From a virus: a DNA stretch of 64,000 nt. The stretch lies in the IMG/VR virus record IMGVR_UViG_3300030329_005082, positions 114,631-178,630 of that record, one strand, 5' to 3'. The notes beneath the pieces were generated by a model. The model was not told the DNA's origin. It saw nothing but the letters and a program-made list of their open reading frames with translations, and ran no database searches. Below, in pieces: positions 1-64,000 of the stretch. Position numbers and translations under genes: made by a program. How positions within the stretch are numbered: the first letter of the stretch is position 1; each line of letters starts with the position of its first letter.

Positions 1-3000
1 AGCTGGCTTGCCAAACTGAGATACAAACTTGGCTAAATACCCATCCGAGCCGTATTTGTTTTCTTTCTTGCTCAAGAAAAACTTGGGAACGTTTGCTAGG
101 AAGTTAGAGACAGCCTTCTTGTAAAGAGTGTCGTCTAGTCCCTTGGGAGTAATAGATCCGCTGACATCCAAGTAAAGCAACTGATTCAAATCAGAAAGAA
201 CTGTTGGTTGTTCATATCCCTCTTCTAGTGCAGCGGCGGGATCTAGAATGGTCTCAAAAGGTAGTCTGTCTGCCCAGAAAAACTTATTGACCTCGGCAGA
301 ACTCCACTCCGCATCTTCTCTATTTCTTCGTTTGTTTCCGGGGATTGATCCTGCACCTGTTGTGGCGCTGCTAAGTGATCCGCTTAGGCAACCACGAAGA
401 GTATCATAGTGCAATGCTGCAAGGGGGAAGTATTGATCTGCATTTCTTTCGGCTCGGCGGATTGGATAATCTACAGCAACACCAGATTTGATGGAGTTAT
501 ACATGATACCTGGGGCAAAGAATGGTCGCAATAAGGATCTCCAAGCCGGGGTAGTGCCGGCAGAACTACCAGCATATACAGCGTTTGATGAGTAGGCTGT
601 TCGGAACAAGGCAGCAATATCCAGAGTCCTATCAACAGGATAGAAGCCACTGTAAGGCAAGAGCTTGACAATTGCTTCAGACTCTAGCTCAAAATGTCGG
701 GGATAATCATTGAATATAAAATTACGATCACCTTCGTCAGTAGGCATGAAATCTTCCAAGAACTCAATATCATCGGTTTGAGCAAATCTTTCATAGAAGT
801 TTGGATTGGTTCCGTCAAAATTGCTGGTGTTAGATCCTGTTATTTCAAGACTTGCTGATATGACTGCAAATAACGATCCTTCGTTTTGATATTGTTCTAT
901 GTGCTCGCTGATTCTGAACTCTGGTAAGATTGTGTGGTCTTTGCCGACAAGTCTAATATCTGAAACATAATCTTCATATGAGCCGTAGAATGGATATGTT
1001 GCTGGTGCGAGTTGTCCCCTTCTTGGTCCATCAACATAACGACGGTCGCGACCGGCAGTCCAGGCTGGTCTTGTGTAAGCGGAACCGGGTGAGCGAGGCT
1101 CTGGCAGTTCTCCCGAAAACGCAGTTCCGGCAGCAACACCACCAGCAAACGCCACTTGGGTGCATTGTCCGCCAGAAATTCCTGTACCTGTAATTGCCTG
1201 CCCATTCATTGCCACACCTGCGACATCTGCTACGATCTGCATCACAGCACCAACAGCACCTGGGTCTACTGGTGTTACATCAATCTCTGCATTTGATTTG
1301 CACAAAGAAACAGAAGTATAGATGGCATTTATAACATCGTTTGTAGTACTAACGCCGCTACAACCTATGAAATAAGATGTTGCATTAACTCTCAACCCTG
1401 CATCGCTTGGCAGTTTGGTCTGGTCAAATGTGAATGTCACAGCAGTAGTGGTTGTTGTAATTATGATTGTTTGTCCGTCCAAAATGCTCGCAACTGTCTC
1501 AACGGCTGTAATTGATGCAGTTGCCGGCACGGCTGGAGTTGCGTATGACACAGTTGTGGTTACTGGAATATTGTACACATATTGTGCTGAGTTTATGTTT
1601 GCGGCAGCATAAGAAGCTGTCCCGTCGCGGAAAGAAGCATTGGTCACCTTATCATTAATCGTTCCATAATGGGTCATCATTAGTTCGCCGCAAGGCATTG
1701 TTGCCGCATCGGCAAAAACTACAGGAACAGAAGCTGTCAAAATCGTGACCAAAGATCCTGTAGAGTCAGAATACAAATATGAATCAAGTGGCCACATAGA
1801 CCCAGAACCATTCCCAGAGCCAATTGGAGCCGATGCATCAAGTGAGTTATAAGGCTTTTGTTCTGATGCTTGCACTGTGTACCCTTGGGAGGTTACAAAA
1901 GGTGTCTCAACTCTTGGTAGCTGACGAACGTATGTTAGCTTATTTGCGGCAGAGCGCAAGTCAGCATATGTACTGAAAGATGAAACATCATAACTTGATA
2001 CAGCTATGTCACTCCTCCAGAAATCATTAATAAATGACAACCTAGCTCTGGAGCCGGAGAAATATGTATAAATCTCTTTAGGATAAATTGTCTCAGGATA
2101 TGAGAACACCTTGATAAGATCTGCACCGTTGGCAACTCGTGGTGTTGGTGGTACAAATTGATCTCTTAGTATTTCATAAGGTCTTTTTATTTTCCCGTAA
2201 GAAAACTTAATGCCGCCGTTTATTTGTCTGTTTAGTTCTCTGTTTGCAAAGCCCATCAACTCGTTACCATAACTGTATTTCATGCTTACAGTTATTTTCT
2301 CACCCAATGTTTTTGCTGGTGTCCCGAGCGGGGTTTTGATTTGGTGAATTAAAGGCTTGTATCTAGAAGTGACCGGTGCTTCTCTAAGAGAGACAGAATA
2401 ATAATAATTTGACGTGTTGCCTTTTCTATCCGTCACTTGTCTTGAGGAAGTTGAATTACTAAACGAATTCATAGGCAACCCAGTGCCCTGTTCTACTGTT
2501 TCTTGAACTTGTGGCAGAACATTGTAAGTGTTTTTCTGAGTATAGAACTTCGCATAAGGGTCTGTTCCATTGCTAATCTGCTTCCATGGTACAAAATCGC
2601 GATTCTTAGACCACTTAAACTTCTTTGTATAAGCTAAATCAAAAATCAGGGCAGAGTCCCAACTAGAAACAGCATTGAGGCTCTGAGTCACAAATGAAAT
2701 ATTTTCTGGATAACGAGACCGTAGAGCAACATATTGTCCATATATAGCAGAATTGTCCGAACCAGAAATATAAGAAGTCCATTGAGATCTGTCAGCAGCA
2801 GGCAACGCTCTTGTTACATAACCATTATCAAACGTACTGCCAGTAATAACAGTAGTCGTTGGGAACGTAGTGCCAATCATCAACTGATTCACACGGTTCA
2901 TTGGTGTTTTATGTATAGAGGGTATTACTGAACTTCCTGTTTCAAACCCTCCAAACGTTGAGTGCTTCTTAAGGTTTTCATTATGTGGCAGTCTTACTGC

Positions 3001-6000
3001 CATATTTCTGAAGGGCAGTGCATTGTTGGGAGAGAACTGATCAGAGTTCACATCCCTAAATTGTTGTTTAGAGTCTTGCTTGGAGCCGGGTGCAGCAAAT
3101 CGGTCAGTGAAGATTGTTTCATTTATTCTTCGTGAAGGTATCTGCCGTGGTGCAGGATAGTCTGCTGAGCCCGTTAGTCCAAGGGCTCTTCGGGCTGGTG
3201 TTGTTAGGAATGCTGTCGGCGCACTATAAGCATAATGACTGTTGTTGAAAACAAAGTCCATATTTGTGTCTGCGCGGTTGTTCCCTTGAACAACTTCATA
3301 ATATTTTGAATAGTTTCCGACTTTTCTGACGCCATCAGTTACTTGATGGTCAGAGATGACTGTTTTGATGTTTGCAATATTCAAAGGCGACTTGGAAGCC
3401 AAACCTCTTAGGTATTGACCTTTGGGCTTGTTTTCTATCGTCAAGGTTGTTATAGAGCCAGTCCCGCTAGCAATCTCTAAGCTGTATTCTTCGGCGCGAT
3501 CTACTGTTCTAAATGGTGCGTTATGACGTGCTTGAATACCACCAACCCACCTTTCAGCGAATGGACCCTGCATGGGAACACTTTGACGATAAGGAAGAAC
3601 ACTGTCTTCGTGGATATTGGTTAGTGATATGCCAGTAAGTCCGGAACTGTTGAGTCCAGCATTATATCCTGATACGATACTAGAACTTACCGCCGTAAAC
3701 GGAGTAATCTGACTACCCTTGTAGAGATTGCCGTCTTTGGTTGCTCGGAAAGCTACTTTTTTCTTTTCATTCGGAACATCTTCATCTGTACAATCTGGAA
3801 ATGCTTCAAATCTGTCAAAAGTTAAATCACGGAATCGGCGCTTCTTGTTGAGGTACTGATTGATACCGCCATAATAAGGAGGTATTAGTTTGGCGGAAAT
3901 ACAAACAATAGAGTTTGCACCCCTTTGAGTGGCTTTCTGATCTGTAGCAACAGTATGAGGAGGTCCAATTTCTCTGGACCATGCGTTTAAAACAGCATTT
4001 CTGGTTGCTAATATTCCATCAGAATCCGCAACAAGTGGTGGTACGTCTCTCTCGGCTCTTGTCTGCCACCAAACACAATTTTCATTTTGATTGCCGCTTA
4101 CTGGGTGGTGATTTTTTGCCCAACCGGGAATATCCAAACATATTGTGCCTCTTGGTGCGCCGAGGAGCCCGCCAGGTCCACCAGGGTGTCGGTCTCTTAG
4201 TATTGAGATCTTGTGTTGAATTTTCGGACGCTCAAGAACGTGGTTCTCAACAATTTTACGAACATCAGATGCGTGGCGAGCAGATTCAGGGAAAAACTCT
4301 TCAATCACCTGACTCATTGAAGTGTCTAGCCACTTGAAATAATCAATGTATTTTTCTAAGTCAGGAATATCGTTTCTTACCTTGCGGAAGAATATCTCTC
4401 TAACTTTTTCCATTCGCTTATAATTTAAACGATACTTGTTTACTGGTTCACCAATGAGGTTGTTAAAGTCTTCAATGCTAGCAAACAATTCAAGCATCCT
4501 GTTGGAGATGCTGCGATACATGGATCGTTCTACAGCAAAATAGAATGTCTCAGGTCTCGTATAAATTCCGAAAGTCTGCTCATCAGAATTGAGAGCTTGA
4601 ACCATCTCTTCGCCGCCAACATATTCAGGCACCTGAAGTTTACTGGTATGGATATAAGCTTTTCGGACTGGTGTTGAACTAGCCGCAAAGAAATCACCAC
4701 GTCCAGAATGTTGTCGTAAGTTAATATTACTGAACATTGCTTTCTGGTATTGACTTGGGTAATCCGCTGCGACGGAACCAGAAGAGAAATCTTGAACAAC
4801 AAAGCGACCAGAGGCGTCGCTTCCTGTAATATTTCCGAAGTCCCAGTTTAGGGCAAGTGTTTGAATGCGGGGTATATAAACATTTGGATTCTGAGCTTGG
4901 AAAGAATAAGCATTTCTATATGGACGGAGGCGTCCGTGAGTATCTGCTTCCTTAGCTTGAAGGTCTAGCGTTCCAGATGGGAAATAATCTGTCCAAAATC
5001 TAACACTAGAGGCACGGACATCTGTTTTTTCTAACGTGCTGCCTGTAAAGTTTGTCCTGTGAGCACCAACATAAATTCTCTTATTTGACTCTATGATTGG
5101 TGCAGCATCATTATAAGTCATAGATGCGCTGGCTAGGAAGCTATTTCTTTTAACTCCTGTATCATAATTTACACCGTAAAGTTCCAGGGTGTAGCCGTCT
5201 GTTGATACTGATGCGCCATTGATTGCATCTGTAAAAGGATATTTTGTAGGGCGTAGAGATAAAGTAAAGTTCCACTTTTGATTATCATATACGTCATTGA
5301 ATATAGAACTTGATAAAAGTGTCGTGCCGGCCCGATTCTTGACAACAAAATAAGCATCTCTGACCCGGTAATTTGGTGAATAAACTTTAGGATATTCCCC
5401 TGGAGACCTGATTGCATATACTTGAAGTCCGTGGTCATTCCCCGCAGTCTGCCATGTCATATCCGTGGAGGTTTGATCTGTATCAAAAGGCGTGTGGAAA
5501 CCCATCAAAGAAGAAGTCAAAACCCTTGGCATTTCGTAAGGCAACAATTCGGGATTATCTTTGTCTGGAAAAACTATTTCACTCTGTAAAGAAAAGGCAA
5601 ATTCTTCAAGGTTCAATGACCCTGTTACAAACCCTTTAGAATTAGTATTAGAAGCGTCGGGATACTGATAAACACTCGCCTTTACATCCCCCTGGTTTAA
5701 AAGTCCCGTAAAGTCTGCGAACTTTTTAGTACTCATCGTAGAGATATAATTGCTCTTAACTTCAAAGTCTGAATTATCAGGATACGTGTTGAGAGCTATG
5801 ACTTCTTCACCCACACCCAAACAACGAATGAAGTTTCTAATTGATTTTTCAGTACCCTTAGACTTTAGAATAAAACTAAGGTTGTTGTAGATGTTTTTAT
5901 AAATTGAATTTTTAACTTCTATGAGTCTCTGTTCAAAATTTATCTGCTCATCTCTTTGTAAGAATTGTTGTAAAGTGCCGGCATTTTGGAAGAATTCGGG

Positions 6001-7575
6001 CATTTCCAAACCCATTGATTCTACTAGGCGGTCATTATAAGGATACTCATTGATTGAGCCAGTGGCGCTGCCACTAATATATTTTACATGACGAAGCTCT
6101 TTAAGTGCGGTCAATTGATTATAAAGAGTGTCAAAATAGCTGGAAAGTATTTGTGTGACACTTACAATCTCATTTTCACCGTTTTCTTCCTCTTCAATTA
6201 TCCAATTAGGAAGATGATTCAACAAGCGAGAGTTGTTATTATAATCATAATTGCTGCCGGTTAAAACATATGCAGCCTTCGTGTCTACATAAAGCGGGTT
6301 GGAAGTTCTGATGATCGGGTCACCAACTTCTCTTACCGATTCTAATTCAAGTGAATCAACTGCTGAGGCTGTGTTTCTGCTGTGAGTTGTATTATATCCT
6401 GTAAAGGCACCATTAGATAAACGACCGGAATAATCCAAACATATACTGTCAATGCTCGCGGTCTGAGTAATGCCTTCGTTGAATTTTAGATAAACACCCA
6501 ATCCAACATTTGCGTCATATTTGTCTGTACCACCGCCAACGCTATCAAACCAATATCTTCCTATCTGTTCATCGTTGCGATTAGTCTTCCAAAATCTAAA
6601 TTCGTCAACAGACGCTGATAACTTTCCGTACCCCTGGGCGGCACCTGGCAGTCCTGATATGTCTGTTCTAAGAGCACCAATGTTACCAATCATTGAACCA
6701 GTGACTAAACCAATTTCCGCAGACACAGCAGGCGGAATAGCTGTTTGAACACAGGCACCATTTACAAAAAAGTCAATTGTAGGACTGGACCCAGAAGTAT
6801 TAAATACAAATGAGAAGTTTCGGAAAACTCCGTCTGAAATACTTATACCACCTGTTGTCGGGACTGGAATTCCATCAAAACCGTGGGAACCGGATTTCAT
6901 TGTTACATAAAATCTATCCTCTGTCCCTTGTCTTAGTTCAATTCTCAATCTGCCGTATTGAGCAGATGTGGTTGCAGCACCATTCCAAAGGTCAAAAATA
7001 ACTTGACGCTCTGATGATGTTGAGGCATCAATTTCCGAGTTCTTCTTTAGGAAGAATTCAACTGAACTACCGCTTGGACCGCCGAATTCTAGATTGGAAG
7101 TTCTGTTTTTAGATTCTTTATAAATGGATCCTGAATGGGGTCCGCCTTTGATTTGGATATATTCTGCTGAGGATGAGTAATATCCAGAAGCGTGTGAGCT
7201 TATGGCTCCATAATCTGCGCCAATAGTGACATATCCTGTAGAAGTTGGATATACATCTTCAAGGATATATTTCTCTAAAGGGTTGATTTTATTATAAAAG
7301 CCGACTCTTTCTAATATTGATCCATCGTATGGGTAATAGTTCGCAATATAATTGAAAGCGTTGCTATAATATTGCTCAGCCGAACCAAACCTAACAAAAC
7401 TTTCTGGCTTTGAATAATCAACAGGGGGAAGAAAATATTTCTGTTTTTGTATAGAAGCAGACAGGTGAGCTTCGGACTCTATTCCGTCACCTAAAGTATC
7501 AGGCGCACTAAGTTTCAGGAATTTTCCGACAGTAACAATTTGTAGGTTATTGTCAAATAGTTTTTTTACACTCAT
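1..7575 (-). CDS. Giant virion baseplate/tail protein (>2525 aa, runs off the left edge), LamG-like domains, gp7-like
   Basis: ATG at 7575 overlaps the upstream stop (MSVKKLFDNNLQIVTVGKF...). Frame checked at several points down to nt 1 (...KKAVSNFLANVPKFFLSKKENKYGSDGYLAKFVSQFGKPA). Absence from the ORF track is consistent with no in-window stop. Contains DEFRFWKTNR (LamG-like) and LKSKGTEKSIRNFIRCLG (baseplate gp7/P2-I-like KGT motif). Confidence 0.8.
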   Translation of the reverse strand, partial: MSVKKLFDNNLQIVTVGKFLKLSAPDTLGDGIESEAHLSASIQKQKYFLPPVDYSKPESFVRFGSAEQYYSNAFNYIANYYPYDGSILERVGFYNKINPLEKYILEDVYPTSTGYVTIGADYGAISSHASGYYSSSAEYIQIKGGPHSGSIYKESKNRTSNLEFGGPSGSSVEFFLKKNSEIDASTSSERQVIFDLWNGAATTSAQYGRLRIELRQGTEDRFYVTMKSGSHGFDGIPVPTTGGISISDGVFRNFSFVFNTSGSSPTIDFFVNGACVQTAIPPAVSAEIGLVTGSMIGNIGALRTDISGLPGAAQGYGKLSASVDEFRFWKTNRNDEQIGRYWFDSVGGGTDKYDANVGLGVYLKFNEGITQTASIDSICLDYSGRLSNGAFTGYNTTHSRNTASAVDSLELESVREVGDPIIRTSNPLYVDTKAAYVLTGSNYDYNNNSRLLNHLPNWIIEEEENGENEIVSVTQILSSYFDTLYNQLTALKELRHVKYISGSATGSINEYPYNDRLVESMGLEMPEFFQNAGTLQQFLQRDEQINFEQRLIEVKNSIYKNIYNNLSFILKSKGTEKSIRNFIRCLGVGEEVIALNTYPDNSDFEVKSNYISTMSTKKFADFTGLLNQGDVKASVYQYPDASNTNSKGFVTGSLNLEEFAFSLQSEIVFPDKDNPELLPYEMPRVLTSSLMGFHTPFDTDQTSTDMTWQTAGNDHGLQVYAIRSPGEYPKVYSPNYRVRDAYFVVKNRAGTTLLSSSIFNDVYDNQKWNFTLSLRPTKYPFTDAINGASVSTDGYTLELYGVNYDTGVKRNSFLASASMTYNDAAPIIESNKRIYVGAHRTNFTGSTLEKTDVRASSVRFWTDYFPSGTLDLQAKEADTHGRLRPYRNAYSFQAQNPNVYIPRIQTLALNWDFGNITGSDASGRFVVQDFSSGSVAADYPSQYQKAMFSNINLRQHSGRGDFFAASSTPVRKAYIHTSKLQVPEYVGGEEMVQALNSDEQTFGIYTRPETFYFAVERSMYRSISNRMLELFASIEDFNNLIGEPVNKYRLNYKRMEKVREIFFRKVRNDIPDLEKYIDYFKWLDTSMSQVIEEFFPESARHASDVRKIVENHVLERPKIQHKISILRDRHPGGPGGLLGAPRGTICLDIPGWAKNHHPVSGNQNENCVWWQTRAERDVPPLVADSDGILATRNAVLNAWSREIGPPHTVATDQKATQRGANSIVCISAKLIPPYYGGINQYLNKKRRFRDLTFDRFEAFPDCTDEDVPNEKKKVAFRATKDGNLYKGSQITPFTAVSSSIVSGYNAGLNSSGLTGISLTNIHEDSVLPYRQSVPMQGPFAERWVGGIQARHNAPFRTVDRAEEYSLEIASGTGSITTLTIENKPKGQYLRGLASKSPLNIANIKTVISDHQVTDGVRKVGNYSKYYEVVQGNNRADTNMDFVFNNSHYAYSAPTAFLTTPARRALGLTGSADYPAPRQIPSRRINETIFTDRFAAPGSKQDSKQQFRDVNSDQFSPNNALPFRNMAVRLPHNENLKKHSTFGGFETGSSVIPSIHKTPMNRVNQLMIGTTFPTTTVITGSTFDNGYVTRALPAADRSQWTSYISGSDNSAIYGQYVALRSRYPENISFVTQSLNAVSSWDSALIFDLAYTKKFKWSKNRDFVPWKQISNGTDPYAKFYTQKNTYNVLPQVQETVEQGTGLPMNSFSNSTSSRQVTDRKGNTSNYYYSVSLREAPVTSRYKPLIHQIKTPLGTPAKTLGEKITVSMKYSYGNELMGFANRELNRQINGGIKFSYGKIKRPYEILRDQFVPPTPRVANGADLIKVFSYPETIYPKEIYTYFSGSRARLSFINDFWRSDIAVSSYDVSSFSTYADLRSAANKLTYVRQLPRVETPFVTSQGYTVQASEQKPYNSLDASAPIGSGNGSGSMWPLDSYLYSDSTGSLVTILTASVPVVFADAATMPCGELMMTHYGTINDKVTNASFRDGTASYAAANINSAQYVYNIPVTTTVSYATPAVPATASITAVETVASILDGQTIIITTTTTAVTFTFDQTKLPSDAGLRVNATSYFIGCSGVSTTNDVINAIYTSVSLCKSNAEIDVTPVDPGAVGAVMQIVADVAGVAMNGQAITGTGISGGQCTQVAFAGGVAAGTAFSGELPEPRSPGSAYTRPAWTAGRDRRYVDGPRRGQLAPATYPFYGSYEDYVSDIRLVGKDHTILPEFRISEHIEQYQNEGSLFAVISASLEITGSNTSNFDGTNPNFYERFAQTDDIEFLEDFMPTDEGDRNFIFNDYPRHFELESEAIVKLLPYSGFYPVDRTLDIAALFRTAYSSNAVYAGSSAGTTPAWRSLLRPFFAPGIMYNSIKSGVAVDYPIRRAERNADQYFPLAALHYDTLRGCLSGSLSSATTGAGSIPGNKRRNREDAEWSSAEVNKFFWADRLPFETILDPAAALEEGYEQPTVLSDLNQLLYLDVSGSITPKGLDDTLYKKAVSNFLANVPKFFLSKKENKYGSDGYLAKFVSQFGKPA

Positions 7576-9089
7576 TTATCTTCTTCTTTAATTTTGAATT
7601 TGAACACCTCTGGTTGTTCAACATACTCACCTTGTAAATAGTAAGCAAATGTAATTCCATATGCATAGCCTGGTTCAAGGTAGGAAGTATCTAATTCAAA
7701 ATAATTACCGCTCACGTCGTATGAGAGACGACTGAAGTAGTTGTTAGCACTTCCTGTACCAAATGGGATGACCTCTAGATCATCAACAACTCTATGAATG
7801 CGGTAATAAGAATCTTCTATAATATCTGGGAGTGTTTCCGCTGTTGCTACTGTATAAATGTTGGGATTCCAGTTTTTCTTTCTGGCAAATACGCGAAGGT
7901 TTGGAGTTTGTCCTTGTGTGTAAGAATCTTCTAAATTGGTTATAGAAGTGATGTACTCTTCACGATACAACCCATCAATAGTTCCAAATGTTTTAGGTTC
8001 ATAAGATGCTGTATAAAAATCTACTCTAGAGCCGCCAGACCCTGTATGCCAGACATCAAATACTGTGTCAAGCGCACTGGTGCTAGCAAAAGAGGCCGTA
8101 TAAACACCAGTTATTGTTGCTCCATTTTCCCTTAAGATTCCGGCAGTGACACTGGTGTCGGCGGTGCCTCCCGGCTTTACAAGACTCAGAGCACCTCCAG
8201 ATGGAGCCGCACTGCCAGAATAAATATCTACGGTCAGCGTTTCATTAGATAGCCCAGGAATATTCTGAAGCTGTCCTCTTACTATATTATACAAATACAG
8301 CGTGTTTAGATTATTGTCTGCACTTGCAACGCTGCTGCTAACAAAGAAGCTGCCGCGATGGTCTTTTCTTGTAGAATCCCAGCGGGCTTCAAGAGTTGGA
8401 CGGTAGTGGAAGAATTCACTGGTTCTAGAGAAGAACTTTTTAGTATACATTGTTTCTGAGCCGGACACCACTGAATCTGGAAATTTTACAAGAAATCCAT
8501 AATTTGCCTCTCCGCCAACAGCGTCCAACCACTTATAAACCTGATCGGAAACATCAAGAGACATATTCTCTAATCCTGTTTCAAATGTAAAAGTCTTCTT
8601 GGTTTCGGCGGGGGCTAAATATGTTCCACCTGCCTGGGTCCAAGTTGTTCCTGCGGCAGAAGATAACCAACTGGAGGCTCCAAGATCTGTGTAATTTTCC
8701 ATATCTAAGCCACGACCCTCTGTCCAAGTTTCTGAAAGCATATAAACATCCAAAGAGAAATCTCTAGGCGCTGTATTGCCATGAGGGGCATTATAAAGGT
8801 TTAGATAAAATTTGATACTTCCTGTATCCGCCGGCAAGACGCCACTTGCCATATCTGAAGTGATTGTAGATATTGGGAACTGAATAATGAACCTACACTG
8901 CTCAGCGCCCGAAGCATTGGCTGCGGAAGGACTTGTTGTCACAGATGCAGTAGTTTGCCCATGGATTACAAATGCCTCAAGAATATCGGCACCGCCCATA
9001 TTTGATTCTTCGCCACGGGTAATCAAATTGCTTTTGTAAGCATTCGTGATTGTATTATCTTTGGCGGCGTAATATTTTTTGATAGCCAT
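7572..9089 (-). CDS. Virion structural protein with DNRLRE-like N-terminal domain
   Basis: 505-aa ORF; KDNTITNAY..SNMGG.DILE, RFIIQF, SETWTEGRGLD pattern; lies inside the baseplate module. Confidence 0.6.
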   Translation of the reverse strand: MAIKKYYAAKDNTITNAYKSNLITRGEESNMGGADILEAFVIHGQTTASVTTSPSAANASGAEQCRFIIQFPISTITSDMASGVLPADTGSIKFYLNLYNAPHGNTAPRDFSLDVYMLSETWTEGRGLDMENYTDLGASSWLSSAAGTTWTQAGGTYLAPAETKKTFTFETGLENMSLDVSDQVYKWLDAVGGEANYGFLVKFPDSVVSGSETMYTKKFFSRTSEFFHYRPTLEARWDSTRKDHRGSFFVSSSVASADNNLNTLYLYNIVRGQLQNIPGLSNETLTVDIYSGSAAPSGGALSLVKPGGTADTSVTAGILRENGATITGVYTASFASTSALDTVFDVWHTGSGGSRVDFYTASYEPKTFGTIDGLYREEYITSITNLEDSYTQGQTPNLRVFARKKNWNPNIYTVATAETLPDIIEDSYYRIHRVVDDLEVIPFGTGSANNYFSRLSYDVSGNYFELDTSYLEPGYAYGITFAYYLQGEYVEQPEVFKFKIKEEDK

Positions 9090-9090
9090 T

Positions 9091-10884
9091 TTAGATCACT
9101 GCTCCTATAATGTCTCTATTTGGCAGTAATACTTCAGCAGCAGCATCTTCTGGGAGTACTAAGAATCTACCATCGTCAGAAAGATTAGAGTCAATATCAA
9201 ATCTATAATTACTATAAACTCCGCCGACATTATTTACAAGCTCTACTTCGGTTGTGTCTACAACCCCAGGAACCTCGTTCAATAGTTTATAAATCTGGGA
9301 AATGTAAATTGCCTCTCCGATGTTAAATTTGATATTGATATATTCGTCTTTTAGTTTTTGTATGCACGCATCAAGCAATTCATAACGATTGACATCTAAT
9401 GCTGGCAAGACTTTGAACTTGATGCCAATATTGATTACTTTGCCGCTCAATACATCAACAGTATCGTTGATCATTCTGTATTTGTTCAGCCAAACTCTTG
9501 TGTTTTCTTTAAGATTTGTATTTGGTTCAATCAAATCGCCGTTAGCATTTTCTGATAGAAGATAAACATTGAGATTTCTCTTTAGGGAATTTACATCACG
9601 AACAACATTGGCTCGCTTAACTTTACCAAACTTTGAAGGCATACGATAAATCAGATTGATATAATCTACGCGAGTTACCGCTCGGTTCTGGGATGCGAAG
9701 GTTCCGAAAGCTCTTTCTCTGATTTCTTCCGCCGTCAAAATACTCGTATCCCCTAATATTGGATTCTCATTTTCTACTTCTATAGAGGTGACAACTCCAT
9801 TAAGTGAATTGAGATCCAACGTTCCCTCGTTTCTAAAAGAAAAACGAGGAGAGATCACTTCACTCAAACCATTGACGGCAACGTTAATTTCGTCCGATGT
9901 GTTTGCGGCGTACTCAATTGTTAGAGTAGTGTCTGTTGGAACAACACCAAACTTATCTGTTTGAATTAAATTTGTAGGGTCAAATGTTTGATCTGTTATA
10001 TGGGTGCGACCATTCACATCCAAAACAACATCGGCTGGATCTGCTACGACATCTGTTGTGATATTGTCTTGGGAACCATACCCAAATTGAATATAAGTGT
10101 CTCCATTTGCTTCAAATTGTGTCACAAACCTACGAGGAACAGGCTTAAGTTTCATAATATAAGGAACAACTTCTCGGTCTGAGGATGTGTTCTGAAATTC
10201 TTTTATAATGACATCCTGTGTGAGGAAATCAACTTCATAATATTCATTCCCTTGACTGTCTTTTACGGAGATAACCTCGCTAATATTTCCCTGATCAATG
10301 TTAATTCTTAGGAATCTCTCATAATCTGTCACTGTTGTTATCTGTTCATACACTTGCCCAGAAACTACTTGTCCAAAAGCCTTAACGGCAAAAAAGGTTG
10401 GATTACCAGTAGAGTCATCAACACGAGCAACAGTTACCTCATTATTAGGATTAGTAAAATCAACATTTTCTGTCAAAGTAAAAGCAGACCCGTTCTTTGA
10501 GGAAATAAGACTACCTCTTTGTAATATTGGAAAATAATCTAAATCAGGTCCACGAGAATTGGGATCAGCAGGGACAATAATATAAAAAGATGCAAGTCCT
10601 GTAGATTTGGCAGCGCCGGGAGTTTTGTACCCTAACGTGTTTGAGAGACGGTTAACATTTTCATAAGTGATGGCGCTATCCAGAAAACTTTCGTTTGCCT
10701 GAAAGTCTGCATAGAAAGACAACTGGTCGCCAACATAGGCTACCATATCCATCATCAATGCACCAAAAGAAGCTTCACTGAAATCCTTAAAGGTCGTGGG
10801 ATAGTACCTTTCAGCATAGTTTACCAAGTCTTGCTTGATACTTTCAAAATCTCTGCTGGTGTAGTTTATCGGTCTTTTTGCCAT
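9091..10884 (-). CDS. Baseplate wedge protein (T4 gp6 / baseplate J-like)
   Basis: INYTSRDFESIKQDL..Y..F.DF.EAS.G..MMD.VAYVGDQLSFY..FQANE.FL..A N-terminus; FASQNRAVTRVDY. Confidence 0.9.
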   Translation of the reverse strand: MAKRPINYTSRDFESIKQDLVNYAERYYPTTFKDFSEASFGALMMDMVAYVGDQLSFYADFQANESFLDSAITYENVNRLSNTLGYKTPGAAKSTGLASFYIIVPADPNSRGPDLDYFPILQRGSLISSKNGSAFTLTENVDFTNPNNEVTVARVDDSTGNPTFFAVKAFGQVVSGQVYEQITTVTDYERFLRINIDQGNISEVISVKDSQGNEYYEVDFLTQDVIIKEFQNTSSDREVVPYIMKLKPVPRRFVTQFEANGDTYIQFGYGSQDNITTDVVADPADVVLDVNGRTHITDQTFDPTNLIQTDKFGVVPTDTTLTIEYAANTSDEINVAVNGLSEVISPRFSFRNEGTLDLNSLNGVVTSIEVENENPILGDTSILTAEEIRERAFGTFASQNRAVTRVDYINLIYRMPSKFGKVKRANVVRDVNSLKRNLNVYLLSENANGDLIEPNTNLKENTRVWLNKYRMINDTVDVLSGKVINIGIKFKVLPALDVNRYELLDACIQKLKDEYINIKFNIGEAIYISQIYKLLNEVPGVVDTTEVELVNNVGGVYSNYRFDIDSNLSDDGRFLVLPEDAAAEVLLPNRDIIGAVI

Positions 10885-10907
10885 AATGTTTGTACTCGCC
10901 TCGTCTT

Positions 10908-11312
10908 TTAACTAGTCATTGTTGATGTTATTATTAGCTGATCTTCCTCATCATATGGTAAGATATTATATGTAATGACAACCCTAACCTCATTAAAACC
11001 CATAGTGGGGTCCTCATCTGATGTTGTAAAGTTGACAGAAACAAGGTTTACCGCTGGAGCATACATGTCTGCTTGTTCTGCCACTCTGGAGGCTATCTCC
11101 TCAAATGTAGATGGTCCAACATTCTCAAATAAAAGGTTATAAATACCTACACCAAAATTAGGAATCATGACTCTTTCGCCAGGTGATGTGAGAACAATGT
11201 TTTTAAAGTTCTGCTTAATCACCTCTTTGAGGGTCTTATTTAGACGATATGGCCCATCCGTCTTGTCGTAAACTAGAGGGACTTTTGGTGATATTCCTTG
11301 TCTCTTTGTCAT
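10908..11312 (-). CDS. GPW/gp25 family baseplate protein
   Basis: KQNFKNIVLTSPGERVMIPNFGVGIYNLLFE, the gp25-family signature; 134 aa. Confidence 0.9.
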   Translation of the reverse strand: MTKRQGISPKVPLVYDKTDGPYRLNKTLKEVIKQNFKNIVLTSPGERVMIPNFGVGIYNLLFENVGPSTFEEIASRVAEQADMYAPAVNLVSVNFTTSDEDPTMGFNEVRVVITYNILPYDEEDQLIITSTMTS

Positions 11313-14300
11313 ATTCTAAGTAGCTCTTGTAGCCGACTTTTTTCTGCCGGTATAAGATCCTTTCTCTGGTTCCATAAATATTCTGCTATATCTGCTCTCC
11401 ACGTTGCTGCAAGATTCTCTAAATCTCCGAATGTTTCTTCTAAGGTGGGTAAATTTCTTTCTTCTATTTCGTCTAACAATTTCAATGCCACATACGCCGG
11501 ATAATGCACATCTCCTAAAGATGGAGTAACACCATCAGGTATATAAACCTCTAGTCTGTTTCTCAGATTTGCTATAGTTAGTTCCTCACCCGAAGCATAT
11601 GAGAAATATAACATATCTGATATTATATCGCTGACCTGTTCTGGTAAATCATGGCTGCCATAGCGGGCGAAAAATTCTGGATATGTTCTTAACAATATAG
11701 AATAATGTTCTCTTTGTATTGTTGTTTCCAATACAACTATACGATCTTCTACTTCTTGTTTTGTAAAATATGTAACGTCTACAAGGTCCCAGGTTTTTTC
11801 TGTTGCTGGGAAATTTTCTATTTCTTCTTGGTACTTTGTTACAACCTGTCCTGTTATATTACTCAACAAAGAGTCATCGGCGGCAGCTATTTCTATCTGG
11901 GTTTTAAAACGTCCAGATTTAAAGTTTTTAGTAATATCTACCACGCTATCAAATGTTACCAAATACAATCCAATAAAAGCTCCTATGGGAAAATAATAAG
12001 CTCCATATTCATACCCCCTTCGTGTCAGAAGTTTTTCTTCTCCAAATGTCGTAGTGAGAGCATTATCTATGAACCGAATTGCTTTTCGTGCTTCTGACAA
12101 CGTTAGTCCTAAATTATTATCATCCGAAAGAAGTCCTATTTTTAGTTCTTTGTAAAACTCTAACAAAGTAGTCTTATATCGTTCAAGTGTTACTGGAACA
12201 GAAGCGTCATAAGGCGATGTGGCGATGCTGCTTCGTATATCTTTTGATACAGTCTTGAGCATAGAGTTATAAATTTTTCCCACAAGTTCCTTTATGAAAT
12301 CTTTTGGTGTTTGGGAAGTAGAGAATTCTAAATTATTTTCTGGTACGTCACCAAAAACCTTCTGTACTACCGACATCTTATCATATATTAAATAAGATAA
12401 ATCTCTGTTTTCAAGTTCTTCATATGTTTTACGATACAGATAATCTGTGACAATCTTATTTGTAATAAAGCTATTCCAGTGAGGATATACTCTTGTCAAA
12501 GGATAGACGTTCATAAAGTAGTACTGTATCCTTGACTGAATGCATAAAACAATAGATTGAGCAATTTGAACCTCTTCGTTTGTCACACACTTATCCTCGT
12601 TGACCATAAAGGGAGGCTTATTTGTGGATCTTATAAATGTTTGTAGTTTAGACTTTTTATCTGATCTGATATAGGAATCATTTATATTTTCGTCAATAAA
12701 TTCAGTCCAATTAGCAACAGATACGGTACTTATTTCTCCCCCTTGATCGGACTGCTCTTGAGTAAATGGCGCGACGGTTCCGTCTTCTGCTTCCTCAGTG
12801 TCTTTAGATGTCCCAGATGGAACAGGAGCATTATCATGGTTTCCGATAATAGAGTTTGTCACTTCCCAACTAATAGATCCCTGCATAATATCATTAATTA
12901 AATTTGTTACGGAAACATTACTTCTAGATGGCATAAGTTGTGTTTTTGCAGACAGTGACTGAGGCTCTTCATTCACTGCGAACGGTCCATTTATCAAAGG
13001 CCCTCCTGTATTTTGTCCTCCAACATTTTTATCACCAATCCCAGACAAAAGTCGGTAATAATTAATGCCGGCAACCCCATCCTCTCGGTCACGGGGCTCT
13101 GGAATATACATTGCTAGAAGTTTTGATTTTATTTCAAACTGATCTTCGCCTGGTTGAACAGGTGCTGCTTTCCTAGTCTTTACATTTTTGAATATTCTAA
13201 CTCCACCATCTTGAATATTATTTATAAACATTAAACATCTTGCATTTGATGTTGGAAAATCACTTATCCACTGATCTGGTGGTATTACTTTCTTTTGTCT
13301 TTTCCAATATTCTTCTAGGTGTGTATGCAATCTTTTGTAAAGTTCCGGCAAATCATCATTCCAATTAGATCGCTGCATAGTAATTGAAGTAAGTCCTTGA
13401 CGAAGTATTGATGGAGATGTACGCACAGCATAAGAAGATTCTTTGTCATCAACGTCGGAGTGGATGTCCCAGCGACTAAACCAAGGATCAGATAATTTAT
13501 CAGGCGGAGGATAAGGTAAATCAACTCGCGAGATTTTATGCCCTATCCGGCGGGAGGGTGCTGGGGCAAAATAAATAAATTCTCCGTTCCTTTCTGCTGA
13601 TCTTTGTTGGGCTATTATAACACGTCGTGAGATCAACATTCTAATTGAGTAAAAAAGATCCTGACCAAACAATGTTGTATATAAGTTATATGTGGGGTCC
13701 TGAGAATTCTTGGCTTCTTCTTCAAATAATTTAGCCCACCACTCTGCAATTGATTGCCATAGTGCATTACTGTATTTGGCAATTGTTTCAAGGAGTTCAT
13801 TGTATCCATCCATGATTGGAATTGAATTTATTATCTCTTGTATTTGTCTTTCTATATTTTCTAATCCTCGTAACCAATCACACATGGCATTTATTTTTGC
13901 TATCTTATCATTTGCCAAACTCATATATTGAGACTCTAGTTGTTCTCTGCTAATTTCAAGACCTAGAGTGTCTAAATTTGGCTCGCGACCGGTGCAATAT
14001 GCCTCTAGAGGCGAAAATGTAAATTTAGCTAATTCCTCAGCATTTTCATCGCGCATTTTATCCCCAAGCAATATAAAAAACGTTTGAATTTTTTCTACTG
14101 AAAATTGTATATCCTCATATACTGTTGGATCAATTGTTCTTGTCTCGTTTTCTTCTTCCTCGGGGTCTGTATTACTATCTGCGGGGAATGTGATTATTCC
14201 ATTCTGCACGGTCTCTAATATTAATTCATAAAGAGTATTATCTCCGTCACCAAAAGTCAAACGATCAAGTTCACTTGGTGTACACATATAAGAAATATCT

Positions 14301-16774
14301 CTAATGAAAGTTTGGATCTGAGTAAGTGTGGGGTCATCTTTTTCATTTCTTCTGATATTATACAGGTCTGCTTCTTTTGCGACCTTTACTATATCAATAT
14401 CACCCAAATATTCATTAAGATCTAAAAATCCGTAGCGAAGATCTTTTAGAGCATCTTCCAAAGTATCTTGATCAGGACCATCAGGCCCACAACCTAAAGA
14501 TGCTTTTATTATATCTTTGATAATACCCAGTGCAATACTTTGTATGAATCCTAAAATGATTTTTATAACCATTTCCTCGTAGAGTTCTGTTTGCCTTTGG
14601 TGCTTTGATTTAGTAAACCTTTGTACACCTTTTGGCACCTTGAGATCAATAGTAAGGGGAAAGCCTATGCCAGGTGGTTTACCTGAAGCATCCAGTTCTG
14701 GTGACATATTTTTAGGGTCTAAAATTTGGGTCTCTATCACATTCCCCATTACATCTAGTCCGCAGAATATTTCTTGGTTTATCTTTTTCTCTATTTCCCT
14801 AATAAATAGCCGAGGGTTATCGCCAGCCTGAATTGCTTGAGAAAGGTAGGCTTTAGACACTTGGTCTTTAATTAGTTCGTCTCTTGCTAGTAGAATAGCC
14901 TGACGAAGAAGTGTTCTCATCTTTGCTTTACCAGAAATGTTTTGCCAGAATCGCAGGACATCTCCGAGAGCTTGAGCTTGGGCTGTGTTACAATCACCAC
15001 CCCCCATGTCACTCAAAATCGTAGTTATTTGATAGTATGGGTATTTGGTTTTGTTTCTTCTTTTGAGATTTTCCAACATTTTATCTCCCTCTTTATTGAG
15101 GTTGATTATTTTAGTATAAAGTTTCTGTCTCCTTTGTAATCTAAAATTCAATAACGATTCTTCTGCTTTTTCTCTAATTTTATCTGGTGAAAGTTCCACT
15201 GATGGGTAGATATATTCATCAAAGAAATCAGGCCATGGCTTTCTTGATTCTTCTGCCCTTAAAGACTCATCGGAATAAATTTCATAACTATTATTAATGA
15301 GACTGAATGTTGTAGGACTTAGCAGAGAGAATGCATTAAGAATCTTCCTGGGAAGATTTTCATTTTCTAACACACTATAGAATGTTTTATTTCCTATACC
15401 TCGTGTCATAATAAATCCATTTACTACAAAATATTTCAACTTGTAATCTTCAGAGAAAACAAACTCAACTACATCGTCATCATCTAGAGCAAATTTGTTG
15501 TAAATATAGGCCAGCGACAACATGTCAATAAAAGAATCTAAACGAGTGGCTTCTTGATCTAAATTTATACCCTGTATGTCTTCGGGTTTTATTCCTTCAT
15601 TTTTTAGTTGAATTGAATATTCCCTGATTGAAGAAACAACCCTTGGAATATAGCGGATTAGATTTGCTACTCTTACAGACTTTTTGTGAACAGGTGGAGA
15701 CTGTTCTGGATTTGTAAGAATTTGTGCTTTTTCCAGAGGAGTTTTTTCAAACTCGTCGTATGCTACTGCGGGTCCGCCGCCGGAACTTAAAGAATTTACC
15801 ACACTTCTTTTAACTCTTATGGCGTGTACCCAGCGAGAACCAGGGCGTACATCTAAGTGTGTTAAAAAATTGATATCCTCAGAATTTAAACCCACATCTA
15901 TAAGTCTTTGTAGATTATCTGTAGAATATTTTCCAGTGAATTTTAGTATCCCTGAGAGTCCATCAATCACCGCTTGTCCAAGTACTCTGGATGCTTCGGG
16001 AGTCCTGTTCCAATAAGACTTGTCAAAATATTGTGTGGAAGCTATATCTGTCCTTGTTGTAAAATAGAATTTATCATCAACAGTGTTGTAATATACCTTA
16101 TTTGTATCTGTCCCTGGTCCGCAATTGGCCCTCCAATCATAAATATCAACATTATTGTCGCTATTGACGAATGAGGTAGCGACAGTAGACATGGAAAAAT
16201 TTTCAATACTTTCAAACGAATCTAGACTTACTTGGTTTTGCAAATCAGCAGAGGATCTCATAAGAGTAAGATATTCGTTTGAATGCAGAGAAGGAAAAGC
16301 AACCAAGCGAGAAACAAGCCCGGAAGGGCCTGTGTTGTTGACATTTTCTGGAAGCAGAGAAGAAGGTGTTGAATTAGAGGTATAGTTATCAATCTTACCA
16401 AGGCGCTCCAGCCTTGATACTAAGGTAGATAATTCTTCATGAGATTTTTCTCCACTTGGCATCTCTAATTTTATTTTACTACCATCTGGAACTATTACAC
16501 TATTTTGAGGATATAAAACATTATAAGCCTCTAGATCAATTTTTAAAATTTCTAGATTTGGTGTATCTTTTTCAATTCTTAGGGCTTGCAAATCTTCTAC
16601 ACTGAGTTTTAGTTGATACCCTTGCGGTAAGAATGTGTAATAATTTACACAAACATCATGAATGACATCTATTACAAATTTGTTTCTATAATCACTGAAA
16701 TCGTATTCTATATGATCTCCCCACACAGCGGCAAAAGGATTTATAATATTTTTCTGTTGCTTATTTATTATCAT
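11309..16774 (-). CDS. Large hypothetical protein (1821 aa), probably virion/tail associated
   Basis: Long ORF coupled to gp25; no domain recognised; function inferred from position only. Confidence 0.7.
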   Translation of the reverse strand: MIINKQQKNIINPFAAVWGDHIEYDFSDYRNKFVIDVIHDVCVNYYTFLPQGYQLKLSVEDLQALRIEKDTPNLEILKIDLEAYNVLYPQNSVIVPDGSKIKLEMPSGEKSHEELSTLVSRLERLGKIDNYTSNSTPSSLLPENVNNTGPSGLVSRLVAFPSLHSNEYLTLMRSSADLQNQVSLDSFESIENFSMSTVATSFVNSDNNVDIYDWRANCGPGTDTNKVYYNTVDDKFYFTTRTDIASTQYFDKSYWNRTPEASRVLGQAVIDGLSGILKFTGKYSTDNLQRLIDVGLNSEDINFLTHLDVRPGSRWVHAIRVKRSVVNSLSSGGGPAVAYDEFEKTPLEKAQILTNPEQSPPVHKKSVRVANLIRYIPRVVSSIREYSIQLKNEGIKPEDIQGINLDQEATRLDSFIDMLSLAYIYNKFALDDDDVVEFVFSEDYKLKYFVVNGFIMTRGIGNKTFYSVLENENLPRKILNAFSLLSPTTFSLINNSYEIYSDESLRAEESRKPWPDFFDEYIYPSVELSPDKIREKAEESLLNFRLQRRQKLYTKIINLNKEGDKMLENLKRRNKTKYPYYQITTILSDMGGGDCNTAQAQALGDVLRFWQNISGKAKMRTLLRQAILLARDELIKDQVSKAYLSQAIQAGDNPRLFIREIEKKINQEIFCGLDVMGNVIETQILDPKNMSPELDASGKPPGIGFPLTIDLKVPKGVQRFTKSKHQRQTELYEEMVIKIILGFIQSIALGIIKDIIKASLGCGPDGPDQDTLEDALKDLRYGFLDLNEYLGDIDIVKVAKEADLYNIRRNEKDDPTLTQIQTFIRDISYMCTPSELDRLTFGDGDNTLYELILETVQNGIITFPADSNTDPEEEENETRTIDPTVYEDIQFSVEKIQTFFILLGDKMRDENAEELAKFTFSPLEAYCTGREPNLDTLGLEISREQLESQYMSLANDKIAKINAMCDWLRGLENIERQIQEIINSIPIMDGYNELLETIAKYSNALWQSIAEWWAKLFEEEAKNSQDPTYNLYTTLFGQDLFYSIRMLISRRVIIAQQRSAERNGEFIYFAPAPSRRIGHKISRVDLPYPPPDKLSDPWFSRWDIHSDVDDKESSYAVRTSPSILRQGLTSITMQRSNWNDDLPELYKRLHTHLEEYWKRQKKVIPPDQWISDFPTSNARCLMFINNIQDGGVRIFKNVKTRKAAPVQPGEDQFEIKSKLLAMYIPEPRDREDGVAGINYYRLLSGIGDKNVGGQNTGGPLINGPFAVNEEPQSLSAKTQLMPSRSNVSVTNLINDIMQGSISWEVTNSIIGNHDNAPVPSGTSKDTEEAEDGTVAPFTQEQSDQGGEISTVSVANWTEFIDENINDSYIRSDKKSKLQTFIRSTNKPPFMVNEDKCVTNEEVQIAQSIVLCIQSRIQYYFMNVYPLTRVYPHWNSFITNKIVTDYLYRKTYEELENRDLSYLIYDKMSVVQKVFGDVPENNLEFSTSQTPKDFIKELVGKIYNSMLKTVSKDIRSSIATSPYDASVPVTLERYKTTLLEFYKELKIGLLSDDNNLGLTLSEARKAIRFIDNALTTTFGEEKLLTRRGYEYGAYYFPIGAFIGLYLVTFDSVVDITKNFKSGRFKTQIEIAAADDSLLSNITGQVVTKYQEEIENFPATEKTWDLVDVTYFTKQEVEDRIVVLETTIQREHYSILLRTYPEFFARYGSHDLPEQVSDIISDMLYFSYASGEELTIANLRNRLEVYIPDGVTPSLGDVHYPAYVALKLLDEIEERNLPTLEETFGDLENLAATWRADIAEYLWNQRKDLIPAEKSRLQELLRI

Positions 16775-16779
16775 AATTT

Positions 16780-17700
16780 TTAGTTCGTAGTATTAAATTT
16801 ACTCTTGAAATTATAAAATGCAAAAGGGTTTCTATCCGAGAAATTAAGCTTATGAAACACACTCTTGAGAGTCCACACATTCATTCTAATTACGTGCGGC
16901 ACTAAGGAAATCATCATTCCTGCTAATTTTGTTTGGGCTGGAGCAGAAACCACAGGCACCTTAGATTGAGAAGCCATATATGTCAAAAGAAGTTTTAGCT
17001 GAAAATCTAAGAACCCTAAAAGCTCCGAGGTTAGTTCTTGTTGTCTTACCAAGAGTGTATATAAATCATCACCCTTTACCAAAGGTTGTAAGCCCCTATC
17101 GTCGTTACCGGCGATCAAATCAATGCCGCGGACCTGTTGTCCAATAAACCAGCCAGATCCAGCAGCGTACTTATCAGTACCAGTTACAATTTTCACACCT
17201 TGTCTTCCAACAATCCTAACAGAATCTGATTTGATAACAATCGCTGGCTCGTTTTTTACATAGCCCACTTTCCCCTCAACAATTCCAAAATACTCATCGG
17301 AATCAATGTTTGATGCCTGTTGTGTCATGTATATTCTTGATGAATCCATATAAGTACTTGGATCAGTTGCAATTGGATTACCTTCTGCATCTGTCTCTTT
17401 TGCACAAACGCCGTTTATACCAGCGATTAAATCTATTCTTGCTACATTTGTCCAGCGACCAACTGCTCCAAGCCCCTGGGCTCTGGTTCCTGGCCTATCT
17501 CGTCCAATAATGATTGCAGCATTAGATTCTCCATCAATGACTTTCTCGGCAGGAGTGACGGTCAATTGGGGCTTTGCTGCCAACATTGGACCATTACCAA
17601 ACCCAGAGGAGTGAGCCTCAATCTCTCCAGGGTTTTGCTTTAGCCTTCTTTCTTTTGTGGCATCTAAAAATGTATCTGCTATTGTTGGTCTTCTAGGCAT
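16780..17700 (-). CDS. Putative baseplate hub/spike (gp5-like) protein
   Basis: AAIIIGRDRP..RIDL.AG..DSSRIYMTQ..IVIKSDSVRIVGRQGVKIVTG beta-rich repeats; upstream of gp25/gp6. Confidence 0.5.
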   Translation of the reverse strand: MPRRPTIADTFLDATKERRLKQNPGEIEAHSSGFGNGPMLAAKPQLTVTPAEKVIDGESNAAIIIGRDRPGTRAQGLGAVGRWTNVARIDLIAGINGVCAKETDAEGNPIATDPSTYMDSSRIYMTQQASNIDSDEYFGIVEGKVGYVKNEPAIVIKSDSVRIVGRQGVKIVTGTDKYAAGSGWFIGQQVRGIDLIAGNDDRGLQPLVKGDDLYTLLVRQQELTSELLGFLDFQLKLLLTYMASQSKVPVVSAPAQTKLAGMMISLVPHVIRMNVWTLKSVFHKLNFSDRNPFAFYNFKSKFNTTN

Positions 17701-17706
17701 CTTTTA

Positions 17707-18849
17707 TTACTTCTTTACAAATAGATTGGGGAAAAAATCTGTTTCAGGGTCAGCATGAGTGCCAAATTGTGAAACCTGTCCGCCCGTTTGCCAGGACGGA
17801 TCATTATCATACACTACACCAAAATGTAGATGAGCAGGTCCTGCACCGGAGTCTCCCGATAAAGCTATTTGATCTCCTGCTTTTACTGTTTTTCCTGAAC
17901 CAAACTTGTTAGCAGCTATTACAGAGTCTTTTGTAAGGTGCATATAAAGAGTATAAAAAGTACTATTTGGAGTATCAGCTTTATATGCTGTGTGCTTAAT
18001 GACGGCATAATACCCTGCACCGTGAGTTTCTGGATTTCGCGATTGAGCGGCTGCAATAAGCTCGCCATCCAAAACTGCATAAACTTTTTGTCCAACCCCA
18101 GCCCTTAAGTCTATTCCAGCATGGTTTGCTGAACCTCCTGGGGGTGGGTTTCTTGATCCAAAGGGTGAGGTTATATGCCCTAAAGCTTCTGTGTTTGTAG
18201 TTGGGCGCGCTGTTAAAGGCCCTCTTGGTGAAACTCCTGTAGTTGACTTTGGTATTGACGTCTGTTTTATGGGTCTACCGCGGGAACCTCTGGAAGCTGC
18301 ACATGCCTTTTTGACCGTTGATTTCTTTGCTGATCCACTATTAGGCATTGGAACTTCGCAGTTTTCGGAAGAATCGGTCCAATCAGGGCTATTATTAATT
18401 ATTTTAATAATTGTCGCGCCGATTTCGGCAGTAAAACAAGTACTAGGGTTGTTGATTCTTATTTGTACTTTAGCACCAGCAACAAGTTCTGTTCCTCCTA
18501 AAGACTCATCAATATCGCAAGTGATTTGGGGTAAATCAACTGCATTATCTTTAGCACTCAGAGGCTTAGGACAAATATAACTTCTAGGATCTTCTTCAAC
18601 CCTTACTTTATATTTTACATGTTTAAACTTATCTGATTGGAAAAATTCAAAGTTACCAATCTTTTCGTACCAAGTGGGTAAACGGAGAGCACCAGTCAAC
18701 ACCTTAGCTGTAACAACTTGGTTTTCTTTATATGTGCTCTTTCTTGCGATAAGTTTTCGGTTATTTTGCTTAAGCAAACCATCAACGCCATCAGAAGGAC
18801 GCCAAGAAGTCTGAGTCAAATCAACTGGTTTATTATCAGAATCTGCCAT
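17707..18849 (-). CDS. M23 family peptidase (tail-associated peptidoglycan hydrolase-like)
   Basis: ITSPFGSR..HAGIDLRA (HxxxD), YMHL, GDQIALSGDSG..PAHLHFGV (HxH). Confidence 0.9.
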   Translation of the reverse strand: MADSDNKPVDLTQTSWRPSDGVDGLLKQNNRKLIARKSTYKENQVVTAKVLTGALRLPTWYEKIGNFEFFQSDKFKHVKYKVRVEEDPRSYICPKPLSAKDNAVDLPQITCDIDESLGGTELVAGAKVQIRINNPSTCFTAEIGATIIKIINNSPDWTDSSENCEVPMPNSGSAKKSTVKKACAASRGSRGRPIKQTSIPKSTTGVSPRGPLTARPTTNTEALGHITSPFGSRNPPPGGSANHAGIDLRAGVGQKVYAVLDGELIAAAQSRNPETHGAGYYAVIKHTAYKADTPNSTFYTLYMHLTKDSVIAANKFGSGKTVKAGDQIALSGDSGAGPAHLHFGVVYDNDPSWQTGGQVSQFGTHADPETDFFPNLFVKK

Positions 18850-18854
18850 TTCTA

Positions 18855-19145
18855 TTACTCCTTATTGAGCATATCAAACAACTGATTCTTGTCTGCTTCG
18901 GATAGACCGTCTTGCTTCGTTGCTGCATCCTTTTTATAAACCAAGGTTGCCAACTTGACAAGTTGTTCATTACTTCTCTGAAGTGTTTCTACAAATTTGG
19001 CTGCAACGGGACCGCTATCAGAGTAACGATCTGCCGAAACAACCATATATTCTTTAAGGTTAGAAAGCAAGTCTTCAGTGACTTGACGATCCTTATTTAT
19101 ATTATCTAGAGCTTGCTCTATTAGTGATTCTAAGTTCTTTTTCAT
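18855..19145 (-). CDS. Hypothetical protein
   Basis: 96-aa helical ORF (AKFVETLQRSNEQLVKLA) downstream of the sigma gene; preceded by CTATTTAT. Confidence 0.75.
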   Translation of the reverse strand: MKKNLESLIEQALDNINKDRQVTEDLLSNLKEYMVVSADRYSDSGPVAAKFVETLQRSNEQLVKLATLVYKKDAATKQDGLSEADKNQLFDMLNKE

Positions 19146-19160
19146 ACAATAAATAGGAAG

Positions 19161-19853
19161 TCACTTAATTTCTCCTTCGTTCCACTTACTCTTGAAAACT
19201 CTGAACTTCTCTCTCATCTTGTTTAGACAACTGACTATTTGTTTTGTATTCAGACCTGTAATCTCTCTCATATACAGATATATTGCCTTTTTGTTGAAAA
19301 TTTCTATTTGGTCCACGTTATTCATAAGGGTCAAAATTGCATTTAGGACTTTTTCCTCATTGGGTTTTAGGTTTGGGTTGTGCCAGCTTTTTATTTCTAC
19401 CAACAAAAAGTGCCAAAATTCTCTCTCTTCTTGTTCATCAAACAGATCTTCATTTTCGCCGTTAGATACAGCCTCAATCTCACGAATCATTGAATCGTAT
19501 TCAATCTCGCGACGGTTCTTTTTGGTCTGTTGTTTAGCTTTGTGAGTGAACCAGTTTTTTGTGACTACTGAAAAATAGGAAAATGCTTTTGTGCCCTGGG
19601 TTGGGTCAAATTTGCCGAGGATTGTTGTCAACCAGATTTTACAATCTTCCTTGAGATAATCAATATTCTCTAGAGAAGTAAACTTATAAGTATAAACAAT
19701 CTTAGTCACAAGTTCGTCAAAAGCTGGTTGGATATGTTCTACATATAGTTCTGTTCTTTTAGATAAGCTATCAGTGGCACAATAATCAATAATTGCCTGT
19801 TCTGTAACTTTTGTAAAATAATGATTTTTCTTTTTAGCTTTTCTAGCCATCAT
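19161..19853 (-). CDS. Phage RNA polymerase sigma factor, T4 gp55-like
   Basis: HYFTKVTEQAIIDY..., KFDPTQGTKAFSYFSVVTKNWF (region-2-like FDP..G.KAFSYF). GGAGAG SD favours a start at 19853 or 19850. Confidence 0.7.
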   Translation of the reverse strand: MMARKAKKKNHYFTKVTEQAIIDYCATDSLSKRTELYVEHIQPAFDELVTKIVYTYKFTSLENIDYLKEDCKIWLTTILGKFDPTQGTKAFSYFSVVTKNWFTHKAKQQTKKNRREIEYDSMIREIEAVSNGENEDLFDEQEEREFWHFLLVEIKSWHNPNLKPNEEKVLNAILTLMNNVDQIEIFNKKAIYLYMREITGLNTKQIVSCLNKMREKFRVFKSKWNEGEIK

Positions 19854-20139
19854 CCTCTCCATATAACATGCTGGTGTTTATTTGGATGAAATCCTCCACA
19901 TCACCACTCAAGTCTCTTGTGTGTTCTAAGAGTCCCTGCAAGGTTTGATCGCCATAAAATGTTTCTAACCCATATACTCTGGTTAGATGTTCTTTATAAG
20001 AGTCAATTGCGTCTTGTAGTGAGTTGACATCATCTGTTGTCATTTTTACAAATTTTATTAGATTCCGGCAATACCAGATTAAAAAACCGTTAGACAATAA
20101 TGAGAGAACTAAGAGCGAAACAAGAATTATATCCGTCAT
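19843..20139 (-). CDS. Small membrane-anchored coiled-coil protein
   Basis: N-terminal hydrophobic helix IILVSLLVLSLLSNGFLIWY, then coiled coil. Confidence 0.7.
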   Translation of the reverse strand: MTDIILVSLLVLSLLSNGFLIWYCRNLIKFVKMTTDDVNSLQDAIDSYKEHLTRVYGLETFYGDQTLQGLLEHTRDLSGDVEDFIQINTSMLYGEDDG

Positions 20140-20399
20140 TCTGTTCTCGCTTTTTGTGTTAATTCTTCTTTTGTTTTCATTAGTTCTTCTTTCCCGTCTT
20201 GAATTGCTTCGTGAACTTCTGTTCCAACTTTTTTATCTTTCACAATATTGGATTTTTTAACTACAGAAATAGCATTTCCTAGATGTTTTTTTATTGCCGT
20301 TGATTCACAGTGAATGCAAATTATGCCCTCTTCCTTATATCGGTGCCTAATCTCAAATTCTTTATTGCAATCTTGACACAGATAGTGATAAAGTGGCAT
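20136..20399 (-). CDS. FmdB family zinc-ribbon protein
   Basis: MPLYHYLCQDCNKEFE...CIHCES (MP.Y.Y.CxxC...CxxC). Confidence 0.85.
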   Translation of the reverse strand: MPLYHYLCQDCNKEFEIRHRYKEEGIICIHCESTAIKKHLGNAISVVKKSNIVKDKKVGTEVHEAIQDGKEELMKTKEELTQKARTE

Positions 20400-20590
20400 T
20401 ATTCTATTTCAAACTTATTTTCTTCATTCGTATTTCCGATTGAAATTGTTGGAGGATTCTCTACATAGACTAGACCATCCTTAACTGTCAAGTTCCAATC
20501 AGACAACAATTCTGTAATATCTATTTCTTCAGCTAAGCATTTCTGCAAAGTCATCAAAAGTGCGCCAATTGCTTGAGGTGATAATTTCAT
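20399..20590 (-). CDS. Hypothetical protein
   Basis: 63-aa ORF with AGGAG SD, coupled to FmdB. Confidence 0.75.
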   Translation of the reverse strand: MKLSPQAIGALLMTLQKCLAEEIDITELLSDWNLTVKDGLVYVENPPTISIGNTNEENKFEIE

Positions 20591-20617
20591 TTTATTCTCC
20601 TAATAATATTATCTAAT

Positions 20618-21247
20618 TTACTTTTTCACAGTAACAAAATATTCCCTATGTGGAGTATCTAATGACACCAACCCATCACCGTACCCACACAAATTTCCTG
20701 TTTCTATTTCAATATCCATTGATTTATCAAAATATGATGTTAGTTCATCTATTGAATATAAGTTTACAAAAGGTGAACTTGTATAATAATCATTAGTATC
20801 TGTTGGAAATTGTATATACATCTTCCCGCCAGGTTTTAAAAAATCATACAATTGATTTATTAATGTTTTATGATCCTTTTTGTTGATGTGTTGGAAAACC
20901 ATCAATGAATATATGAAATCAACAGATTCTTTTTCCATATCAGGGATTACTATCCCATCAGTCTTTATTTTTTTGATTGGTTCTGTAATTTTGTCTAAAT
21001 ACGATTGACAGACGTCAACACCGATCTTGTTCTCATGAGGCACATTTATATGCTTTAGCACCCTGGCTACACCACAGCCAAATTCTAATACAGTTGCATT
21101 GTTTGAAAATAGCCCGCTATTATTTAACTTCTCGGACTCTAGTACACCCTCATTGTAAAATTCTAAGTCACTTCTTTTGGGAAGGATATACTCTCTCCAA
21201 TTATCTTGCAGAGAATGAAACTCCCAAAATTCATGATAATGGCTCAT
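20618..21247 (-). CDS. Class I SAM-dependent methyltransferase
   Basis: VLEFGCGVAR motif I, IGVDV, VDFIYSLMVFQH, FLKPGG. First ATG at 21247; the track start at 21268 is TTG. Confidence 0.85.
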   Translation of the reverse strand: MSHYHEFWEFHSLQDNWREYILPKRSDLEFYNEGVLESEKLNNSGLFSNNATVLEFGCGVARVLKHINVPHENKIGVDVCQSYLDKITEPIKKIKTDGIVIPDMEKESVDFIYSLMVFQHINKKDHKTLINQLYDFLKPGGKMYIQFPTDTNDYYTSSPFVNLYSIDELTSYFDKSMDIEIETGNLCGYGDGLVSLDTPHREYFVTVKK

Positions 21248-21295
21248 AATATTACTAGTTTCTTTCAATCTTCATCCCATCCTAATATAAGTATA

Positions 21296-22009
21296 TTATA
21301 AAGGTAATCCTTTTTTAAATCTTTCTTCCCATAAAATCAAATCTCTTTCAAAATCTGACTTGGTATGTACTGCTTTTCCCTTGCGAGCTAGCCATTTAGC
21401 GGAATACATGGGAAAATGATTTGCATAATAATCACAAGTTTCTTCCCACTGGTCTATTGAGATGGATTTACCATAATGTCTCACAGACCCTTCGTCTAGG
21501 ATCCTAAACGATTTTAGACTACATTCCCTTTGGTCTAGTCCGTGGTACCCTGTAGTTGCTCCGTACCTAAAAGCAAACAGGATTGATCTATATTCTGGAC
21601 CTATCCATTTTCTTTCTGTATATTTCTTGTCTATATCTTCTTCTGTGATATAGAAATCAAATAATCTCATTCTTACAGCGTCTAAATTGTTATTTAGTTT
21701 TCCCCAATCAAACTCTATACGCTCATCGGCATCCATATAAACAAACCAATCATTTTCTGATAGGTGTTTTGATGCTTCTGTATAGACGGCATGTCTGTTT
21801 TGAAATTCTGCACGGGCTCGGAATTGATCCCAGGACTGACCTTCAATTACCGACGTCACTATTGGGTGGTTTTTACAAATCTCAACTGTGTTGTCTACTG
21901 AAAAATCATCATATACAAAAACTTGTTCGCAAAACTCTGCCATATGATCCAGGGTTTCCTGCATAATCTCTGATTCGTTCCGAACTCTTGTCAACCCGAC
22001 GATTTTCAT
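21296..22009 (-). CDS. Glycosyltransferase family 2 (GT-A)
   Basis: LTRVRNESEI..YDDFSVDNT..YMDADER (DxD). Confidence 0.85.
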   Translation of the reverse strand: MKIVGLTRVRNESEIMQETLDHMAEFCEQVFVYDDFSVDNTVEICKNHPIVTSVIEGQSWDQFRARAEFQNRHAVYTEASKHLSENDWFVYMDADERIEFDWGKLNNNLDAVRMRLFDFYITEEDIDKKYTERKWIGPEYRSILFAFRYGATTGYHGLDQRECSLKSFRILDEGSVRHYGKSISIDQWEETCDYYANHFPMYSAKWLARKGKAVHTKSDFERDLILWEERFKKGLPL

Positions 22010-22887
22010 AATTTTAGATACTCCTGTACTTGTTTTTGAATGTTTAGATTTTCTAAAGCATATTCTCTATTTTTGTCGCCCTGAATATAGTCATACTTGT
22101 TTATCTCATAAATGAGACTCTCTTTTGTCACGGGCTGCTGTATCTTTCTTCCCGAACAATTATTTTCTAAAAAACCATCAATGTTGTGAGATGTTACGAT
22201 GCCGTCCATAAGTCCCGGTTGATATGGTCTTTGGTCGGCAATTAGAACGGGCTTTCCGCACGCCATTCCTTCATACGCCCCGCGACCGAGGCTTACTACC
22301 AGATCTGCTGTTTTTATCACATTTTGGATGTCAAGTCGTGGTGAGGTGAATTTATTGTTATACTCTACCGTTATTCCTAATTCAGACCCAATCTCTAATA
22401 ACATCTGGTTAAATTGATCCGATTGCGATAAACTAAACATTTTGTTAATATTTTTTGAAGGACTCTGGTCAGGGCAAAAAACTTCGCAATTTATACCGTT
22501 GTGTATCAGAGTTGAGTCAATACCTTTAGAAGATAAATAATCCTGAACTTCTTTAGAAATAGAAACATGTCGTATTCCTGGCACAGGCTGCTCAAGATGT
22601 GGAAAAATACCATGACATGTTTGAATTATATTTGACCCTGGAAATAAATTCAAAACACCATTCACGATAGTTGTGTGGTTTAGAAATGCTACATCATAAG
22701 AATTAGACATCTTATTAATAGAACACCCAAGGTTGGATTTTATCATCTCAGACATAACACCCTCTTGCATGGTGAGAATATCTACATGGTGTCCGAGGCG
22801 AACTAGTTCTTGAGCCATCGTATAAATAAATGTTTCACTACCGCCTAAAGTATGTAAGTGATTTTGTCCTAATAAAATTTTCTTCAT
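22006..22887 (-). CDS. Glycosyltransferase family 4-like (GT-B)
   Basis: MKKILL..GGSETF..LVRLGHHV, IHNGIN, ADLVVSLGRGAYEGMACGKPV. Start MKKIL at 22887 overlaps the upstream stop (TAATG). Confidence 0.85.
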   Translation of the reverse strand: MKKILLGQNHLHTLGGSETFIYTMAQELVRLGHHVDILTMQEGVMSEMIKSNLGCSINKMSNSYDVAFLNHTTIVNGVLNLFPGSNIIQTCHGIFPHLEQPVPGIRHVSISKEVQDYLSSKGIDSTLIHNGINCEVFCPDQSPSKNINKMFSLSQSDQFNQMLLEIGSELGITVEYNNKFTSPRLDIQNVIKTADLVVSLGRGAYEGMACGKPVLIADQRPYQPGLMDGIVTSHNIDGFLENNCSGRKIQQPVTKESLIYEINKYDYIQGDKNREYALENLNIQKQVQEYLKL

Positions 22888-24113
22888 TACGAGGTTACTT
22901 GTCCGGAAAGAAAGTAAAAGTTCCACAACATAGAGTATAAAACCTCATCGGAGATTAGCTTGTCTCTGGTATTACTGTGAGTATGTTTTAGAGACCCTTT
23001 TGTGTCATCTAGTTTTGATGATAGGACTAAAGATTCTGCATGATACAAATATACATCAGCACCAGCATAATAAACCTTGTGACCTAATTGAGAAACTCTT
23101 AGGCAAAGATCTGCATCTTGATAACTGCAAGCAAGGGTTTGACAGAAGCCACCAATCTCTACAAATGTTTCAAGATCAATAATTTGAAATGCACCTGTAA
23201 CAAACTTTGTTTCTCTGTTGGTATTAACCTTGTGGTTATTTTTGTCGCTAAATCTTCCATAATGAACCGGAGACATAAAAATATGTGCTTGATCTCTCAA
23301 GAATGGTGTAGTCACTACATAAGTTCCGCCACCATACTGAACTTTGCCGAAAACACCACGCTCACGAACGGATTCCTCGGAGGTTTGGAAATCTTTTGCT
23401 AATTCTCTGTAGGTTTTATCTTCATCTATAAGATGGCAAAATCCCGTCTCAGGATATAATAATTTTGCACCAGTTATTTTAGTGCCTGTCTTTTTTGCTT
23501 TAGCGTGGGTTTTCAACAGTGTTGGTACAGCTTTTTTATTAGGAGCCCATAGATCAGCATTCCACAAAATAATATCTTCATGCCCCAGGCGATGGTATAA
23601 GAAAGCCCCTATATTATTGAGCATAGAAAAGTTAAAAACATCCGACGCATAATCAACCCTAATATAAACTGCGCCGTGGCGGTTAGCAAGTTGTTCTATT
23701 TCTTCTGGTTCTTCGGATCTGTCGTCAATAACTGTAACATTGGCAACATTGTTTACACCCATCTCCTCAATATTTTGCAAAGTAAATTCTAAGAGATTTA
23801 CATTATCTTTAATAGGAAGCAAGAGTCCTGGCTTATCAGGATCTATATTCTTAAGGTTTTGATAAGTTACTTTATATTCTACATTCTTGCCGGCAAACGG
23901 GTAATTGCCAACTGAATTAGATTCTAGAATTTCAACATAATTGGATATCCTGGGGTATACGTCTCTCTTTGAATGGACTATTGAAATCTCATCCTGCTGG
24001 AATTCTACTTGAATTTTATTGACTTCTGATAGCGCCTCTTTATTCAATCCCTCATTTTGGGAAAAAATATCACAGTTCAAGTATTTGTGCGTCGTCGGTT
24101 TCTCCCGAAGCAT
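22887..24113 (-). CDS. Glycosyltransferase family 2
   Basis: VIDDRS, FNFSMLNNIG, ILWNADL, VTGAFQII..F..IGGF, YQDADLCLR. Start uncertain. Confidence 0.8.
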   Translation of the reverse strand: MLREKPTTHKYLNCDIFSQNEGLNKEALSEVNKIQVEFQQDEISIVHSKRDVYPRISNYVEILESNSVGNYPFAGKNVEYKVTYQNLKNIDPDKPGLLLPIKDNVNLLEFTLQNIEEMGVNNVANVTVIDDRSEEPEEIEQLANRHGAVYIRVDYASDVFNFSMLNNIGAFLYHRLGHEDIILWNADLWAPNKKAVPTLLKTHAKAKKTGTKITGAKLLYPETGFCHLIDEDKTYRELAKDFQTSEESVRERGVFGKVQYGGGTYVVTTPFLRDQAHIFMSPVHYGRFSDKNNHKVNTNRETKFVTGAFQIIDLETFVEIGGFCQTLACSYQDADLCLRVSQLGHKVYYAGADVYLYHAESLVLSSKLDDTKGSLKHTHSNTRDKLISDEVLYSMLWNFYFLSGQVTS

Positions 24114-25344
24114 TTAGACTCCCCATCTGATTTATAACTCTATAATACATCTCGTTGATATTTTCTTGAGAGAACTTATTGCGTATATGTTCTCCCAATA
24201 ATGCTGCATCTTTTTTATTAGTAATAGGAGATGTCACTAAGTTTCTAAGGTTTTTCTGTAATGATTCATTTTTAGGATAACACCATTCACATTCTGGAGT
24301 AATCAATCCTGGCATAAGGTGATCTTGTTTTACTTTCTCAATATCATACGATGTTTTTAAAAACAAGTTCTTTCTTTTTGTTTTTCCGCTTTTTTCATTT
24401 GTAACCGGGGCATGTAAAAAGTCCATATGACCCGACCATGAAGGAGCAATGACTGGAATGTCGGCACATACGGCATTGAAAATTGGTATACCGAAACCTT
24501 CGCCGTGAGCATGTGAAACATAACCTGTAATAACATCCGGATCATAAAGAGAGAACACTTCCTCTTGAGAAAGGTTGCCATGAATTAGATGAACTTTACA
24601 CTTGTGCTCTGGTGATTTGAAATTCAAGTACTTCTTCAACAAGTCCTTGGTCATCTTTTCATCTATTCGGCTATTGTTCCTCATATAAGTCTTTAGGATA
24701 AATGAGGCATCTTCATCATCATTGAATTCATCCAAGAACGAACCAAGCATTTCAAAGATGTTTTTACGTGGAGCAAGCTGCGACACGCACAAGAAATTTT
24801 TGCTCGTAGTGATGGCTTCGTAACCGGAAAATTTTTCTCTTTCTTGAGGAAGGTTGTTATAGAAAGGAATAACCTCAATAGGCGTCCTAATTTTTTCATT
24901 TGTTTGGCTGTCAACGGCTTTCAAGAGGTTTTCTCTAGCATGGTTGGAAACCACAAGAATCTTTTGAACCATATTACAGTTAGCAATCCACTCTTTAGGA
25001 GCAGCCACGGTTTCCAAAGCGGCAGTCACCCCGATGTCATAGTTGGTAACTTTGTGCCATTCGTTGGGAGGTCGTACTTGAAAGCAGCAGTCAAAGCCGT
25101 CAGGCATAGAAGTGCCGGTAGACTTCAGAAACTTAAGATACTGCTGGGTATTCTCAATGAGGGGTCCGTACTTGCTGGTATAATCTAGGTTACGGGATGC
25201 TTCAGCCCACTGGAGATCAACCAAGTGTACTATATGTTTTTGTGGGCTGGATAAGAGTGCGTCTGCTATTACCCGTGCATGATCGCTGTAACCGCTAACG
25301 TTGCAGAAAGATCCGATGATTAATATTTTCTTTTGTTCCGTCAT
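24070..25344 (-). CDS. Glycosyltransferase family 4
   Basis: SGYSDHAR, PRKNIFEML, HGEGFGIPIFNA..PVIAP.WSGHMDFL. Confidence 0.9.
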   Translation of the reverse strand: MTEQKKILIIGSFCNVSGYSDHARVIADALLSSPQKHIVHLVDLQWAEASRNLDYTSKYGPLIENTQQYLKFLKSTGTSMPDGFDCCFQVRPPNEWHKVTNYDIGVTAALETVAAPKEWIANCNMVQKILVVSNHARENLLKAVDSQTNEKIRTPIEVIPFYNNLPQEREKFSGYEAITTSKNFLCVSQLAPRKNIFEMLGSFLDEFNDDEDASFILKTYMRNNSRIDEKMTKDLLKKYLNFKSPEHKCKVHLIHGNLSQEEVFSLYDPDVITGYVSHAHGEGFGIPIFNAVCADIPVIAPSWSGHMDFLHAPVTNEKSGKTKRKNLFLKTSYDIEKVKQDHLMPGLITPECEWCYPKNESLQKNLRNLVTSPITNKKDAALLGEHIRNKFSQENINEMYYRVINQMGSLNASGETDDAQILEL

Positions 25345-26591
25345 AATTCAGTCATTCTCCATGCTTGGTAGTTCTTACGATTTCCCCACGATCCGTACTT
25401 TTCATGAATCTCTTGAAGAAGATTAACCCAAGAAGTGCCGTAGTTGTCAAAGTTGTAGTTCTTCATGACATGTTCACGTCCTTGTTGACCTAGTTCTTCC
25501 CTTTTTTTCGGAGACATTGCGTAAATCTCATTCAATGCGGAAATGAAATCTTCCTTTGAAACACGATCTTCATAAATGTAAGGAACTTGTTGGGAGCCGA
25601 TGAGGGCTTTGGATGCTGGCTTTAAGCCGATTCCAAACCAGTTTTCCCCATCAGTTAGCTGCTCTTGTAGTCCGCCAGTAAGAGTAGCAATAATCGGTGT
25701 CTCGCTGGCCAATGATTCTAGGGTTGATAATCCGAACCCTTCAGCATCGGCAATATTGACTGTACAATCAGCAATGCCATAAAGCTTTGCTAGATCTTCT
25801 GCCGGCAAACCTTCCTTAGAGAAGATAACCTCTGAGTTGACAAGTCCATAATGTTCTGCTAAGTACTCAAGTGGTTGTCCATGCGGATCATCTGGTTTTG
25901 TGTGCATAATCAAACAGGCGCTGTCTTGATCTATGTGATCCTGCTTCAGGAATTCACTAAACCAATGGATGAGTGTCCCGCTCTGCTTCCTTCTAGCATT
26001 TCTATTATTCCAGAAAACAATAAATTTGTCTTTTAGAGCTTTGTTGTTTTTTAATACGTCTGCTCTTTCTGATGCCGATATTTTCCGGAAAATGTCTACT
26101 GGCACAGCGTGAGGCAAATAAACCTCGTGAACATCCGGAGATACGTTTTGAACAATATCACTGGTGACTTTTGAAATTGTCACTATTACATCATTTGAAT
26201 CGTAAAACTTCTTATTATACATGGGCAGCGGATAATTGTCCCATACATGATAATAAATCATGGGGATATTTTGGCGAATATCTTCCTCAAACATCCACAA
26301 CCACTCATAATATCTTGGATCAGTCATAAACCAAAGCATATCTGGCTTAACTTGATTGATTAATCCTAGAATTTGCTGCTTATCGCCGTAACCATCTACA
26401 GGAAGAATGTGCCAATGCTCTTCCTTCTTCATCAAATTGTAATTCGGATGTTTAATAGCTCCACCAAGTGAAAATACTTCAAACTTTCCGGACTTCAGAA
26501 GAGCCTCAATCATATACTTTGTTTGTGTACCAACACCTGATGGCAGTAAAGGGTGGTCACTAATCGTCATGACCTTGATTCTATCTGACAA
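25341..26591 (-). CDS. Glycosyltransferase family 4
   Basis: SDHPLLPSGVGTQ, NRNARRKQ, AEGFGLSTLESLA.ETPII. Confidence 0.9.
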   Translation of the reverse strand: MSDRIKVMTISDHPLLPSGVGTQTKYMIEALLKSGKFEVFSLGGAIKHPNYNLMKKEEHWHILPVDGYGDKQQILGLINQVKPDMLWFMTDPRYYEWLWMFEEDIRQNIPMIYYHVWDNYPLPMYNKKFYDSNDVIVTISKVTSDIVQNVSPDVHEVYLPHAVPVDIFRKISASERADVLKNNKALKDKFIVFWNNRNARRKQSGTLIHWFSEFLKQDHIDQDSACLIMHTKPDDPHGQPLEYLAEHYGLVNSEVIFSKEGLPAEDLAKLYGIADCTVNIADAEGFGLSTLESLASETPIIATLTGGLQEQLTDGENWFGIGLKPASKALIGSQQVPYIYEDRVSKEDFISALNEIYAMSPKKREELGQQGREHVMKNYNFDNYGTSWVNLLQEIHEKYGSWGNRKNYQAWRMTEL

Positions 26592-26600
26592 TTTTATCTC

Positions 26601-27440
26601 CTATGAACAATATTCTGTCTTATAAAACTCACAAGTGCCAAATCTATCTTTACAGTTTGTGCAAGAATTTCGGTTCTTGATGTAGTTTTCCTTTGTGATA
26701 TTATGCAATGCTTTCGTCAAGGCGTTAAGTGCATCGGTAGTTCTTTTCTTGCCGGCAGTCACCCGCACGAACTCGGCTTTCTTGCCAACCTTCGCAGTTC
26801 GCTTGAGCAAAACGAAGTGACAGTCAACGTCTTTGGGGTCAACTTCGTACTTCTGGGCATAGAAGTGTTTATAGAATACGAGTTGGTAGGCGAGGATTTT
26901 GTCACTCTTCTTTTCACGTCGCCAACCCCAGGAGCAGGTCTTCCAGTCAATCAGGTGGATTTTCTCATCCTTCTTAGAATAGACCACAAGATCAATAAAG
27001 CCTTTGAACTTTTTTTCTGCTTCCGTGAATTCTGTGATGGGCTCGTAGAGTTGTTCTTCGGCTGCCAGCACTTCCCAGTCCTCACCGAGTTTACCGAACT
27101 TGTCGGCAAGACAACGATAAAGGTCAGGAATGATTTCAATACCATTTACCAACCACTCTTTGAGGGCGAAATCTCTTTTAGCTTCTAATTGGGCATCATC
27201 GGGCAGGGCGTTGAGTTCTGCGATAAACTGCTCTTTAACCAGCGCCATGATGGCACCTTGAGATTTGTACTTTTCGGGGGAAGTCAAAGTAAATTCACAA
27301 ACAGTGTGAATGGCTTTCCCGAAAGCCGTGTAGATGTTGCCCTCAAACTGAGCTACTTTGTCAATATATGTAAGCTTGTGATAATGAGGACAAATGTGCC
27401 AATTCCGCCACTCGGAATAGGAGATGTGTTTGCCTGCCAT
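26601..27440 (-). CDS. PD-(D/E)XK exonuclease, Cas4/RecB-like, probable Fe-S cluster
   Basis: ISYSEW..W..CP, GKAIH, GFIDLV, LIDWKT, C-terminal CxxC...C.......C. Confidence 0.85.
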   Translation of the reverse strand: MAGKHISYSEWRNWHICPHYHKLTYIDKVAQFEGNIYTAFGKAIHTVCEFTLTSPEKYKSQGAIMALVKEQFIAELNALPDDAQLEAKRDFALKEWLVNGIEIIPDLYRCLADKFGKLGEDWEVLAAEEQLYEPITEFTEAEKKFKGFIDLVVYSKKDEKIHLIDWKTCSWGWRREKKSDKILAYQLVFYKHFYAQKYEVDPKDVDCHFVLLKRTAKVGKKAEFVRVTAGKKRTTDALNALTKALHNITKENYIKNRNSCTNCKDRFGTCEFYKTEYCS

Positions 27441-27452
27441 GTGATCTCTTTC

Positions 27453-28112
27453 TTAGAGATTGTGTAAATTCTCTATCTTATTATACAACAAAGGACTGAT
27501 TTTGAATAGTGTTTCTTTGTTTCCCATGTAAAAAGCTTCAAAACCCGTTGCAAAATATTCCCTGAGAGATACAGATGCATATGGTCTTACGAAGAGTCCA
27601 GCGGTGGATAACTTCAGCATATTTCCACCAACCCTATCATATAAGAACATATCTAAGTCCTTATTGTATTTAATATCTGTAAAATCATACTCTTCGGTCC
27701 AGTAACCCTCTGCACGCAATTCTGCTTCTAACATCTTTCGCTTCTTTAGAAATTCTGACTGGATCTCACCATCGTCATAGATCTCTTTTACATATTCTGT
27801 CTCTAGGTGATGAGCCATCTCATGAATCAAATCATCCAGAAGATCAACTAATTTATCCTGTTTGTCTGACAAATAAAGCCAATCGTTAGAATATAGGGCT
27901 GATATGTTCCTATCGTCAAATTCTTCTCTATGGGCAATTTCAACCCCTTTGAGCCCTTTGAAATAATGTGAAGGAAACTTATCTTCAACTGCTCTAAACA
28001 CAGGGGAGAAGTCTACGCCGTCTTCTGCTGGTTCTTCTTGATTAACTACAACATTCCCAAATCTAAAATGTCGGGTAGTGTTTTTAGTTTTTTCAAGAAT
28101 GTATTCTCTCAT
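27453..28112 (-). CDS. Zincin-like metallopeptidase-fold protein
   Basis: LIHEMAHHLE (HExxH), SLREYFATGFE. Confidence 0.6.
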   Translation of the reverse strand: MREYILEKTKNTTRHFRFGNVVVNQEEPAEDGVDFSPVFRAVEDKFPSHYFKGLKGVEIAHREEFDDRNISALYSNDWLYLSDKQDKLVDLLDDLIHEMAHHLETEYVKEIYDDGEIQSEFLKKRKMLEAELRAEGYWTEEYDFTDIKYNKDLDMFLYDRVGGNMLKLSTAGLFVRPYASVSLREYFATGFEAFYMGNKETLFKISPLLYNKIENLHNL

Positions 28113-29410
28113 AATATCTCTGCTGCCAAGGTTGCTAGTTTGGATCTTTCACCTTTATAAAGAGTTACGTGACCAGAAATTTCATAATTCTTAAATTTTT
28201 CAACAGCGTGTGTAAGCCCATTAGATACAGCATCCACATAAGAATTATCTATTTGCTGCACATCTCCTGTTAGAATAAGTTTGGTTCCGTGTCCTACTCG
28301 TGTGATTATAGTCTTAAGTTCGTGTGCCGTTAAGTTCTGAGCCTCATCAACAATTATAAAAGCGTTAGAGATTGAACGGCCTCGTATAAATGTCATGGCT
28401 TCAATTTCAATAATCCCTTGTTCCATTTGAATATCTAGAGCCATCCTATCCCCATAGAGATGTTCTAAATTATCTCTCAAAGGAGCAATCCATGGAGCCA
28501 TCTTTTCTTCAAGTGTGCCTGGGAGGAATCCTATATCGCGACCCATCGGCTGAACTGGTCTTGTAATGATAAGTTTATCGTACCCACCTGAGTTTCTAGT
28601 AGTATTGATAACTTGTTCTAGACCGCAAGCAGCAGCCAACAAAGTCTTGCCTGTGCCGGCAGGTCCTGTCATTGATACAATTTGAATATCCCTGTTGAAC
28701 AAGAGATTCATTGCAAATTCTTGTTCTTTATTCTTTGCAGACAATCCCCATATGTTTTTATACTTTACAAGCTTTTTCAATGGAGTATTGTGATTCTTGA
28801 ACTCACAAACAGCAGATTTAGTACTAGACTTGCTTTTGAGAATTATGAATTGATTAGGGTGTAATAACGCGTCCTCCGGCAGAAAAACATCATCACCTTC
28901 ATAAAATTTATTGATTACATCTTCATCCACTTGTATAGTTGTACACCCATCGTACAAATTCTTTACAGAACTGATTACTTTTTGTGGCTGATAGTCTTCG
29001 CACTTAATTCCAAATGAATCACACTTGACTCGCATATTGATATCACGAGAAACAACTGTAAGCTCATGACCTTCGGATATAAGTTTTTTTGCTGTGGCAA
29101 TGATTTTATTATCTGAGTCTTGACTATTCATACCTTCTGGTAAGAAAGTCTTATCAAATTGTGCTGCAAACAACCTGCCTTTTCCTCTGCCAAGGGCAAC
29201 GCCATCAAGCAGACTACCCTTTGAGCGGAGACCATCCAGAAACTTGTTGGTCACTCTGGCATTTAACCCTGGTGTATCTTGTCTGTGTTTGTGTTTATCT
29301 ATTTCATCCAGAACAATTGTAGGGATGGCTATATTACTCTTGCCAAAGGATAAGATTGAGCGAACTTCAGTTAGTAAAACATTTGTATCTAATAGTACTG
29401 TTTTGGTCAA
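28109..29410 (-). CDS. phoH: PhoH family protein (PIN + ATPase)
   Basis: VLLDTNVL (PIN), GPAGTGKT Walker A, FIRGRS, IIVDEAQN, LTGDVQQID; TTG start after AGGAGG. Confidence 0.95.
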   Translation of the reverse strand: MTKTVLLDTNVLLTEVRSILSFGKSNIAIPTIVLDEIDKHKHRQDTPGLNARVTNKFLDGLRSKGSLLDGVALGRGKGRLFAAQFDKTFLPEGMNSQDSDNKIIATAKKLISEGHELTVVSRDINMRVKCDSFGIKCEDYQPQKVISSVKNLYDGCTTIQVDEDVINKFYEGDDVFLPEDALLHPNQFIILKSKSSTKSAVCEFKNHNTPLKKLVKYKNIWGLSAKNKEQEFAMNLLFNRDIQIVSMTGPAGTGKTLLAAACGLEQVINTTRNSGGYDKLIITRPVQPMGRDIGFLPGTLEEKMAPWIAPLRDNLEHLYGDRMALDIQMEQGIIEIEAMTFIRGRSISNAFIIVDEAQNLTAHELKTIITRVGHGTKLILTGDVQQIDNSYVDAVSNGLTHAVEKFKNYEISGHVTLYKGERSKLATLAAEIL

Positions 29411-29452
29411 TTTTTGACCTCCTTGTCTATAATAATAAATAGTTGTTTAGAC

Positions 29453-29478
29453 AAAGAAAAAGCCGCCCGAAGGCGGCT
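29453..29478 (-). terminator. Intrinsic terminator abutting the tmRNA 3' end
   Basis: AGCCGCC-TTCG-GGCGGCT followed by TTTTCTTT on the minus strand. Confidence 0.9.
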
Positions 29479-29800
29479 GGTGGAGGTAGGGAGAATTGAA
29501 CTCCCGTCTTGTCTAGTTCCATAAAAAGGTCATTTACAAGGTTAGTAGTGCTTTTATCGTCGGCAAAACACTTGACTAGATCATTTTACTTCTGGTGAAA
29601 ATAATCAAAAACACTTAGGAATTCAAATATGGCTTTCTGTTTATTGGCTGCCACCGCCTCAAACATCGTCAGGTTATTAAGCTGCGAGTGCTAGTTGAAA
29701 ATCGTCGTTTGCGATTATTAGATAAGCGTTTTTAGTGAGCCACGCTTCCCTCACCCTTGCACCTTTTTTACTTTCCTATCAATCGATCCCGGTTACCCCC
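29478..29800 (-). ncRNA. ssrA: tmRNA, tag peptide (A)ANDDFQLALAA
   Basis: 5' GGGGGTA pairs with 3' TACCTCC-ACCA including G3:U70; T-arm GGGAG-TTCAATT-CTCCC; resume context ATAATC-GCA; tag ORF 29712-29677 ending TAA TAA; 323 nt. Confidence 0.95.
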
Positions 29801-29810
29801 TTGTAATATT

Positions 29811-29839
29811 ACTTTAGTATATAACGAAAGATTTGTCAA
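29811..29839 (-). promoter_or_regulatory. Sigma70-type promoter of tmRNA
   Basis: TTGACA-17 nt-TAAAGT, 10 nt upstream of the mature 5' end. Confidence 0.7.
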
Positions 29840-29939
29840 GTTATTTACCTTCATAATATGCTAGCAATTGCTGTCATGGCTTTCAAAGCTCACAATAGCA
29901 GTATAATAGTTAAAAAAGAAGTGTTAAGTTAAAACTGAA

Positions 29940-30728
29940 TTAAAATTCTAAATCCAAATCAAATTCTTCTTCGGCATCCTCGGCTGCCTCATCTTCAACT
30001 TGGTCTAGATCTTCTTTTTCTTTTTCTGCTTCATATTCGGGGGTTGTGACATCTGGGAGAGTGGTTGTCAAATCATTTTCAAACTTATCAAAGTATAACA
30101 GCAAGTTTGTGATCAAATAATCATAGAACAAATCTCTATCTTGGTCATCTGCCAGCATGTCGTATGCATCTACTATTTGTTTTTCTACTCTTTTAAAAGT
30201 ATCAGCAGCAAAGTTTCTGCCGGTTTCGTTCTGATCTTCTATTTGAACGAAATCATCTTCCTCTTTTTCGTCTTCAATATCAATAAACTCGCCATCTAAA
30301 TCTTCTAGCTCTTCATCGCCATCAATAACAATATCAACATCTTCAGATAGTATATCTTCGTTTATTTCATAAACTACACTCTCTCCGAGATCCTCAGCAT
30401 CAGTAGTAACCTCAATTGGACGCAAGGCACCCTTGACGGCATGAACTAAATGATTACGAAAAGATTCTCTCTGTTCAACAGATGTAGTTAGCATCAAATA
30501 ATCATCTTCAATGGTGGGAATAATATTCTTAAGAAGATCAGCCAAGACATTGATACCAGTATAAGTGCTGGGTTCCTCAGTGCCGGTTTCGGCTTCAACT
30601 AACAAAGTCCTAATAACTGATCTCAGTTGGGATTCTTGCTCATGAATTGATTTAAGACGATCCTTTAGTTTTCCGCGAACATATTCGCGAATCAACTGCT
30701 CAGCTATTAAGGTTTCTCTGCTTATCAT
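29940..30728 (-). CDS. Acidic hypothetical protein (possible head core/scaffold-like)
   Basis: 262 aa, very D/E-rich; LIREYV..., QLRSVIRTLLVEAE resembles the tag family at 56-60 kb. Confidence 0.75.
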   Translation of the reverse strand: MISRETLIAEQLIREYVRGKLKDRLKSIHEQESQLRSVIRTLLVEAETGTEEPSTYTGINVLADLLKNIIPTIEDDYLMLTTSVEQRESFRNHLVHAVKGALRPIEVTTDAEDLGESVVYEINEDILSEDVDIVIDGDEELEDLDGEFIDIEDEKEEDDFVQIEDQNETGRNFAADTFKRVEKQIVDAYDMLADDQDRDLFYDYLITNLLLYFDKFENDLTTTLPDVTTPEYEAEKEKEDLDQVEDEAAEDAEEEFDLDLEF

Positions 30729-30748
30729 AGTTAAAAAATCCTCTATAA

Positions 30749-33700
30749 TTATCTTCGTCTTTGTCGTTTAGGACGATTTACTTTGGGTTTCGTGCTTTTT
30801 TTGCGTCTTTTTTTCGGGAATGAAGCAGGGGCATACCCTGGAGATCCGAGAGTTGAACCAGGCGCAAAACCATTTCCTCCGCCCTCAACAGCACCGCCGG
30901 CCATGGTTGCCATTTCCTCTATAGCAGCATCTATTTCAGAATCTATCTGATCAGTTGGTTTAAAGATCCTCCAGATCTCTTCGCCGTCAACACTGTCAGG
31001 CATATAAGATAAAAACTCATCTTTTTTATTCAAATTGATAAAGTCGCGAATATCTTCAGCACTAAACACCTGTCCTTCTGAGGAGGTTACGGGTTCTTCT
31101 TCAATTTCTTCTACTGATATGCCGGGGTTGTGTCTTTCTGCATATGATTTGGCATTTTGGAAACGGGTGTCACCCTCATCCTTACTACTCTTGATTAATA
31201 ATATTGTGTCTTGTGGTCTTGATTTGACAGGATCAGCCAAAAATTCATATACTGTTGTAACGGGACTCCTGTAGTCTGCAATCTCTACGCTTATTTTGGG
31301 AGACGCATCAGAAGATGATAAGAACTTAGACCATATTTCAAGAGATTGTTCAGCAGACACTTCTGGTTTATCTACAGGGCTAATCAAAACCATCACATTA
31401 TCTACATCTGATCTCTTTGCTACTTGATTTACAAATTCGTAATGACCTTTGTGTGGCGGCTTGAACTTGCCAGGAAATAGAGCAATTCTTTTACCTTCTT
31501 CTTCAACAAGTGGTTGAACAGATTCATTGCGTTGACCTGGCGCATCAGAGTCTTGAGAGATCTGTTGAGACATCTCGTCAGCAACAACTTTAGATTCTTC
31601 AATTGCTTTTTGCCCGGCACCAATAGCCTGGCTTCTATCTTGATAAGTAAAATAATCATTTACATTTTCAGACAATTTAGATGTTGCTTCAAAAACCCTC
31701 TGCAAATTATCAGATAAGAATTCCATATATTGTTCAGCAACATCAACAACTCTTTCTGTGGTAATTGGCAGCGTACCTAATGTTTCATAATCTAAGCTAC
31801 TAGAAACTGCCTTCAATTGTTGAGGACTGATAGCCCACTGGGTGCCGCCTGCACGCTCTAATAACAACCCCTCTGAGATGAGTCTTTTATTTTCTTCTAC
31901 AGAATAAATCCTGTGGGCTGCTAGCTGTTGCGGCTCTATATCGGTACCATCTGGTAGCTCATCAGAGACAGTGACGGTTTCATCGGGTGCAGGTGGTGTC
32001 TTCTTCCTGTTTCTATACCCTTTTGTCATTTGTAAGAGTTTATATTTTTCCGGCCAATTGGAATCACCTGTAAGACTGTTGAGTTTCTTGATAGAACTGG
32101 ACGGGGTGCGAGCAATTTCATAAGGAAGTGCAAATAATTGGGCGTCCTTGGTTGTACCACCTTTTGCAGATGCAATAATTGCATTTATAAAGTTATCTCT
32201 TGTGAAAGTGAATTTTTCTAAAGCAATATTATCGCCATCTTTTCTGGCAACGATATATACCATTTGTCCAAACTCTTCTAAAGAATCAACAAGATTGGTA
32301 TAACTTCCTTCAATCTTAGTTTTTTGATTTAATAATTTGAGACTGATAGGAACTGGCTGTGTGTCTTCAAGTTCTGAAAAGGCAATAAGATCTTGGATAG
32401 GTAAATTCCCTTTTTCACTTACTTCGGCTTCTTGTTTTCCACGAAACAATGCTGACAAGAACCCTTCAAAGACAAACCCAGCAGAGGCAGAATTAAAGCT
32501 CCTGATGACTGCTGATAAAGATTCTAACAAAATAAGAGTGCTGATAATTCTTCGTGGCGAGCGAATACCGCCGCGAGGATTATTAATACTATCATTTAAA
32601 AACTGAAGCTTTTCTTGGATAGTTGCGCCACCACCAACAGTGTCAAAGATCTTTTGAATTTGCTTTCTTTCCATAGACTCAGGGTCACCCCAAGCCTCAG
32701 TTGGTACAAATTTAGGAAGTGAGAGAACAAATTGTTTTGCTTTTTCCCTCTTAATATTTCCCTCATCTTCTGTTAGGATATTTCTAGGACGGGAAATACT
32801 TTCATTTGCAACGGCTGGGGAAGTTCTTCCACCAAATTTGAACATTCCAAGAATCTGATTTAGAGGTGCAAAATTTCCAGAAAACTTATAAGTGTGACCA
32901 TCATAATCAAAAACAACAGCCTCAACAGGAGTGGTTATTTGTGAAAAGTCCTTAATCTTATTCAGGTGCCTTTGCATCACCTCCATGGCAGCCGGGTTTT
33001 CTGGACCCATTGCTGTCAATTCTCTGACTGCTGTTGCTAATTCATCTCTTAGGCGAATTACTTCTTTATCTGTGTCTGCAATGAAAACACTATCAAGTCC
33101 CTTTAATAACTCTACAGCAAAATCATGAATAACTATTTCAAGTGGTTCAATCGCTTGTTGTAACAAGGATTTTTTACTGTTGATTACATTATTTAGATCC
33201 TGAAGATCTTGTGGGTTCAGACCTTTCTTAAGGGCTCTTAATCCAATATTACCGGGTAATTTTAAGAGATATTTTACGATCCCATCTTTCATATTATCTG
33301 GTAATTCTGTATCAAGACCGTGAAACAAACGAGAATATAAGTAATCAGTCATAGTGGAATCGTCGGATAATCCATTTTGAGATATTTCACGATTTATCTT
33401 CTCTATAGAAGACTTAAGGACTTCTTCATCTTCCATTTTTTGAAGTTGTATAATAGCCTTTCTGGCAAGATTGAACCTATTGTCAGATAGTTGATCTTGC
33501 ATTCTTTCTAAAGAGTTATCAATTATTTCCAATGATCCGTTTGGAATAGGACGCCGTTCTCCGGTTTCTTTATCAAAACGAAAATGACCCACTCCATGTA
33601 TCTTGAGAGTCTTATTATCATATTTTATAACATTTACAGACCCTGGGTCGTTAGAGTCGCCTTCGGTGCCAGGGTCCATAATCTCAGCGTTATACCAAAT

Positions 33701-34051
33701 ATTTGCGTCAGATCCAAAGACTTTTTCTTTTTCCTCATCAGACAGCGCCTCAACAGCTTTTTCAAATGCTGCAAATCCGCCTGTAAAAGCCTGAGTCAAA
33801 CCACCTCGTCCTGCAAATTTTGTAGCTAGACCTTCAGCATCTAACCCTCCTGACATAAGGTTCCCCTTATTTCTGGCTCCTTTTGCTTTTCCTTCCGGAA
33901 TAGAATAAGAAAGAAAAAGATTTTGCCCGTCTACCTTCTCTTCGGCAGTAAGTTCTGCGTCAGCAGCAGCCTTCAGAATCTCTTTCATTTTTGCAAAAGT
34001 TAGACTACGGTTATCGTAGAGGTGGTCCATGTGACCTGCAACGCCACCCAT
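30749..34051 (-). CDS. Multidomain protein: KxDG ligase/nucleotidyltransferase-like + PD-(D/E)XK-like + HxGH cytidylyltransferase-like
   Basis: GHMDHLYD..EEKVDGQN..ARNKG; SAGFVFEGFLSA..IQD..ISLKL; ALFPGKFKPPHKGH. Confidence 0.7.
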   Translation of the reverse strand: MGGVAGHMDHLYDNRSLTFAKMKEILKAAADAELTAEEKVDGQNLFLSYSIPEGKAKGARNKGNLMSGGLDAEGLATKFAGRGGLTQAFTGGFAAFEKAVEALSDEEKEKVFGSDANIWYNAEIMDPGTEGDSNDPGSVNVIKYDNKTLKIHGVGHFRFDKETGERRPIPNGSLEIIDNSLERMQDQLSDNRFNLARKAIIQLQKMEDEEVLKSSIEKINREISQNGLSDDSTMTDYLYSRLFHGLDTELPDNMKDGIVKYLLKLPGNIGLRALKKGLNPQDLQDLNNVINSKKSLLQQAIEPLEIVIHDFAVELLKGLDSVFIADTDKEVIRLRDELATAVRELTAMGPENPAAMEVMQRHLNKIKDFSQITTPVEAVVFDYDGHTYKFSGNFAPLNQILGMFKFGGRTSPAVANESISRPRNILTEDEGNIKREKAKQFVLSLPKFVPTEAWGDPESMERKQIQKIFDTVGGGATIQEKLQFLNDSINNPRGGIRSPRRIISTLILLESLSAVIRSFNSASAGFVFEGFLSALFRGKQEAEVSEKGNLPIQDLIAFSELEDTQPVPISLKLLNQKTKIEGSYTNLVDSLEEFGQMVYIVARKDGDNIALEKFTFTRDNFINAIIASAKGGTTKDAQLFALPYEIARTPSSSIKKLNSLTGDSNWPEKYKLLQMTKGYRNRKKTPPAPDETVTVSDELPDGTDIEPQQLAAHRIYSVEENKRLISEGLLLERAGGTQWAISPQQLKAVSSSLDYETLGTLPITTERVVDVAEQYMEFLSDNLQRVFEATSKLSENVNDYFTYQDRSQAIGAGQKAIEESKVVADEMSQQISQDSDAPGQRNESVQPLVEEEGKRIALFPGKFKPPHKGHYEFVNQVAKRSDVDNVMVLISPVDKPEVSAEQSLEIWSKFLSSSDASPKISVEIADYRSPVTTVYEFLADPVKSRPQDTILLIKSSKDEGDTRFQNAKSYAERHNPGISVEEIEEEPVTSSEGQVFSAEDIRDFINLNKKDEFLSYMPDSVDGEEIWRIFKPTDQIDSEIDAAIEEMATMAGGAVEGGGNGFAPGSTLGSPGYAPASFPKKRRKKSTKPKVNRPKRQRRR

Positions 34052-34052
34052 A

Positions 34053-34292
34053 TTATTTCTCCTCGTTCAGAAGTTTCAATTGCTCTTCTAAAGAACTTAC
34101 ACGCTCGTTTAGAGATCTTACATGGCGTTTAATAGAGCGCAGGTGCTCTTTGGCTACCGAGAGACGATTCGTGTCTCTTTTGTTTGTAACTCTCACGCTC
34201 GTAATAATATCATATAACGCCTGTACAGACGCAGCGGGATCTATTTTTAGTTCTTCCTTTAATAGAAGAGCTTTAGTCAGCTTTCTTAGCAC
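34053..34292 (-). CDS. Small coiled-coil protein
   Basis: 79 aa, coupled to the 1100-aa gene; starts MLRKLTKALLLKEEL. Confidence 0.75.
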   Translation of the reverse strand: MLRKLTKALLLKEELKIDPAASVQALYDIITSVRVTNKRDTNRLSVAKEHLRSIKRHVRSLNERVSSLEEQLKLLNEEK

Positions 34293-34494
34293 TTGACTTC
34301 TTCTTGGCTACTTTTTTAGCAGGAGCCTTCTTGACTTTGGGTGCTTCTTCAGCAGCAGCTTCAACTTCAGCTTCTGGCTCAACAACGGGCTCTGCTACTG
34401 GAGCAGGTGCTGGTTCTGCTACTGGAGCAGGTGCTTTACCTTCAGCAGCTAGGGCTGCGGCGCGACGACGTTTTCTTAATCCTGGGCTTGCCAT
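34273..34494 (-). CDS. Small Ala/Pro/Lys-rich protein with histone-H1-like tail
   Basis: AGGAGG SD; APAPVAEP twice; ends KKAPAKKVAKKKSSAKKAD. Confidence 0.8.
   Translation of the reverse strand: MASPGLRKRRRAAALAAEGKAPAPVAEPAPAPVAEPVVEPEAEVEAAAEEAPKVKKAPAKKVAKKKSSAKKAD
34391..34434. repeat. 24-nt-period tandem repeat (2 copies) encoding APAPVAEP
   Basis: tctgctactggagcaggtgc at 34391-34410 and 34415-34434. Confidence 0.9.
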
Positions 34495-34563
34495 TTTAAT
34501 ATCCTCCTTGGGGAAAATGAAACGAATATGTAATATAAATAGTTACTAAATTCTTTCTATGTC

Positions 34564-35319
34564 CTATGCGGAGCCTGATTCTTTAATGATTACTTGCCCA
34601 TTGACAATATCAAAGTAGAATTTAGCATAATTTCCTTGCCTATTTGTACCATTCATATATAAGTAATTTCCAGACCCTGAAACATATATGTCAGCGTGTG
34701 TAAGCAAGGTATCGCCATCAAATTTAAACCAGGGGTCATCCACTTGATCGCCAAAGTCTGAATATGGTACTTCTTTGATTACAGTCCCGCCATTTTCAAT
34801 TGTAAACTCATATTTGGCTGCGGAGCCAGATTCATTAGTTCCGTGAAGATATAAGTTGTTTCCAGAACCTGAAATGTATATGTCTGCATTCGTAAGCAAG
34901 GTATCGCCGTCAAAGGTCAACTCGTAGTCACCCACATTGTAGTTGAAACTGTTTCCTAAGCTAGCACTTAGTAGCGCAACGGTTCCTGAAAGAGATACAT
35001 AAGAACTTGAAAGCGAAGTATAGGAACTTGAAAGAGATGAAAAATCAGAAGATAAATTGATTACCTTACTATCAACAGATAAGATTTCAGAATTATTCAC
35101 AGAAATATCATACATGCTGGAAGAAAGTGAAGAACTCAAAGATGTGATAGATGCATTGATAACAACGTTAGAATCCTCTAAAGAATCAAGTCGGTTCTCA
35201 AATGCAGCAGACACTATTTCCATTGATCCTGTTATATTTTTTTCATCAATGAATTTGGCGACTGCTTTTTTCATAGCATGATGAGCAGAAATATGTCCTA
35301 AGCTTCTTCTTTTCCCCAT
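34564..35319 (-). CDS. Virion fibre-like protein with Ser-rich coiled coil and duplicated C-terminal module
   Basis: SSLSSSYTSLSSSYVSL heptads; two copies of FDGDTLLT(N/H)ADIY(I/V)SGSGNxLYxxGTN. Confidence 0.6.
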   Translation of the reverse strand: MGKRRSLGHISAHHAMKKAVAKFIDEKNITGSMEIVSAAFENRLDSLEDSNVVINASITSLSSSLSSSMYDISVNNSEILSVDSKVINLSSDFSSLSSSYTSLSSSYVSLSGTVALLSASLGNSFNYNVGDYELTFDGDTLLTNADIYISGSGNNLYLHGTNESGSAAKYEFTIENGGTVIKEVPYSDFGDQVDDPWFKFDGDTLLTHADIYVSGSGNYLYMNGTNRQGNYAKFYFDIVNGQVIIKESGSA

Positions 35320-35331
35320 TTGACTATATCT

Positions 35332-35784
35332 TTACTCGGGGTTGATGTGATAGCCCAGAGATTCATCTGATAAGCTTATTTGGGAATGTCTATCAACATA
35401 CCCAAATATATTGAGCGCACTATTTAGGTCTGCTTTTGCGTAAACGCTAACGCCTCTGTGAGGTATGCCAGGATATACTTGCATTAGTCCGACTTCTTTA
35501 TCAACATCTATTTTTACAGTTTTTGATGGATCAGAAAAACTACCATCACCGCCGATTTCTAAAGTTAAAAATCTGTCAGACGTTGTATAGTTAGATACCC
35601 AAAGGAATACCTCATCGTAAGTATAATTTGTAGCTTGATGTACTAATACTCCAGCCGTAGTAATACTCAAAGGAGAAGTATCCGAATCCCCAGAAAGACC
35701 CAATCGCGAAACAGGAGATGGTGAGCTTTTAAAAGCTAATCCATTAATAGAAGGACTAGATGGTTGATTTCCTAATTTTGCCAT
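35332..35784 (-). CDS. Putative virion structural protein
   Basis: 150-aa beta-rich ORF (DEVFLWVSN..LTLEIGG..NIFGYV) with GGAGG SD. Confidence 0.6.
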   Translation of the reverse strand: MAKLGNQPSSPSINGLAFKSSPSPVSRLGLSGDSDTSPLSITTAGVLVHQATNYTYDEVFLWVSNYTTSDRFLTLEIGGDGSFSDPSKTVKIDVDKEVGLMQVYPGIPHRGVSVYAKADLNSALNIFGYVDRHSQISLSDESLGYHINPE

Positions 35785-35829
35785 TTTTCAAACCATCCTC
35801 CAGAAAAAGATTCATTATATATATTTCAT

Positions 35830-36720
35830 TCAACGAAAAGTGTTTTCAAGCTTTAGGTTCATTTCTTCAATCCATATTCTGTCAACCTTGGTGTTGACAT
35901 TGGGTGTTTTGTTTGCTTTTTCCCAAAGCTGCATTTCTCCTTTAGCGATTGCCTTCTTGAGAAATACTTTAATAGCGACAAGTGGAGAAGATAATCCAAC
36001 ATTTTCAATAACAGAATATCCTGCAAATATAACCCCAACCAGTTCGTTGTTTTTGTTTATTACAGGAGATCCACTTGAGCCAGGTTTAGTTGGAATAGTG
36101 TAAATAGAGTATCCACGATTATGGTAACCGGAAAAAATACCTTTAAAAATCAACACAGATCCAGGCCAAAATAATCCGTGCGGTGCTGCCATATTTATAA
36201 CAGTCTCTCCTTTTTTTGGTTCTTCACTTGCTACCTTTAAAACAGGGTGTTCTGTATAAATGTCTGAGACTTGTAATAGGCATAAATCAAACCTGTCGTT
36301 TATATCAACAACTCGGGCTTTATATTCTGTTCCCTCCAGATCTACTACAGTAAAAGTAGACCCCTTGTTTATTACCTTGTATCCATCAATATTTTGAACT
36401 TTAGGTATCTTATTCTCGCAGGAATGTCCGGCAGTCATAACATAAGAAATGCTCTGAGAAACCTCACTGCGGAAAACAAATGCACCAGAAGATACATACC
36501 TCATCATTGCTTTTTGGCAAGCTATTTTTTCGGTTTTTGGATCTTTTCCGCAGCCCTCAAGCTCAATTGAGTGTTTGATTTGTGTGAATGTGTGTCTTGG
36601 TAAAATCTCTTTTTTATCTTCTTGATTTAAATTAACTGTAGCACATCCACTGACACAACTAGACAAACTAAATAACGAAATTATAAGAAACTTGACGTAA
36701 ATTGGTGTTTTTTTCTGCAT
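35830..36720 (-). CDS. Trypsin-like serine protease with export/lipoprotein signal
   Basis: MTAGHSC (His), DLCLL (Asp), PGSSGSPV (Ser); hydrophobic N-terminus with Cys. Confidence 0.9.
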   Translation of the reverse strand: MQKKTPIYVKFLIISLFSLSSCVSGCATVNLNQEDKKEILPRHTFTQIKHSIELEGCGKDPKTEKIACQKAMMRYVSSGAFVFRSEVSQSISYVMTAGHSCENKIPKVQNIDGYKVINKGSTFTVVDLEGTEYKARVVDINDRFDLCLLQVSDIYTEHPVLKVASEEPKKGETVINMAAPHGLFWPGSVLIFKGIFSGYHNRGYSIYTIPTKPGSSGSPVINKNNELVGVIFAGYSVIENVGLSSPLVAIKVFLKKAIAKGEMQLWEKANKTPNVNTKVDRIWIEEMNLKLENTFR

Positions 36721-36801
36721 AGCATAGTAACTAGATTGAAAGGATACTATTTATCCACAGTAAATCAACACAAATCATTTACTAAAGGAATGGAATTTCA
36801 A

Positions 36802-37056
36802 ATGATGAGCACCATTATGTTATCTGGTCTTTTGCTTTTTTCTAGTCAAAGTCTTGAATTTCCTAAAGTTTGGCAGAAAATACAAGGACAATGGTCCTAT
36901 GTTGGTCAAGTTAAGGAAAAAACACAAATTTTGATTTGGATAGAAAAGAAAACAAAAACCCCAAACAATAAGATACTTACTAAAGAGATAAAGAAGATGC
37001 CATTTATCACTTTATCACCAACGGGAGAGGTGTTGAATCTAGATCCACTCCCATAA
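36802..37056 (+). CDS. Small secreted hypothetical protein
   Basis: MMSTIMLSGLLLFSSQS signal-like N-terminus; start uncertain (track 36736); ACTATTTAT upstream on the same strand. Confidence 0.6.
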   Translation: MMSTIMLSGLLLFSSQSLEFPKVWQKIQGQWSYVGQVKEKTQILIWIEKKTKTPNNKILTKEIKKMPFITLSPTGEVLNLDPLP

Positions 37057-37069
37057 GGAGCGGTCTTAT

Positions 37070-37540
37070 ATGTTCAAACTTCTAACAAGAAGAACTACCC
37101 TTTTAGGTATCTTAGCCTTTACGGCTGCTGTTTCACTACATTATCAGATTAAAGCAAACAGTCTATATCAAACAGTCTTCAAAAAAGAATCCACTTTTTA
37201 CACACCCGGTCAACACGGAAACTGTAAATGGGTGGTTCATATAAGTAATAAAATTACAACAGAGCCAGGCGATAATTCTGCGGCTCAAATAGGCATTCCA
37301 GAAGTAAGCAAAGATGGTTATATTGCCGGGATACTTCAAAATGGTCCTGGGAACTCTTTATTATTTGCCTTTAAGCTTCCCACCCAGTCCGGTGATTCTC
37401 CTCCATTTATCATGACTGCTACATACAATCTGGAAGATTTACCACTAAAGCAGATAAAATTTAGGGTATTCAATAGTACAGCTATGACAATGATTTTATA
37501 TTCTACATACGAAAGTTGTGTTGAGGCTACAATGAGATGA
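37070..37540 (+). CDS. Secreted or membrane-anchored hypothetical protein
   Basis: AAGGAG SD; RRTTLLGILAFTAAVSL signal; ATGA-coupled to the next gene. Confidence 0.75.
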   Translation: MFKLLTRRTTLLGILAFTAAVSLHYQIKANSLYQTVFKKESTFYTPGQHGNCKWVVHISNKITTEPGDNSAAQIGIPEVSKDGYIAGILQNGPGNSLLFAFKLPTQSGDSPPFIMTATYNLEDLPLKQIKFRVFNSTAMTMILYSTYESCVEATMR

Positions 37541-38796
37541 GGCAGATCTCTATAATTCTGTCTTGTTTAATACTTGCATCATGCCAAGCTTGTTTAGATG
37601 ATGACCAATTAGTCGCCCTAGAGTGTGCGCCAGGAACTATTCAGGTGTGCGACCATAACGGACAAATACTCACCTCTCTTAATCACAGAGACCCTCCAGA
37701 AAAAGCAGGCGTTTGCAGGTATGGAGCCAGAACTTGTACATTTGATGGTTGGACAGAGTGTGTTGGTGCCATAGGTCCATCGGAAGAGGTTTGTGATGGG
37801 TTAGATAATGACTGTAATTTGCTAGTGGATGATAATTTTCCAGAACAACACCAATTATGTGGCTTTGTTGAGGGTGCCGATTATGGTGTAGGGGTCTGTA
37901 CACCAGGCGTCATGAAATGTGATAATGGATCTCTTTATTGTGATGGTCACGTTGGTCCATCCGAAGAGGTATGTGACGGATTTGATAACAACTGCGACGG
38001 CTCTATAGATGAAGGTGTTGCTAATACAACTGCTATTGTTTGTTATGATGGCCCTGACGGGACGATGGCAATTGGTGAATGCCGGGCTGGTGTTCGTTAT
38101 TGTACTGATGGTGGTTTTGATGGACCCTGCGATGGGCAGATTTTACCAGTACAGGAGATATGTGACAATCTTGACAACGATTGTGATGGAGAGGTTGATG
38201 AAGGGTTTGATACCCGTGGAGTAGATTTAGTTTTTATAATTGATATTTCTGGCTCGTTTGATGATGAAATAGACTCTATGATAGAGGGCATTACTCCGCT
38301 TTTAGATGACCCGATCACTAGTAATTTTCGCTTTGGTTTAGCTGTGATAGGTAGACAGAACCTTGGGAATTATGAACCCCCATTGAACCGACATTCTGAA
38401 ATGGTGACAGATTTTGTTCCTGCTGATGAATTTCTGCAATACCTTGAAGGGATGCGTCTTTTAGAGGATGGCGGCATAGAACCATCTATAGATGTAACTC
38501 TGTGGTCAATGGAAGGATTATATCCTTTTTCGTGGGATTTAGGGAATCAAAAAGTAATAATCTTAATGACTGATGAAGTCGCGCAAACGATTACAGGAAG
38601 AGAAGTGACCCAAGTGAATGATCATGCTGTGCAGAATGGTTTTGAAATATTTGTTTTTGCTCTCCCTGAACATCATCATTCGTTCTTAGGAATGGTTCGT
38701 GATGACCAAGATAGATTATATACTCCCGCTGTCAACTCACAAACAGTTTTCCAGCAGATTAGACAAATATTTGAAGATTTATGTATCGGTGGTTAA
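37537..38796 (+). CDS. Lipoprotein with MopE-like Cys/Asp repeats and C-terminal vWA domain
   Basis: Lipobox LAS-C; three repeats CDGLDNDC, CDGFDNNCDG, CDNLDNDCDG; MIDAS DISGS and LMTDE. Confidence 0.85.
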   Translation: MRQISIILSCLILASCQACLDDDQLVALECAPGTIQVCDHNGQILTSLNHRDPPEKAGVCRYGARTCTFDGWTECVGAIGPSEEVCDGLDNDCNLLVDDNFPEQHQLCGFVEGADYGVGVCTPGVMKCDNGSLYCDGHVGPSEEVCDGFDNNCDGSIDEGVANTTAIVCYDGPDGTMAIGECRAGVRYCTDGGFDGPCDGQILPVQEICDNLDNDCDGEVDEGFDTRGVDLVFIIDISGSFDDEIDSMIEGITPLLDDPITSNFRFGLAVIGRQNLGNYEPPLNRHSEMVTDFVPADEFLQYLEGMRLLEDGGIEPSIDVTLWSMEGLYPFSWDLGNQKVIILMTDEVAQTITGREVTQVNDHAVQNGFEIFVFALPEHHHSFLGMVRDDQDRLYTPAVNSQTVFQQIRQIFEDLCIGG

Positions 38797-39224
38797 TCCT
38801 CTAGGGGTTCTACAATTTCATCAGATTCTTCTTTATTTTCACCTTTGCTAGAATCAAAATCAACCTCAACGGTTTCTTTTCCTTTCTCAAAAGCAAATCC
38901 AACATTTCCGTTGGTTGTAATGAATTTGCTACCACTGCCATCTTTTTTGAACTCTTCCTCTAGTTGGCTATACATGTATATTTTAATGTTTTCTTTAAGA
39001 ACTTTTGCATTATTCAAAAGATGCTCAACTATAATTTCTAATCTTTCAGCCATCTCAAGAGATTTTTTAGGATCTCCATGCTTGAGACTTGTTAGTAAAA
39101 GTGGAATAACATTGGGATGGCTTTTTTCAAAAGCCTCTATTGAATCAAGAGCTAACAGATGAAGAAACTTCCCAGCTTTATAATTTTTGATATTTAACTT
39201 TAGTTCTATATCTTTAGGTTCCAT
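38793..39224 (-). CDS. Hypothetical protein
   Basis: GGGGGAG SD favours the MEPK start; converges on the plus-strand cassette. Confidence 0.7.
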   Translation of the reverse strand: MEPKDIELKLNIKNYKAGKFLHLLALDSIEAFEKSHPNVIPLLLTSLKHGDPKKSLEMAERLEIIVEHLLNNAKVLKENIKIYMYSQLEEEFKKDGSGSKFITTNGNVGFAFEKGKETVEVDFDSSKGENKEESDEIVEPLED

Positions 39225-39253
39225 TTTATCTCCCCCTAACATATTATCTATAA

Positions 39254-39808
39254 CTAGTAATTCTCTTCTACATGTTTCCTTATAATTTCTTTAATGGCTT
39301 CCTTTTCTTCTTCAGTTTCTGCATGAGCCCATGACCAAGCCAAGGTCAACTTGATATCTCTTGTCTCTGCTTCTCCTTCTTGGATATATTTTTCTAATTC
39401 TTCTGAGATATCTTTAGAATCAATATCACTAGTGTCAATGTTTAAAGTTGAAGCAATGACAAATAAGGTAGCTAGGTCTCCTTCACTGTATGCTTCAGAG
39501 GCATCTGAAAAATATCTTGTCAAAACATCAGAATCTACTTTGTCGGGATGTGTTACTTTTGAAATTCTTCTATACAGTTTTTTCATGTCTTTAGACTTTT
39601 GTTTTTTTTCTTGTTCTATTTCTTCATCCTTTTCCTCTTTGGACAGTTTTTTAGCTCGGTTCATCATTTTCTCATATTCATCTGGGAAGTCTTTGTAAAA
39701 CTGTTCTTTGAATTTCATAAACTTTTCTTGAGTTTCTTCAAGATCTTCTGACACATACTGTGCATGAAATACTAGTTTTTTTATATTTTTGGGACTTTCA
39801 TCGGACAT
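39254..39808 (-). CDS. J-domain (DnaJ-like) co-chaperone
   Basis: MKKLYRRISKVTHPDKV (HPD), YFSDASEAY. Confidence 0.8.
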   Translation of the reverse strand: MSDESPKNIKKLVFHAQYVSEDLEETQEKFMKFKEQFYKDFPDEYEKMMNRAKKLSKEEKDEEIEQEKKQKSKDMKKLYRRISKVTHPDKVDSDVLTRYFSDASEAYSEGDLATLFVIASTLNIDTSDIDSKDISEELEKYIQEGEAETRDIKLTLAWSWAHAETEEEKEAIKEIIRKHVEENY

Positions 39809-39825
39809 GTCATAAGTATCTTCTT

Positions 39826-39859
39826 AAAGAAAGAAGGGGCGGCATAAAGCCACCCCTTC
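39826..39859 (-). terminator. Intrinsic terminator after the three Ala-rich genes
   Basis: GAAGGGGTGGC-TTTAT-GCCGCCCCTTC then TTTCTTT. Confidence 0.85.
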
Positions 39860-39895
39860 CAAAAAACCTTTACTGATATTTAGTACTATTACTTA

Positions 39896-41407
39896 TTAGC
39901 CAGCCTTGACTTCAAGCTTCATAAGCTCTTCAGCACCGGAGGTGTCGTAAGAAAAGATAAGATCAACATTATCTGTACCGTCTACCAATTTAAGTGTACC
40001 ACCGTTGGATCCGTCGCCTGCGAAAGCAAACTTAGCCTTGAAAGCATCAATGTTGCTTTGTACAGCAGAGTCACCAGCAGCACGATCAGCAGCCTCGCTA
40101 GCGATATTCACACCTAGTGCGGTATCAGCAGCGAGACGAGAAGCCTCAGCGGCAGCAACATCAGCAATACGATCAACAAGCTCAGCATCAATAAGAGTAT
40201 CAATGCTGTTATCCGCAGCCAAGCGTGATGACGCTTCAGCAGATAGAGCTGAACTACGTGCAGCAGATTCTGAAGCGAGATTCACAGAAATAGAAGCATC
40301 GGCAGATGCAGCTATTGACTTCTCTTGAGATACTGCGCCTTCACGATTACTAACTTCGTTAGCAAGCGAATTGGCATAACCAGTATCTGCGGTTTCGCGA
40401 AGAACAATCTCAGCAGACAATGCAGCATTCTCAGAAGAAACTTCAGCAGCAAGGTTTGCATTGAGAGCAACATCACCGGAAGCCATGCTAGAGGCTTCAG
40501 CAGTCAAAGCAGCACCGCGAGCAGTGACTTCAGCAGCAAGATTGTTACTTACAATTAGATCACCAGAAGCATAAGCAGCTTCTTCACTAGCAACAGCCTC
40601 TTTACGAGAGCTAACCTCAGAAGATCTGAGAGCATCAAGTGCAGAATCAGCAGCCTCGTGAGCAACGACCTCAGAAGAGACGCCGGCTGAACGAAGGGCG
40701 ATTTGAGTATTCAAGTCGCCTGTAATTGCTGTATCTACAGAAGCACGTGCAGCAGCCTCGGCAGCAACCAAGGTACCACGAGCAACAACAGCAGAAGAGA
40801 TATCTTCTGACCGTGCCATGTCACCGGACAACTGAGAACTAGCCTCGGAAGAGAGAGCACTAGATCTTGCAGCGATTTGTGCTGTAATCCTTGTTTCCAA
40901 AGATGTATCAGCATTGCCACGCGCAAGAGCTTCAGCAGTAACAGCAGCACCACGTGCAGCAATTTCTACATCTGCGCGAGAATCAACACTAGTATCAGCC
41001 GCGCCACGAGCAGCAGCTTCAGCAGCAACATCAGCAACACGCTCAGACTTGGCAGCACTAAGTGCAGCAGCCTCAACTACATCACCAGATTCACGAGCAG
41101 ACAACTCTGAAGAGAGAGCTTGTGATCTTGCAGCCACTTCGGATGCGATATTCACTGAGATGAGGTTATCCCCTGCCAAGCGAGAGGAAGCCTCTGCGGC
41201 GATGGCAGCATCTTCTGCTACCAACTCATTGGAAAGGTTCCCCTCAATAACAACACGATGGCTTGCTTCAGCACTAAACTGGGCGTTTAGGGTACGATCA
41301 GCGCCACCTTCTGGGGTTGCAACTTTTAGAAATTCCGCCAACTCGTCGTGAGCAAGCATCTTCTTCTGAAGGACTAGGCCCTTTTTATCAGAAATATATG
41401 TAGCCAT
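39896..41407 (-). CDS. Ala-rich coiled-coil fibre-like protein, paralog 3 (503 aa)
   Basis: ExxxRxxxD repeats; conserved N-terminal GLVLQKKML and C-terminal FAFAGDG..GGTL.L.DG. Confidence 0.85.
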   Translation of the reverse strand: MATYISDKKGLVLQKKMLAHDELAEFLKVATPEGGADRTLNAQFSAEASHRVVIEGNLSNELVAEDAAIAAEASSRLAGDNLISVNIASEVAARSQALSSELSARESGDVVEAAALSAAKSERVADVAAEAAARGAADTSVDSRADVEIAARGAAVTAEALARGNADTSLETRITAQIAARSSALSSEASSQLSGDMARSEDISSAVVARGTLVAAEAAARASVDTAITGDLNTQIALRSAGVSSEVVAHEAADSALDALRSSEVSSRKEAVASEEAAYASGDLIVSNNLAAEVTARGAALTAEASSMASGDVALNANLAAEVSSENAALSAEIVLRETADTGYANSLANEVSNREGAVSQEKSIAASADASISVNLASESAARSSALSAEASSRLAADNSIDTLIDAELVDRIADVAAAEASRLAADTALGVNIASEAADRAAGDSAVQSNIDAFKAKFAFAGDGSNGGTLKLVDGTDNVDLIFSYDTSGAEELMKLEVKAG

Positions 41408-41451
41408 TTTATTTTATCTCCTTATAAAATGTGTTTGTTTAAAAATGCTAA

Positions 41452-42951
41452 TTACGCACCCTTAAAGAGTTCTAGAAGTACAACACCAGAAACGGTGGTG
41501 AAGTTCATACGAACAACATCGGAACCATCAGTTAGAGTAAGGTTTGCACCGGCACCTGCGACATCGCCGCTGAAGCCGAACTTGGTGTCCAAGCTTGCAA
41601 TTTCATTCATAATAACTGTATCAGCAGAAAGACGAGAAGAAGATTCAGAAGAAATCTCACCTTCTTTCACTGTATCAGCAGACATACGACTAGAGACCTC
41701 TGTAGACAAGTCCGCAGAGCGACTAGAAACAGCGTTAGCAATCTTGGTATCAAGACTATTGTCCTTCTCCAAGCGTGTAGCCTCTTCAGCAATCACAAGA
41801 GCAGTACGTTCTGAGATTTCAGAAGAAATGCTAGAATCAAGAGCACTATCGCTAGCGGCTCTGATTGTTGCGATAGATGCAACAGCAACACCGCGTGCAG
41901 TCTCTTCACCGGTAACAGCAGTCATGATGCTATTATCAGCAGCAAGACGAGCATTACCTTCAGAAGTAGAATCAGCAGCGCGAGCAGCTTCTTGTACATC
42001 AATAGCGTCAGAGATAGCCTGATCAGCAGCAACACGAGAAGAAGCCTCGGTTGATACGGCAGTGCTTCGTGCTGTTACTTCAGCAGCGATATTTGCACTG
42101 AGTGTAGAATCAGCGTTACCACGTGCAGTTGCCAAAGAGACAAACGCATCGCTAGCAACTGCATACTCTGTAGAAATTGCCTGAGATAAAACAAGATCCT
42201 TAGAAGCACGTGCGGCAGCTAAAGAAGTAATAGCAGCACCGCGGTTGCCAGCCTCTAGACCAATGTCTGATGCCAAAGCATCATCAGCGGCAAGACGAGA
42301 AGAAGCCTCTGAAGACAAAGCTGCTTCACGAGCGGCGATTTCAACAACCAACGCTGAAGAAAGAGCCTTGTCGGCAGCAGATCTTGTAGCATCTTGTGCA
42401 GAATGAGCAGCAGCGCGAGCAACCGCTTCATCAGTAATTAATGTACCCAAAGAAGAGTCACCAGCCAAGCGAGAAGCTTCTTCGGCAGCGATCGCTACAA
42501 CAGCAGCGGAGGCTTCAGAAGAAATTTTGCTAGACATAGCTGCATCATCTTTTATCATTTCGGACAACTCAGCAGATAGAGCAGAACTACGATCACCTGT
42601 TTCTGTTGTCAAATTTGCAGAAATACTATTATCTGCTGCGAGGCGAAGTGCCTCTTCGGCAAGAACAGCAGCTTCACGTGCTGCGATTTCGCTAGAAATA
42701 TCACCGCTCAATACTGTATCGCCAGAAAGACGTGAACTGCGTTCAGCAGCCGCGGCTGAGGAACGAGAAGCAGCCTGAGTAACAATAGATGCACTGAGTC
42801 CGTCACGTTCGGTCTTTTCCATAGACAATTTTTCGTTGACAGTTTTGTCACCTGAAACCATTAGAAGAGCAGCTAGTTCATCGGATGCATCAAGCATCTC
42901 CTTTTGTAGGACTAAGCCATCTGCATCCCCGGCATTAATATATGTAGCCAT
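41452..42951 (-). CDS. Ala-rich coiled-coil fibre-like protein, paralog 2 (499 aa)
   Basis: Same repeats; GLVLQKEML; FGFSGD; AAGGAGG SD. Confidence 0.85.
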   Translation of the reverse strand: MATYINAGDADGLVLQKEMLDASDELAALLMVSGDKTVNEKLSMEKTERDGLSASIVTQAASRSSAAAAERSSRLSGDTVLSGDISSEIAAREAAVLAEEALRLAADNSISANLTTETGDRSSALSAELSEMIKDDAAMSSKISSEASAAVVAIAAEEASRLAGDSSLGTLITDEAVARAAAHSAQDATRSAADKALSSALVVEIAAREAALSSEASSRLAADDALASDIGLEAGNRGAAITSLAAARASKDLVLSQAISTEYAVASDAFVSLATARGNADSTLSANIAAEVTARSTAVSTEASSRVAADQAISDAIDVQEAARAADSTSEGNARLAADNSIMTAVTGEETARGVAVASIATIRAASDSALDSSISSEISERTALVIAEEATRLEKDNSLDTKIANAVSSRSADLSTEVSSRMSADTVKEGEISSESSSRLSADTVIMNEIASLDTKFGFSGDVAGAGANLTLTDGSDVVRMNFTTVSGVVLLELFKGA

Positions 42952-43029
42952 TTTTTATTTCCTCCTTAGAAAATAAATTTGTATTCTAAACAACCAAATG
43001 ATACAAAACCAATAAAGAGTTCTTAAGGT

Positions 43030-44538
43030 TTAGCTCAAGAACATCTTCACTAGAGTTGCATTGACCTTGACAAACTGCGCCGTAACGCTGTTACCAGAAG
43101 CAGCATCGGTCATCAAAAGACTACCACCACCAGCACCATTGCCAGAGTAGGCAAGTCTATCAGTGAGGACCTTAAGTTCAGAACTTCTAGCAGCATCACC
43201 AGCAGAGCGATCTGTAATAGCAGAAGCTAACACAGTGTCTAGAGAAGAATTTGCAGCCGCAGCAGCAGCCTCTTCAGCAAGAACAGCAGCTTTACGAGAG
43301 CTAACCTCGGAAGACAATGCACTTGATTCAGCGGCATCACCTGCGATACGAGCAGTGCTAGCATCAGCAATATCAGATCCGCGATCAGAGATAGCATTGG
43401 TCAACTTGAGTGCAGCAGATGTATCACCAGCGGCGCGCAAAGCCTCTTCGGCGTCTATAGCAGCAATACGAGCAGAGACAGCAGTTGAAAGGTCTGCGGA
43501 AACTACAAGATCACCAGAAACACGAGAACTAGTCAAAGCAGTGTGATCTACAGCACGAGCAGCAGCTTCGTCATCAATCTCGCCCTGTAGAGCAAGATCT
43601 TCAGCGTTGCGTGCAGCAGCTTCAGCAGCAACAGCAACAACACGGGCAGAAACAGCAGTAGAGAGTGAGGTGCTATTAGCAGCATCACCAGCTTCGCGAG
43701 CAACGACTTCAGAAGAAATCTTAGCAACGCGATTAGCAACAGCAGCATCCTTGTCTGCGGTGAGTAATGTATCAACACTACCACGAGCGGTGATTTCAGC
43801 AGCAATTGCAGCAGCATATGCAGCTTCTTCAGTATCTAGCGCAGCAGAAATTACTGCATCGCCAGACTCACGCTGACTCAAACGAGTACTTAGATCAGTA
43901 GAACGATTTACTACTTCAGAAGAGAGAGTAGCAGCTAGGAGAGCATCACCAGAAACTCTAGCGTCGCTCAAAGAAGCCAAACCAGCATCTTCAGAAGACT
44001 TTTCAGATTCTAGAGCAGAATCAACAGCACTATCACCAGCAGCGCGAGCGTTAGAAGCTACGGTCATCAAAGATGCACGAGCGTCTTCAGCATCACTCAT
44101 GTTTGTTGTGATGTTTACATCAGCAGCAGCACGAGCAGCAGCTTGAGCAGCGACAGCAGTATTCATTGCAGCCAATTCAGCAGCAATACCTGTAGAAAGA
44201 GCAGCATCACCAGCAACGCGAGCAGCTATTGCGTCAGTCATGTCAACCTCACGAGCAGCAACGCCAGTAGATAGTGCTGCGCTTTGTGCGTCATCACCTG
44301 TACCACGAGCATTAATTGTTACTGTCATGTCAGATGCACGAGCAACAACTTCTGCACTTAGGGCTGTTGAAACAGCACCTCTTTGAATCATAGCTTCATC
44401 AAAAGCTTTGTTCAATTTTTTATCTAGGCCAGACTCTGGCTCGGAAACCATTAAAACCTCTGCAAGATCAGCGGATGAATCAAGCATTTTCTTTTGTAGG
44501 ACTAAACCGGATTCGGATAGATTGGAAATATAAGGCAT
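43030..44538 (-). CDS. Ala-rich coiled-coil fibre-like protein, paralog 1 (502 aa)
   Basis: Same repeats; GLVLQKKML; LAYSGNG.GGGSL; AAGGAGG SD. Confidence 0.85.
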   Translation of the reverse strand: MPYISNLSESGLVLQKKMLDSSADLAEVLMVSEPESGLDKKLNKAFDEAMIQRGAVSTALSAEVVARASDMTVTINARGTGDDAQSAALSTGVAAREVDMTDAIAARVAGDAALSTGIAAELAAMNTAVAAQAAARAAADVNITTNMSDAEDARASLMTVASNARAAGDSAVDSALESEKSSEDAGLASLSDARVSGDALLAATLSSEVVNRSTDLSTRLSQRESGDAVISAALDTEEAAYAAAIAAEITARGSVDTLLTADKDAAVANRVAKISSEVVAREAGDAANSTSLSTAVSARVVAVAAEAAARNAEDLALQGEIDDEAAARAVDHTALTSSRVSGDLVVSADLSTAVSARIAAIDAEEALRAAGDTSAALKLTNAISDRGSDIADASTARIAGDAAESSALSSEVSSRKAAVLAEEAAAAAANSSLDTVLASAITDRSAGDAARSSELKVLTDRLAYSGNGAGGGSLLMTDAASGNSVTAQFVKVNATLVKMFLS

Positions 44539-44880
44539 TTTATATTTTCCTCCTTTTATGTGTTACGAAACAAGTTTGAGACTGATAGACAACCTGGGCT
44601 AAAAAACCCTCTGTGTAACATTCTAAAACCTTCCTTTAAGTGAATACTTAAAAACCGTTTCACTGCCATCTGTATCTAGTATTATGAATAGATAACTAAG
44701 CAGTAAAATGATTTATATTTTGTGAAACATTCTTTCGTACAACACGAAACACTTTATCAATTAGTCTTCAAAGTGACAAAAGGAAAAGGTTAAAGAACAT
44801 TATGGCATTTAGATTTAGTTAGTCTTATCTAAGATGCCCCTTATAAACGCCCCCAGTCGCATTAAATTCAAACTTTTTAT

Positions 44881-44905
44881 AAAAAAAAGCTCCCTAAAAG
44901 GGAGC
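44881..44905 (-). terminator. Intrinsic terminator after the tRNA cluster
   Basis: GCTCCC-TTTTA-GGGAGC followed by T8. Confidence 0.9.
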
Positions 44906-44909
44906 CCTT

Positions 44910-44997
44910 TGGAGGAAGGAGAGGGATTCGAACCCTCGGTGGGTTGCCCCACACAGCATTTCCAATGCTGCACCATCGGCCTCTCGGTCATCCTTCC
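44910..44997 (-). tRNA. tRNA-Ser(GGA)
   Basis: Acceptor GGAAGGA/TCCTTCC, anticodon arm CAGCA-TTGGAAA-TGCTG, long variable arm GTGGG-GCAA-CCCAC, encoded CCA. Confidence 0.95.
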
Positions 44998-45000
44998 ATA

Positions 45001-45030
45001 TATAAGCAGTTTAAAGACATGCTTAGGTCA
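45001..45030 (-). other. Repeated pseudoknot-like/palindromic element, copy A
   Basis: TGACCTAAGCATGTCTTTAAACTGCTTATA; ends 3 nt before tRNA-Ser. Confidence 0.55.
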
Positions 45031-45050
45031 TACGCTAGAATCGCACTCTA

Positions 45051-45126
45051 TGGTGGAGAGTATCGGAGTCGAACCGATCACCCCCTGCGTGCAAAGCAGG
45101 CGCTCTACCAGATGAGCTAACTCCCC
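45051..45126 (-). tRNA. tRNA-Ala(TGC)
   Basis: GGGGAGT/ACTCTCC with G3:U70; CCTGC-TTTGCAC-GCAGG; CCA encoded. Confidence 0.97.
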
Positions 45127-45151
45127 ATTGATATAATTAGAAGGCAACAAA

Positions 45152-45271
45152 CTACTTTACTCTAAATCTATGATCAATCCATGACTTTGTGTAATACATG
45201 ATAGATAACCATACTGAAAACAGTAAACCATCAACATACCCAAGGCTATCCCAAATCTCTACGAGTTCCAT
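45152..45271 (-). CDS. Small membrane protein (39 aa) inside the tRNA cluster
   Basis: GGAG SD; MELVEIWDSLGYVDGLLFSVWLSIMYYTKSWIDHRFRVK; below the track cutoff. Confidence 0.65.
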   Translation of the reverse strand: MELVEIWDSLGYVDGLLFSVWLSIMYYTKSWIDHRFRVK

Positions 45272-45280
45272 TTGTTCTCC

Positions 45281-45311
45281 TATAAGCAGTTTATAGACTT
45301 GCTTAGGTCTA
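45281..45311 (-). other. Repeated pseudoknot-like/palindromic element, copy B
   Basis: TAGACCTAAGCAAGTCTATAAACTGCTTATA; starts right after the tRNA-Thr CCA and abuts the SD of the 39-aa ORF. Confidence 0.55.
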
Positions 45312-45387
45312 TGGTGCCGGCTGTAGGGATCGAACCTACGGCCTTCGGGTTACAAATCCGATGCTCTCCCAACTGAGCTAAGCCGGC
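45312..45387 (-). tRNA. tRNA-Thr(TGT)
   Basis: GCCGGCT/AGCCGGC, loop TT-TGT-AA, TTCGATC T-loop, CCA; A31-C39 mismatch. Confidence 0.93.
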
Positions 45388-45391
45388 GGTG

Positions 45392-45468
45392 TGGTAGGGG
45401 ACCAGAGACTTGAACTCTGAACCTCCCGATTATGAGTCGGATGCTCTAACCAATTGAGCTAATCCCCC
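45392..45468 (-). tRNA. tRNA(CAT), most likely Ile2 (lysidine acceptor) rather than Met
   Basis: Anticodon arm TCCGA-CTCATAA-TCGGG (CGACTCATAATCG as in enterobacterial tRNA-Ile2); no initiator GGG/CCC stem; tilS 1.5 kb upstream. Confidence 0.85.
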
Positions 45469-45484
45469 ACAAATATAATATTCC

Positions 45485-46348
45485 CTATTCCTTATCTTGT
45501 ATATTTTTAGGGAAACCATTTTTTACTAATAGATTTCCCATTTCTACAAATTCTTCGTTGATTTCAAACCCTACCCACCTGTAGCCTCTTTTTTCGCAAA
45601 CATAACATTCGCTACCAGTGCCGGCAAAAGGTATAACAACTGTTGCACTTTTTCCATCTTCAATACAAGCATCCAGAAGAATTTCTGTGATTTTTGTTGG
45701 TTTTTGAGTTGGGTGAGAAATAGTATCATCAACCGAGAGTGCTTTTCTTTGCTTTGAGGTATACAGCATCTGATTTGAAGGAGAATAGAAAAATCTTTCT
45801 TTCAAACCTGCACCACCAGCCAAAGACGGAGTACAAATAACATCTCTTGGTAATGCACCTTTATCATGTGCTTTGTAGACTGTTTCTTTATCTCCAAACC
45901 GACCTTTTGTATTTTTCCTTTTTTTGCCGGCAGCATTCTTCAAAAACTGATCAGTATAAGGAACCCTTACTTGGTCTCTGAAAAATGTTCTCTGCTCTTT
46001 CCAGCAGCATAAAATAGATTCGTGCGTTCTTTGCCAAAAGTTTAAGCTCGGAACAGTTTTGTTTGTATAGTGCCACACGAGCCAGCGTTTATTCAAATCA
46101 ATATTCACAGACAAATGTGCCAGAATTTCAGAAAATCCATAAATATACATTACACCGTCGGATTTTAAAATTCGCTCACATTCTGCCAGCCATGATTGAG
46201 CCCATGAAATATATTCAGAGATATCAAGATTGGTCTTGTTGTTGCCATAATCTTTGCCAATATTATACGGCGGATCTAAGATAATACAATCCGCACTGTC
46301 TGATTTGACTTTACGAAGACCTTCAACTACATCAATATGATAAATCAT
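45485..46348 (-). CDS. DNA N4-mC/N6-mA methyltransferase, beta class
   Basis: ILDPPYN (motif IV) N-terminal; HPTQKP and PFAGTGSE (motif I) C-terminal. GGAGTGG SD supports the start at 46348. Confidence 0.9.
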   Translation of the reverse strand: MIYHIDVVEGLRKVKSDSADCIILDPPYNIGKDYGNNKTNLDISEYISWAQSWLAECERILKSDGVMYIYGFSEILAHLSVNIDLNKRWLVWHYTNKTVPSLNFWQRTHESILCCWKEQRTFFRDQVRVPYTDQFLKNAAGKKRKNTKGRFGDKETVYKAHDKGALPRDVICTPSLAGGAGLKERFFYSPSNQMLYTSKQRKALSVDDTISHPTQKPTKITEILLDACIEDGKSATVVIPFAGTGSECYVCEKRGYRWVGFEINEEFVEMGNLLVKNGFPKNIQDKE

Positions 46349-46370
46349 CACCACTCCATTGTGGAATATT

Positions 46371-46982
46371 TTACCACATTTCAATCTCTTTGATAAATGG
46401 TAGGTCAATCAATTTATAGTAATTTGAAATTCCACCAACAATGTAATCATCGTTGTCAGATTTTTCACCGCCTTGTTGTTTTCGGAATGGCTTCCTGTCA
46501 ATCTGATTGATGTATTCAACAAAATCTTTTTTCTCCATGAAATATGCACGAATCAAAGGCGGCTTTGAGGTGCGATTTTTCTCAGAGATAATCTGATTTT
46601 TTTGATCATAGTTTGGATTAATTCCGAAAAAGATAAAACGTTCCCAATCTTTTTCCGCAGCAATATGATTAAAGGTAAAAGTATCAGGCTGGATTAGCTT
46701 TTGATCATCTTTAGTTCTTACTGAATTAGCCAGAGAAAACTTGATCTCGGTCTTATAGCCATCAATAATTCTATCATGCCCAGGATTTGTAGGTGATTCA
46801 ACTTTAGCACCTAACTGCATCTCCATAAACCCCTCTACATATTCTTCACCAAAGTGACCTTTTTGTTTGGGATCCATTCGGGGATAGTCTTCAAAGTACG
46901 TACCCCTCCAGTTGTTGTGCAGAGAACGATCAATGTACTCTTTAAGGTTTTTGTTTTCAAAGATTTTTTGATGTAGACTCAT
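46371..46982 (-). CDS. Putative type II restriction endonuclease (PD-(D/E)XK)
   Basis: KQKGHFGEEYV..GHDRIIDGYKTEIKFS (E...D...ExK); directly upstream of the MTase. Confidence 0.65.
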   Translation of the reverse strand: MSLHQKIFENKNLKEYIDRSLHNNWRGTYFEDYPRMDPKQKGHFGEEYVEGFMEMQLGAKVESPTNPGHDRIIDGYKTEIKFSLANSVRTKDDQKLIQPDTFTFNHIAAEKDWERFIFFGINPNYDQKNQIISEKNRTSKPPLIRAYFMEKKDFVEYINQIDRKPFRKQQGGEKSDNDDYIVGGISNYYKLIDLPFIKEIEMW

Positions 46983-47577
46983 TTTTATATTCCTTTTCTA
47001 CGAGTTTACGAAATGTCTTTTCAACGCCCGGATTTACGAGCCGGGCATGGGGCATAATATCGTGCCTAATGATGCTTCTCATGAACTTTCTGTCTGCATT
47101 TCCTGGGTCAACAAGAAATGGCACCTCTTTTCTATTGCACCAATCTTCTAGAGAGCGTTTAGAGGTGGGGATAAAGGGTCTAATAACATTTTTGTTCTGG
47201 TAGGGGATAATCTTACCGTGACCATGGATAGAAGAGAATAAAAACCACTCAATCACGTCGTCTAAATTGTGCCCTGTTACAATAGGCATATTGAAGCTGT
47301 GGAAGAATTTGTAACGCTCATCTCGCCAATGTTCTTCAAGTGATTTTTTCGGCGGACAAGAGTTGTAATTAATTCCAATAACAATTGGAATATCCCTTTT
47401 ATCACAAAAATCTTTTACAAACCTTTTACACTTTCTTCCAAAGTTTGTGCCGTGATCAAAATAACAAGCGGTCACATCGTGATTGTTGTTGAGGAAATCT
47501 AAAATAGCCATTGAGTCTGGTCCGCCGCTGACAGCGACGCCCAATTCTCTTGGTAGTTTTTCTAGAATTCTCAACAT
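46957..47577 (-). CDS. tilS: tRNA(Ile)-lysidine synthetase, minimal catalytic-domain form (206 aa)
   Basis: VAVSGGPDSMA (PP-loop), DHG, RDERY, TGHNLDD..E, IRP, DPGN. AGGAG SD gives the start at 47577; the track extension overlaps tRNA-Arg. Confidence 0.88.
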   Translation of the reverse strand: MLRILEKLPRELGVAVSGGPDSMAILDFLNNNHDVTACYFDHGTNFGRKCKRFVKDFCDKRDIPIVIGINYNSCPPKKSLEEHWRDERYKFFHSFNMPIVTGHNLDDVIEWFLFSSIHGHGKIIPYQNKNVIRPFIPTSKRSLEDWCNRKEVPFLVDPGNADRKFMRSIIRHDIMPHARLVNPGVEKTFRKLVEKEYKNESTSKNL

Positions 47578-47587
47578 TATAACTCCT

Positions 47588-47664
<77 letters not shown>

Positions 47665-47833
47665 AAAATGTGAAGAGTTTCCACCCGAACGATTACGGGA
47701 TTCCTATTTGTAGTGTATCTAACCCTACAATCCGTCTTCCACACGCAACTCTTCCAAGGTATGTGGGTACTGAAGGTAGGGACGCTGGCTATTCTTGCCG
47801 CCTGCCAGATCAGCCTAGGTTGACCCTTGACAC

Positions 47834-47863
47834 TTATCGTCGTCGGGTTTTGGCAATCTCCAT
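47834..47863 (-). other. 9-codon ORF MEIAKTRRR (CGA x3), possible leader peptide
   Basis: AGGAG-7 nt-ATG GAG ATT GCC AAA ACC CGA CGA CGA TAA; CTATTTAT upstream at 47889-47896. Confidence 0.45.
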
Positions 47864-47923
47864 TTTGTGTCTCCTAAAAAGTTAGCCAATAAATAGGCGC
47901 TTCCAATCTCAAAAGTGCTTCTC

Positions 47924-48136
47924 CTACTTTTTGCGAAGCTTAAGATTCTTGCCGGCAATAATAAGATTAGGATTCTTGATGCTCGGATTGAGCCTTTCAA
48001 GGCTTTTACGGCTAATCTTGTGCTTTATTGCTAATTCGCTAAGTGTATCACCCTTTTGAATACGAACTGAAGTTAATTGTCCGTGCGAGCAACCAACAAA
48101 AGAAAACGCGAATAATAAAACCATTACCTTGTACAT
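47924..48136 (-). CDS. LysM-domain lipoprotein
   Basis: Lipobox VG-C; QKGDTLSELA..LERLNP.IKNPNLI.AG..L.L. Confidence 0.9.
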   Translation of the reverse strand: MYKVMVLLFAFSFVGCSHGQLTSVRIQKGDTLSELAIKHKISRKSLERLNPSIKNPNLIIAGKNLKLRKK

Positions 48137-48147
48137 TTTATTTCTCC

Positions 48148-48462
48148 TTAGAGTCCATAAATTCCGATGACATCTTTTGCCTTGTCTTCAAGGATGCACC
48201 CACGAGGGAAGTTTTTAGCAGGAGTTTTCCAAGAAGCAGCCTTCCAAATCAAGCCGTCCTCTTTGCCGACAAAAAACCAAACACTCTCATTCTGGTAGCT
48301 GTCCTTCTTAGCAATTTTGTAGTATTTACTGCCAGGATAGACTTTGACTTCTGGTACCTTGAGATTAGAAAACTTGGATTTATAATGTCCATTGAGCATT
48401 TCCACACATTCATCAATAAAGCCGTGAAGGTGAAATTCTACTTCAGGATTTGCGATAGCCAT
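48148..48462 (-). CDS. Conserved phage hypothetical protein
   Basis: AGGAG SD; YYKIAK..SVWFFV..DGLIWKAASWKTPAK. Confidence 0.8.
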   Translation of the reverse strand: MAIANPEVEFHLHGFIDECVEMLNGHYKSKFSNLKVPEVKVYPGSKYYKIAKKDSYQNESVWFFVGKEDGLIWKAASWKTPAKNFPRGCILEDKAKDVIGIYGL

Positions 48463-48472
48463 TTTTTTCTCC

Positions 48473-48640
48473 TTAATACAGGGCAGATTTCATAAAGGTT
48501 TCTTGAACAAGGTGGTCAACAACCACTTTATGAATATCCATAGAATTCTTGGGATGCTCGTTGATGGCGTCATACCAAGCGTCAAGTGCTCCTTGACCTT
48601 CGGCGTTAAGGATATTTTCAATATGGTCTTGAACCGACAT
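48473..48640 (-). CDS. Hypothetical protein (55 aa)
   Basis: GGAGAG SD; MSVQDHIENILNAEGQGALDAWY...; below the track cutoff. Confidence 0.7.
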   Translation of the reverse strand: MSVQDHIENILNAEGQGALDAWYDAINEHPKNSMDIHKVVVDHLVQETFMKSALY

Positions 48641-48660
48641 TACTCTCTCCTTATAATACT

Positions 48661-48688
48661 ATATTATCACACTGATATTAGAAGTCAA
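48661..48688 (-). promoter_or_regulatory. Sigma70-type early promoter
   Basis: TTGACT-16 nt (ending TGA)-TAATAT. Confidence 0.65.
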
Positions 48689-48693
48689 GCTTT

Positions 48694-49173
48694 TTACGAA
48701 GCTTTTTCTAAATCACGCTCGTAATAATGATTATCATAGCGAGGGTTCTCACGCTGTTCAATGACATCAATTTTATAACCACCGCCTCGTTGAGCCTCTG
48801 TAACAAGTCCGACCTTGCCGGCGAGTTTGGCACGAGTATTCCTCTTATTGTCCTTGAAGCGAATCAGAGATCCAACCGGATACTTTGGAGGCAGCGGCGC
48901 AACCCAATTTAAAGCTTGCGTGATGTTATCCACAAAAGATCCGGCGAAGTAATCTACATGTGGATCGCTTACATCACCGTCTCTCGTGACTTTAATGAGG
49001 TAGATCCGATCCTCGCCGTTGCATTTATCATAAAAACTTACGACCTGATTAGATCCTTCAAACCGGACGTACCAAATAGAATCATGGCCGCGATCCTGTT
49101 CTTGGATCTCAACATCAAGATTTACACGATTGGCACGGTTGCGGATCTTTTTGAGTGCAGACTCTAACTTCAT
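48694..49173 (-). CDS. Hypothetical protein with C-terminal SH3/KOW-like barrel
   Basis: GGGAGAG SD; YPVGSLIRFK..GKVGLVTE..YKIDV. Confidence 0.75.
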   Translation of the reverse strand: MKLESALKKIRNRANRVNLDVEIQEQDRGHDSIWYVRFEGSNQVVSFYDKCNGEDRIYLIKVTRDGDVSDPHVDYFAGSFVDNITQALNWVAPLPPKYPVGSLIRFKDNKRNTRAKLAGKVGLVTEAQRGGGYKIDVIEQRENPRYDNHYYERDLEKAS

Positions 49174-49195
49174 GATTTCTCTCCCTTACAACACC

Positions 49196-49223
49196 ATAAT
49201 ATCATTTCTAGGGTAGAAGTCAA
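49196..49223 (-). promoter_or_regulatory. Sigma70-type early promoter
   Basis: TTGACT-16 nt (ending TGA)-TATTAT; shares CTTGACTTCTA with the 48.7-kb copy. Confidence 0.65.
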
Positions 49224-49241
49224 GTTTTTTTTGAAAAAAGA

Positions 49242-49421
49242 TTAAAAACCTGCGGGAATACTCTCTGGCATAGGAAAAGAACTAATTGGATTACAAGTTA
49301 CCATATCTTTTGGCACCTCATAAAAATCCATATCAATCATAAAGGTTTCCAAAGCCTCACGGAGGGTAGGAGCCCATACTGTAAAAGTAACACCACGAAC
49401 CTCAATCTGAAAGCAGTTCAT
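49242..49421 (-). CDS. Hypothetical protein (59 aa)
   Basis: ATGA-coupled; MNCFQIEVRGVTFTVWAPTLREALE...; below the track cutoff. Confidence 0.6.
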   Translation of the reverse strand: MNCFQIEVRGVTFTVWAPTLREALETFMIDMDFYEVPKDMVTCNPISSFPMPESIPAGF

Positions 49422-49636
49422 TCTTTGTCCTTTCTTGAACGCTTACTAAGCATATACCGAAATTGCTCCTTTTGCAAGCTTTTCAGTGTTAATTTTCTCT
49501 TTTTGTTTATTTTCTTCAGCAACTCTCGCTGCTTCTTGCCGTGCTTTGATCGCAGCCATGCGTACAGGGCAATTCCTCCAAAGGGCAAAACCAGGGCTAA
49601 TAGAATACCAACCACTAGCGTAAATGCTGTAATCAT
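49418..49636 (-). CDS. Small membrane protein
   Basis: Hydrophobic FTLVVGILLALVLPFGGIALYAW followed by a basic tail. Confidence 0.7.
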   Translation of the reverse strand: MITAFTLVVGILLALVLPFGGIALYAWLRSKHGKKQRELLKKINKKRKLTLKSLQKEQFRYMLSKRSRKDKE

Positions 49637-49639
49637 TCA

Positions 49640-50404
49640 TCAGTACCCCTGTAATGCTAATATTAGCTCGGCTGGACCCTGTACATCATGATAGGCTGCG
49701 GATTTCATAGCAATATCCAAATCGTTCCCATCCTTGCAGATTTTATCTCCAAAAAATACACACTGGTCTGGGGTTTCTATCATGTTGGTAAAAGCATAAC
49801 TCTTGTCCCATCCCTCTCTGGTGATATCAATAGAAATCTGCCCACCGAGCCGAAAAGATAGCCCCCATCCTTGGAACTCTTTTCTGAGTTGTTGCACGAT
49901 CTTTTTGCGCTCACCGCTTTTTAGATCCCATTGAACATAATCTTCTCGCTGCTCGCTTGAGCAATTGCGACCTAAAACAGAAAAGTTGATCTGGCTCTCT
50001 CGCCACTCAATAAAAGTTCCTGTTTTGATTTTAGTGTGAGTCTTGCTAGCTATCTTCAGCAAAACATTGATTATGTGGTTTATATCTGCGTTTGAATAGT
50101 GATCCAGAAGCGTAACCTTGTGAATTAGTTCTGGCTCTATGGGGCTAGTTTCATCATCCATATCTAAATTGCAGTTATAAACCCTTGTCCCATTGCAGGC
50201 ATATACGCGATCAAACAAAGATAAAAGATCATCTTTGGGGATTTGTTCTTCTATTTTTGTTAGTTCTGAACCTGTAACTAGGTGCCGTTTGGTTCCTGCG
50301 GCGGTGGAGCGCAATGCCTGCAAAACATCTTCCGTGATGGATTGTCTAGGTTCGGTAATAGTACCATCCATGTCAAACAATAAGGCTTTTGGGGTTAGTT
50401 TCAT
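49640..50404 (-). CDS. Phosphomannomutase, eukaryotic-type PMM family (HAD-IIB)
   Basis: FDMDGT, VTGS, GTFIEWR...INFSVLGR, GGQISID, GWDK, FFGDK....GND. Confidence 0.88.
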   Translation of the reverse strand: MKLTPKALLFDMDGTITEPRQSITEDVLQALRSTAAGTKRHLVTGSELTKIEEQIPKDDLLSLFDRVYACNGTRVYNCNLDMDDETSPIEPELIHKVTLLDHYSNADINHIINVLLKIASKTHTKIKTGTFIEWRESQINFSVLGRNCSSEQREDYVQWDLKSGERKKIVQQLRKEFQGWGLSFRLGGQISIDITREGWDKSYAFTNMIETPDQCVFFGDKICKDGNDLDIAMKSAAYHDVQGPAELILALQGY

Positions 50405-50410
50405 TTTACA

Positions 50411-50794
50411 TTATCCAATTATATGAGAAAACAAATCTAGATTAACGGGCGGGATCATAAGGTACCCAATAACGTTATATTCGTATTCGTTTGTTAGATA
50501 GTATTGATCGCTTGATAATTTTGAATTTTTACTAATCAAGGAACTGGTTTCTGGAAGTAACAATATTGTGTAGACTATAATCTTTTGATTATCTTTGTCT
50601 AAGTCGCCATAAAAAGCATCAACAATCACCCCCAACCGACCATGGTTGACTGCTCTTGAAACAGTCCCTAAAGGCATTGCTTCGTCAGGAATTCCCTTAC
50701 TATTAGGTAATTCTCCGGATAGTGCATCCTCTAGGACATCTTTTAGCCTGCCTATAAGTTCTTCATTGGTAGTCACGAGTTTGTAGCACCTCAC
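50411..50794 (-). CDS. Hypothetical protein
   Basis: 127-aa ORF with its own promoter; start uncertain. Confidence 0.7.
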   Translation of the reverse strand: MRCYKLVTTNEELIGRLKDVLEDALSGELPNSKGIPDEAMPLGTVSRAVNHGRLGVIVDAFYGDLDKDNQKIIVYTILLLPETSSLISKNSKLSSDQYYLTNEYEYNVIGYLMIPPVNLDLFSHIIG

Positions 50795-50803
50795 TACAAG
50801 TAT

Positions 50804-50831
50804 ATAATATCATGTAGTGTTATAATGTCAA
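50804..50831 (-). promoter_or_regulatory. Sigma70-type promoter
   Basis: TTGACA-16 nt (ending TGA)-TATTAT. Confidence 0.7.
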
Positions 50832-51802
50832 GAGATGCGGATAAAATCTTTTATTTTTACGTTTTTGGACAACTTTTCTTCAGATCCAGAACATAAATCA
50901 GTTGAAAGATACTTTTTATTATCATCACACAGAACAGTAGCTGTTAGGTCATCTGGGAACTCTGAAGCCTTCAAAATAGCTGAAAAAACGTTAGCGCCTG
51001 ATGATATTCCTACAGAAAGTCCTATTTTGTTCAATTGTCTGGCTATATTGATAGCATCTTCATCAGAAACTCTTATAATTGGACCTAAAGAGTCCAAATC
51101 TAGTATCTCTGGGACAAAACTATCACCTATTCCTTCAATTCTATGCCCTTTATCTTCATTATTGATCGGTAATATTGGAAATGCGCGAAATCCTTCATTT
51201 CTGTCGGTAAAATAATGGTGAAAACCCATTATTGTGCCCCCGGTGCCTGCTCCTGCGACAAAAATCTTCAAATTTGGCAAATTATTGTCTTTGAGAGCTT
51301 CTCTGACCTCTGGGGCAGTAGTATTCATATGAGCGAAGACATTCCATGCATTATTGAACTGTTTTGGTCCAAAATAGCCCTTTTTCTTGCTTTTTTTAGC
51401 TGCTAGCTCAATACAATGCGTAAATCCGCCATCTTTTTCGCTTATTTCTATTAATTTTGCCCCATAAAACCTTAAAAGAGACTTTCTTTCCTCAGAAAGC
51501 CAGTCTGGCATGTATATTTCTACTTTACTGCCCAAATAAGCGCCCATCGCAGCAAAGGCAATACCTGTATTGCCGCTTGTAGCCTCTACAATGGTGTCGC
51601 CCTCGTCAAATTGAGATAAATTCTCTGCACTTTCTAAAATTTGTAAAGCCATTCGGTCTTTTATGCTACCGGAGAAGTTCCATGCTTCATATTTTGCATA
51701 AACTACGACTTCTTTGCCATCTAATTCGGCAATTATCTTAATGAGTGGAGTATTTCCAACGAAATTTCTTAATTTCTGTATCTTCTGTGCAAATTTAGAC
51801 AT
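50828..51802 (-). CDS. cysK: Cysteine synthase (PLP-dependent, CysK/CysM family)
   Basis: VGNTPL, SGSIKDR (Schiff-base Lys), EATSGNTG, GAGTGGT, IEGIG, GISSGA, KYLSTDL. Confidence 0.9.
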   Translation of the reverse strand: MSKFAQKIQKLRNFVGNTPLIKIIAELDGKEVVVYAKYEAWNFSGSIKDRMALQILESAENLSQFDEGDTIVEATSGNTGIAFAAMGAYLGSKVEIYMPDWLSEERKSLLRFYGAKLIEISEKDGGFTHCIELAAKKSKKKGYFGPKQFNNAWNVFAHMNTTAPEVREALKDNNLPNLKIFVAGAGTGGTIMGFHHYFTDRNEGFRAFPILPINNEDKGHRIEGIGDSFVPEILDLDSLGPIIRVSDEDAINIARQLNKIGLSVGISSGANVFSAILKASEFPDDLTATVLCDDNKKYLSTDLCSGSEEKLSKNVKIKDFIRIS

Positions 51803-51812
51803 TTCTTATGCT

Positions 51813-53765
51813 CTAACTGTCTCTCCAGAGATTGTTAGCAGCAAATTTGATGACTTCTTCCGCTGAATCTTCATTGTATCCGTACTCCTCAATCAGAGTA
51901 GACACCATTTCGTTGTATTTTCCTTTCTGCTTCTTGTCACGACTCTTAGATTTCGTTACAATTCGGGAAATTTCCTTCACAGAAGAGGTTAATTTGCTTT
52001 CAATAGCTTCACGAAGCGGAGCATAGCTTTGCCAATCTACTTTTTCACCGCGACGAAGCTTGGAAAACATATAAGCTGTGATATCAACTCGGAAATTCTC
52101 TTTAGCAGTGCCAACAATAGCGATCTGTTCTTCAATAGATACCATGAAAGCCTCATCTGGTGAGATTTCTTCATTTGTCACGCTGTCTTTTACAGTTGAC
52201 ATGTTGACATAAGCCTCAGCATGATCCAGATAGTTATTGAAAAGTGCTTCTGCCTGCTCATCGTAAGCAGAGACAAACGCTTTGGTGATTTCCTTCTCTA
52301 GAATATTCAAATATTCATCATGAAGGGTCTTACCTAAGAAATCCAAGTAACGATTACGATCATCTTCAACAACAATCTGATCTTTTACTTGCTTGATAAG
52401 CGCGTCGCGAATAGAAATTGGGGTTACCATGTTCTTATCACTATCAGATAAGGCTGAATCAATGGCTTTCATAATGAATCTTGTAGAAATTCCGGTCATA
52501 CCTTCGTCTCTAGCTTCATCTCTAAGGTCATTAATGTCTATTTTCTTTACATGTCCCTTTTCAATAACTTCTTCGCCGTCATAAAGCTTCATTTTGGTTA
52601 GTGCATCAACCTTGTTTGACAAGTGAAGACGACTCAAGACAGCAAACATAGCAGCAATTTCAAGTGTATGGGGAGCAATATGACCATCAAAGTCAGATAA
52701 TCCTAACATTTTCTCATAAATCTTCTGCTCTTCGGAAACCTCCAAGCAGTAAGGAACGTTTACACGAACAATACGATCAAGAATTGCTTCATTTGTGTTC
52801 TCAGACTTGAATTTATTCCATTCGGCTTCGTTGCAGTGGGCCAAAATGACACCATCAAAATAAATCATTGGACCCTTACCTGGGGAAGGTACTGCCTTCT
52901 CCTGGGTGGCTGTGATCATGGTGTGAAGGAATTCAATTTCATTCTTGAAAACCTCAACAAATTCAACGATACCACGGTTACCAACATTAAAGGCACCATT
53001 CAAAGATAAAACGCGAGGATCATCCTCTGAGTAGAGATCTAGTTTGGAAATGTCCTCACTGCCAACCAGAATTGTAACATCCTGACTGTTAGCATCCATT
53101 GGGGGCACAACACCTACACCGCGACGCCCACGTACTGAAAAGGATGATTGCGTTATTGGCATTGCTGTGTAATCATTATTAAACTCTTCTTTTAGTCTGT
53201 GTCGGCATACAGGACACAAGTCACCTTCAATTTTTATATTGTAAATTTCCTCAAACTCTGGTCTTAGAGAGCGGGGAACAAGGTGGAGAGGCTCTTCATG
53301 GATTGGGCAGCCATCAATGTGATACATTGGCTCACATTGTTCTAGTGCTGATTTGATATGCTCCATGAGCGCGGATTTACCCGCACCAACAGGTCCCAAA
53401 AGTAATAGCACCTGACGGCTTTCTTCGCCTTTGAGCGAAGCTGAACGCAAAAATCTCATAATCTTTGCTAGTGATCTTTCCATCCCGAAAAACTTGCTCT
53501 GGAAATAGTCGTAAGTCTTTACCTCTTCTCCGCCGAATAATTTATTGCAGCGAGAATCAGATTTAGACATTCTTGTCACACCTTGTCCGGCAAGAACATC
53601 ATATAGTCGTCTATGTGCTAGCGAGGTAATAGATGGATCCTTCTCAATTTGTTTGAGATAATCCTCTAGGCTACCACTAAATTTTTCAACCGTCTTCTTT
53701 TCTCTGTGTTTTTCAACCAGTTTCAAGAATTTACTTGATTTATTTTCTTTTGGCATGTGATTCAA
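51813..53765 (-). CDS. prkA: PrkA/YeaG family AAA+ ATPase / serine kinase
   Basis: FFGMERSL, LLGPVGAGKS, GCPIHEEPL, GAFNVGNRGIVEFVEVFK, ITATQE, EAILDR, VPYCL; 650 aa. Confidence 0.95.
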   Translation of the reverse strand: MNHMPKENKSSKFLKLVEKHREKKTVEKFSGSLEDYLKQIEKDPSITSLAHRRLYDVLAGQGVTRMSKSDSRCNKLFGGEEVKTYDYFQSKFFGMERSLAKIMRFLRSASLKGEESRQVLLLLGPVGAGKSALMEHIKSALEQCEPMYHIDGCPIHEEPLHLVPRSLRPEFEEIYNIKIEGDLCPVCRHRLKEEFNNDYTAMPITQSSFSVRGRRGVGVVPPMDANSQDVTILVGSEDISKLDLYSEDDPRVLSLNGAFNVGNRGIVEFVEVFKNEIEFLHTMITATQEKAVPSPGKGPMIYFDGVILAHCNEAEWNKFKSENTNEAILDRIVRVNVPYCLEVSEEQKIYEKMLGLSDFDGHIAPHTLEIAAMFAVLSRLHLSNKVDALTKMKLYDGEEVIEKGHVKKIDINDLRDEARDEGMTGISTRFIMKAIDSALSDSDKNMVTPISIRDALIKQVKDQIVVEDDRNRYLDFLGKTLHDEYLNILEKEITKAFVSAYDEQAEALFNNYLDHAEAYVNMSTVKDSVTNEEISPDEAFMVSIEEQIAIVGTAKENFRVDITAYMFSKLRRGEKVDWQSYAPLREAIESKLTSSVKEISRIVTKSKSRDKKQKGKYNEMVSTLIEEYGYNEDSAEEVIKFAANNLWRDS

Positions 53766-55078
53766 AACTCCCAGGTGTCTTCTTCAATGACCGTAGTAAA
53801 TTTGATGGTACCTGACCACAGTTCATTGATGTAACCAAACACTTTATTAGCTTCTGACAATTCTAGGTCCCTTCCATCGTGCTCATGTTCCAGTATTAGT
53901 GTACCATCCTTTAATAATTCTTTTACAACAATGACAGGAACCGAGTTTAATCCTACATTCTTAATTAGATCGTCGCGAATAGTTCTCCAACTATCTTCAC
54001 CGGATACATCTCTAATCCTAGTGACTCCCTCGCGATTATCAAAAGAATATGTAAATAAATTCAGATCTTTGCATAACTCTAAGTCAAAATAAGTTTTTAT
54101 AAAAGTTTCGTCATTATGTGTTTCTCTTGCGCGCAAACATTCCTCAAACCCGTGAAGCTCTTCAATGCGTTTGAATATTTTATATCCAAGATGATAAGGG
54201 TTTACACGACCCAGGTGAGGTCTAATGACTTGGTTGTGAAGGCGGATAAAAGCAAGATGATAATCATCTGGGATCCCAAGTTTTTTGACAATTTTCTCGT
54301 GCATCAAGACAGCCCAACCCTCATTCATGATTTTGGTTAATGCCTGCGGCACAAAGTAGCTAGACTCATCAGCTACAATATTTATCAAATCTTTCTCCCA
54401 GGGTTCTAGAAAGCGATTATGGTCTGCAATAAATCTAAGAAGATTTTGATCTGGTTCTAGGGGTATTTTATTTATATTGAAATTATCCCACCTTCCAGAG
54501 GTGTCATTTAGCATAAGATTTTTATAATACTCTTTCAGTTTTTTATGGTCTCTTCTGGCTACCCCAGGAGTCCGAGGGACCTGAAATCTTATGGAGTGAC
54601 AAGCATCCAATATCTTCTCTACTTTATCTACGCCTATGTTGGGATCTTCCATATACTTCTTGACGCGCTTAGAGGCGGCTTTGAAGCGATCAATAGCTGT
54701 TTCGGCTCTTGTCTCGGTGAACATACGGTTGTTCTTGAAAAAGTCACTATGACCGACGCAATGTGCCATTGTAAGTATATGGGTAGACATTGGATTCTCG
54801 GTCATCAAATAAGCGATACTAGGGTTAGAGTTGATAATCATTTCATATGGCAGCCCTGACATGCCTAGATTATATTCTGTTTGGATACGGTCAAAAGATT
54901 TTCCATAAGACCAGTGACGGTAATGAGTTGGAAGCCCGGAATAGGCCATGTGTCCAATCATTTCTTTATAATCACATATTTCATAAGAAATTGGGTACCA
55001 ATCCAATGTAAACTCTTCGCCGAGCTTACAGATCTTATCGTCCCAATCTTGAAGTTCTTCCATAGACCAGTCAGCCAT
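53762..55078 (-). CDS. spoVR: SpoVR/YcgB family protein
   Basis: GLPTHYRHWSYGK, YEMIINSNP.IAYL, MAHCVGHSDFFKNN, TKIMNEGWA, NPYHLG, L.L.HEHDGRDL. Confidence 0.95.
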   Translation of the reverse strand: MADWSMEELQDWDDKICKLGEEFTLDWYPISYEICDYKEMIGHMAYSGLPTHYRHWSYGKSFDRIQTEYNLGMSGLPYEMIINSNPSIAYLMTENPMSTHILTMAHCVGHSDFFKNNRMFTETRAETAIDRFKAASKRVKKYMEDPNIGVDKVEKILDACHSIRFQVPRTPGVARRDHKKLKEYYKNLMLNDTSGRWDNFNINKIPLEPDQNLLRFIADHNRFLEPWEKDLINIVADESSYFVPQALTKIMNEGWAVLMHEKIVKKLGIPDDYHLAFIRLHNQVIRPHLGRVNPYHLGYKIFKRIEELHGFEECLRARETHNDETFIKTYFDLELCKDLNLFTYSFDNREGVTRIRDVSGEDSWRTIRDDLIKNVGLNSVPVIVVKELLKDGTLILEHEHDGRDLELSEANKVFGYINELWSGTIKFTTVIEEDTWEF

Positions 55079-56268
55079 TAGTTCTTTGCTCCAAATAAAC
55101 GCTTAAATGATTTCCAGATATCATTATGGTTTGCAAGTCTCACTTTCTTAAGAGTACTGTCTTCAACCATTGATACCCAATCCCATAGTTTTTTCTGGGG
55201 CTCAATACCATAGAATATTCCACTGCTGTCTTCATATGGTCTAAAATCCCCTATTTCAGTATAGCACATCATTTGGTTTATCTCTTTAAGTTCTCTGAGA
55301 GCTTCAACAGCCTCTTTGTTGTCAATAGCCCAGTTGTCACCATCACCACAATAGAACGTATAAATGTTCCAATTATTCGGATGATATCTTTTATTGATAA
55401 TTTCCTGCACTTTTCTCAATCCAGTAGACACAAGAGTTCCCCCGGAAGGAACCTGTGTGAAGAATTGCTCTTCATTGACTTCTTTCGCCTCGGCAGTGTG
55501 AGAGACAAAGACAACATCAACTTCAGAATAGCGATGATTCAAAAATTGGTACAAAAGAAAGAAGAAGCTTCTAGCTAAGAATTTTTTAGATTTGGTCATA
55601 GAACCTGAAACATCCATAACAAAGAATATGACGGCTGTGGTGTTTTCTTTTTGCACAGGCGCAATATGCTTATAGCGTAGATCACTCTCGTGAAATGTAA
55701 ATCTTTCGTCACTCTCTGGATCATAACTGCCAGCTTTGATGGCTGCTTTTTTTCTTCTGATCTTTTGTTTTATAGTCTCTTTTTTAGATAAGCGTGGGCG
55801 AATGCCGTAAGGTCGTTTGCCTTTGCGTTTCATCTTTTCTTCGGTGATAAACTTGAATCTTTTCTTTTCTAAGTCTGGAAGATTTAGATCAGCAAATAGA
55901 TATTCTGCCAACTCTTCTAGCGACATTTCTATTTCATAAGATTCTTCACCAGGCTTGTTTCCAGCCTGTTCGCCGGATGACTGTCCTCTTTTCTTGCGTC
56001 GCCCAATAGATTGACCTTCTTGAACGTCAATTCCTTCTGCCGAGCCTACGCGTTTATTTTTTTGATTGTTTCCATAAACAAAGCGATGTTCTTTGATCCC
56101 TTTAACAGGGATTCTTACTTTCTTCTTGCCGCTCTGTCCAATTATACTTTCTTCAGCGACAACATCTCGGATACTATCTTTTATGGCTCTTTCAATTTTT
56201 TGACGGTGGCGCGTCCTGTCGCCCGCTGCACGGTCAGCAATTGTTTTATGCTCTTTGAAAGTACTCAT
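55078..56268 (-). CDS. yhbH: DUF444 family (YeaH/YhbH) vWA-like protein
   Basis: DRTRHRQKI, RIPVKGIKE.RF, LNLPDL, DLRY, MDVSGSM, HTAEAKEV.EE.FF...SGGT..S, GDGDNW. Confidence 0.93.
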   Translation of the reverse strand: MSTFKEHKTIADRAAGDRTRHRQKIERAIKDSIRDVVAEESIIGQSGKKKVRIPVKGIKEHRFVYGNNQKNKRVGSAEGIDVQEGQSIGRRKKRGQSSGEQAGNKPGEESYEIEMSLEELAEYLFADLNLPDLEKKRFKFITEEKMKRKGKRPYGIRPRLSKKETIKQKIRRKKAAIKAGSYDPESDERFTFHESDLRYKHIAPVQKENTTAVIFFVMDVSGSMTKSKKFLARSFFFLLYQFLNHRYSEVDVVFVSHTAEAKEVNEEQFFTQVPSGGTLVSTGLRKVQEIINKRYHPNNWNIYTFYCGDGDNWAIDNKEAVEALRELKEINQMMCYTEIGDFRPYEDSSGIFYGIEPQKKLWDWVSMVEDSTLKKVRLANHNDIWKSFKRLFGAKN

Positions 56269-56329
56269 GTATTATAGACCCCGTAGTAATTAGTTTATTC
56301 AGGGACTAAACAAGAAAGACTATTATTTA

Positions 56330-56803
56330 TTATTCTTCTTCGGACGCAGGCTCTTGGCTTAGCTTGTCACGCCAGGATCTCTGATCCTTGAGAACTCTAG
56401 CATCATAAGATTCTAAAGTAAATAGTTTTGGATCCATGGATTCTATTTCTGTGGTTTCGCCTTTTTTAGAAGCTCTACTACTTTGAATAGACTTCATGGA
56501 AGCTAAAACTTCAATCATGTTTCCACCTGTTGTATTGCGGCGACCCATGTCCTCAACTTTCTCAACAATACCAAAATAGTAATCTCTTGTGTCTGCTTTA
56601 AAATTGTAGACACTGAATATGACAGCATCTCCTTGTCCTGCCTCACGGCGACCGACTTCTACGCCACCAAACAACTCTATGTTGCCCTCAAAACGCTCTC
56701 TTTTATCTCTCTTGGCTAGTTCTTCGGGTGTTTCATCTCTTTCTAGAAGAGCCTTGACTTCTTTAATAACTAGTTTTTTGAGTTCTGTCTTTGTGAGTTT
56801 CAT
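56330..56803 (-). CDS. MK(L/V)TK-tag family protein
   Basis: Starts MKLTKTELKKLVIKEVKALLE. Confidence 0.8.
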   Translation of the reverse strand: MKLTKTELKKLVIKEVKALLERDETPEELAKRDKRERFEGNIELFGGVEVGRREAGQGDAVIFSVYNFKADTRDYYFGIVEKVEDMGRRNTTGGNMIEVLASMKSIQSSRASKKGETTEIESMDPKLFTLESYDARVLKDQRSWRDKLSQEPASEEE

Positions 56804-56804
56804 T

Positions 56805-57272
56805 TTATTTGGCTTGCCCTTTGGTTTCTAAATGTTTTTTATAATCTTCATAATCTGGTACTCGCCCGCTTTCTGGAGTCCACATGTCCTGACCGGACAT
56901 GAGTTGATTTTGTGGGAGCGGAGCAAGGAAACCATCTTTTACTGTCCTCCTTATGTGATCTCTAAAAGCTACCCTTTTATCAGTATCTTCCAGTTCCTGC
57001 TTGATTACTTTTGCCGAAAGTTTGGCAGCGTCAGACATTTCTTCTATATGTTTTTCTACTTTTGCTTTTGCCTCTTCCGGGCTAACGTTAAATACCGTCT
57101 GGAGTCTCCACAAATTATATCTTGGTCCCTCGCCAGTACTATCAAGTCCAGCATACCATAATCTACGCTGTAATTCTCGGTACTGATCAACCATATCGTA
57201 GGCATCCATATTTCTTTCTGCCAATAGCTCTTCTTTGATAAGTTTTCTTATAATATCTTTTGTAAGTTTCAT
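56805..57272 (-). CDS. MK(L/V)TK-tag family protein
   Basis: Starts MKLTKDIIRKLIKEELLAE; TAAAATG-coupled start at 57272. Confidence 0.8.
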   Translation of the reverse strand: MKLTKDIIRKLIKEELLAERNMDAYDMVDQYRELQRRLWYAGLDSTGEGPRYNLWRLQTVFNVSPEEAKAKVEKHIEEMSDAAKLSAKVIKQELEDTDKRVAFRDHIRRTVKDGFLAPLPQNQLMSGQDMWTPESGRVPDYEDYKKHLETKGQAK

Positions 57273-57273
57273 T

Positions 57274-57708
57274 TTATTCCACGCTATCGTCACGAGGTTT
57301 CAACTCGTCCACAAATTTAGGTTGTGGTCCCTTCCAAACTTTCCTTGATTCTATAAAATCATATAAGTCACTAACATTCTGCATTGCTATCATGACTCTC
57401 ATGATCTCTCTGTCAAGCCTATTTTTTTCAGTATTAATTTGTCTATGGACTTGCTCCATCTCTGTGTAGGATCGTTGTAGGGATGCAAGCCAGTCTTTGC
57501 GCGCTGCGGATCGCTCCACGGTCACGCCGTGGGGCTGATCAAAGCCGCCCACGAGTTCTAGTGTTCCATCTTCAAGATCGTCAACTAGATGTTCATAATA
57601 ATCTCGGGCTCTGTTAACAAGCACCTGACCACGGCTGCTATCCCGATCTCGCTCGTTGATTATCTCTTCTTTGATGAGTTCCCTAATAGTATTTTTTGTA
57701 AGTTTCAT
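57274..57708 (-). CDS. MK(L/V)TK-tag family protein
   Basis: Starts MKLTKNTIRELIKEEIINE; TAATG-coupled. Confidence 0.8.
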   Translation of the reverse strand: MKLTKNTIRELIKEEIINERDRDSSRGQVLVNRARDYYEHLVDDLEDGTLELVGGFDQPHGVTVERSAARKDWLASLQRSYTEMEQVHRQINTEKNRLDREIMRVMIAMQNVSDLYDFIESRKVWKGPQPKFVDELKPRDDSVE

Positions 57709-58832
57709 TAGTAATAAGTCTCCCCTTCAGGGTGGTTCTCTTTATAAACCTTCATTAAATAGTCAGCAAAACTGTAAATATCTTTTTTGCCGACACTCCT
57801 CATCAATGAAGCTAAGCTCTCCAAAGCATCTCGGGATGCAGGTTTAGAACTACTATTATGTAAAGCGTTTTTTATATCTTCTACTGCGGCTGTAGGATGC
57901 TTCGCAAGTTGATGAAAGAATTGTTTAGCTTTCCTTCTTCTGTTTCGTTCGCTTGTATAGCCGTCTTCGCTGTCACCAGTGATCAACTCCTCTGGCATTT
58001 TTTCTTCGCCTTTGAGGATTGCCTCTGCTGCTAATGTGAACATTCGCAATTCATCTGTACCATAACCGGGACCGTCAGCTATTTCTTTAAAGCCGTCTTT
58101 GGGTACTTTTTCAAGCTCTGTTTCTGATTCACTAAGAGCCTGTTCAAACTGTTTCCAGCTTGTTAGTGCCTTATCTTTAGAGACACCAAGTGTCATCCAA
58201 GTTTTGGGATTGACATGAATATAAAAGGGTATACCCTTGTCTTCTAACATTTCAACCACTTTTCTGCCATAGTGATAATCAGCAAATCTAAGCTGAAGTT
58301 TATTTACGAGTTCAAATTCCCCGGTTTCCCAGTCTGTAGTGCGGGTATCATAAAGAGGCAGAGCGATATGAACAGCAGTTATATATTTGTCGGCATCCTC
58401 AATAAATGGCTTATCGGTCACAATACGATCTTCTGCTTCATATACATCGTCATCAGTCGGAGAATAAAAAGTCTTTCCTATTTTAGCTGATTTTTTAGAG
58501 GATCCATAATCTTTTGAAGACCAGTAATCCATTGGTATACCCTTGAACCGTTGTCCTAATTTTCTACCATCCAGTTGGATAACGGCACCATAAGGATGGC
58601 GACTGCTAAAAGCTCCATAAGAAATAGAAGGTGTCCTTGTCGTGGACATATAATACATCTTGCCTTTACTGTGTTCTCCTTCTGTGTCAGGTTTGGTAAA
58701 AGCTCCGGACGTAAGAAAACGATTATCTTTGAGAACAGCAGCTAATCTATAAAGCTGGGTGTGATGCCATAGGACATCTGATAACCCTTCTTTAATAACG
58801 AACTTACGCCATGAATCAAAATGATTTTTCAC
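57708..58832 (-). CDS. Putative ADP-ribosyltransferase-fold protein with WRKF..KE tag
   Basis: LWHHT, YMSTTRT and YEAEDR (ExE) in ART-like order and spacing. Confidence 0.55.
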   Translation of the reverse strand: MKNHFDSWRKFVIKEGLSDVLWHHTQLYRLAAVLKDNRFLTSGAFTKPDTEGEHSKGKMYYMSTTRTPSISYGAFSSRHPYGAVIQLDGRKLGQRFKGIPMDYWSSKDYGSSKKSAKIGKTFYSPTDDDVYEAEDRIVTDKPFIEDADKYITAVHIALPLYDTRTTDWETGEFELVNKLQLRFADYHYGRKVVEMLEDKGIPFYIHVNPKTWMTLGVSKDKALTSWKQFEQALSESETELEKVPKDGFKEIADGPGYGTDELRMFTLAAEAILKGEEKMPEELITGDSEDGYTSERNRRRKAKQFFHQLAKHPTAAVEDIKNALHNSSSKPASRDALESLASLMRSVGKKDIYSFADYLMKVYKENHPEGETYY

Positions 58833-58834
58833 AG

Positions 58835-59626
58835 TTAGTCCTCTACGGACATCATTTTGTCATATGAATTTGTTTTTGTATCAGACAAGATGCCAAGGTA
58901 TCCGTTTCTTCTGAGTGTTTTGAAAGCTAGATTCTCTACGGAATACTCACCTACAGTCTCTAATCCTGTTTGACGAAATCTTTTAATTTTTGCCTTCACT
59001 TTGTCAGCTTGGTCAATTGCTTCTTGATACTTGCCTTCATTGTAAAGTTCAACAACTTCATCAATCTGATTTTCAATTGCAGCCGCCTTTAGTTGAATAT
59101 CCCGATTATCAATTTGGGGATTTTCACGATCAGGTTTTACGATCCACTCGTTATCTAATATTGAATAAAGTCCTGAAGCTACATGAGGTTCTCTGGAATC
59201 TTGTCCGTAAATTTCAACTTCATAGCCAAGCATTGTAATATCATGAGCATTGTTCCAAACATTTTTGGCAGCCATAAAGTAATCACGAACCAACTCTTCG
59301 TCCTCATTTATTTCGGAAAAATCAAAAAGGACATGAAGATCTACGTCGGAAAAGCGCGAGTAATTGTAGTTTGCAAGTGACCCTGTAAATGTAATATCTT
59401 TCAAGAGTGCATCACCCGCACGGCTGCTGTTAATAAAATCTAAAGCAATATCTAAAAGCTTTTGTCGTATTTCGGGATCAAGCTTATCCCCTGGTTGGTT
59501 CCAGAAGTCTTTGTTTAATTCTGTGTGAGGCTCAAAAGAAAAAGGAATCTTGATTTCAATATCAAGATCTTCTGATAAATACTTTCTCCAATTTCTGGAT
59601 AATTTGTGTATTGAAACATCACTCAT
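58835..59626 (-). CDS. Pol-beta superfamily nucleotidyltransferase with WRKYLSE tag
   Basis: TGSLANYNYSRFSDVDLHV (GS..DxD), YEVEIY, GLYSI. Confidence 0.85.
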   Translation of the reverse strand: MSDVSIHKLSRNWRKYLSEDLDIEIKIPFSFEPHTELNKDFWNQPGDKLDPEIRQKLLDIALDFINSSRAGDALLKDITFTGSLANYNYSRFSDVDLHVLFDFSEINEDEELVRDYFMAAKNVWNNAHDITMLGYEVEIYGQDSREPHVASGLYSILDNEWIVKPDRENPQIDNRDIQLKAAAIENQIDEVVELYNEGKYQEAIDQADKVKAKIKRFRQTGLETVGEYSVENLAFKTLRRNGYLGILSDTKTNSYDKMMSVED

Positions 59627-59847
59627 GATGGACCTGACTTGCCTATTGTTGGCTTCTCTGTAAAAGGTTTAGTATTTTTTACTGGCCCCATCGCCAACTT
59701 CTTGTACATCTTCTTGAATGACTTGAGATATGTGCTTTGTGGTCGCTTCTTGAGATAAGAGTAAGGATCACCCTTTTCTGATTCGTTTATAAGTTCATTC
59801 AAGGTCTCTCTGATGGCATTTCGTAGCTGTGATTTGGTTACTTTCAT
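59623..59847 (-). CDS. MK(L/V)TK-tag family protein
   Basis: Starts MKVTKSQLRNAIRETLNELINE; start reassigned from 59925. Confidence 0.75.
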   Translation of the reverse strand: MKVTKSQLRNAIRETLNELINESEKGDPYSYLKKRPQSTYLKSFKKMYKKLAMGPVKNTKPFTEKPTIGKSGPS

Positions 59848-59878
59848 TTTATTTACCTGGGGGTTCTGTATCTGGGCT

Positions 59879-60178
59879 CTAATACCCCCGTCTCCTTTTC
59901 TCATCAGGGGTGATGATCTGGGCATGATCCCTGTTATTTGATCTCACAGGTGTCGATAAAGCTTTCAGACTGGCTTTGTAGTCCTCATCCGTTTCTATTT
60001 TGTGTACTGCTTGTGTAAGGGTTGCCATCAATTCTTCACTTTTGGAACTTTTATTCGCTCCCAGTACTGTGAGAACTGTGCGGACTCGACCCAAAAGAGC
60101 ATTCGTATCGCTTGATGTAACTGCCTCTAAAATAGATTCTTTAATTATTTTTCGTAGCTGTGATTTGGTTACTTTCAT
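59879..60178 (-). CDS. MK(L/V)TK-tag family protein
   Basis: Starts MKVTKSQLRKIIKESILE. Confidence 0.8.
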   Translation of the reverse strand: MKVTKSQLRKIIKESILEAVTSSDTNALLGRVRTVLTVLGANKSSKSEELMATLTQAVHKIETDEDYKASLKALSTPVRSNNRDHAQIITPDEKRRRGY

Positions 60179-60537
60179 TGATCTTTTACTTCTTCTTTAC
60201 ATCTTTCATATTTTTCTTCAGTAGCCTCTGACCATTCACTTCTTTTGGTTGTGCCGGCTTTCTCTCCTACGGACTTTGTACAGATAGCATACTCATTTTT
60301 TTCTTCTGTGATGCCTTCTTTTACCATGCCGAGCGTAGTGCGAAGGTCATTAAGTTCACAAGGGCTCATTTTCATGTGAGCGCCATACGCTTCTAGTGCT
60401 GATTCATCTTTCCATGACTCGGCACCATAGTCCTTGATAGCCCAATGCTTATAGTCATAAGCCATGTCGGCACCGTGTAGCTTGATATTTATTGCTTCAC
60501 GAATTACTGTTTTCAGTTGAGACTTCGTTAGTTTCAT
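60175..60537 (-). CDS. MK(L/V)TK-tag family protein
   Basis: Starts MKLTKSQLKTVIRE; C-terminal YAICTKSVG..KYERC. Confidence 0.8.
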   Translation of the reverse strand: MKLTKSQLKTVIREAINIKLHGADMAYDYKHWAIKDYGAESWKDESALEAYGAHMKMSPCELNDLRTTLGMVKEGITEEKNEYAICTKSVGEKAGTTKRSEWSEATEEKYERCKEEVKDQ

Positions 60538-60646
60538 CTTTTAGTTCCCTTATACGCTTCATAACAGCAGCAGTAAGCTTTTCAGATCGCGCATGTTCTT
60601 TCAATCCTGAACGTATTTGCTTCCAAAATTCATTTTTTGTGATCAT
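60497..60646 (-). CDS. Small tag-like protein (49 aa)
   Basis: GGGAG SD; MITKNEFWKQIRSGLKEHARSEKL...; first gene after ACTAGTTAT. Confidence 0.6.
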   Translation of the reverse strand: MITKNEFWKQIRSGLKEHARSEKLTAAVMKRIRELKDETNEVSTENSNS

Positions 60647-60682
60647 TAAGTATGCTCCCGCGTATTATAACTAGTTTTCTTT

Positions 60683-61087
60683 TTATTCTTCGCCTTCAAA
60701 AAGGGCTCTTATAGGATGCACAGAGATAATCCGATTAGACTTCTTGTAATAACCAATGCTTTCAACAATATATTGGCGCTCATTTAGATGAGGATAAAAA
60801 TGAACTTTTACTTCATAAGAGGTTTTGTCCGACAGTCTAGTCTCCGGCAAGATTTGTAAAGTTTGCAGACCGCCAGCCTGCTCTCTAAGTGTGTCATGAG
60901 CCATTTTAAGAGCAACAAAGTGATTCAACCCGCTCGTCGCGGAAATTTTTGCTTGGTTGATGCGCCGATTGTTGCCAGCAATCATCATTTCTAAATTGAC
61001 GGTAGAAAATAACAACATAGCACTCATACCAATAAGCGCAGACATAACCAAAACTATAACAAGTGTCATTCCCTTACGGTTCAACAT
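60683..61087 (-). CDS. PilX-like type IV minor pilin/pseudopilin
   Basis: MLNRKG|MTLVIVLVMSALIGMSA (class III signal, no Glu5), then A.N.R...QA...A.SG. Confidence 0.7.
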   Translation of the reverse strand: MLNRKGMTLVIVLVMSALIGMSAMLLFSTVNLEMMIAGNNRRINQAKISATSGLNHFVALKMAHDTLREQAGGLQTLQILPETRLSDKTSYEVKVHFYPHLNERQYIVESIGYYKKSNRIISVHPIRALFEGEE

Positions 61088-61421
61088 TGATCATTCTGTC
61101 TCTTGTAGGTACCGGAGCAACGTTATTTAGTAGTTGATAGCCTTGGTTTAGTAAAAGATTGTCCTCAACCCATCGTGTAGTCCGGGCTTTGCAGAGATTT
61201 TTAGGTACTCTGCGCGCAATACACTCACGTTCTTTCTGTTTGACAACCTCACAAAAACACCTCACTCGGTTTTGTAGCTCTAATTCCGGTGATAAAGTTA
61301 CTCCGCGAGGGAGAACTTCATTTGATCCCGGCACCCATTTGGGGCAATCAATTTGTTGAAGTTGATAAGCTTGGTTGAATAAATTTGCAAATACAAGCAA
61401 AAACAAAGACTTATAAAACAT
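61074..61421 (-). CDS. Secreted Cys-containing hypothetical protein
   Basis: Signal-like N-terminus; five Cys in the mature part. Confidence 0.7.
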   Translation of the reverse strand: MFYKSLFLLVFANLFNQAYQLQQIDCPKWVPGSNEVLPRGVTLSPELELQNRVRCFCEVVKQKERECIARRVPKNLCKARTTRWVEDNLLLNQGYQLLNNVAPVPTRDRMINVEP

Positions 61422-61587
61422 GTGGTTTTCCTTTCATAAGAGTGGTGAGAATAGTGACAAAATTTAGCTTGCCCTCGTCGCGAGAAAAATAAACAACAGG
61501 CGTCGCGATCATCGGCAAATGAACTACCAAGTCCATTCCCGTATATTTCATGATGTGTTCTATTTCATTCTCTGTTAATGATGTCAT
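61411..61587 (-). CDS. Hypothetical protein
   Basis: Likely start MTSLTENEIEH at 61587. Confidence 0.55.
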   Translation of the reverse strand: MTSLTENEIEHIMKYTGMDLVVHLPMIATPVVYFSRDEGKLNFVTILTTLMKGKPHVL

Positions 61588-61723
61588 TATATTCTTCTTC
61601 GCTAATCTCTTCGGGATAACCAAAAAATGCCGCAGCAAAAATAAAAGTCAAGCCAGAGCCAATAATCAGCCAAGCCAAACCATACATAGCCATTTCCGCA
61701 ATCAATTCAATGATACTCATCAT
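61565..61723 (-). CDS. Small membrane protein (52 aa)
   Basis: MMSIIELIAEMAMYGLAWLIIGSGLTFIFAAAFFGYPEE...; below the track cutoff. Confidence 0.6.
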   Translation of the reverse strand: MMSIIELIAEMAMYGLAWLIIGSGLTFIFAAAFFGYPEEISEEEYNDIINRE

Positions 61724-61946
61724 ACATCACCACTCTAACCTTTCCTTGGTATGCCGGCAGTCCCGTCATATATTCTAATTCGTATTGTTGGATAACTTTG
61801 ATCGTTTCAAAAATCATTTGTTCGCTATTGCCCGTAATGACATCAATAAACAAACCTTTGCCAAGCCAGTCCTCAATAAACCTTGCTACAGCATTTGGCA
61901 CTTCATGATGTTCGTACCCGTGTAAATCTAATGTTGGAGTTTTCAT
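61707..61946 (-). CDS. Smr/MutS2-like small domain protein
   Basis: TLDLHG and IDVITGNS; start MKTPT at 61946. Confidence 0.75.
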   Translation of the reverse strand: MKTPTLDLHGYEHHEVPNAVARFIEDWLGKGLFIDVITGNSEQMIFETIKVIQQYELEYMTGLPAYQGKVRVVMYDEYH

Positions 61947-61977
61947 AAAGTCCCGAATTTTTTTGTAGAAATTTTTT

Positions 61978-62187
61978 TCACTTGCCGGCTTTTGAGAGCA
62001 AATAAAACTGATCATAGCTCCAAAGGTGCTCTTCACCTGTACCGCAGACACGACCATAGAAGAATCGTGGACTTGTAGGCAACTCATTCGTAACCACAAC
62101 AAGGCTGGCAGATACAGGCAGACCCTGAAAGACTTCAGAATGCGGCTTGAGCTTCACAAGGTCGCCAATTCTAAAATCCCTGTTCAT
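61978..62187 (-). CDS. Small SH3/KOW-like protein
   Basis: FRIGDLVKLK; start reassigned to 62187. Confidence 0.6.
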   Translation of the reverse strand: MNRDFRIGDLVKLKPHSEVFQGLPVSASLVVVTNELPTSPRFFYGRVCGTGEEHLWSYDQFYLLSKAGK

Positions 62188-62365
62188 GCAGCCAATCCTT
62201 GTAATGCTGGCATTGGCTGGCAAAAGCATACCATCTTCCTGTAGCAAACTGCACATCCAGAAGGACCTCGCCATTGTTGGCAGTCTCAAAAGATTTCACA
62301 ACGCCGAAAGCTGCTGGGGCTCTTGCACCCTCACGCTCAACAATAAAATCACCTTTTGCGAACAT
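62171..62365 (-). CDS. Small SH3/KOW-like protein
   Basis: FAKGDFIV..FGVV..LDVQF. Confidence 0.6.
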   Translation of the reverse strand: MFAKGDFIVEREGARAPAAFGVVKSFETANNGEVLLDVQFATGRWYAFASQCQHYKDWLHEQGF

Positions 62366-62483
62366 GCTGAATCCTATCCAGTATATTATACAATATGCAC
62401 AACCTTCTGTTTACTTCTGAGAAGGGTAACGAACGGTTCCCTTTGTCCGCGCGCGAGGCGGCGGGTTGCCGGCTATCAAGCAT
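62349..62483 (-). CDS. Possible 44-aa ORF
   Basis: GGAG SD + ATG (MLDSRQPAASRADKGN...), but GC-rich and atypical; may be non-coding. Confidence 0.3.
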   Translation of the reverse strand: MLDSRQPAASRADKGNRSLPFSEVNRRLCILYNILDRIQHVRKR

Positions 62484-62484
62484 T

Positions 62485-62706
62485 TTATTTTCTCCTTGAT
62501 AATAGTTCAAGTTCCGAATGATTGAAGATGTGGTTCTTTGTTGTGCCGGATAATATTACCTCATAATAGTAGCCGCCAACAACATCCATTCTGTCTACAC
62601 CCATTTGCCTAGTTATGATTGCTAGCTTGCCGGCAAAGTAGGGCATCGCGCAGTCATCCTTTATCTTGACAAGATCGCCAATCTCATAACGGACATTGGC
62701 TGTCAT
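62485..62706 (-). CDS. Small SH3/KOW-like protein
   Basis: YEIGDLVKIK..GKLAII..YYEVIL. Confidence 0.7.
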   Translation of the reverse strand: MTANVRYEIGDLVKIKDDCAMPYFAGKLAIITRQMGVDRMDVVGGYYYEVILSGTTKNHIFNHSELELLSRRK

Positions 62707-62708
62707 GG

Positions 62709-63059
62709 CTAGTGAATGGTTGGTTCTTCTAGAAGCTCGTCACCAACCATATCTAATGTCATCATCGTTTCAATAGATACTGCCGACAATGACAGCTTGG
62801 GAAAGTCCTCTGGATTGGCTGCGGTGGCAGCCATGGCAATCAGGAACTCTGAAGCTGTTACTCCCGGTTCGTTGCCGATAGATTCAAGGATATTGCTGGC
62901 TTGGAAGAGTAATCGGTTCTCTTCGTCTAGTGCCGGCACGTTGCTTAGCGTTGAAATCATTTTATTTCCTTTCTTTTCCGCTAATTTGGTGTAGGTCATG
63001 TTGGTAATACCACTTAGGAGCCTCATTATCAAACTGTACAAAGAATTGAGGTATTGCAA
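62709..63059 (-). CDS. Hypothetical protein
   Basis: ORF in a coupled run; start uncertain. Confidence 0.6.
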   Translation of the reverse strand: MQYLNSLYSLIMRLLSGITNMTYTKLAEKKGNKMISTLSNVPALDEENRLLFQASNILESIGNEPGVTASEFLIAMAATAANPEDFPKLSLSAVSIETMMTLDMVGDELLEEPTIH

Positions 63060-63171
63060 ACTTTTCTCTCACTTCCTTAATAACTAGTCCAACACGATCA
63101 GTAACAGGACGGGCTGACATTATTGTTCCACCCTTCCTTCTCTTATAAACTATATCACCGACTTTGATCAT
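62962..63171 (-). CDS. Small SH3/KOW-like protein
   Basis: MIKVGDIVYK..VGLVI..FFVQF. Confidence 0.65.
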   Translation of the reverse strand: MIKVGDIVYKRRKGGTIMSARPVTDRVGLVIKEVREKFAIPQFFVQFDNEAPKWYYQHDLHQISGKERK

Positions 63172-63469
63172 CCATTCCCATTTCATATAGCCAGTAATAG
63201 GCTGTCAATTCCTCGTCTTTTGTTATATCTCTTATAGATCTTAGTTTTATGTATCTTCCGGAGATATAAGCTTCGCAGTTAGGATCCTCTGAGTGGTTGA
63301 AGAATCCTCCAAGAGGAGTTCTAATATATCCGTTCTCAAACTCTTCATCGTAGACATGGGTAATTCCGAACTCATGTCCTTTCTTTATTTCTTCTCCCGC
63401 ATATAGACCCATACCATGAATAGTTGATTCTTTCATGTAAACATTCGCTGGCAAAGGCTTATAAGTCAT
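63155..63469 (-). CDS. SET-domain protein (putative lysine methyltransferase)
   Basis: STIHGMGLYA, GGFFNHSEDPNC, DI..DEELTAYY. Confidence 0.9.
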   Translation of the reverse strand: MTYKPLPANVYMKESTIHGMGLYAGEEIKKGHEFGITHVYDEEFENGYIRTPLGGFFNHSEDPNCEAYISGRYIKLRSIRDITKDEELTAYYWLYEMGMDDQSR

Positions 63470-63591
63470 ACCATATATAAGTCAAAATCTGAAAAAATTA
63501 GCTACGCGTTGTTTCTGTACTAGGCCCCCGCCGGGGGGTGGTGAATCCCTAGGGACATGATCTGGGGGCTCTCAGGGGCAGGCAGGGGCTG

Positions 63592-63783
63592 TCAGGTGCT
63601 GATCAAACCAGCTTCAATAAGCTGGTAAGCTAGGCGACCGTAGTGACCTTGTAGGTCCCATACAATACCGCTGTCAAGCAGTTCTTGGAATAGCTGGATA
63701 GTTTGCTGATCATCTAGCTCTCCTTGTTCATATGCTATCATACTCTCTGTTAGTTTATTCATTCTTTTTATTCTTTCCCGCAA
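63592..63783 (-). CDS. Conserved phage hypothetical protein
   Basis: [34 protein letters not shown]; start uncertain. Confidence 0.75.
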
Positions 63784-63785
63784 AA

Positions 63786-64000
63786 TTAGTCAATGGCAAT
63801 CACCTTCTCATTGGTCTTGAAGTAAGGACGGCTGGCACCGCGAGCATCGGTCATCCACATGCGTTGAGCTTTGCAAGCCTTGGGCTTAGGAGCTTCCATG
63901 TCTGTCAGAATAATGACGCCATCAAAGCTATTATTATTGACGTACTCGGTAGGAGCATTGAAGCAGGTACCGCCGCAAAGAACTCGCTCAGCCTTCTTGA
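63786..64000 (-). CDS. vWA-like (DUF2201-type) protein, C-terminal fragment
   Basis: ...[26 protein letters not shown]..; 5' end lies outside the window. Confidence 0.75.

Follow-up and report, generated by a model that had tools for sequence, protein, structure and literature searches.

Within the window, by which we mean the whole 64,000-nucleotide stretch of viral DNA under analysis, three co-directional and tightly packed genes on the minus strand encode homologues of YhbH (YeaH), SpoVR (YcgB), and PrkA (YeaG) (Table 1). The YhbH and SpoVR genes overlap by 1 nt, in the sequence TAATG. The third open frame (51813-53765) extends to a TTG at 53765, but the likeliest start of PrkA is the ATG at 53756, 5 nt past the SpoVR stop; this gives a protein of 647 aa, the length found in database entries, one of which is identical. 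A first-pass annotation of this DNA had described all three genes as overlapping; this holds for the first junction and probably not for the second. The 1-nt overlap and the 5-nt spacer link the genes in one operon. The spacer upstream of YhbH contains no promoter or terminator signal above background. It does contain ACTAATTAC, which had been proposed as a putative phage motif. As a repeated motif it is not borne out, as the sequence occurs once in the window versus 0.55 times expected, and with one mismatch at 14 sites versus 18 expected. Of this sequence, the inner TAATTA alone matches a TANTTA box, an element found upstream of 30 of 174 genes (17%) as compared to 9.5% in shuffled upstream windows, a modest enrichment.

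Table 1. Coordinates of the genes, motifs, and upstream elements of the YhbH-SpoVR-PrkA locus.
Feature	Position	Strand	Remark
Spacer upstream of YhbH	56269-56329	-	61 nt; TATAAT just before ATG
Single ACTAATTAC	56286-56294		within the YhbH upstream spacer; inner TAATTA 56287-56292
YhbH/YeaH homologue (DUF444), 396 aa	55078-56268	-	PF04285, 8e-105
YhbH MIDAS motif DVSGS, residues 219-223	55600-55614	-	from translation
SpoVR/YcgB homologue, 438 aa	53762-55078	-	PF04293, 5e-117; PF24755, 27.0 bits
SpoVR HCVGH, residues 106-110, in long helix 97-116	54749-54763	-	coordinates checked
SpoVR NEGWA, residues 252-256	54311-54325	-	coordinates checked
PrkA/YeaG homologue, 647 aa from ATG 53756	51813-53756	-	PF08298, 6e-141; PF06798, 2e-79
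PrkA Walker A GPVGAGKS	53373-53396	-	conserved in 196 homologues
PrkA Walker B region GIVEFVEVFK	52944-52973	-	conserved in 196 homologues

All three proteins are full length, and the phage carries the complete three-part machine that had been claimed for it. In PrkA, the AAA_PrkA domain (PF08298) occupies residues 32-387 (E = 6.3e-141) and the C-terminal PrkA domain (PF06798) occupies residues 389-641 (E = 2.4e-79); the nearest solved homologue is 9xip (E = 2e-97). The Walker A motif matches the K108 motif on which ATP binding by B. subtilis PrkA depends (PMC9512850). Like the Walker motifs, the segment NEAILDR, a putative Arg-finger region, is conserved across the 196 homologues. A likeness of PrkA to Lon has been asserted (PMC9512850) and contested (PMC13001217); we rejected a Lon proteolytic domain (the Ser-Lys dyad domain) in the phage protein, as neither Lon_C nor any other peptidase family is among its Pfam matches at E<=0.001. 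The YhbH homologue belongs to DUF444 and combines a vWA domain with the MIDAS residues DVSGS, SGGT, and GDGDN. Residues D219, S221, and S223 do not vary among 34 sequences and are conserved in 158, and T278 and D309-N312 are likewise retained. In the AF2 model of this protein the N-terminal half is poorly modelled and the C-terminal half forms the vWA domain, for which Foldseek returned vWA/I-domain matches (E = 1e-6; 183 hits at E<=0.001), including the MIDAS domains of Rea1/MDN1. The earlier description of intact Walker A/B and MIDAS motifs with a conserved Arg-finger region therefore stands.

The SpoVR homologue belongs to its family by a PF04293 match spanning profile positions 1-405 of 407, while the score of SpoVR_C (PF24755) lies slightly below the cut-off of 27.6 bits. 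H106 and H110, with the H-x3-H spacing of HExxH, are invariant in 158 sequences. The canonical HExxH metallopeptidase motif was nonetheless rejected, since position 107 is occupied by C in 79 of the 158 sequences, by V in 77, by I and A in one each, and never by Glu. In the NEGWA segment all 158 sequences share N252, E253, G254, and A256, and 153 have W255, making this segment a candidate for providing a metal-binding or catalytic Glu. Nearly all of the top 50 VIA-align matches to the AF2 model (pLDDT 84.6, pTM 0.84) are zincin-type metallohydrolases or zincin-like proteins, with an rmsd of ~3.3-4.4 A in the best rows. The best match (Z 11.3, rmsd 3.4 A over 178 residues) may be due to chance, as the program warns that a Z of ~11 is in the range attainable by chance for helical models. 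Foldseek gave no match to the same model at E<=0.001. The predicted structure resembles zincin peptidases, with weak fold evidence. Judged by profile scores, the phage proteins are family members below equivalog level: YhbH reaches 381 bits against TIGR02877, the B. subtilis YhbH equivalog (cut-off 468), PrkA 400 bits against the E. coli YeaG model (576 needed), and SpoVR 260 bits against the E. coli YcgB model (679 needed).

The carrier record is a 179-kb genome of an uncultured marine T4-related phage, with a CheckV completeness of 98%. Its hallmark genes include those for a DNA polymerase, a DnaB-like helicase, and RNR, together with the T4-type virion genes for major head, portal, TerL, and baseplate wedge (phrog_138, phrog_213, phrog_2, and phrog_219). 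The TerL is 45% identical to that of Flavobacterium phage immuto, and the MCP is related to that of Rhodothermus phage RM378; with Microcystis phage Mel-JY01, these are the closest cultured relatives by TerL and MCP, and their hosts are Flavobacterium, Rhodothermus, and Microcystis. The carrier is a T4-superfamily ('far T4') myovirus. GC content is even across the locus, and an independent contig keeps both flanks of the trio in the same order. The trio sits within a genuine phage genome, away from any chimera junction. Genes for a GroEL-type chaperonin, FtsH, ClpP, and an AAA_5 ATPase are present in the same phage genome.

The gene order had been described as permuted, and it does differ from that of every named cellular relative examined. 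A survey of IMG/VR, suggested along with the first description, found the trio and its YhbH-SpoVR-PrkA order kept in 78 of 80 loci, the other two being cut at a contig end. In contrast, all 78 named cellular relatives have the order PrkA-YhbH-SpoVR, and resident copies in Bdellovibrionota have PrkA-YhbH(-SpoVR) in 29 of 31 loci, the remaining two ending too soon to tell. A phage-specific clade, which had been put forward as a check, is present in all three gene trees (SH-aLRT 100, 97, and 98), with a stem branch of 0.36 in the PrkA tree. Where dS is unsaturated, dN/dS is 0.014-0.08. PrkA is 63-76% identical between phages, as compared to 47-64% for TerL in the same genomes (five checked), and flanking genes vary among phage subgroups while the trio is unchanged. 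Phage and cellular proteins are separated by only 5-11 fixed differences, mostly conservative, and the nearest cellular PrkA sequences, of Bacillota and Bdellovibrionota types, are 57-61% identical. The conserved order, single clade, low dN/dS, and conservation of PrkA above that of the terminase lead to the conclusion that the module is old, vertically inherited, and strongly selected. These data show that the trio is such a copy of the cellular PrkA(YeaG/SpdA)-YhbH(YeaH)-SpoVR(YcgB) module, that it is of the Bacillota/Bdellovibrionota 'PrkA' subtype with its order rearranged, and that it is fixed in uncultured marine myoviruses of the T4 superfamily, an abundant clade whose genomes span 168-293 kb. 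No PrkA was found in two TerL relatives that are 67-68% complete, and the module is therefore perhaps not universal in the wider lineage.

No RNA run contains this DNA, and the function of the module is read from its cellular homologues. The genes yeaG, yeaH, and ycgB show cofitness of r>0.7 in six bacteria (10.1101/072470). When cells starve, their cytoplasmic proteins are broken down with little specificity, yielding amino acids and ATP, and this degradation requires YeaG (SpdA); YeaH and YcgB were outside that study (PMC13684143). Weak ATP-dependent proteolysis has been reported for B. subtilis PrkA (PMC9512850). Purified B. anthracis PrkA, on the other hand, had undetectable protease or kinase activity (PMC13001217), so that PrkA itself is perhaps no peptidase. 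We give roughly even credence to the reading that, during infection, the inherited, selected module uses ATP to turn over or remodel the cytoplasmic proteins of the host in bulk. The three phage proteins would work as one machine, as the cellular homologues do, with PrkA as the AAA+ motor, YhbH as its vWA/MIDAS adaptor, and SpoVR as a zincin-like metal-binding partner. Driven by ATP, this machine would break down or remodel host cytoplasmic proteins in bulk and so free amino acids and energy that the phage could use for its own synthesis in seawater poor in nutrients, a parallel to the recycling of host DNA for nucleotides by phages. Bulk turnover appears better founded than the steering of dormancy, because YeaG is needed for global proteolysis in starvation (PMC13684143). 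The zincin-like matches and invariant residues of SpoVR, the chaperonin and proteases encoded by the same phage, and the presence of the trio in distant phage lineages also speak for it, whereas the missing HExxH Glu and the weak fold evidence for SpoVR speak against it.

A narrower version of bulk turnover, which we advance tentatively and at well below even confidence, is that the trio is a split three-component protease with which marine phages liquidate the host proteome. PrkA would be the AAA+ unfoldase and YhbH the vWA/MIDAS coupling adaptor; the missing peptidase would be supplied by SpoVR, as a non-canonical zincin-like hydrolase with H-x3-H and NEGWA elements. If this version is true, the low protease activity of PrkA alone would be accounted for, and an abundant marine phage clade would possess an unrecognised class of viral auxiliary function.

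We consider each of two other readings unlikely. The module may be a signalling device that drives the host into a state of starvation, dormancy, or sporulation, or keeps it from entering one, to favour infection, much as the first-pass annotation had proposed. In cells, its homologues are indeed linked to sporulation efficiency and to the programmes of RpoS, NtrC, and sigma-E (PMC4664914, PMC9512850, PMC13001217), Price et al. interpret the trio as a signalling pathway (10.1101/072470), and the C-terminal domain of PrkA is kinase-like. However, no kinase activity was found for the Bacillus proteins (PMC9512850, PMC13001217), and the module also occurs in E. coli and in most of 124 Bdellovibrionota genomes searched, and the emphasis on sporulation therefore loses its footing. 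Nothing points to a sporulating host or to the myxobacterial one that had been suggested: the cultured relatives infect other bacteria, and the nearest cellular PrkA is not myxobacterial. Regulators, moreover, usually co-evolve with host-specific targets, whereas the phage trio retains nearly all conserved cellular residues, and PrkA is conserved between phages whose terminases have diverged widely. To a similar degree we doubt that the trio, in place of the bulk proteome, removes or takes apart only a few specific host complexes, for example defence proteins, regulators, or ribosome hibernation factors. AAA+/vWA pairs, exemplified by the Rea1/MDN1 domains among the YhbH fold matches, do act on specific complexes, the MIDAS site of YhbH is intact, and a third bulk protease may be redundant in a phage that already has FtsH and ClpP. 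Against targeting, the degradation that depends on YeaG in E. coli is reported to be broad and non-specific (PMC13684143), and the very few phage-specific substitutions argue against retargeting.

A role of the AAA+/vWA pair in building or loading the capsid or tail is considerably less probable still, and none of the present data speak for it. MoxR/vWA-type pairs are known assembly chaperones and provide the precedent. Yet the N-termini of the trio are ordinary and align with cellular homologues from the first residues, the trio is constant while its neighbours differ among phage subgroups, and the cellular homologues function without any virion. Immuto, Mel-JY01, and RM378 are absent from the PrkA matches, which suggests that related virions are assembled without the trio. 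Finally, the first-pass annotation had itself named a host-phage chimera or a recent unselected capture (dN/dS near 1) as grounds for abandoning its proposal. The genes are clearly cellular in origin, given the identity of the nearest cellular PrkA, but we give either event virtually no chance: the low dN/dS, the deep monophyletic clade in all three trees, the phage-specific order, the uniform GC, and the same flanks in independent contigs refute them.

A phage-borne trio as such is already known, from Thermus phages, RsoM2USA, and huge phages, and PrkA trios have long been annotated in phage genomes, yet went unstudied there for years. The Thermus phages phiYS40, TMA, and MN1 carry the trio in the same permuted order, DUF444-SpoVR-PrkA, annotated as 'conserved bacterial protein', SpoVR, and serine kinase. 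Their PrkA is ~33% identical and lies on long branches outside the marine clade, their host is a thermophile, and phiYS40 has an additional 616-aa ORF between SpoVR and PrkA. The Ralstonia jumbo phage RsoM2USA (ORF30-29-28) and the huge phages LR756502 and LR756511 carry PrkA and YeaH, and SpoVR is likewise found in RsoM2USA and LR756511; the RsoM2USA paper lists the genes separately, without discussing them as a module (PMC8504454). Unlike the marine trio, these three have the canonical order. The YeaG subtype is represented by RsoM2USA and LR756502, whose PrkA proteins are 55% identical to each other and ~31% to the marine phage PrkA.

Among cellular systems, the closest are the prkA-yhbH-spoVR operons of the PrkA subtype in Clostridia, Negativicutes, Bdellovibrionota, and a few Gammaproteobacteria MAGs. 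As in the phage, all three families are full length and adjacent and share the Walker, MIDAS, and SpoVR invariant residues, with identities of 54-61% for PrkA, 38-48% for YhbH, and 39-48% for SpoVR; the phage trio differs in its permuted order, its own clade, and scores below the NCBIfam equivalog cut-offs. E. coli YeaG (SpdA)-YeaH and YcgB represent the same three Pfam families, but YeaG is ~33% identical to the phage PrkA and belongs to another subfamily, which roots the PrkA tree. Unlike the phage SpoVR gene, ycgB is unlinked, and RpoS/NtrC regulation is inapplicable to the phage. FtsH offers an analogy only, as an AAA+ motor fused to an M41 zincin peptidase, and B. anthracis PrkA has been placed with YME1/FtsH in the clade III AAA+ proteins (PMC13001217). 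In the phage, by contrast, each part is a protein of its own, a vWA adaptor stands between motor and zincin-like partner, and SpoVR lacks the HExxH Glu.

The window carries three adjacent minus-strand genes for YhbH (YeaH, DUF444), SpoVR (YcgB) and PrkA (YeaG). The first-pass annotation had described them as a complete trio with intact Walker A/B, MIDAS and SpoVR motifs, and both Pfam and a reading of the motifs confirm this. PrkA retains Walker A (GPVGAGKS), Walker B (GIVEFVEVFK) and NEAILDR, YhbH retains the MIDAS residues DVSGS, SGGT and GDGDN, and SpoVR retains the residues invariant in its family. NCBIfam names agree with those of Pfam, with all three proteins below the equivalog cut-offs; the best NCBIfam match of YhbH is the Bacillus-type model. 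The genes had also been described as overlapping, which holds for one junction and not the other. The YhbH stop and SpoVR start have one base in common (TAATG), whereas the PrkA ATG lies 5 nt past the SpoVR stop, preceded by GGGAG, and gives the 647-aa product found in public databases; only a TTG that opens the PrkA frame overlaps the SpoVR stop. Ten nucleotides past the PrkA stop begins a CysK/CysM-like PLP enzyme gene, which adjoins the trio only in the closest phage subgroup. The positions also include a HAD-IIB/phosphomannomutase-like gene.

Positions of the trio, of other genes of the same phage and of two compared phage loci (window coordinates unless a record or locus is named; G000 is the same phage record)
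Feature	Position	Strand	Assignment
YhbH ORF	55078-56268	minus	Pfam DUF444 8e-105
SpoVR ORF	53762-55078	minus	Pfam SpoVR 5e-117; SpoVR C-terminal domain slightly below cut-off
SpoVR H-x3-H residues	54749-54763		residues 106-110
PrkA ORF	51813-53765	minus	Pfam AAA_PrkA 6e-141 and PrkA C-terminal domain 2e-79
CysK/CysM-like PLP enzyme gene	50828-51802	minus	TIGR01136 3e-75, below cut-off
HAD-IIB/phosphomannomutase-like gene	49640-50404		
Five tRNA genes	44910-47664	minus	Ser-GGA, Ala-UGC, Thr-UGU, Met-CAU, Arg-UCU
tmRNA	29478-29800	minus	tag peptide ANDDFQLALAA
Giant ORF	11309-16774	minus	1821 aa
Baseplate wedge gene	9091-10884		
Giant ORF	1-7575	minus	at least 2525 aa, continues beyond window
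AAA_5 (MoxR-like) ATPase, ClpP, GroEL-type chaperonin, FtsH (AAA + M41)	G000 1234-2274, 13695-14297, 17702-19288, 25888-27714 (loci L085, L086)		Pfam
phiYS40 ORF between SpoVR and PrkA	L002 3085-4935		616 aa, no Pfam match
Enterobacter phage LAU1 yeaG-yeaH	L294 1-3308		at record edge

The window is the final 64 kb of a 178,630-bp IMG/VR record that CheckV scores as 98% complete. The record encodes DNA polymerase, RNR, a DnaB-like helicase, an SbcCD-like nuclease, major head, portal, terminase (TerL), baseplate wedge and PhoH proteins, as well as a tmRNA and five tRNAs. Its TerL is 45% identical to that of Flavobacterium phage vB_FspM_immuto and 43% to that of Microcystis phage Mel-JY01, and its capsid protein is similar to that of Rhodothermus phage RM378. 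The carrier is a distant myovirus of the T4 superfamily. Two giant ORFs lie near the baseplate wedge gene.

That the trio might be a host-phage chimera, or a recent capture evolving without selection, had been named beforehand as grounds for rejecting the proposed role. The GC content of the locus is even, and in an independent contig (L005) the genes to either side of the trio recur in unchanged order, at 79-93% identity. A DNA-level search of the trio locus against cultured phages gave no match. Marine metagenomes contain close relatives of PrkA by the thousand; 7794 of 8000 candidates passed E<=0.001, and the best 120 were all at least 87% identical, several of them from Tara samples. A PrkA relative is encoded on 160 IMG/VR contigs. 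Among the 80 of these loci that were fetched (PrkA 63-96% identical), 78 carry the full trio as YhbH-SpoVR-PrkA, and the remaining two are cut at the contig end; flanking genes vary among phage subgroups while the trio is constant. In contrast, the named cellular loci whose PrkA is most similar (78 loci at 57-61% identity; mainly Clostridia and Negativicutes, with a few Gammaproteobacteria and a Binatia MAG) all have PrkA-YhbH-SpoVR, bearing out the suggestion that the phage order is permuted. In 29 Bdellovibrionota loci, likewise, YhbH lies downstream of PrkA.

The phage sequences form a clade of their own for each gene. In maximum-likelihood trees from a quick search, with SH-aLRT as the only support measure, they occupy one side of a branch supported at 100 for PrkA (stem 0.36), 97 for YhbH and 98 for SpoVR, and identical nested subclades surround the window copy in all three trees. 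Bacillota are sister to the phage PrkA clade at a support of only 89, and thus the tree does not name the donor. Pairwise dN/dS, in pairs with dS below saturation, was 0.014-0.08 for all three genes; in most pairs dS was saturated with the protein still 85-95% identical. Phage and cellular proteins differ by fixed, mainly conservative changes at 11 positions in PrkA, five in YhbH and seven in SpoVR. V107 and N111 of the cellular SpoVR H-x3-H helix are replaced by fixed C107 and S111 in the phages. Across five large clade genomes (168-293 kb, with completeness of 90% or more in three), identity to the window's protein is 47-64% for TerL and 63-76% for PrkA, and both proteins rank the genomes in roughly the same way. 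PrkA was not found in five longer TerL-related IMG/VR fragments (37-68% complete), most TerL-related contigs being short. Gene order, flanks, clade structure, dN/dS and fixed differences together rule out that the locus is chimeric, and likewise that it was captured recently without selection. By these comparisons the trio is an old acquisition that has been passed on as a unit.

Some apparently bacterial copies fall within this phage clade. The two best genome-collection matches have the phage order and are nested inside the phage PrkA clade. The most similar "bacterial" PrkA lies on a Halobacteriovorax MAG contig (L091) flanked by a phrog_2488 helicase (2e-76), a phosphohydrolase and a GroEL-like gene, and another contig of this MAG carries a capsid gene 65% identical to that of the window phage; these (L091 and L172/L173) are probably mis-binned phage contigs. 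A Bdellovibrionota MAG (G002; loci L092 on contig C9 and L174 on contig C5) has an ordinary PrkA-YhbH locus plus a second trio copy in phage order. This second copy nests in the phage clade and has cellular-looking flanks (Fpg, a GDSL lipase and a PAS histidine kinase), which suggests phage-to-cell transfer or a prophage remnant. Since the first contig is phage-like and the second copy lies inside the phage clade, neither names a donor or host.

The sequence ACTAATTAC, proposed earlier as a phage motif upstream of the trio, does not behave as a repeated element: it occurs once in 64 kb against 0.55 expected, and with one mismatch at 14 sites against 18 expected. The TAATTA inside it fits a TANTTA box that 30 of 174 genes have in the 45 nt before them, as compared to 9.5% of shuffled upstream windows; this enrichment is modest and tells little of the trio operon. 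Scans of 50.5-57.5 kb for sigma-70-type promoters and intrinsic terminators did not exceed the shuffled background. No RNA run was listed among sequencing runs matching the 4.5-kb trio stretch; only two marine DNA runs contain it, and may be the source of the phage DNA, while the other rows cover small shares.

Cellular homologues provide clues to function. B. subtilis PrkA binds and hydrolyzes ATP through its Walker A lysine and weakly degrades casein in an ATP-dependent manner, but has no kinase activity (PMC9512850). Highly purified B. anthracis PrkA had neither protease nor kinase activity, and its model is a pore-loop-bearing hexamer of the clade III AAA+ type (PMC13001217). E. coli YeaG, now SpdA, was linked in 2026 to starvation-induced global proteolysis, being needed for a largely non-specific degradation of cytoplasmic protein that yields amino acids and ATP (PMC13684143). 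A clear PrkA homologue is present in the PDB as a 692-aa "serine protein kinase" (three entries, 9xip, 9xiq and 9xir, with 30 chains altogether; E 2e-97); a literature search found no structure paper for 9xip. Searches of the PDB by sequence gave nothing meaningful for YhbH alone, nor for SpoVR as a single query or a profile.

In the YhbH model, an alpha/beta domain at the C-terminus is predicted with confidence and matches vWA/integrin I-domains and the MIDAS domains of Rea1/MDN1 (183 Foldseek hits at E<=0.001; E about 1e-6). Residues 1-342 of the SpoVR model (pLDDT 84.6, pTM 0.84) align almost exclusively with zincin-type metallohydrolases and zincin-like proteins (M1/LTA4H, M3, M32, thermolysin, M30, M61, DPP III and ACE), the best at Z 11.3 and 3.4 A rmsd over 178 residues, a Z that may arise by chance for helical models; Foldseek gave no hit at E<=0.001. 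On a long helix (97-116), H106 and H110 are invariant with HExxH spacing, and H106 is followed by C or V, in no case by Glu. An NEGWA motif, four of its five residues invariant, lies on a later helix; it may resemble WLNEGFA, the third-ligand motif of M1 peptidases. These features are suggestive, not conclusive, of a zincin-like fold; no paper treating SpoVR as a peptidase was found in a literature search.

From the PrkA/YeaG literature and the SpoVR model we infer that the trio may act as one machine, in which PrkA would be the AAA+ motor, YhbH a vWA/MIDAS adaptor and SpoVR a zincin-like, metal-binding partner. Such a machine would explain why PrkA by itself is inactive despite the proteolysis phenotype in vivo. 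Its most economical use in the phage would be to turn over host proteins in bulk, or to remodel them, as a supply for virion synthesis, which fits the GroEL-type chaperonin, FtsH, ClpP and AAA_5 ATPase of the same phage; targeted instead of bulk proteolysis is also possible. Two other uses had been proposed by the first-pass annotation. Steering of host dormancy or sporulation, with a myxobacterium as a potential host, competes with protein turnover, but we found no evidence that the host sporulates or is a myxobacterium, and the PrkA homologues of Bacillus show no kinase activity. Repurposing as an assembly chaperone is not supported, as cultured TerL and major capsid protein relatives are absent from the tblastn PrkA matches and the genes around the trio are variable.

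What the first-pass annotation described is real, and the module is clearly of importance to the phage. Throughout a large, abundant clade of marine phages all three genes are kept under very strong purifying selection, with PrkA conserved above the phage's own terminase. This conservation is evolutionary evidence of an independent kind that the three proteins make up a single self-sufficient machine, portable across hosts, and the phage trios offer a compact, host-independent set of natural variants to reconstitute and to study structurally. We hypothesize that marine phages recycle host protein besides host DNA, which, if true, bears on ocean nutrient flow in viral infection.

Phage-borne copies are already on record, with PrkA found by tblastn in 17 records among cultured and deposited phages. 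The Thermus phages phiYS40 and MN1 have DUF444-SpoVR-PrkA, the same permuted order as the window phage, phiYS40 with an additional ORF between SpoVR and PrkA; PrkA is also present in Thermus phage TMA. Unlike the window phage, Ralstonia jumbo phage RsoM2USA has the canonical PrkA-DUF444-SpoVR, its SpoVR and PrkA having been assigned to separate functional classes (PMC8504454), and canonical versions also occur in two huge phages from metagenomes. The yeaG-yeaH pair of Enterobacter phage LAU1 was rejected as a phage module; it lies directly beside lambdoid tail genes and is probably host sequence bordering a prophage. The known phage copies share only about 30-33% identity with those of the window and are far off in the PrkA tree; thus the module is present in distant phage lineages, probably through separate acquisitions. 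The trio is a further member of a recorded phage cargo, annotated in cultured phages, and is not new in kind.
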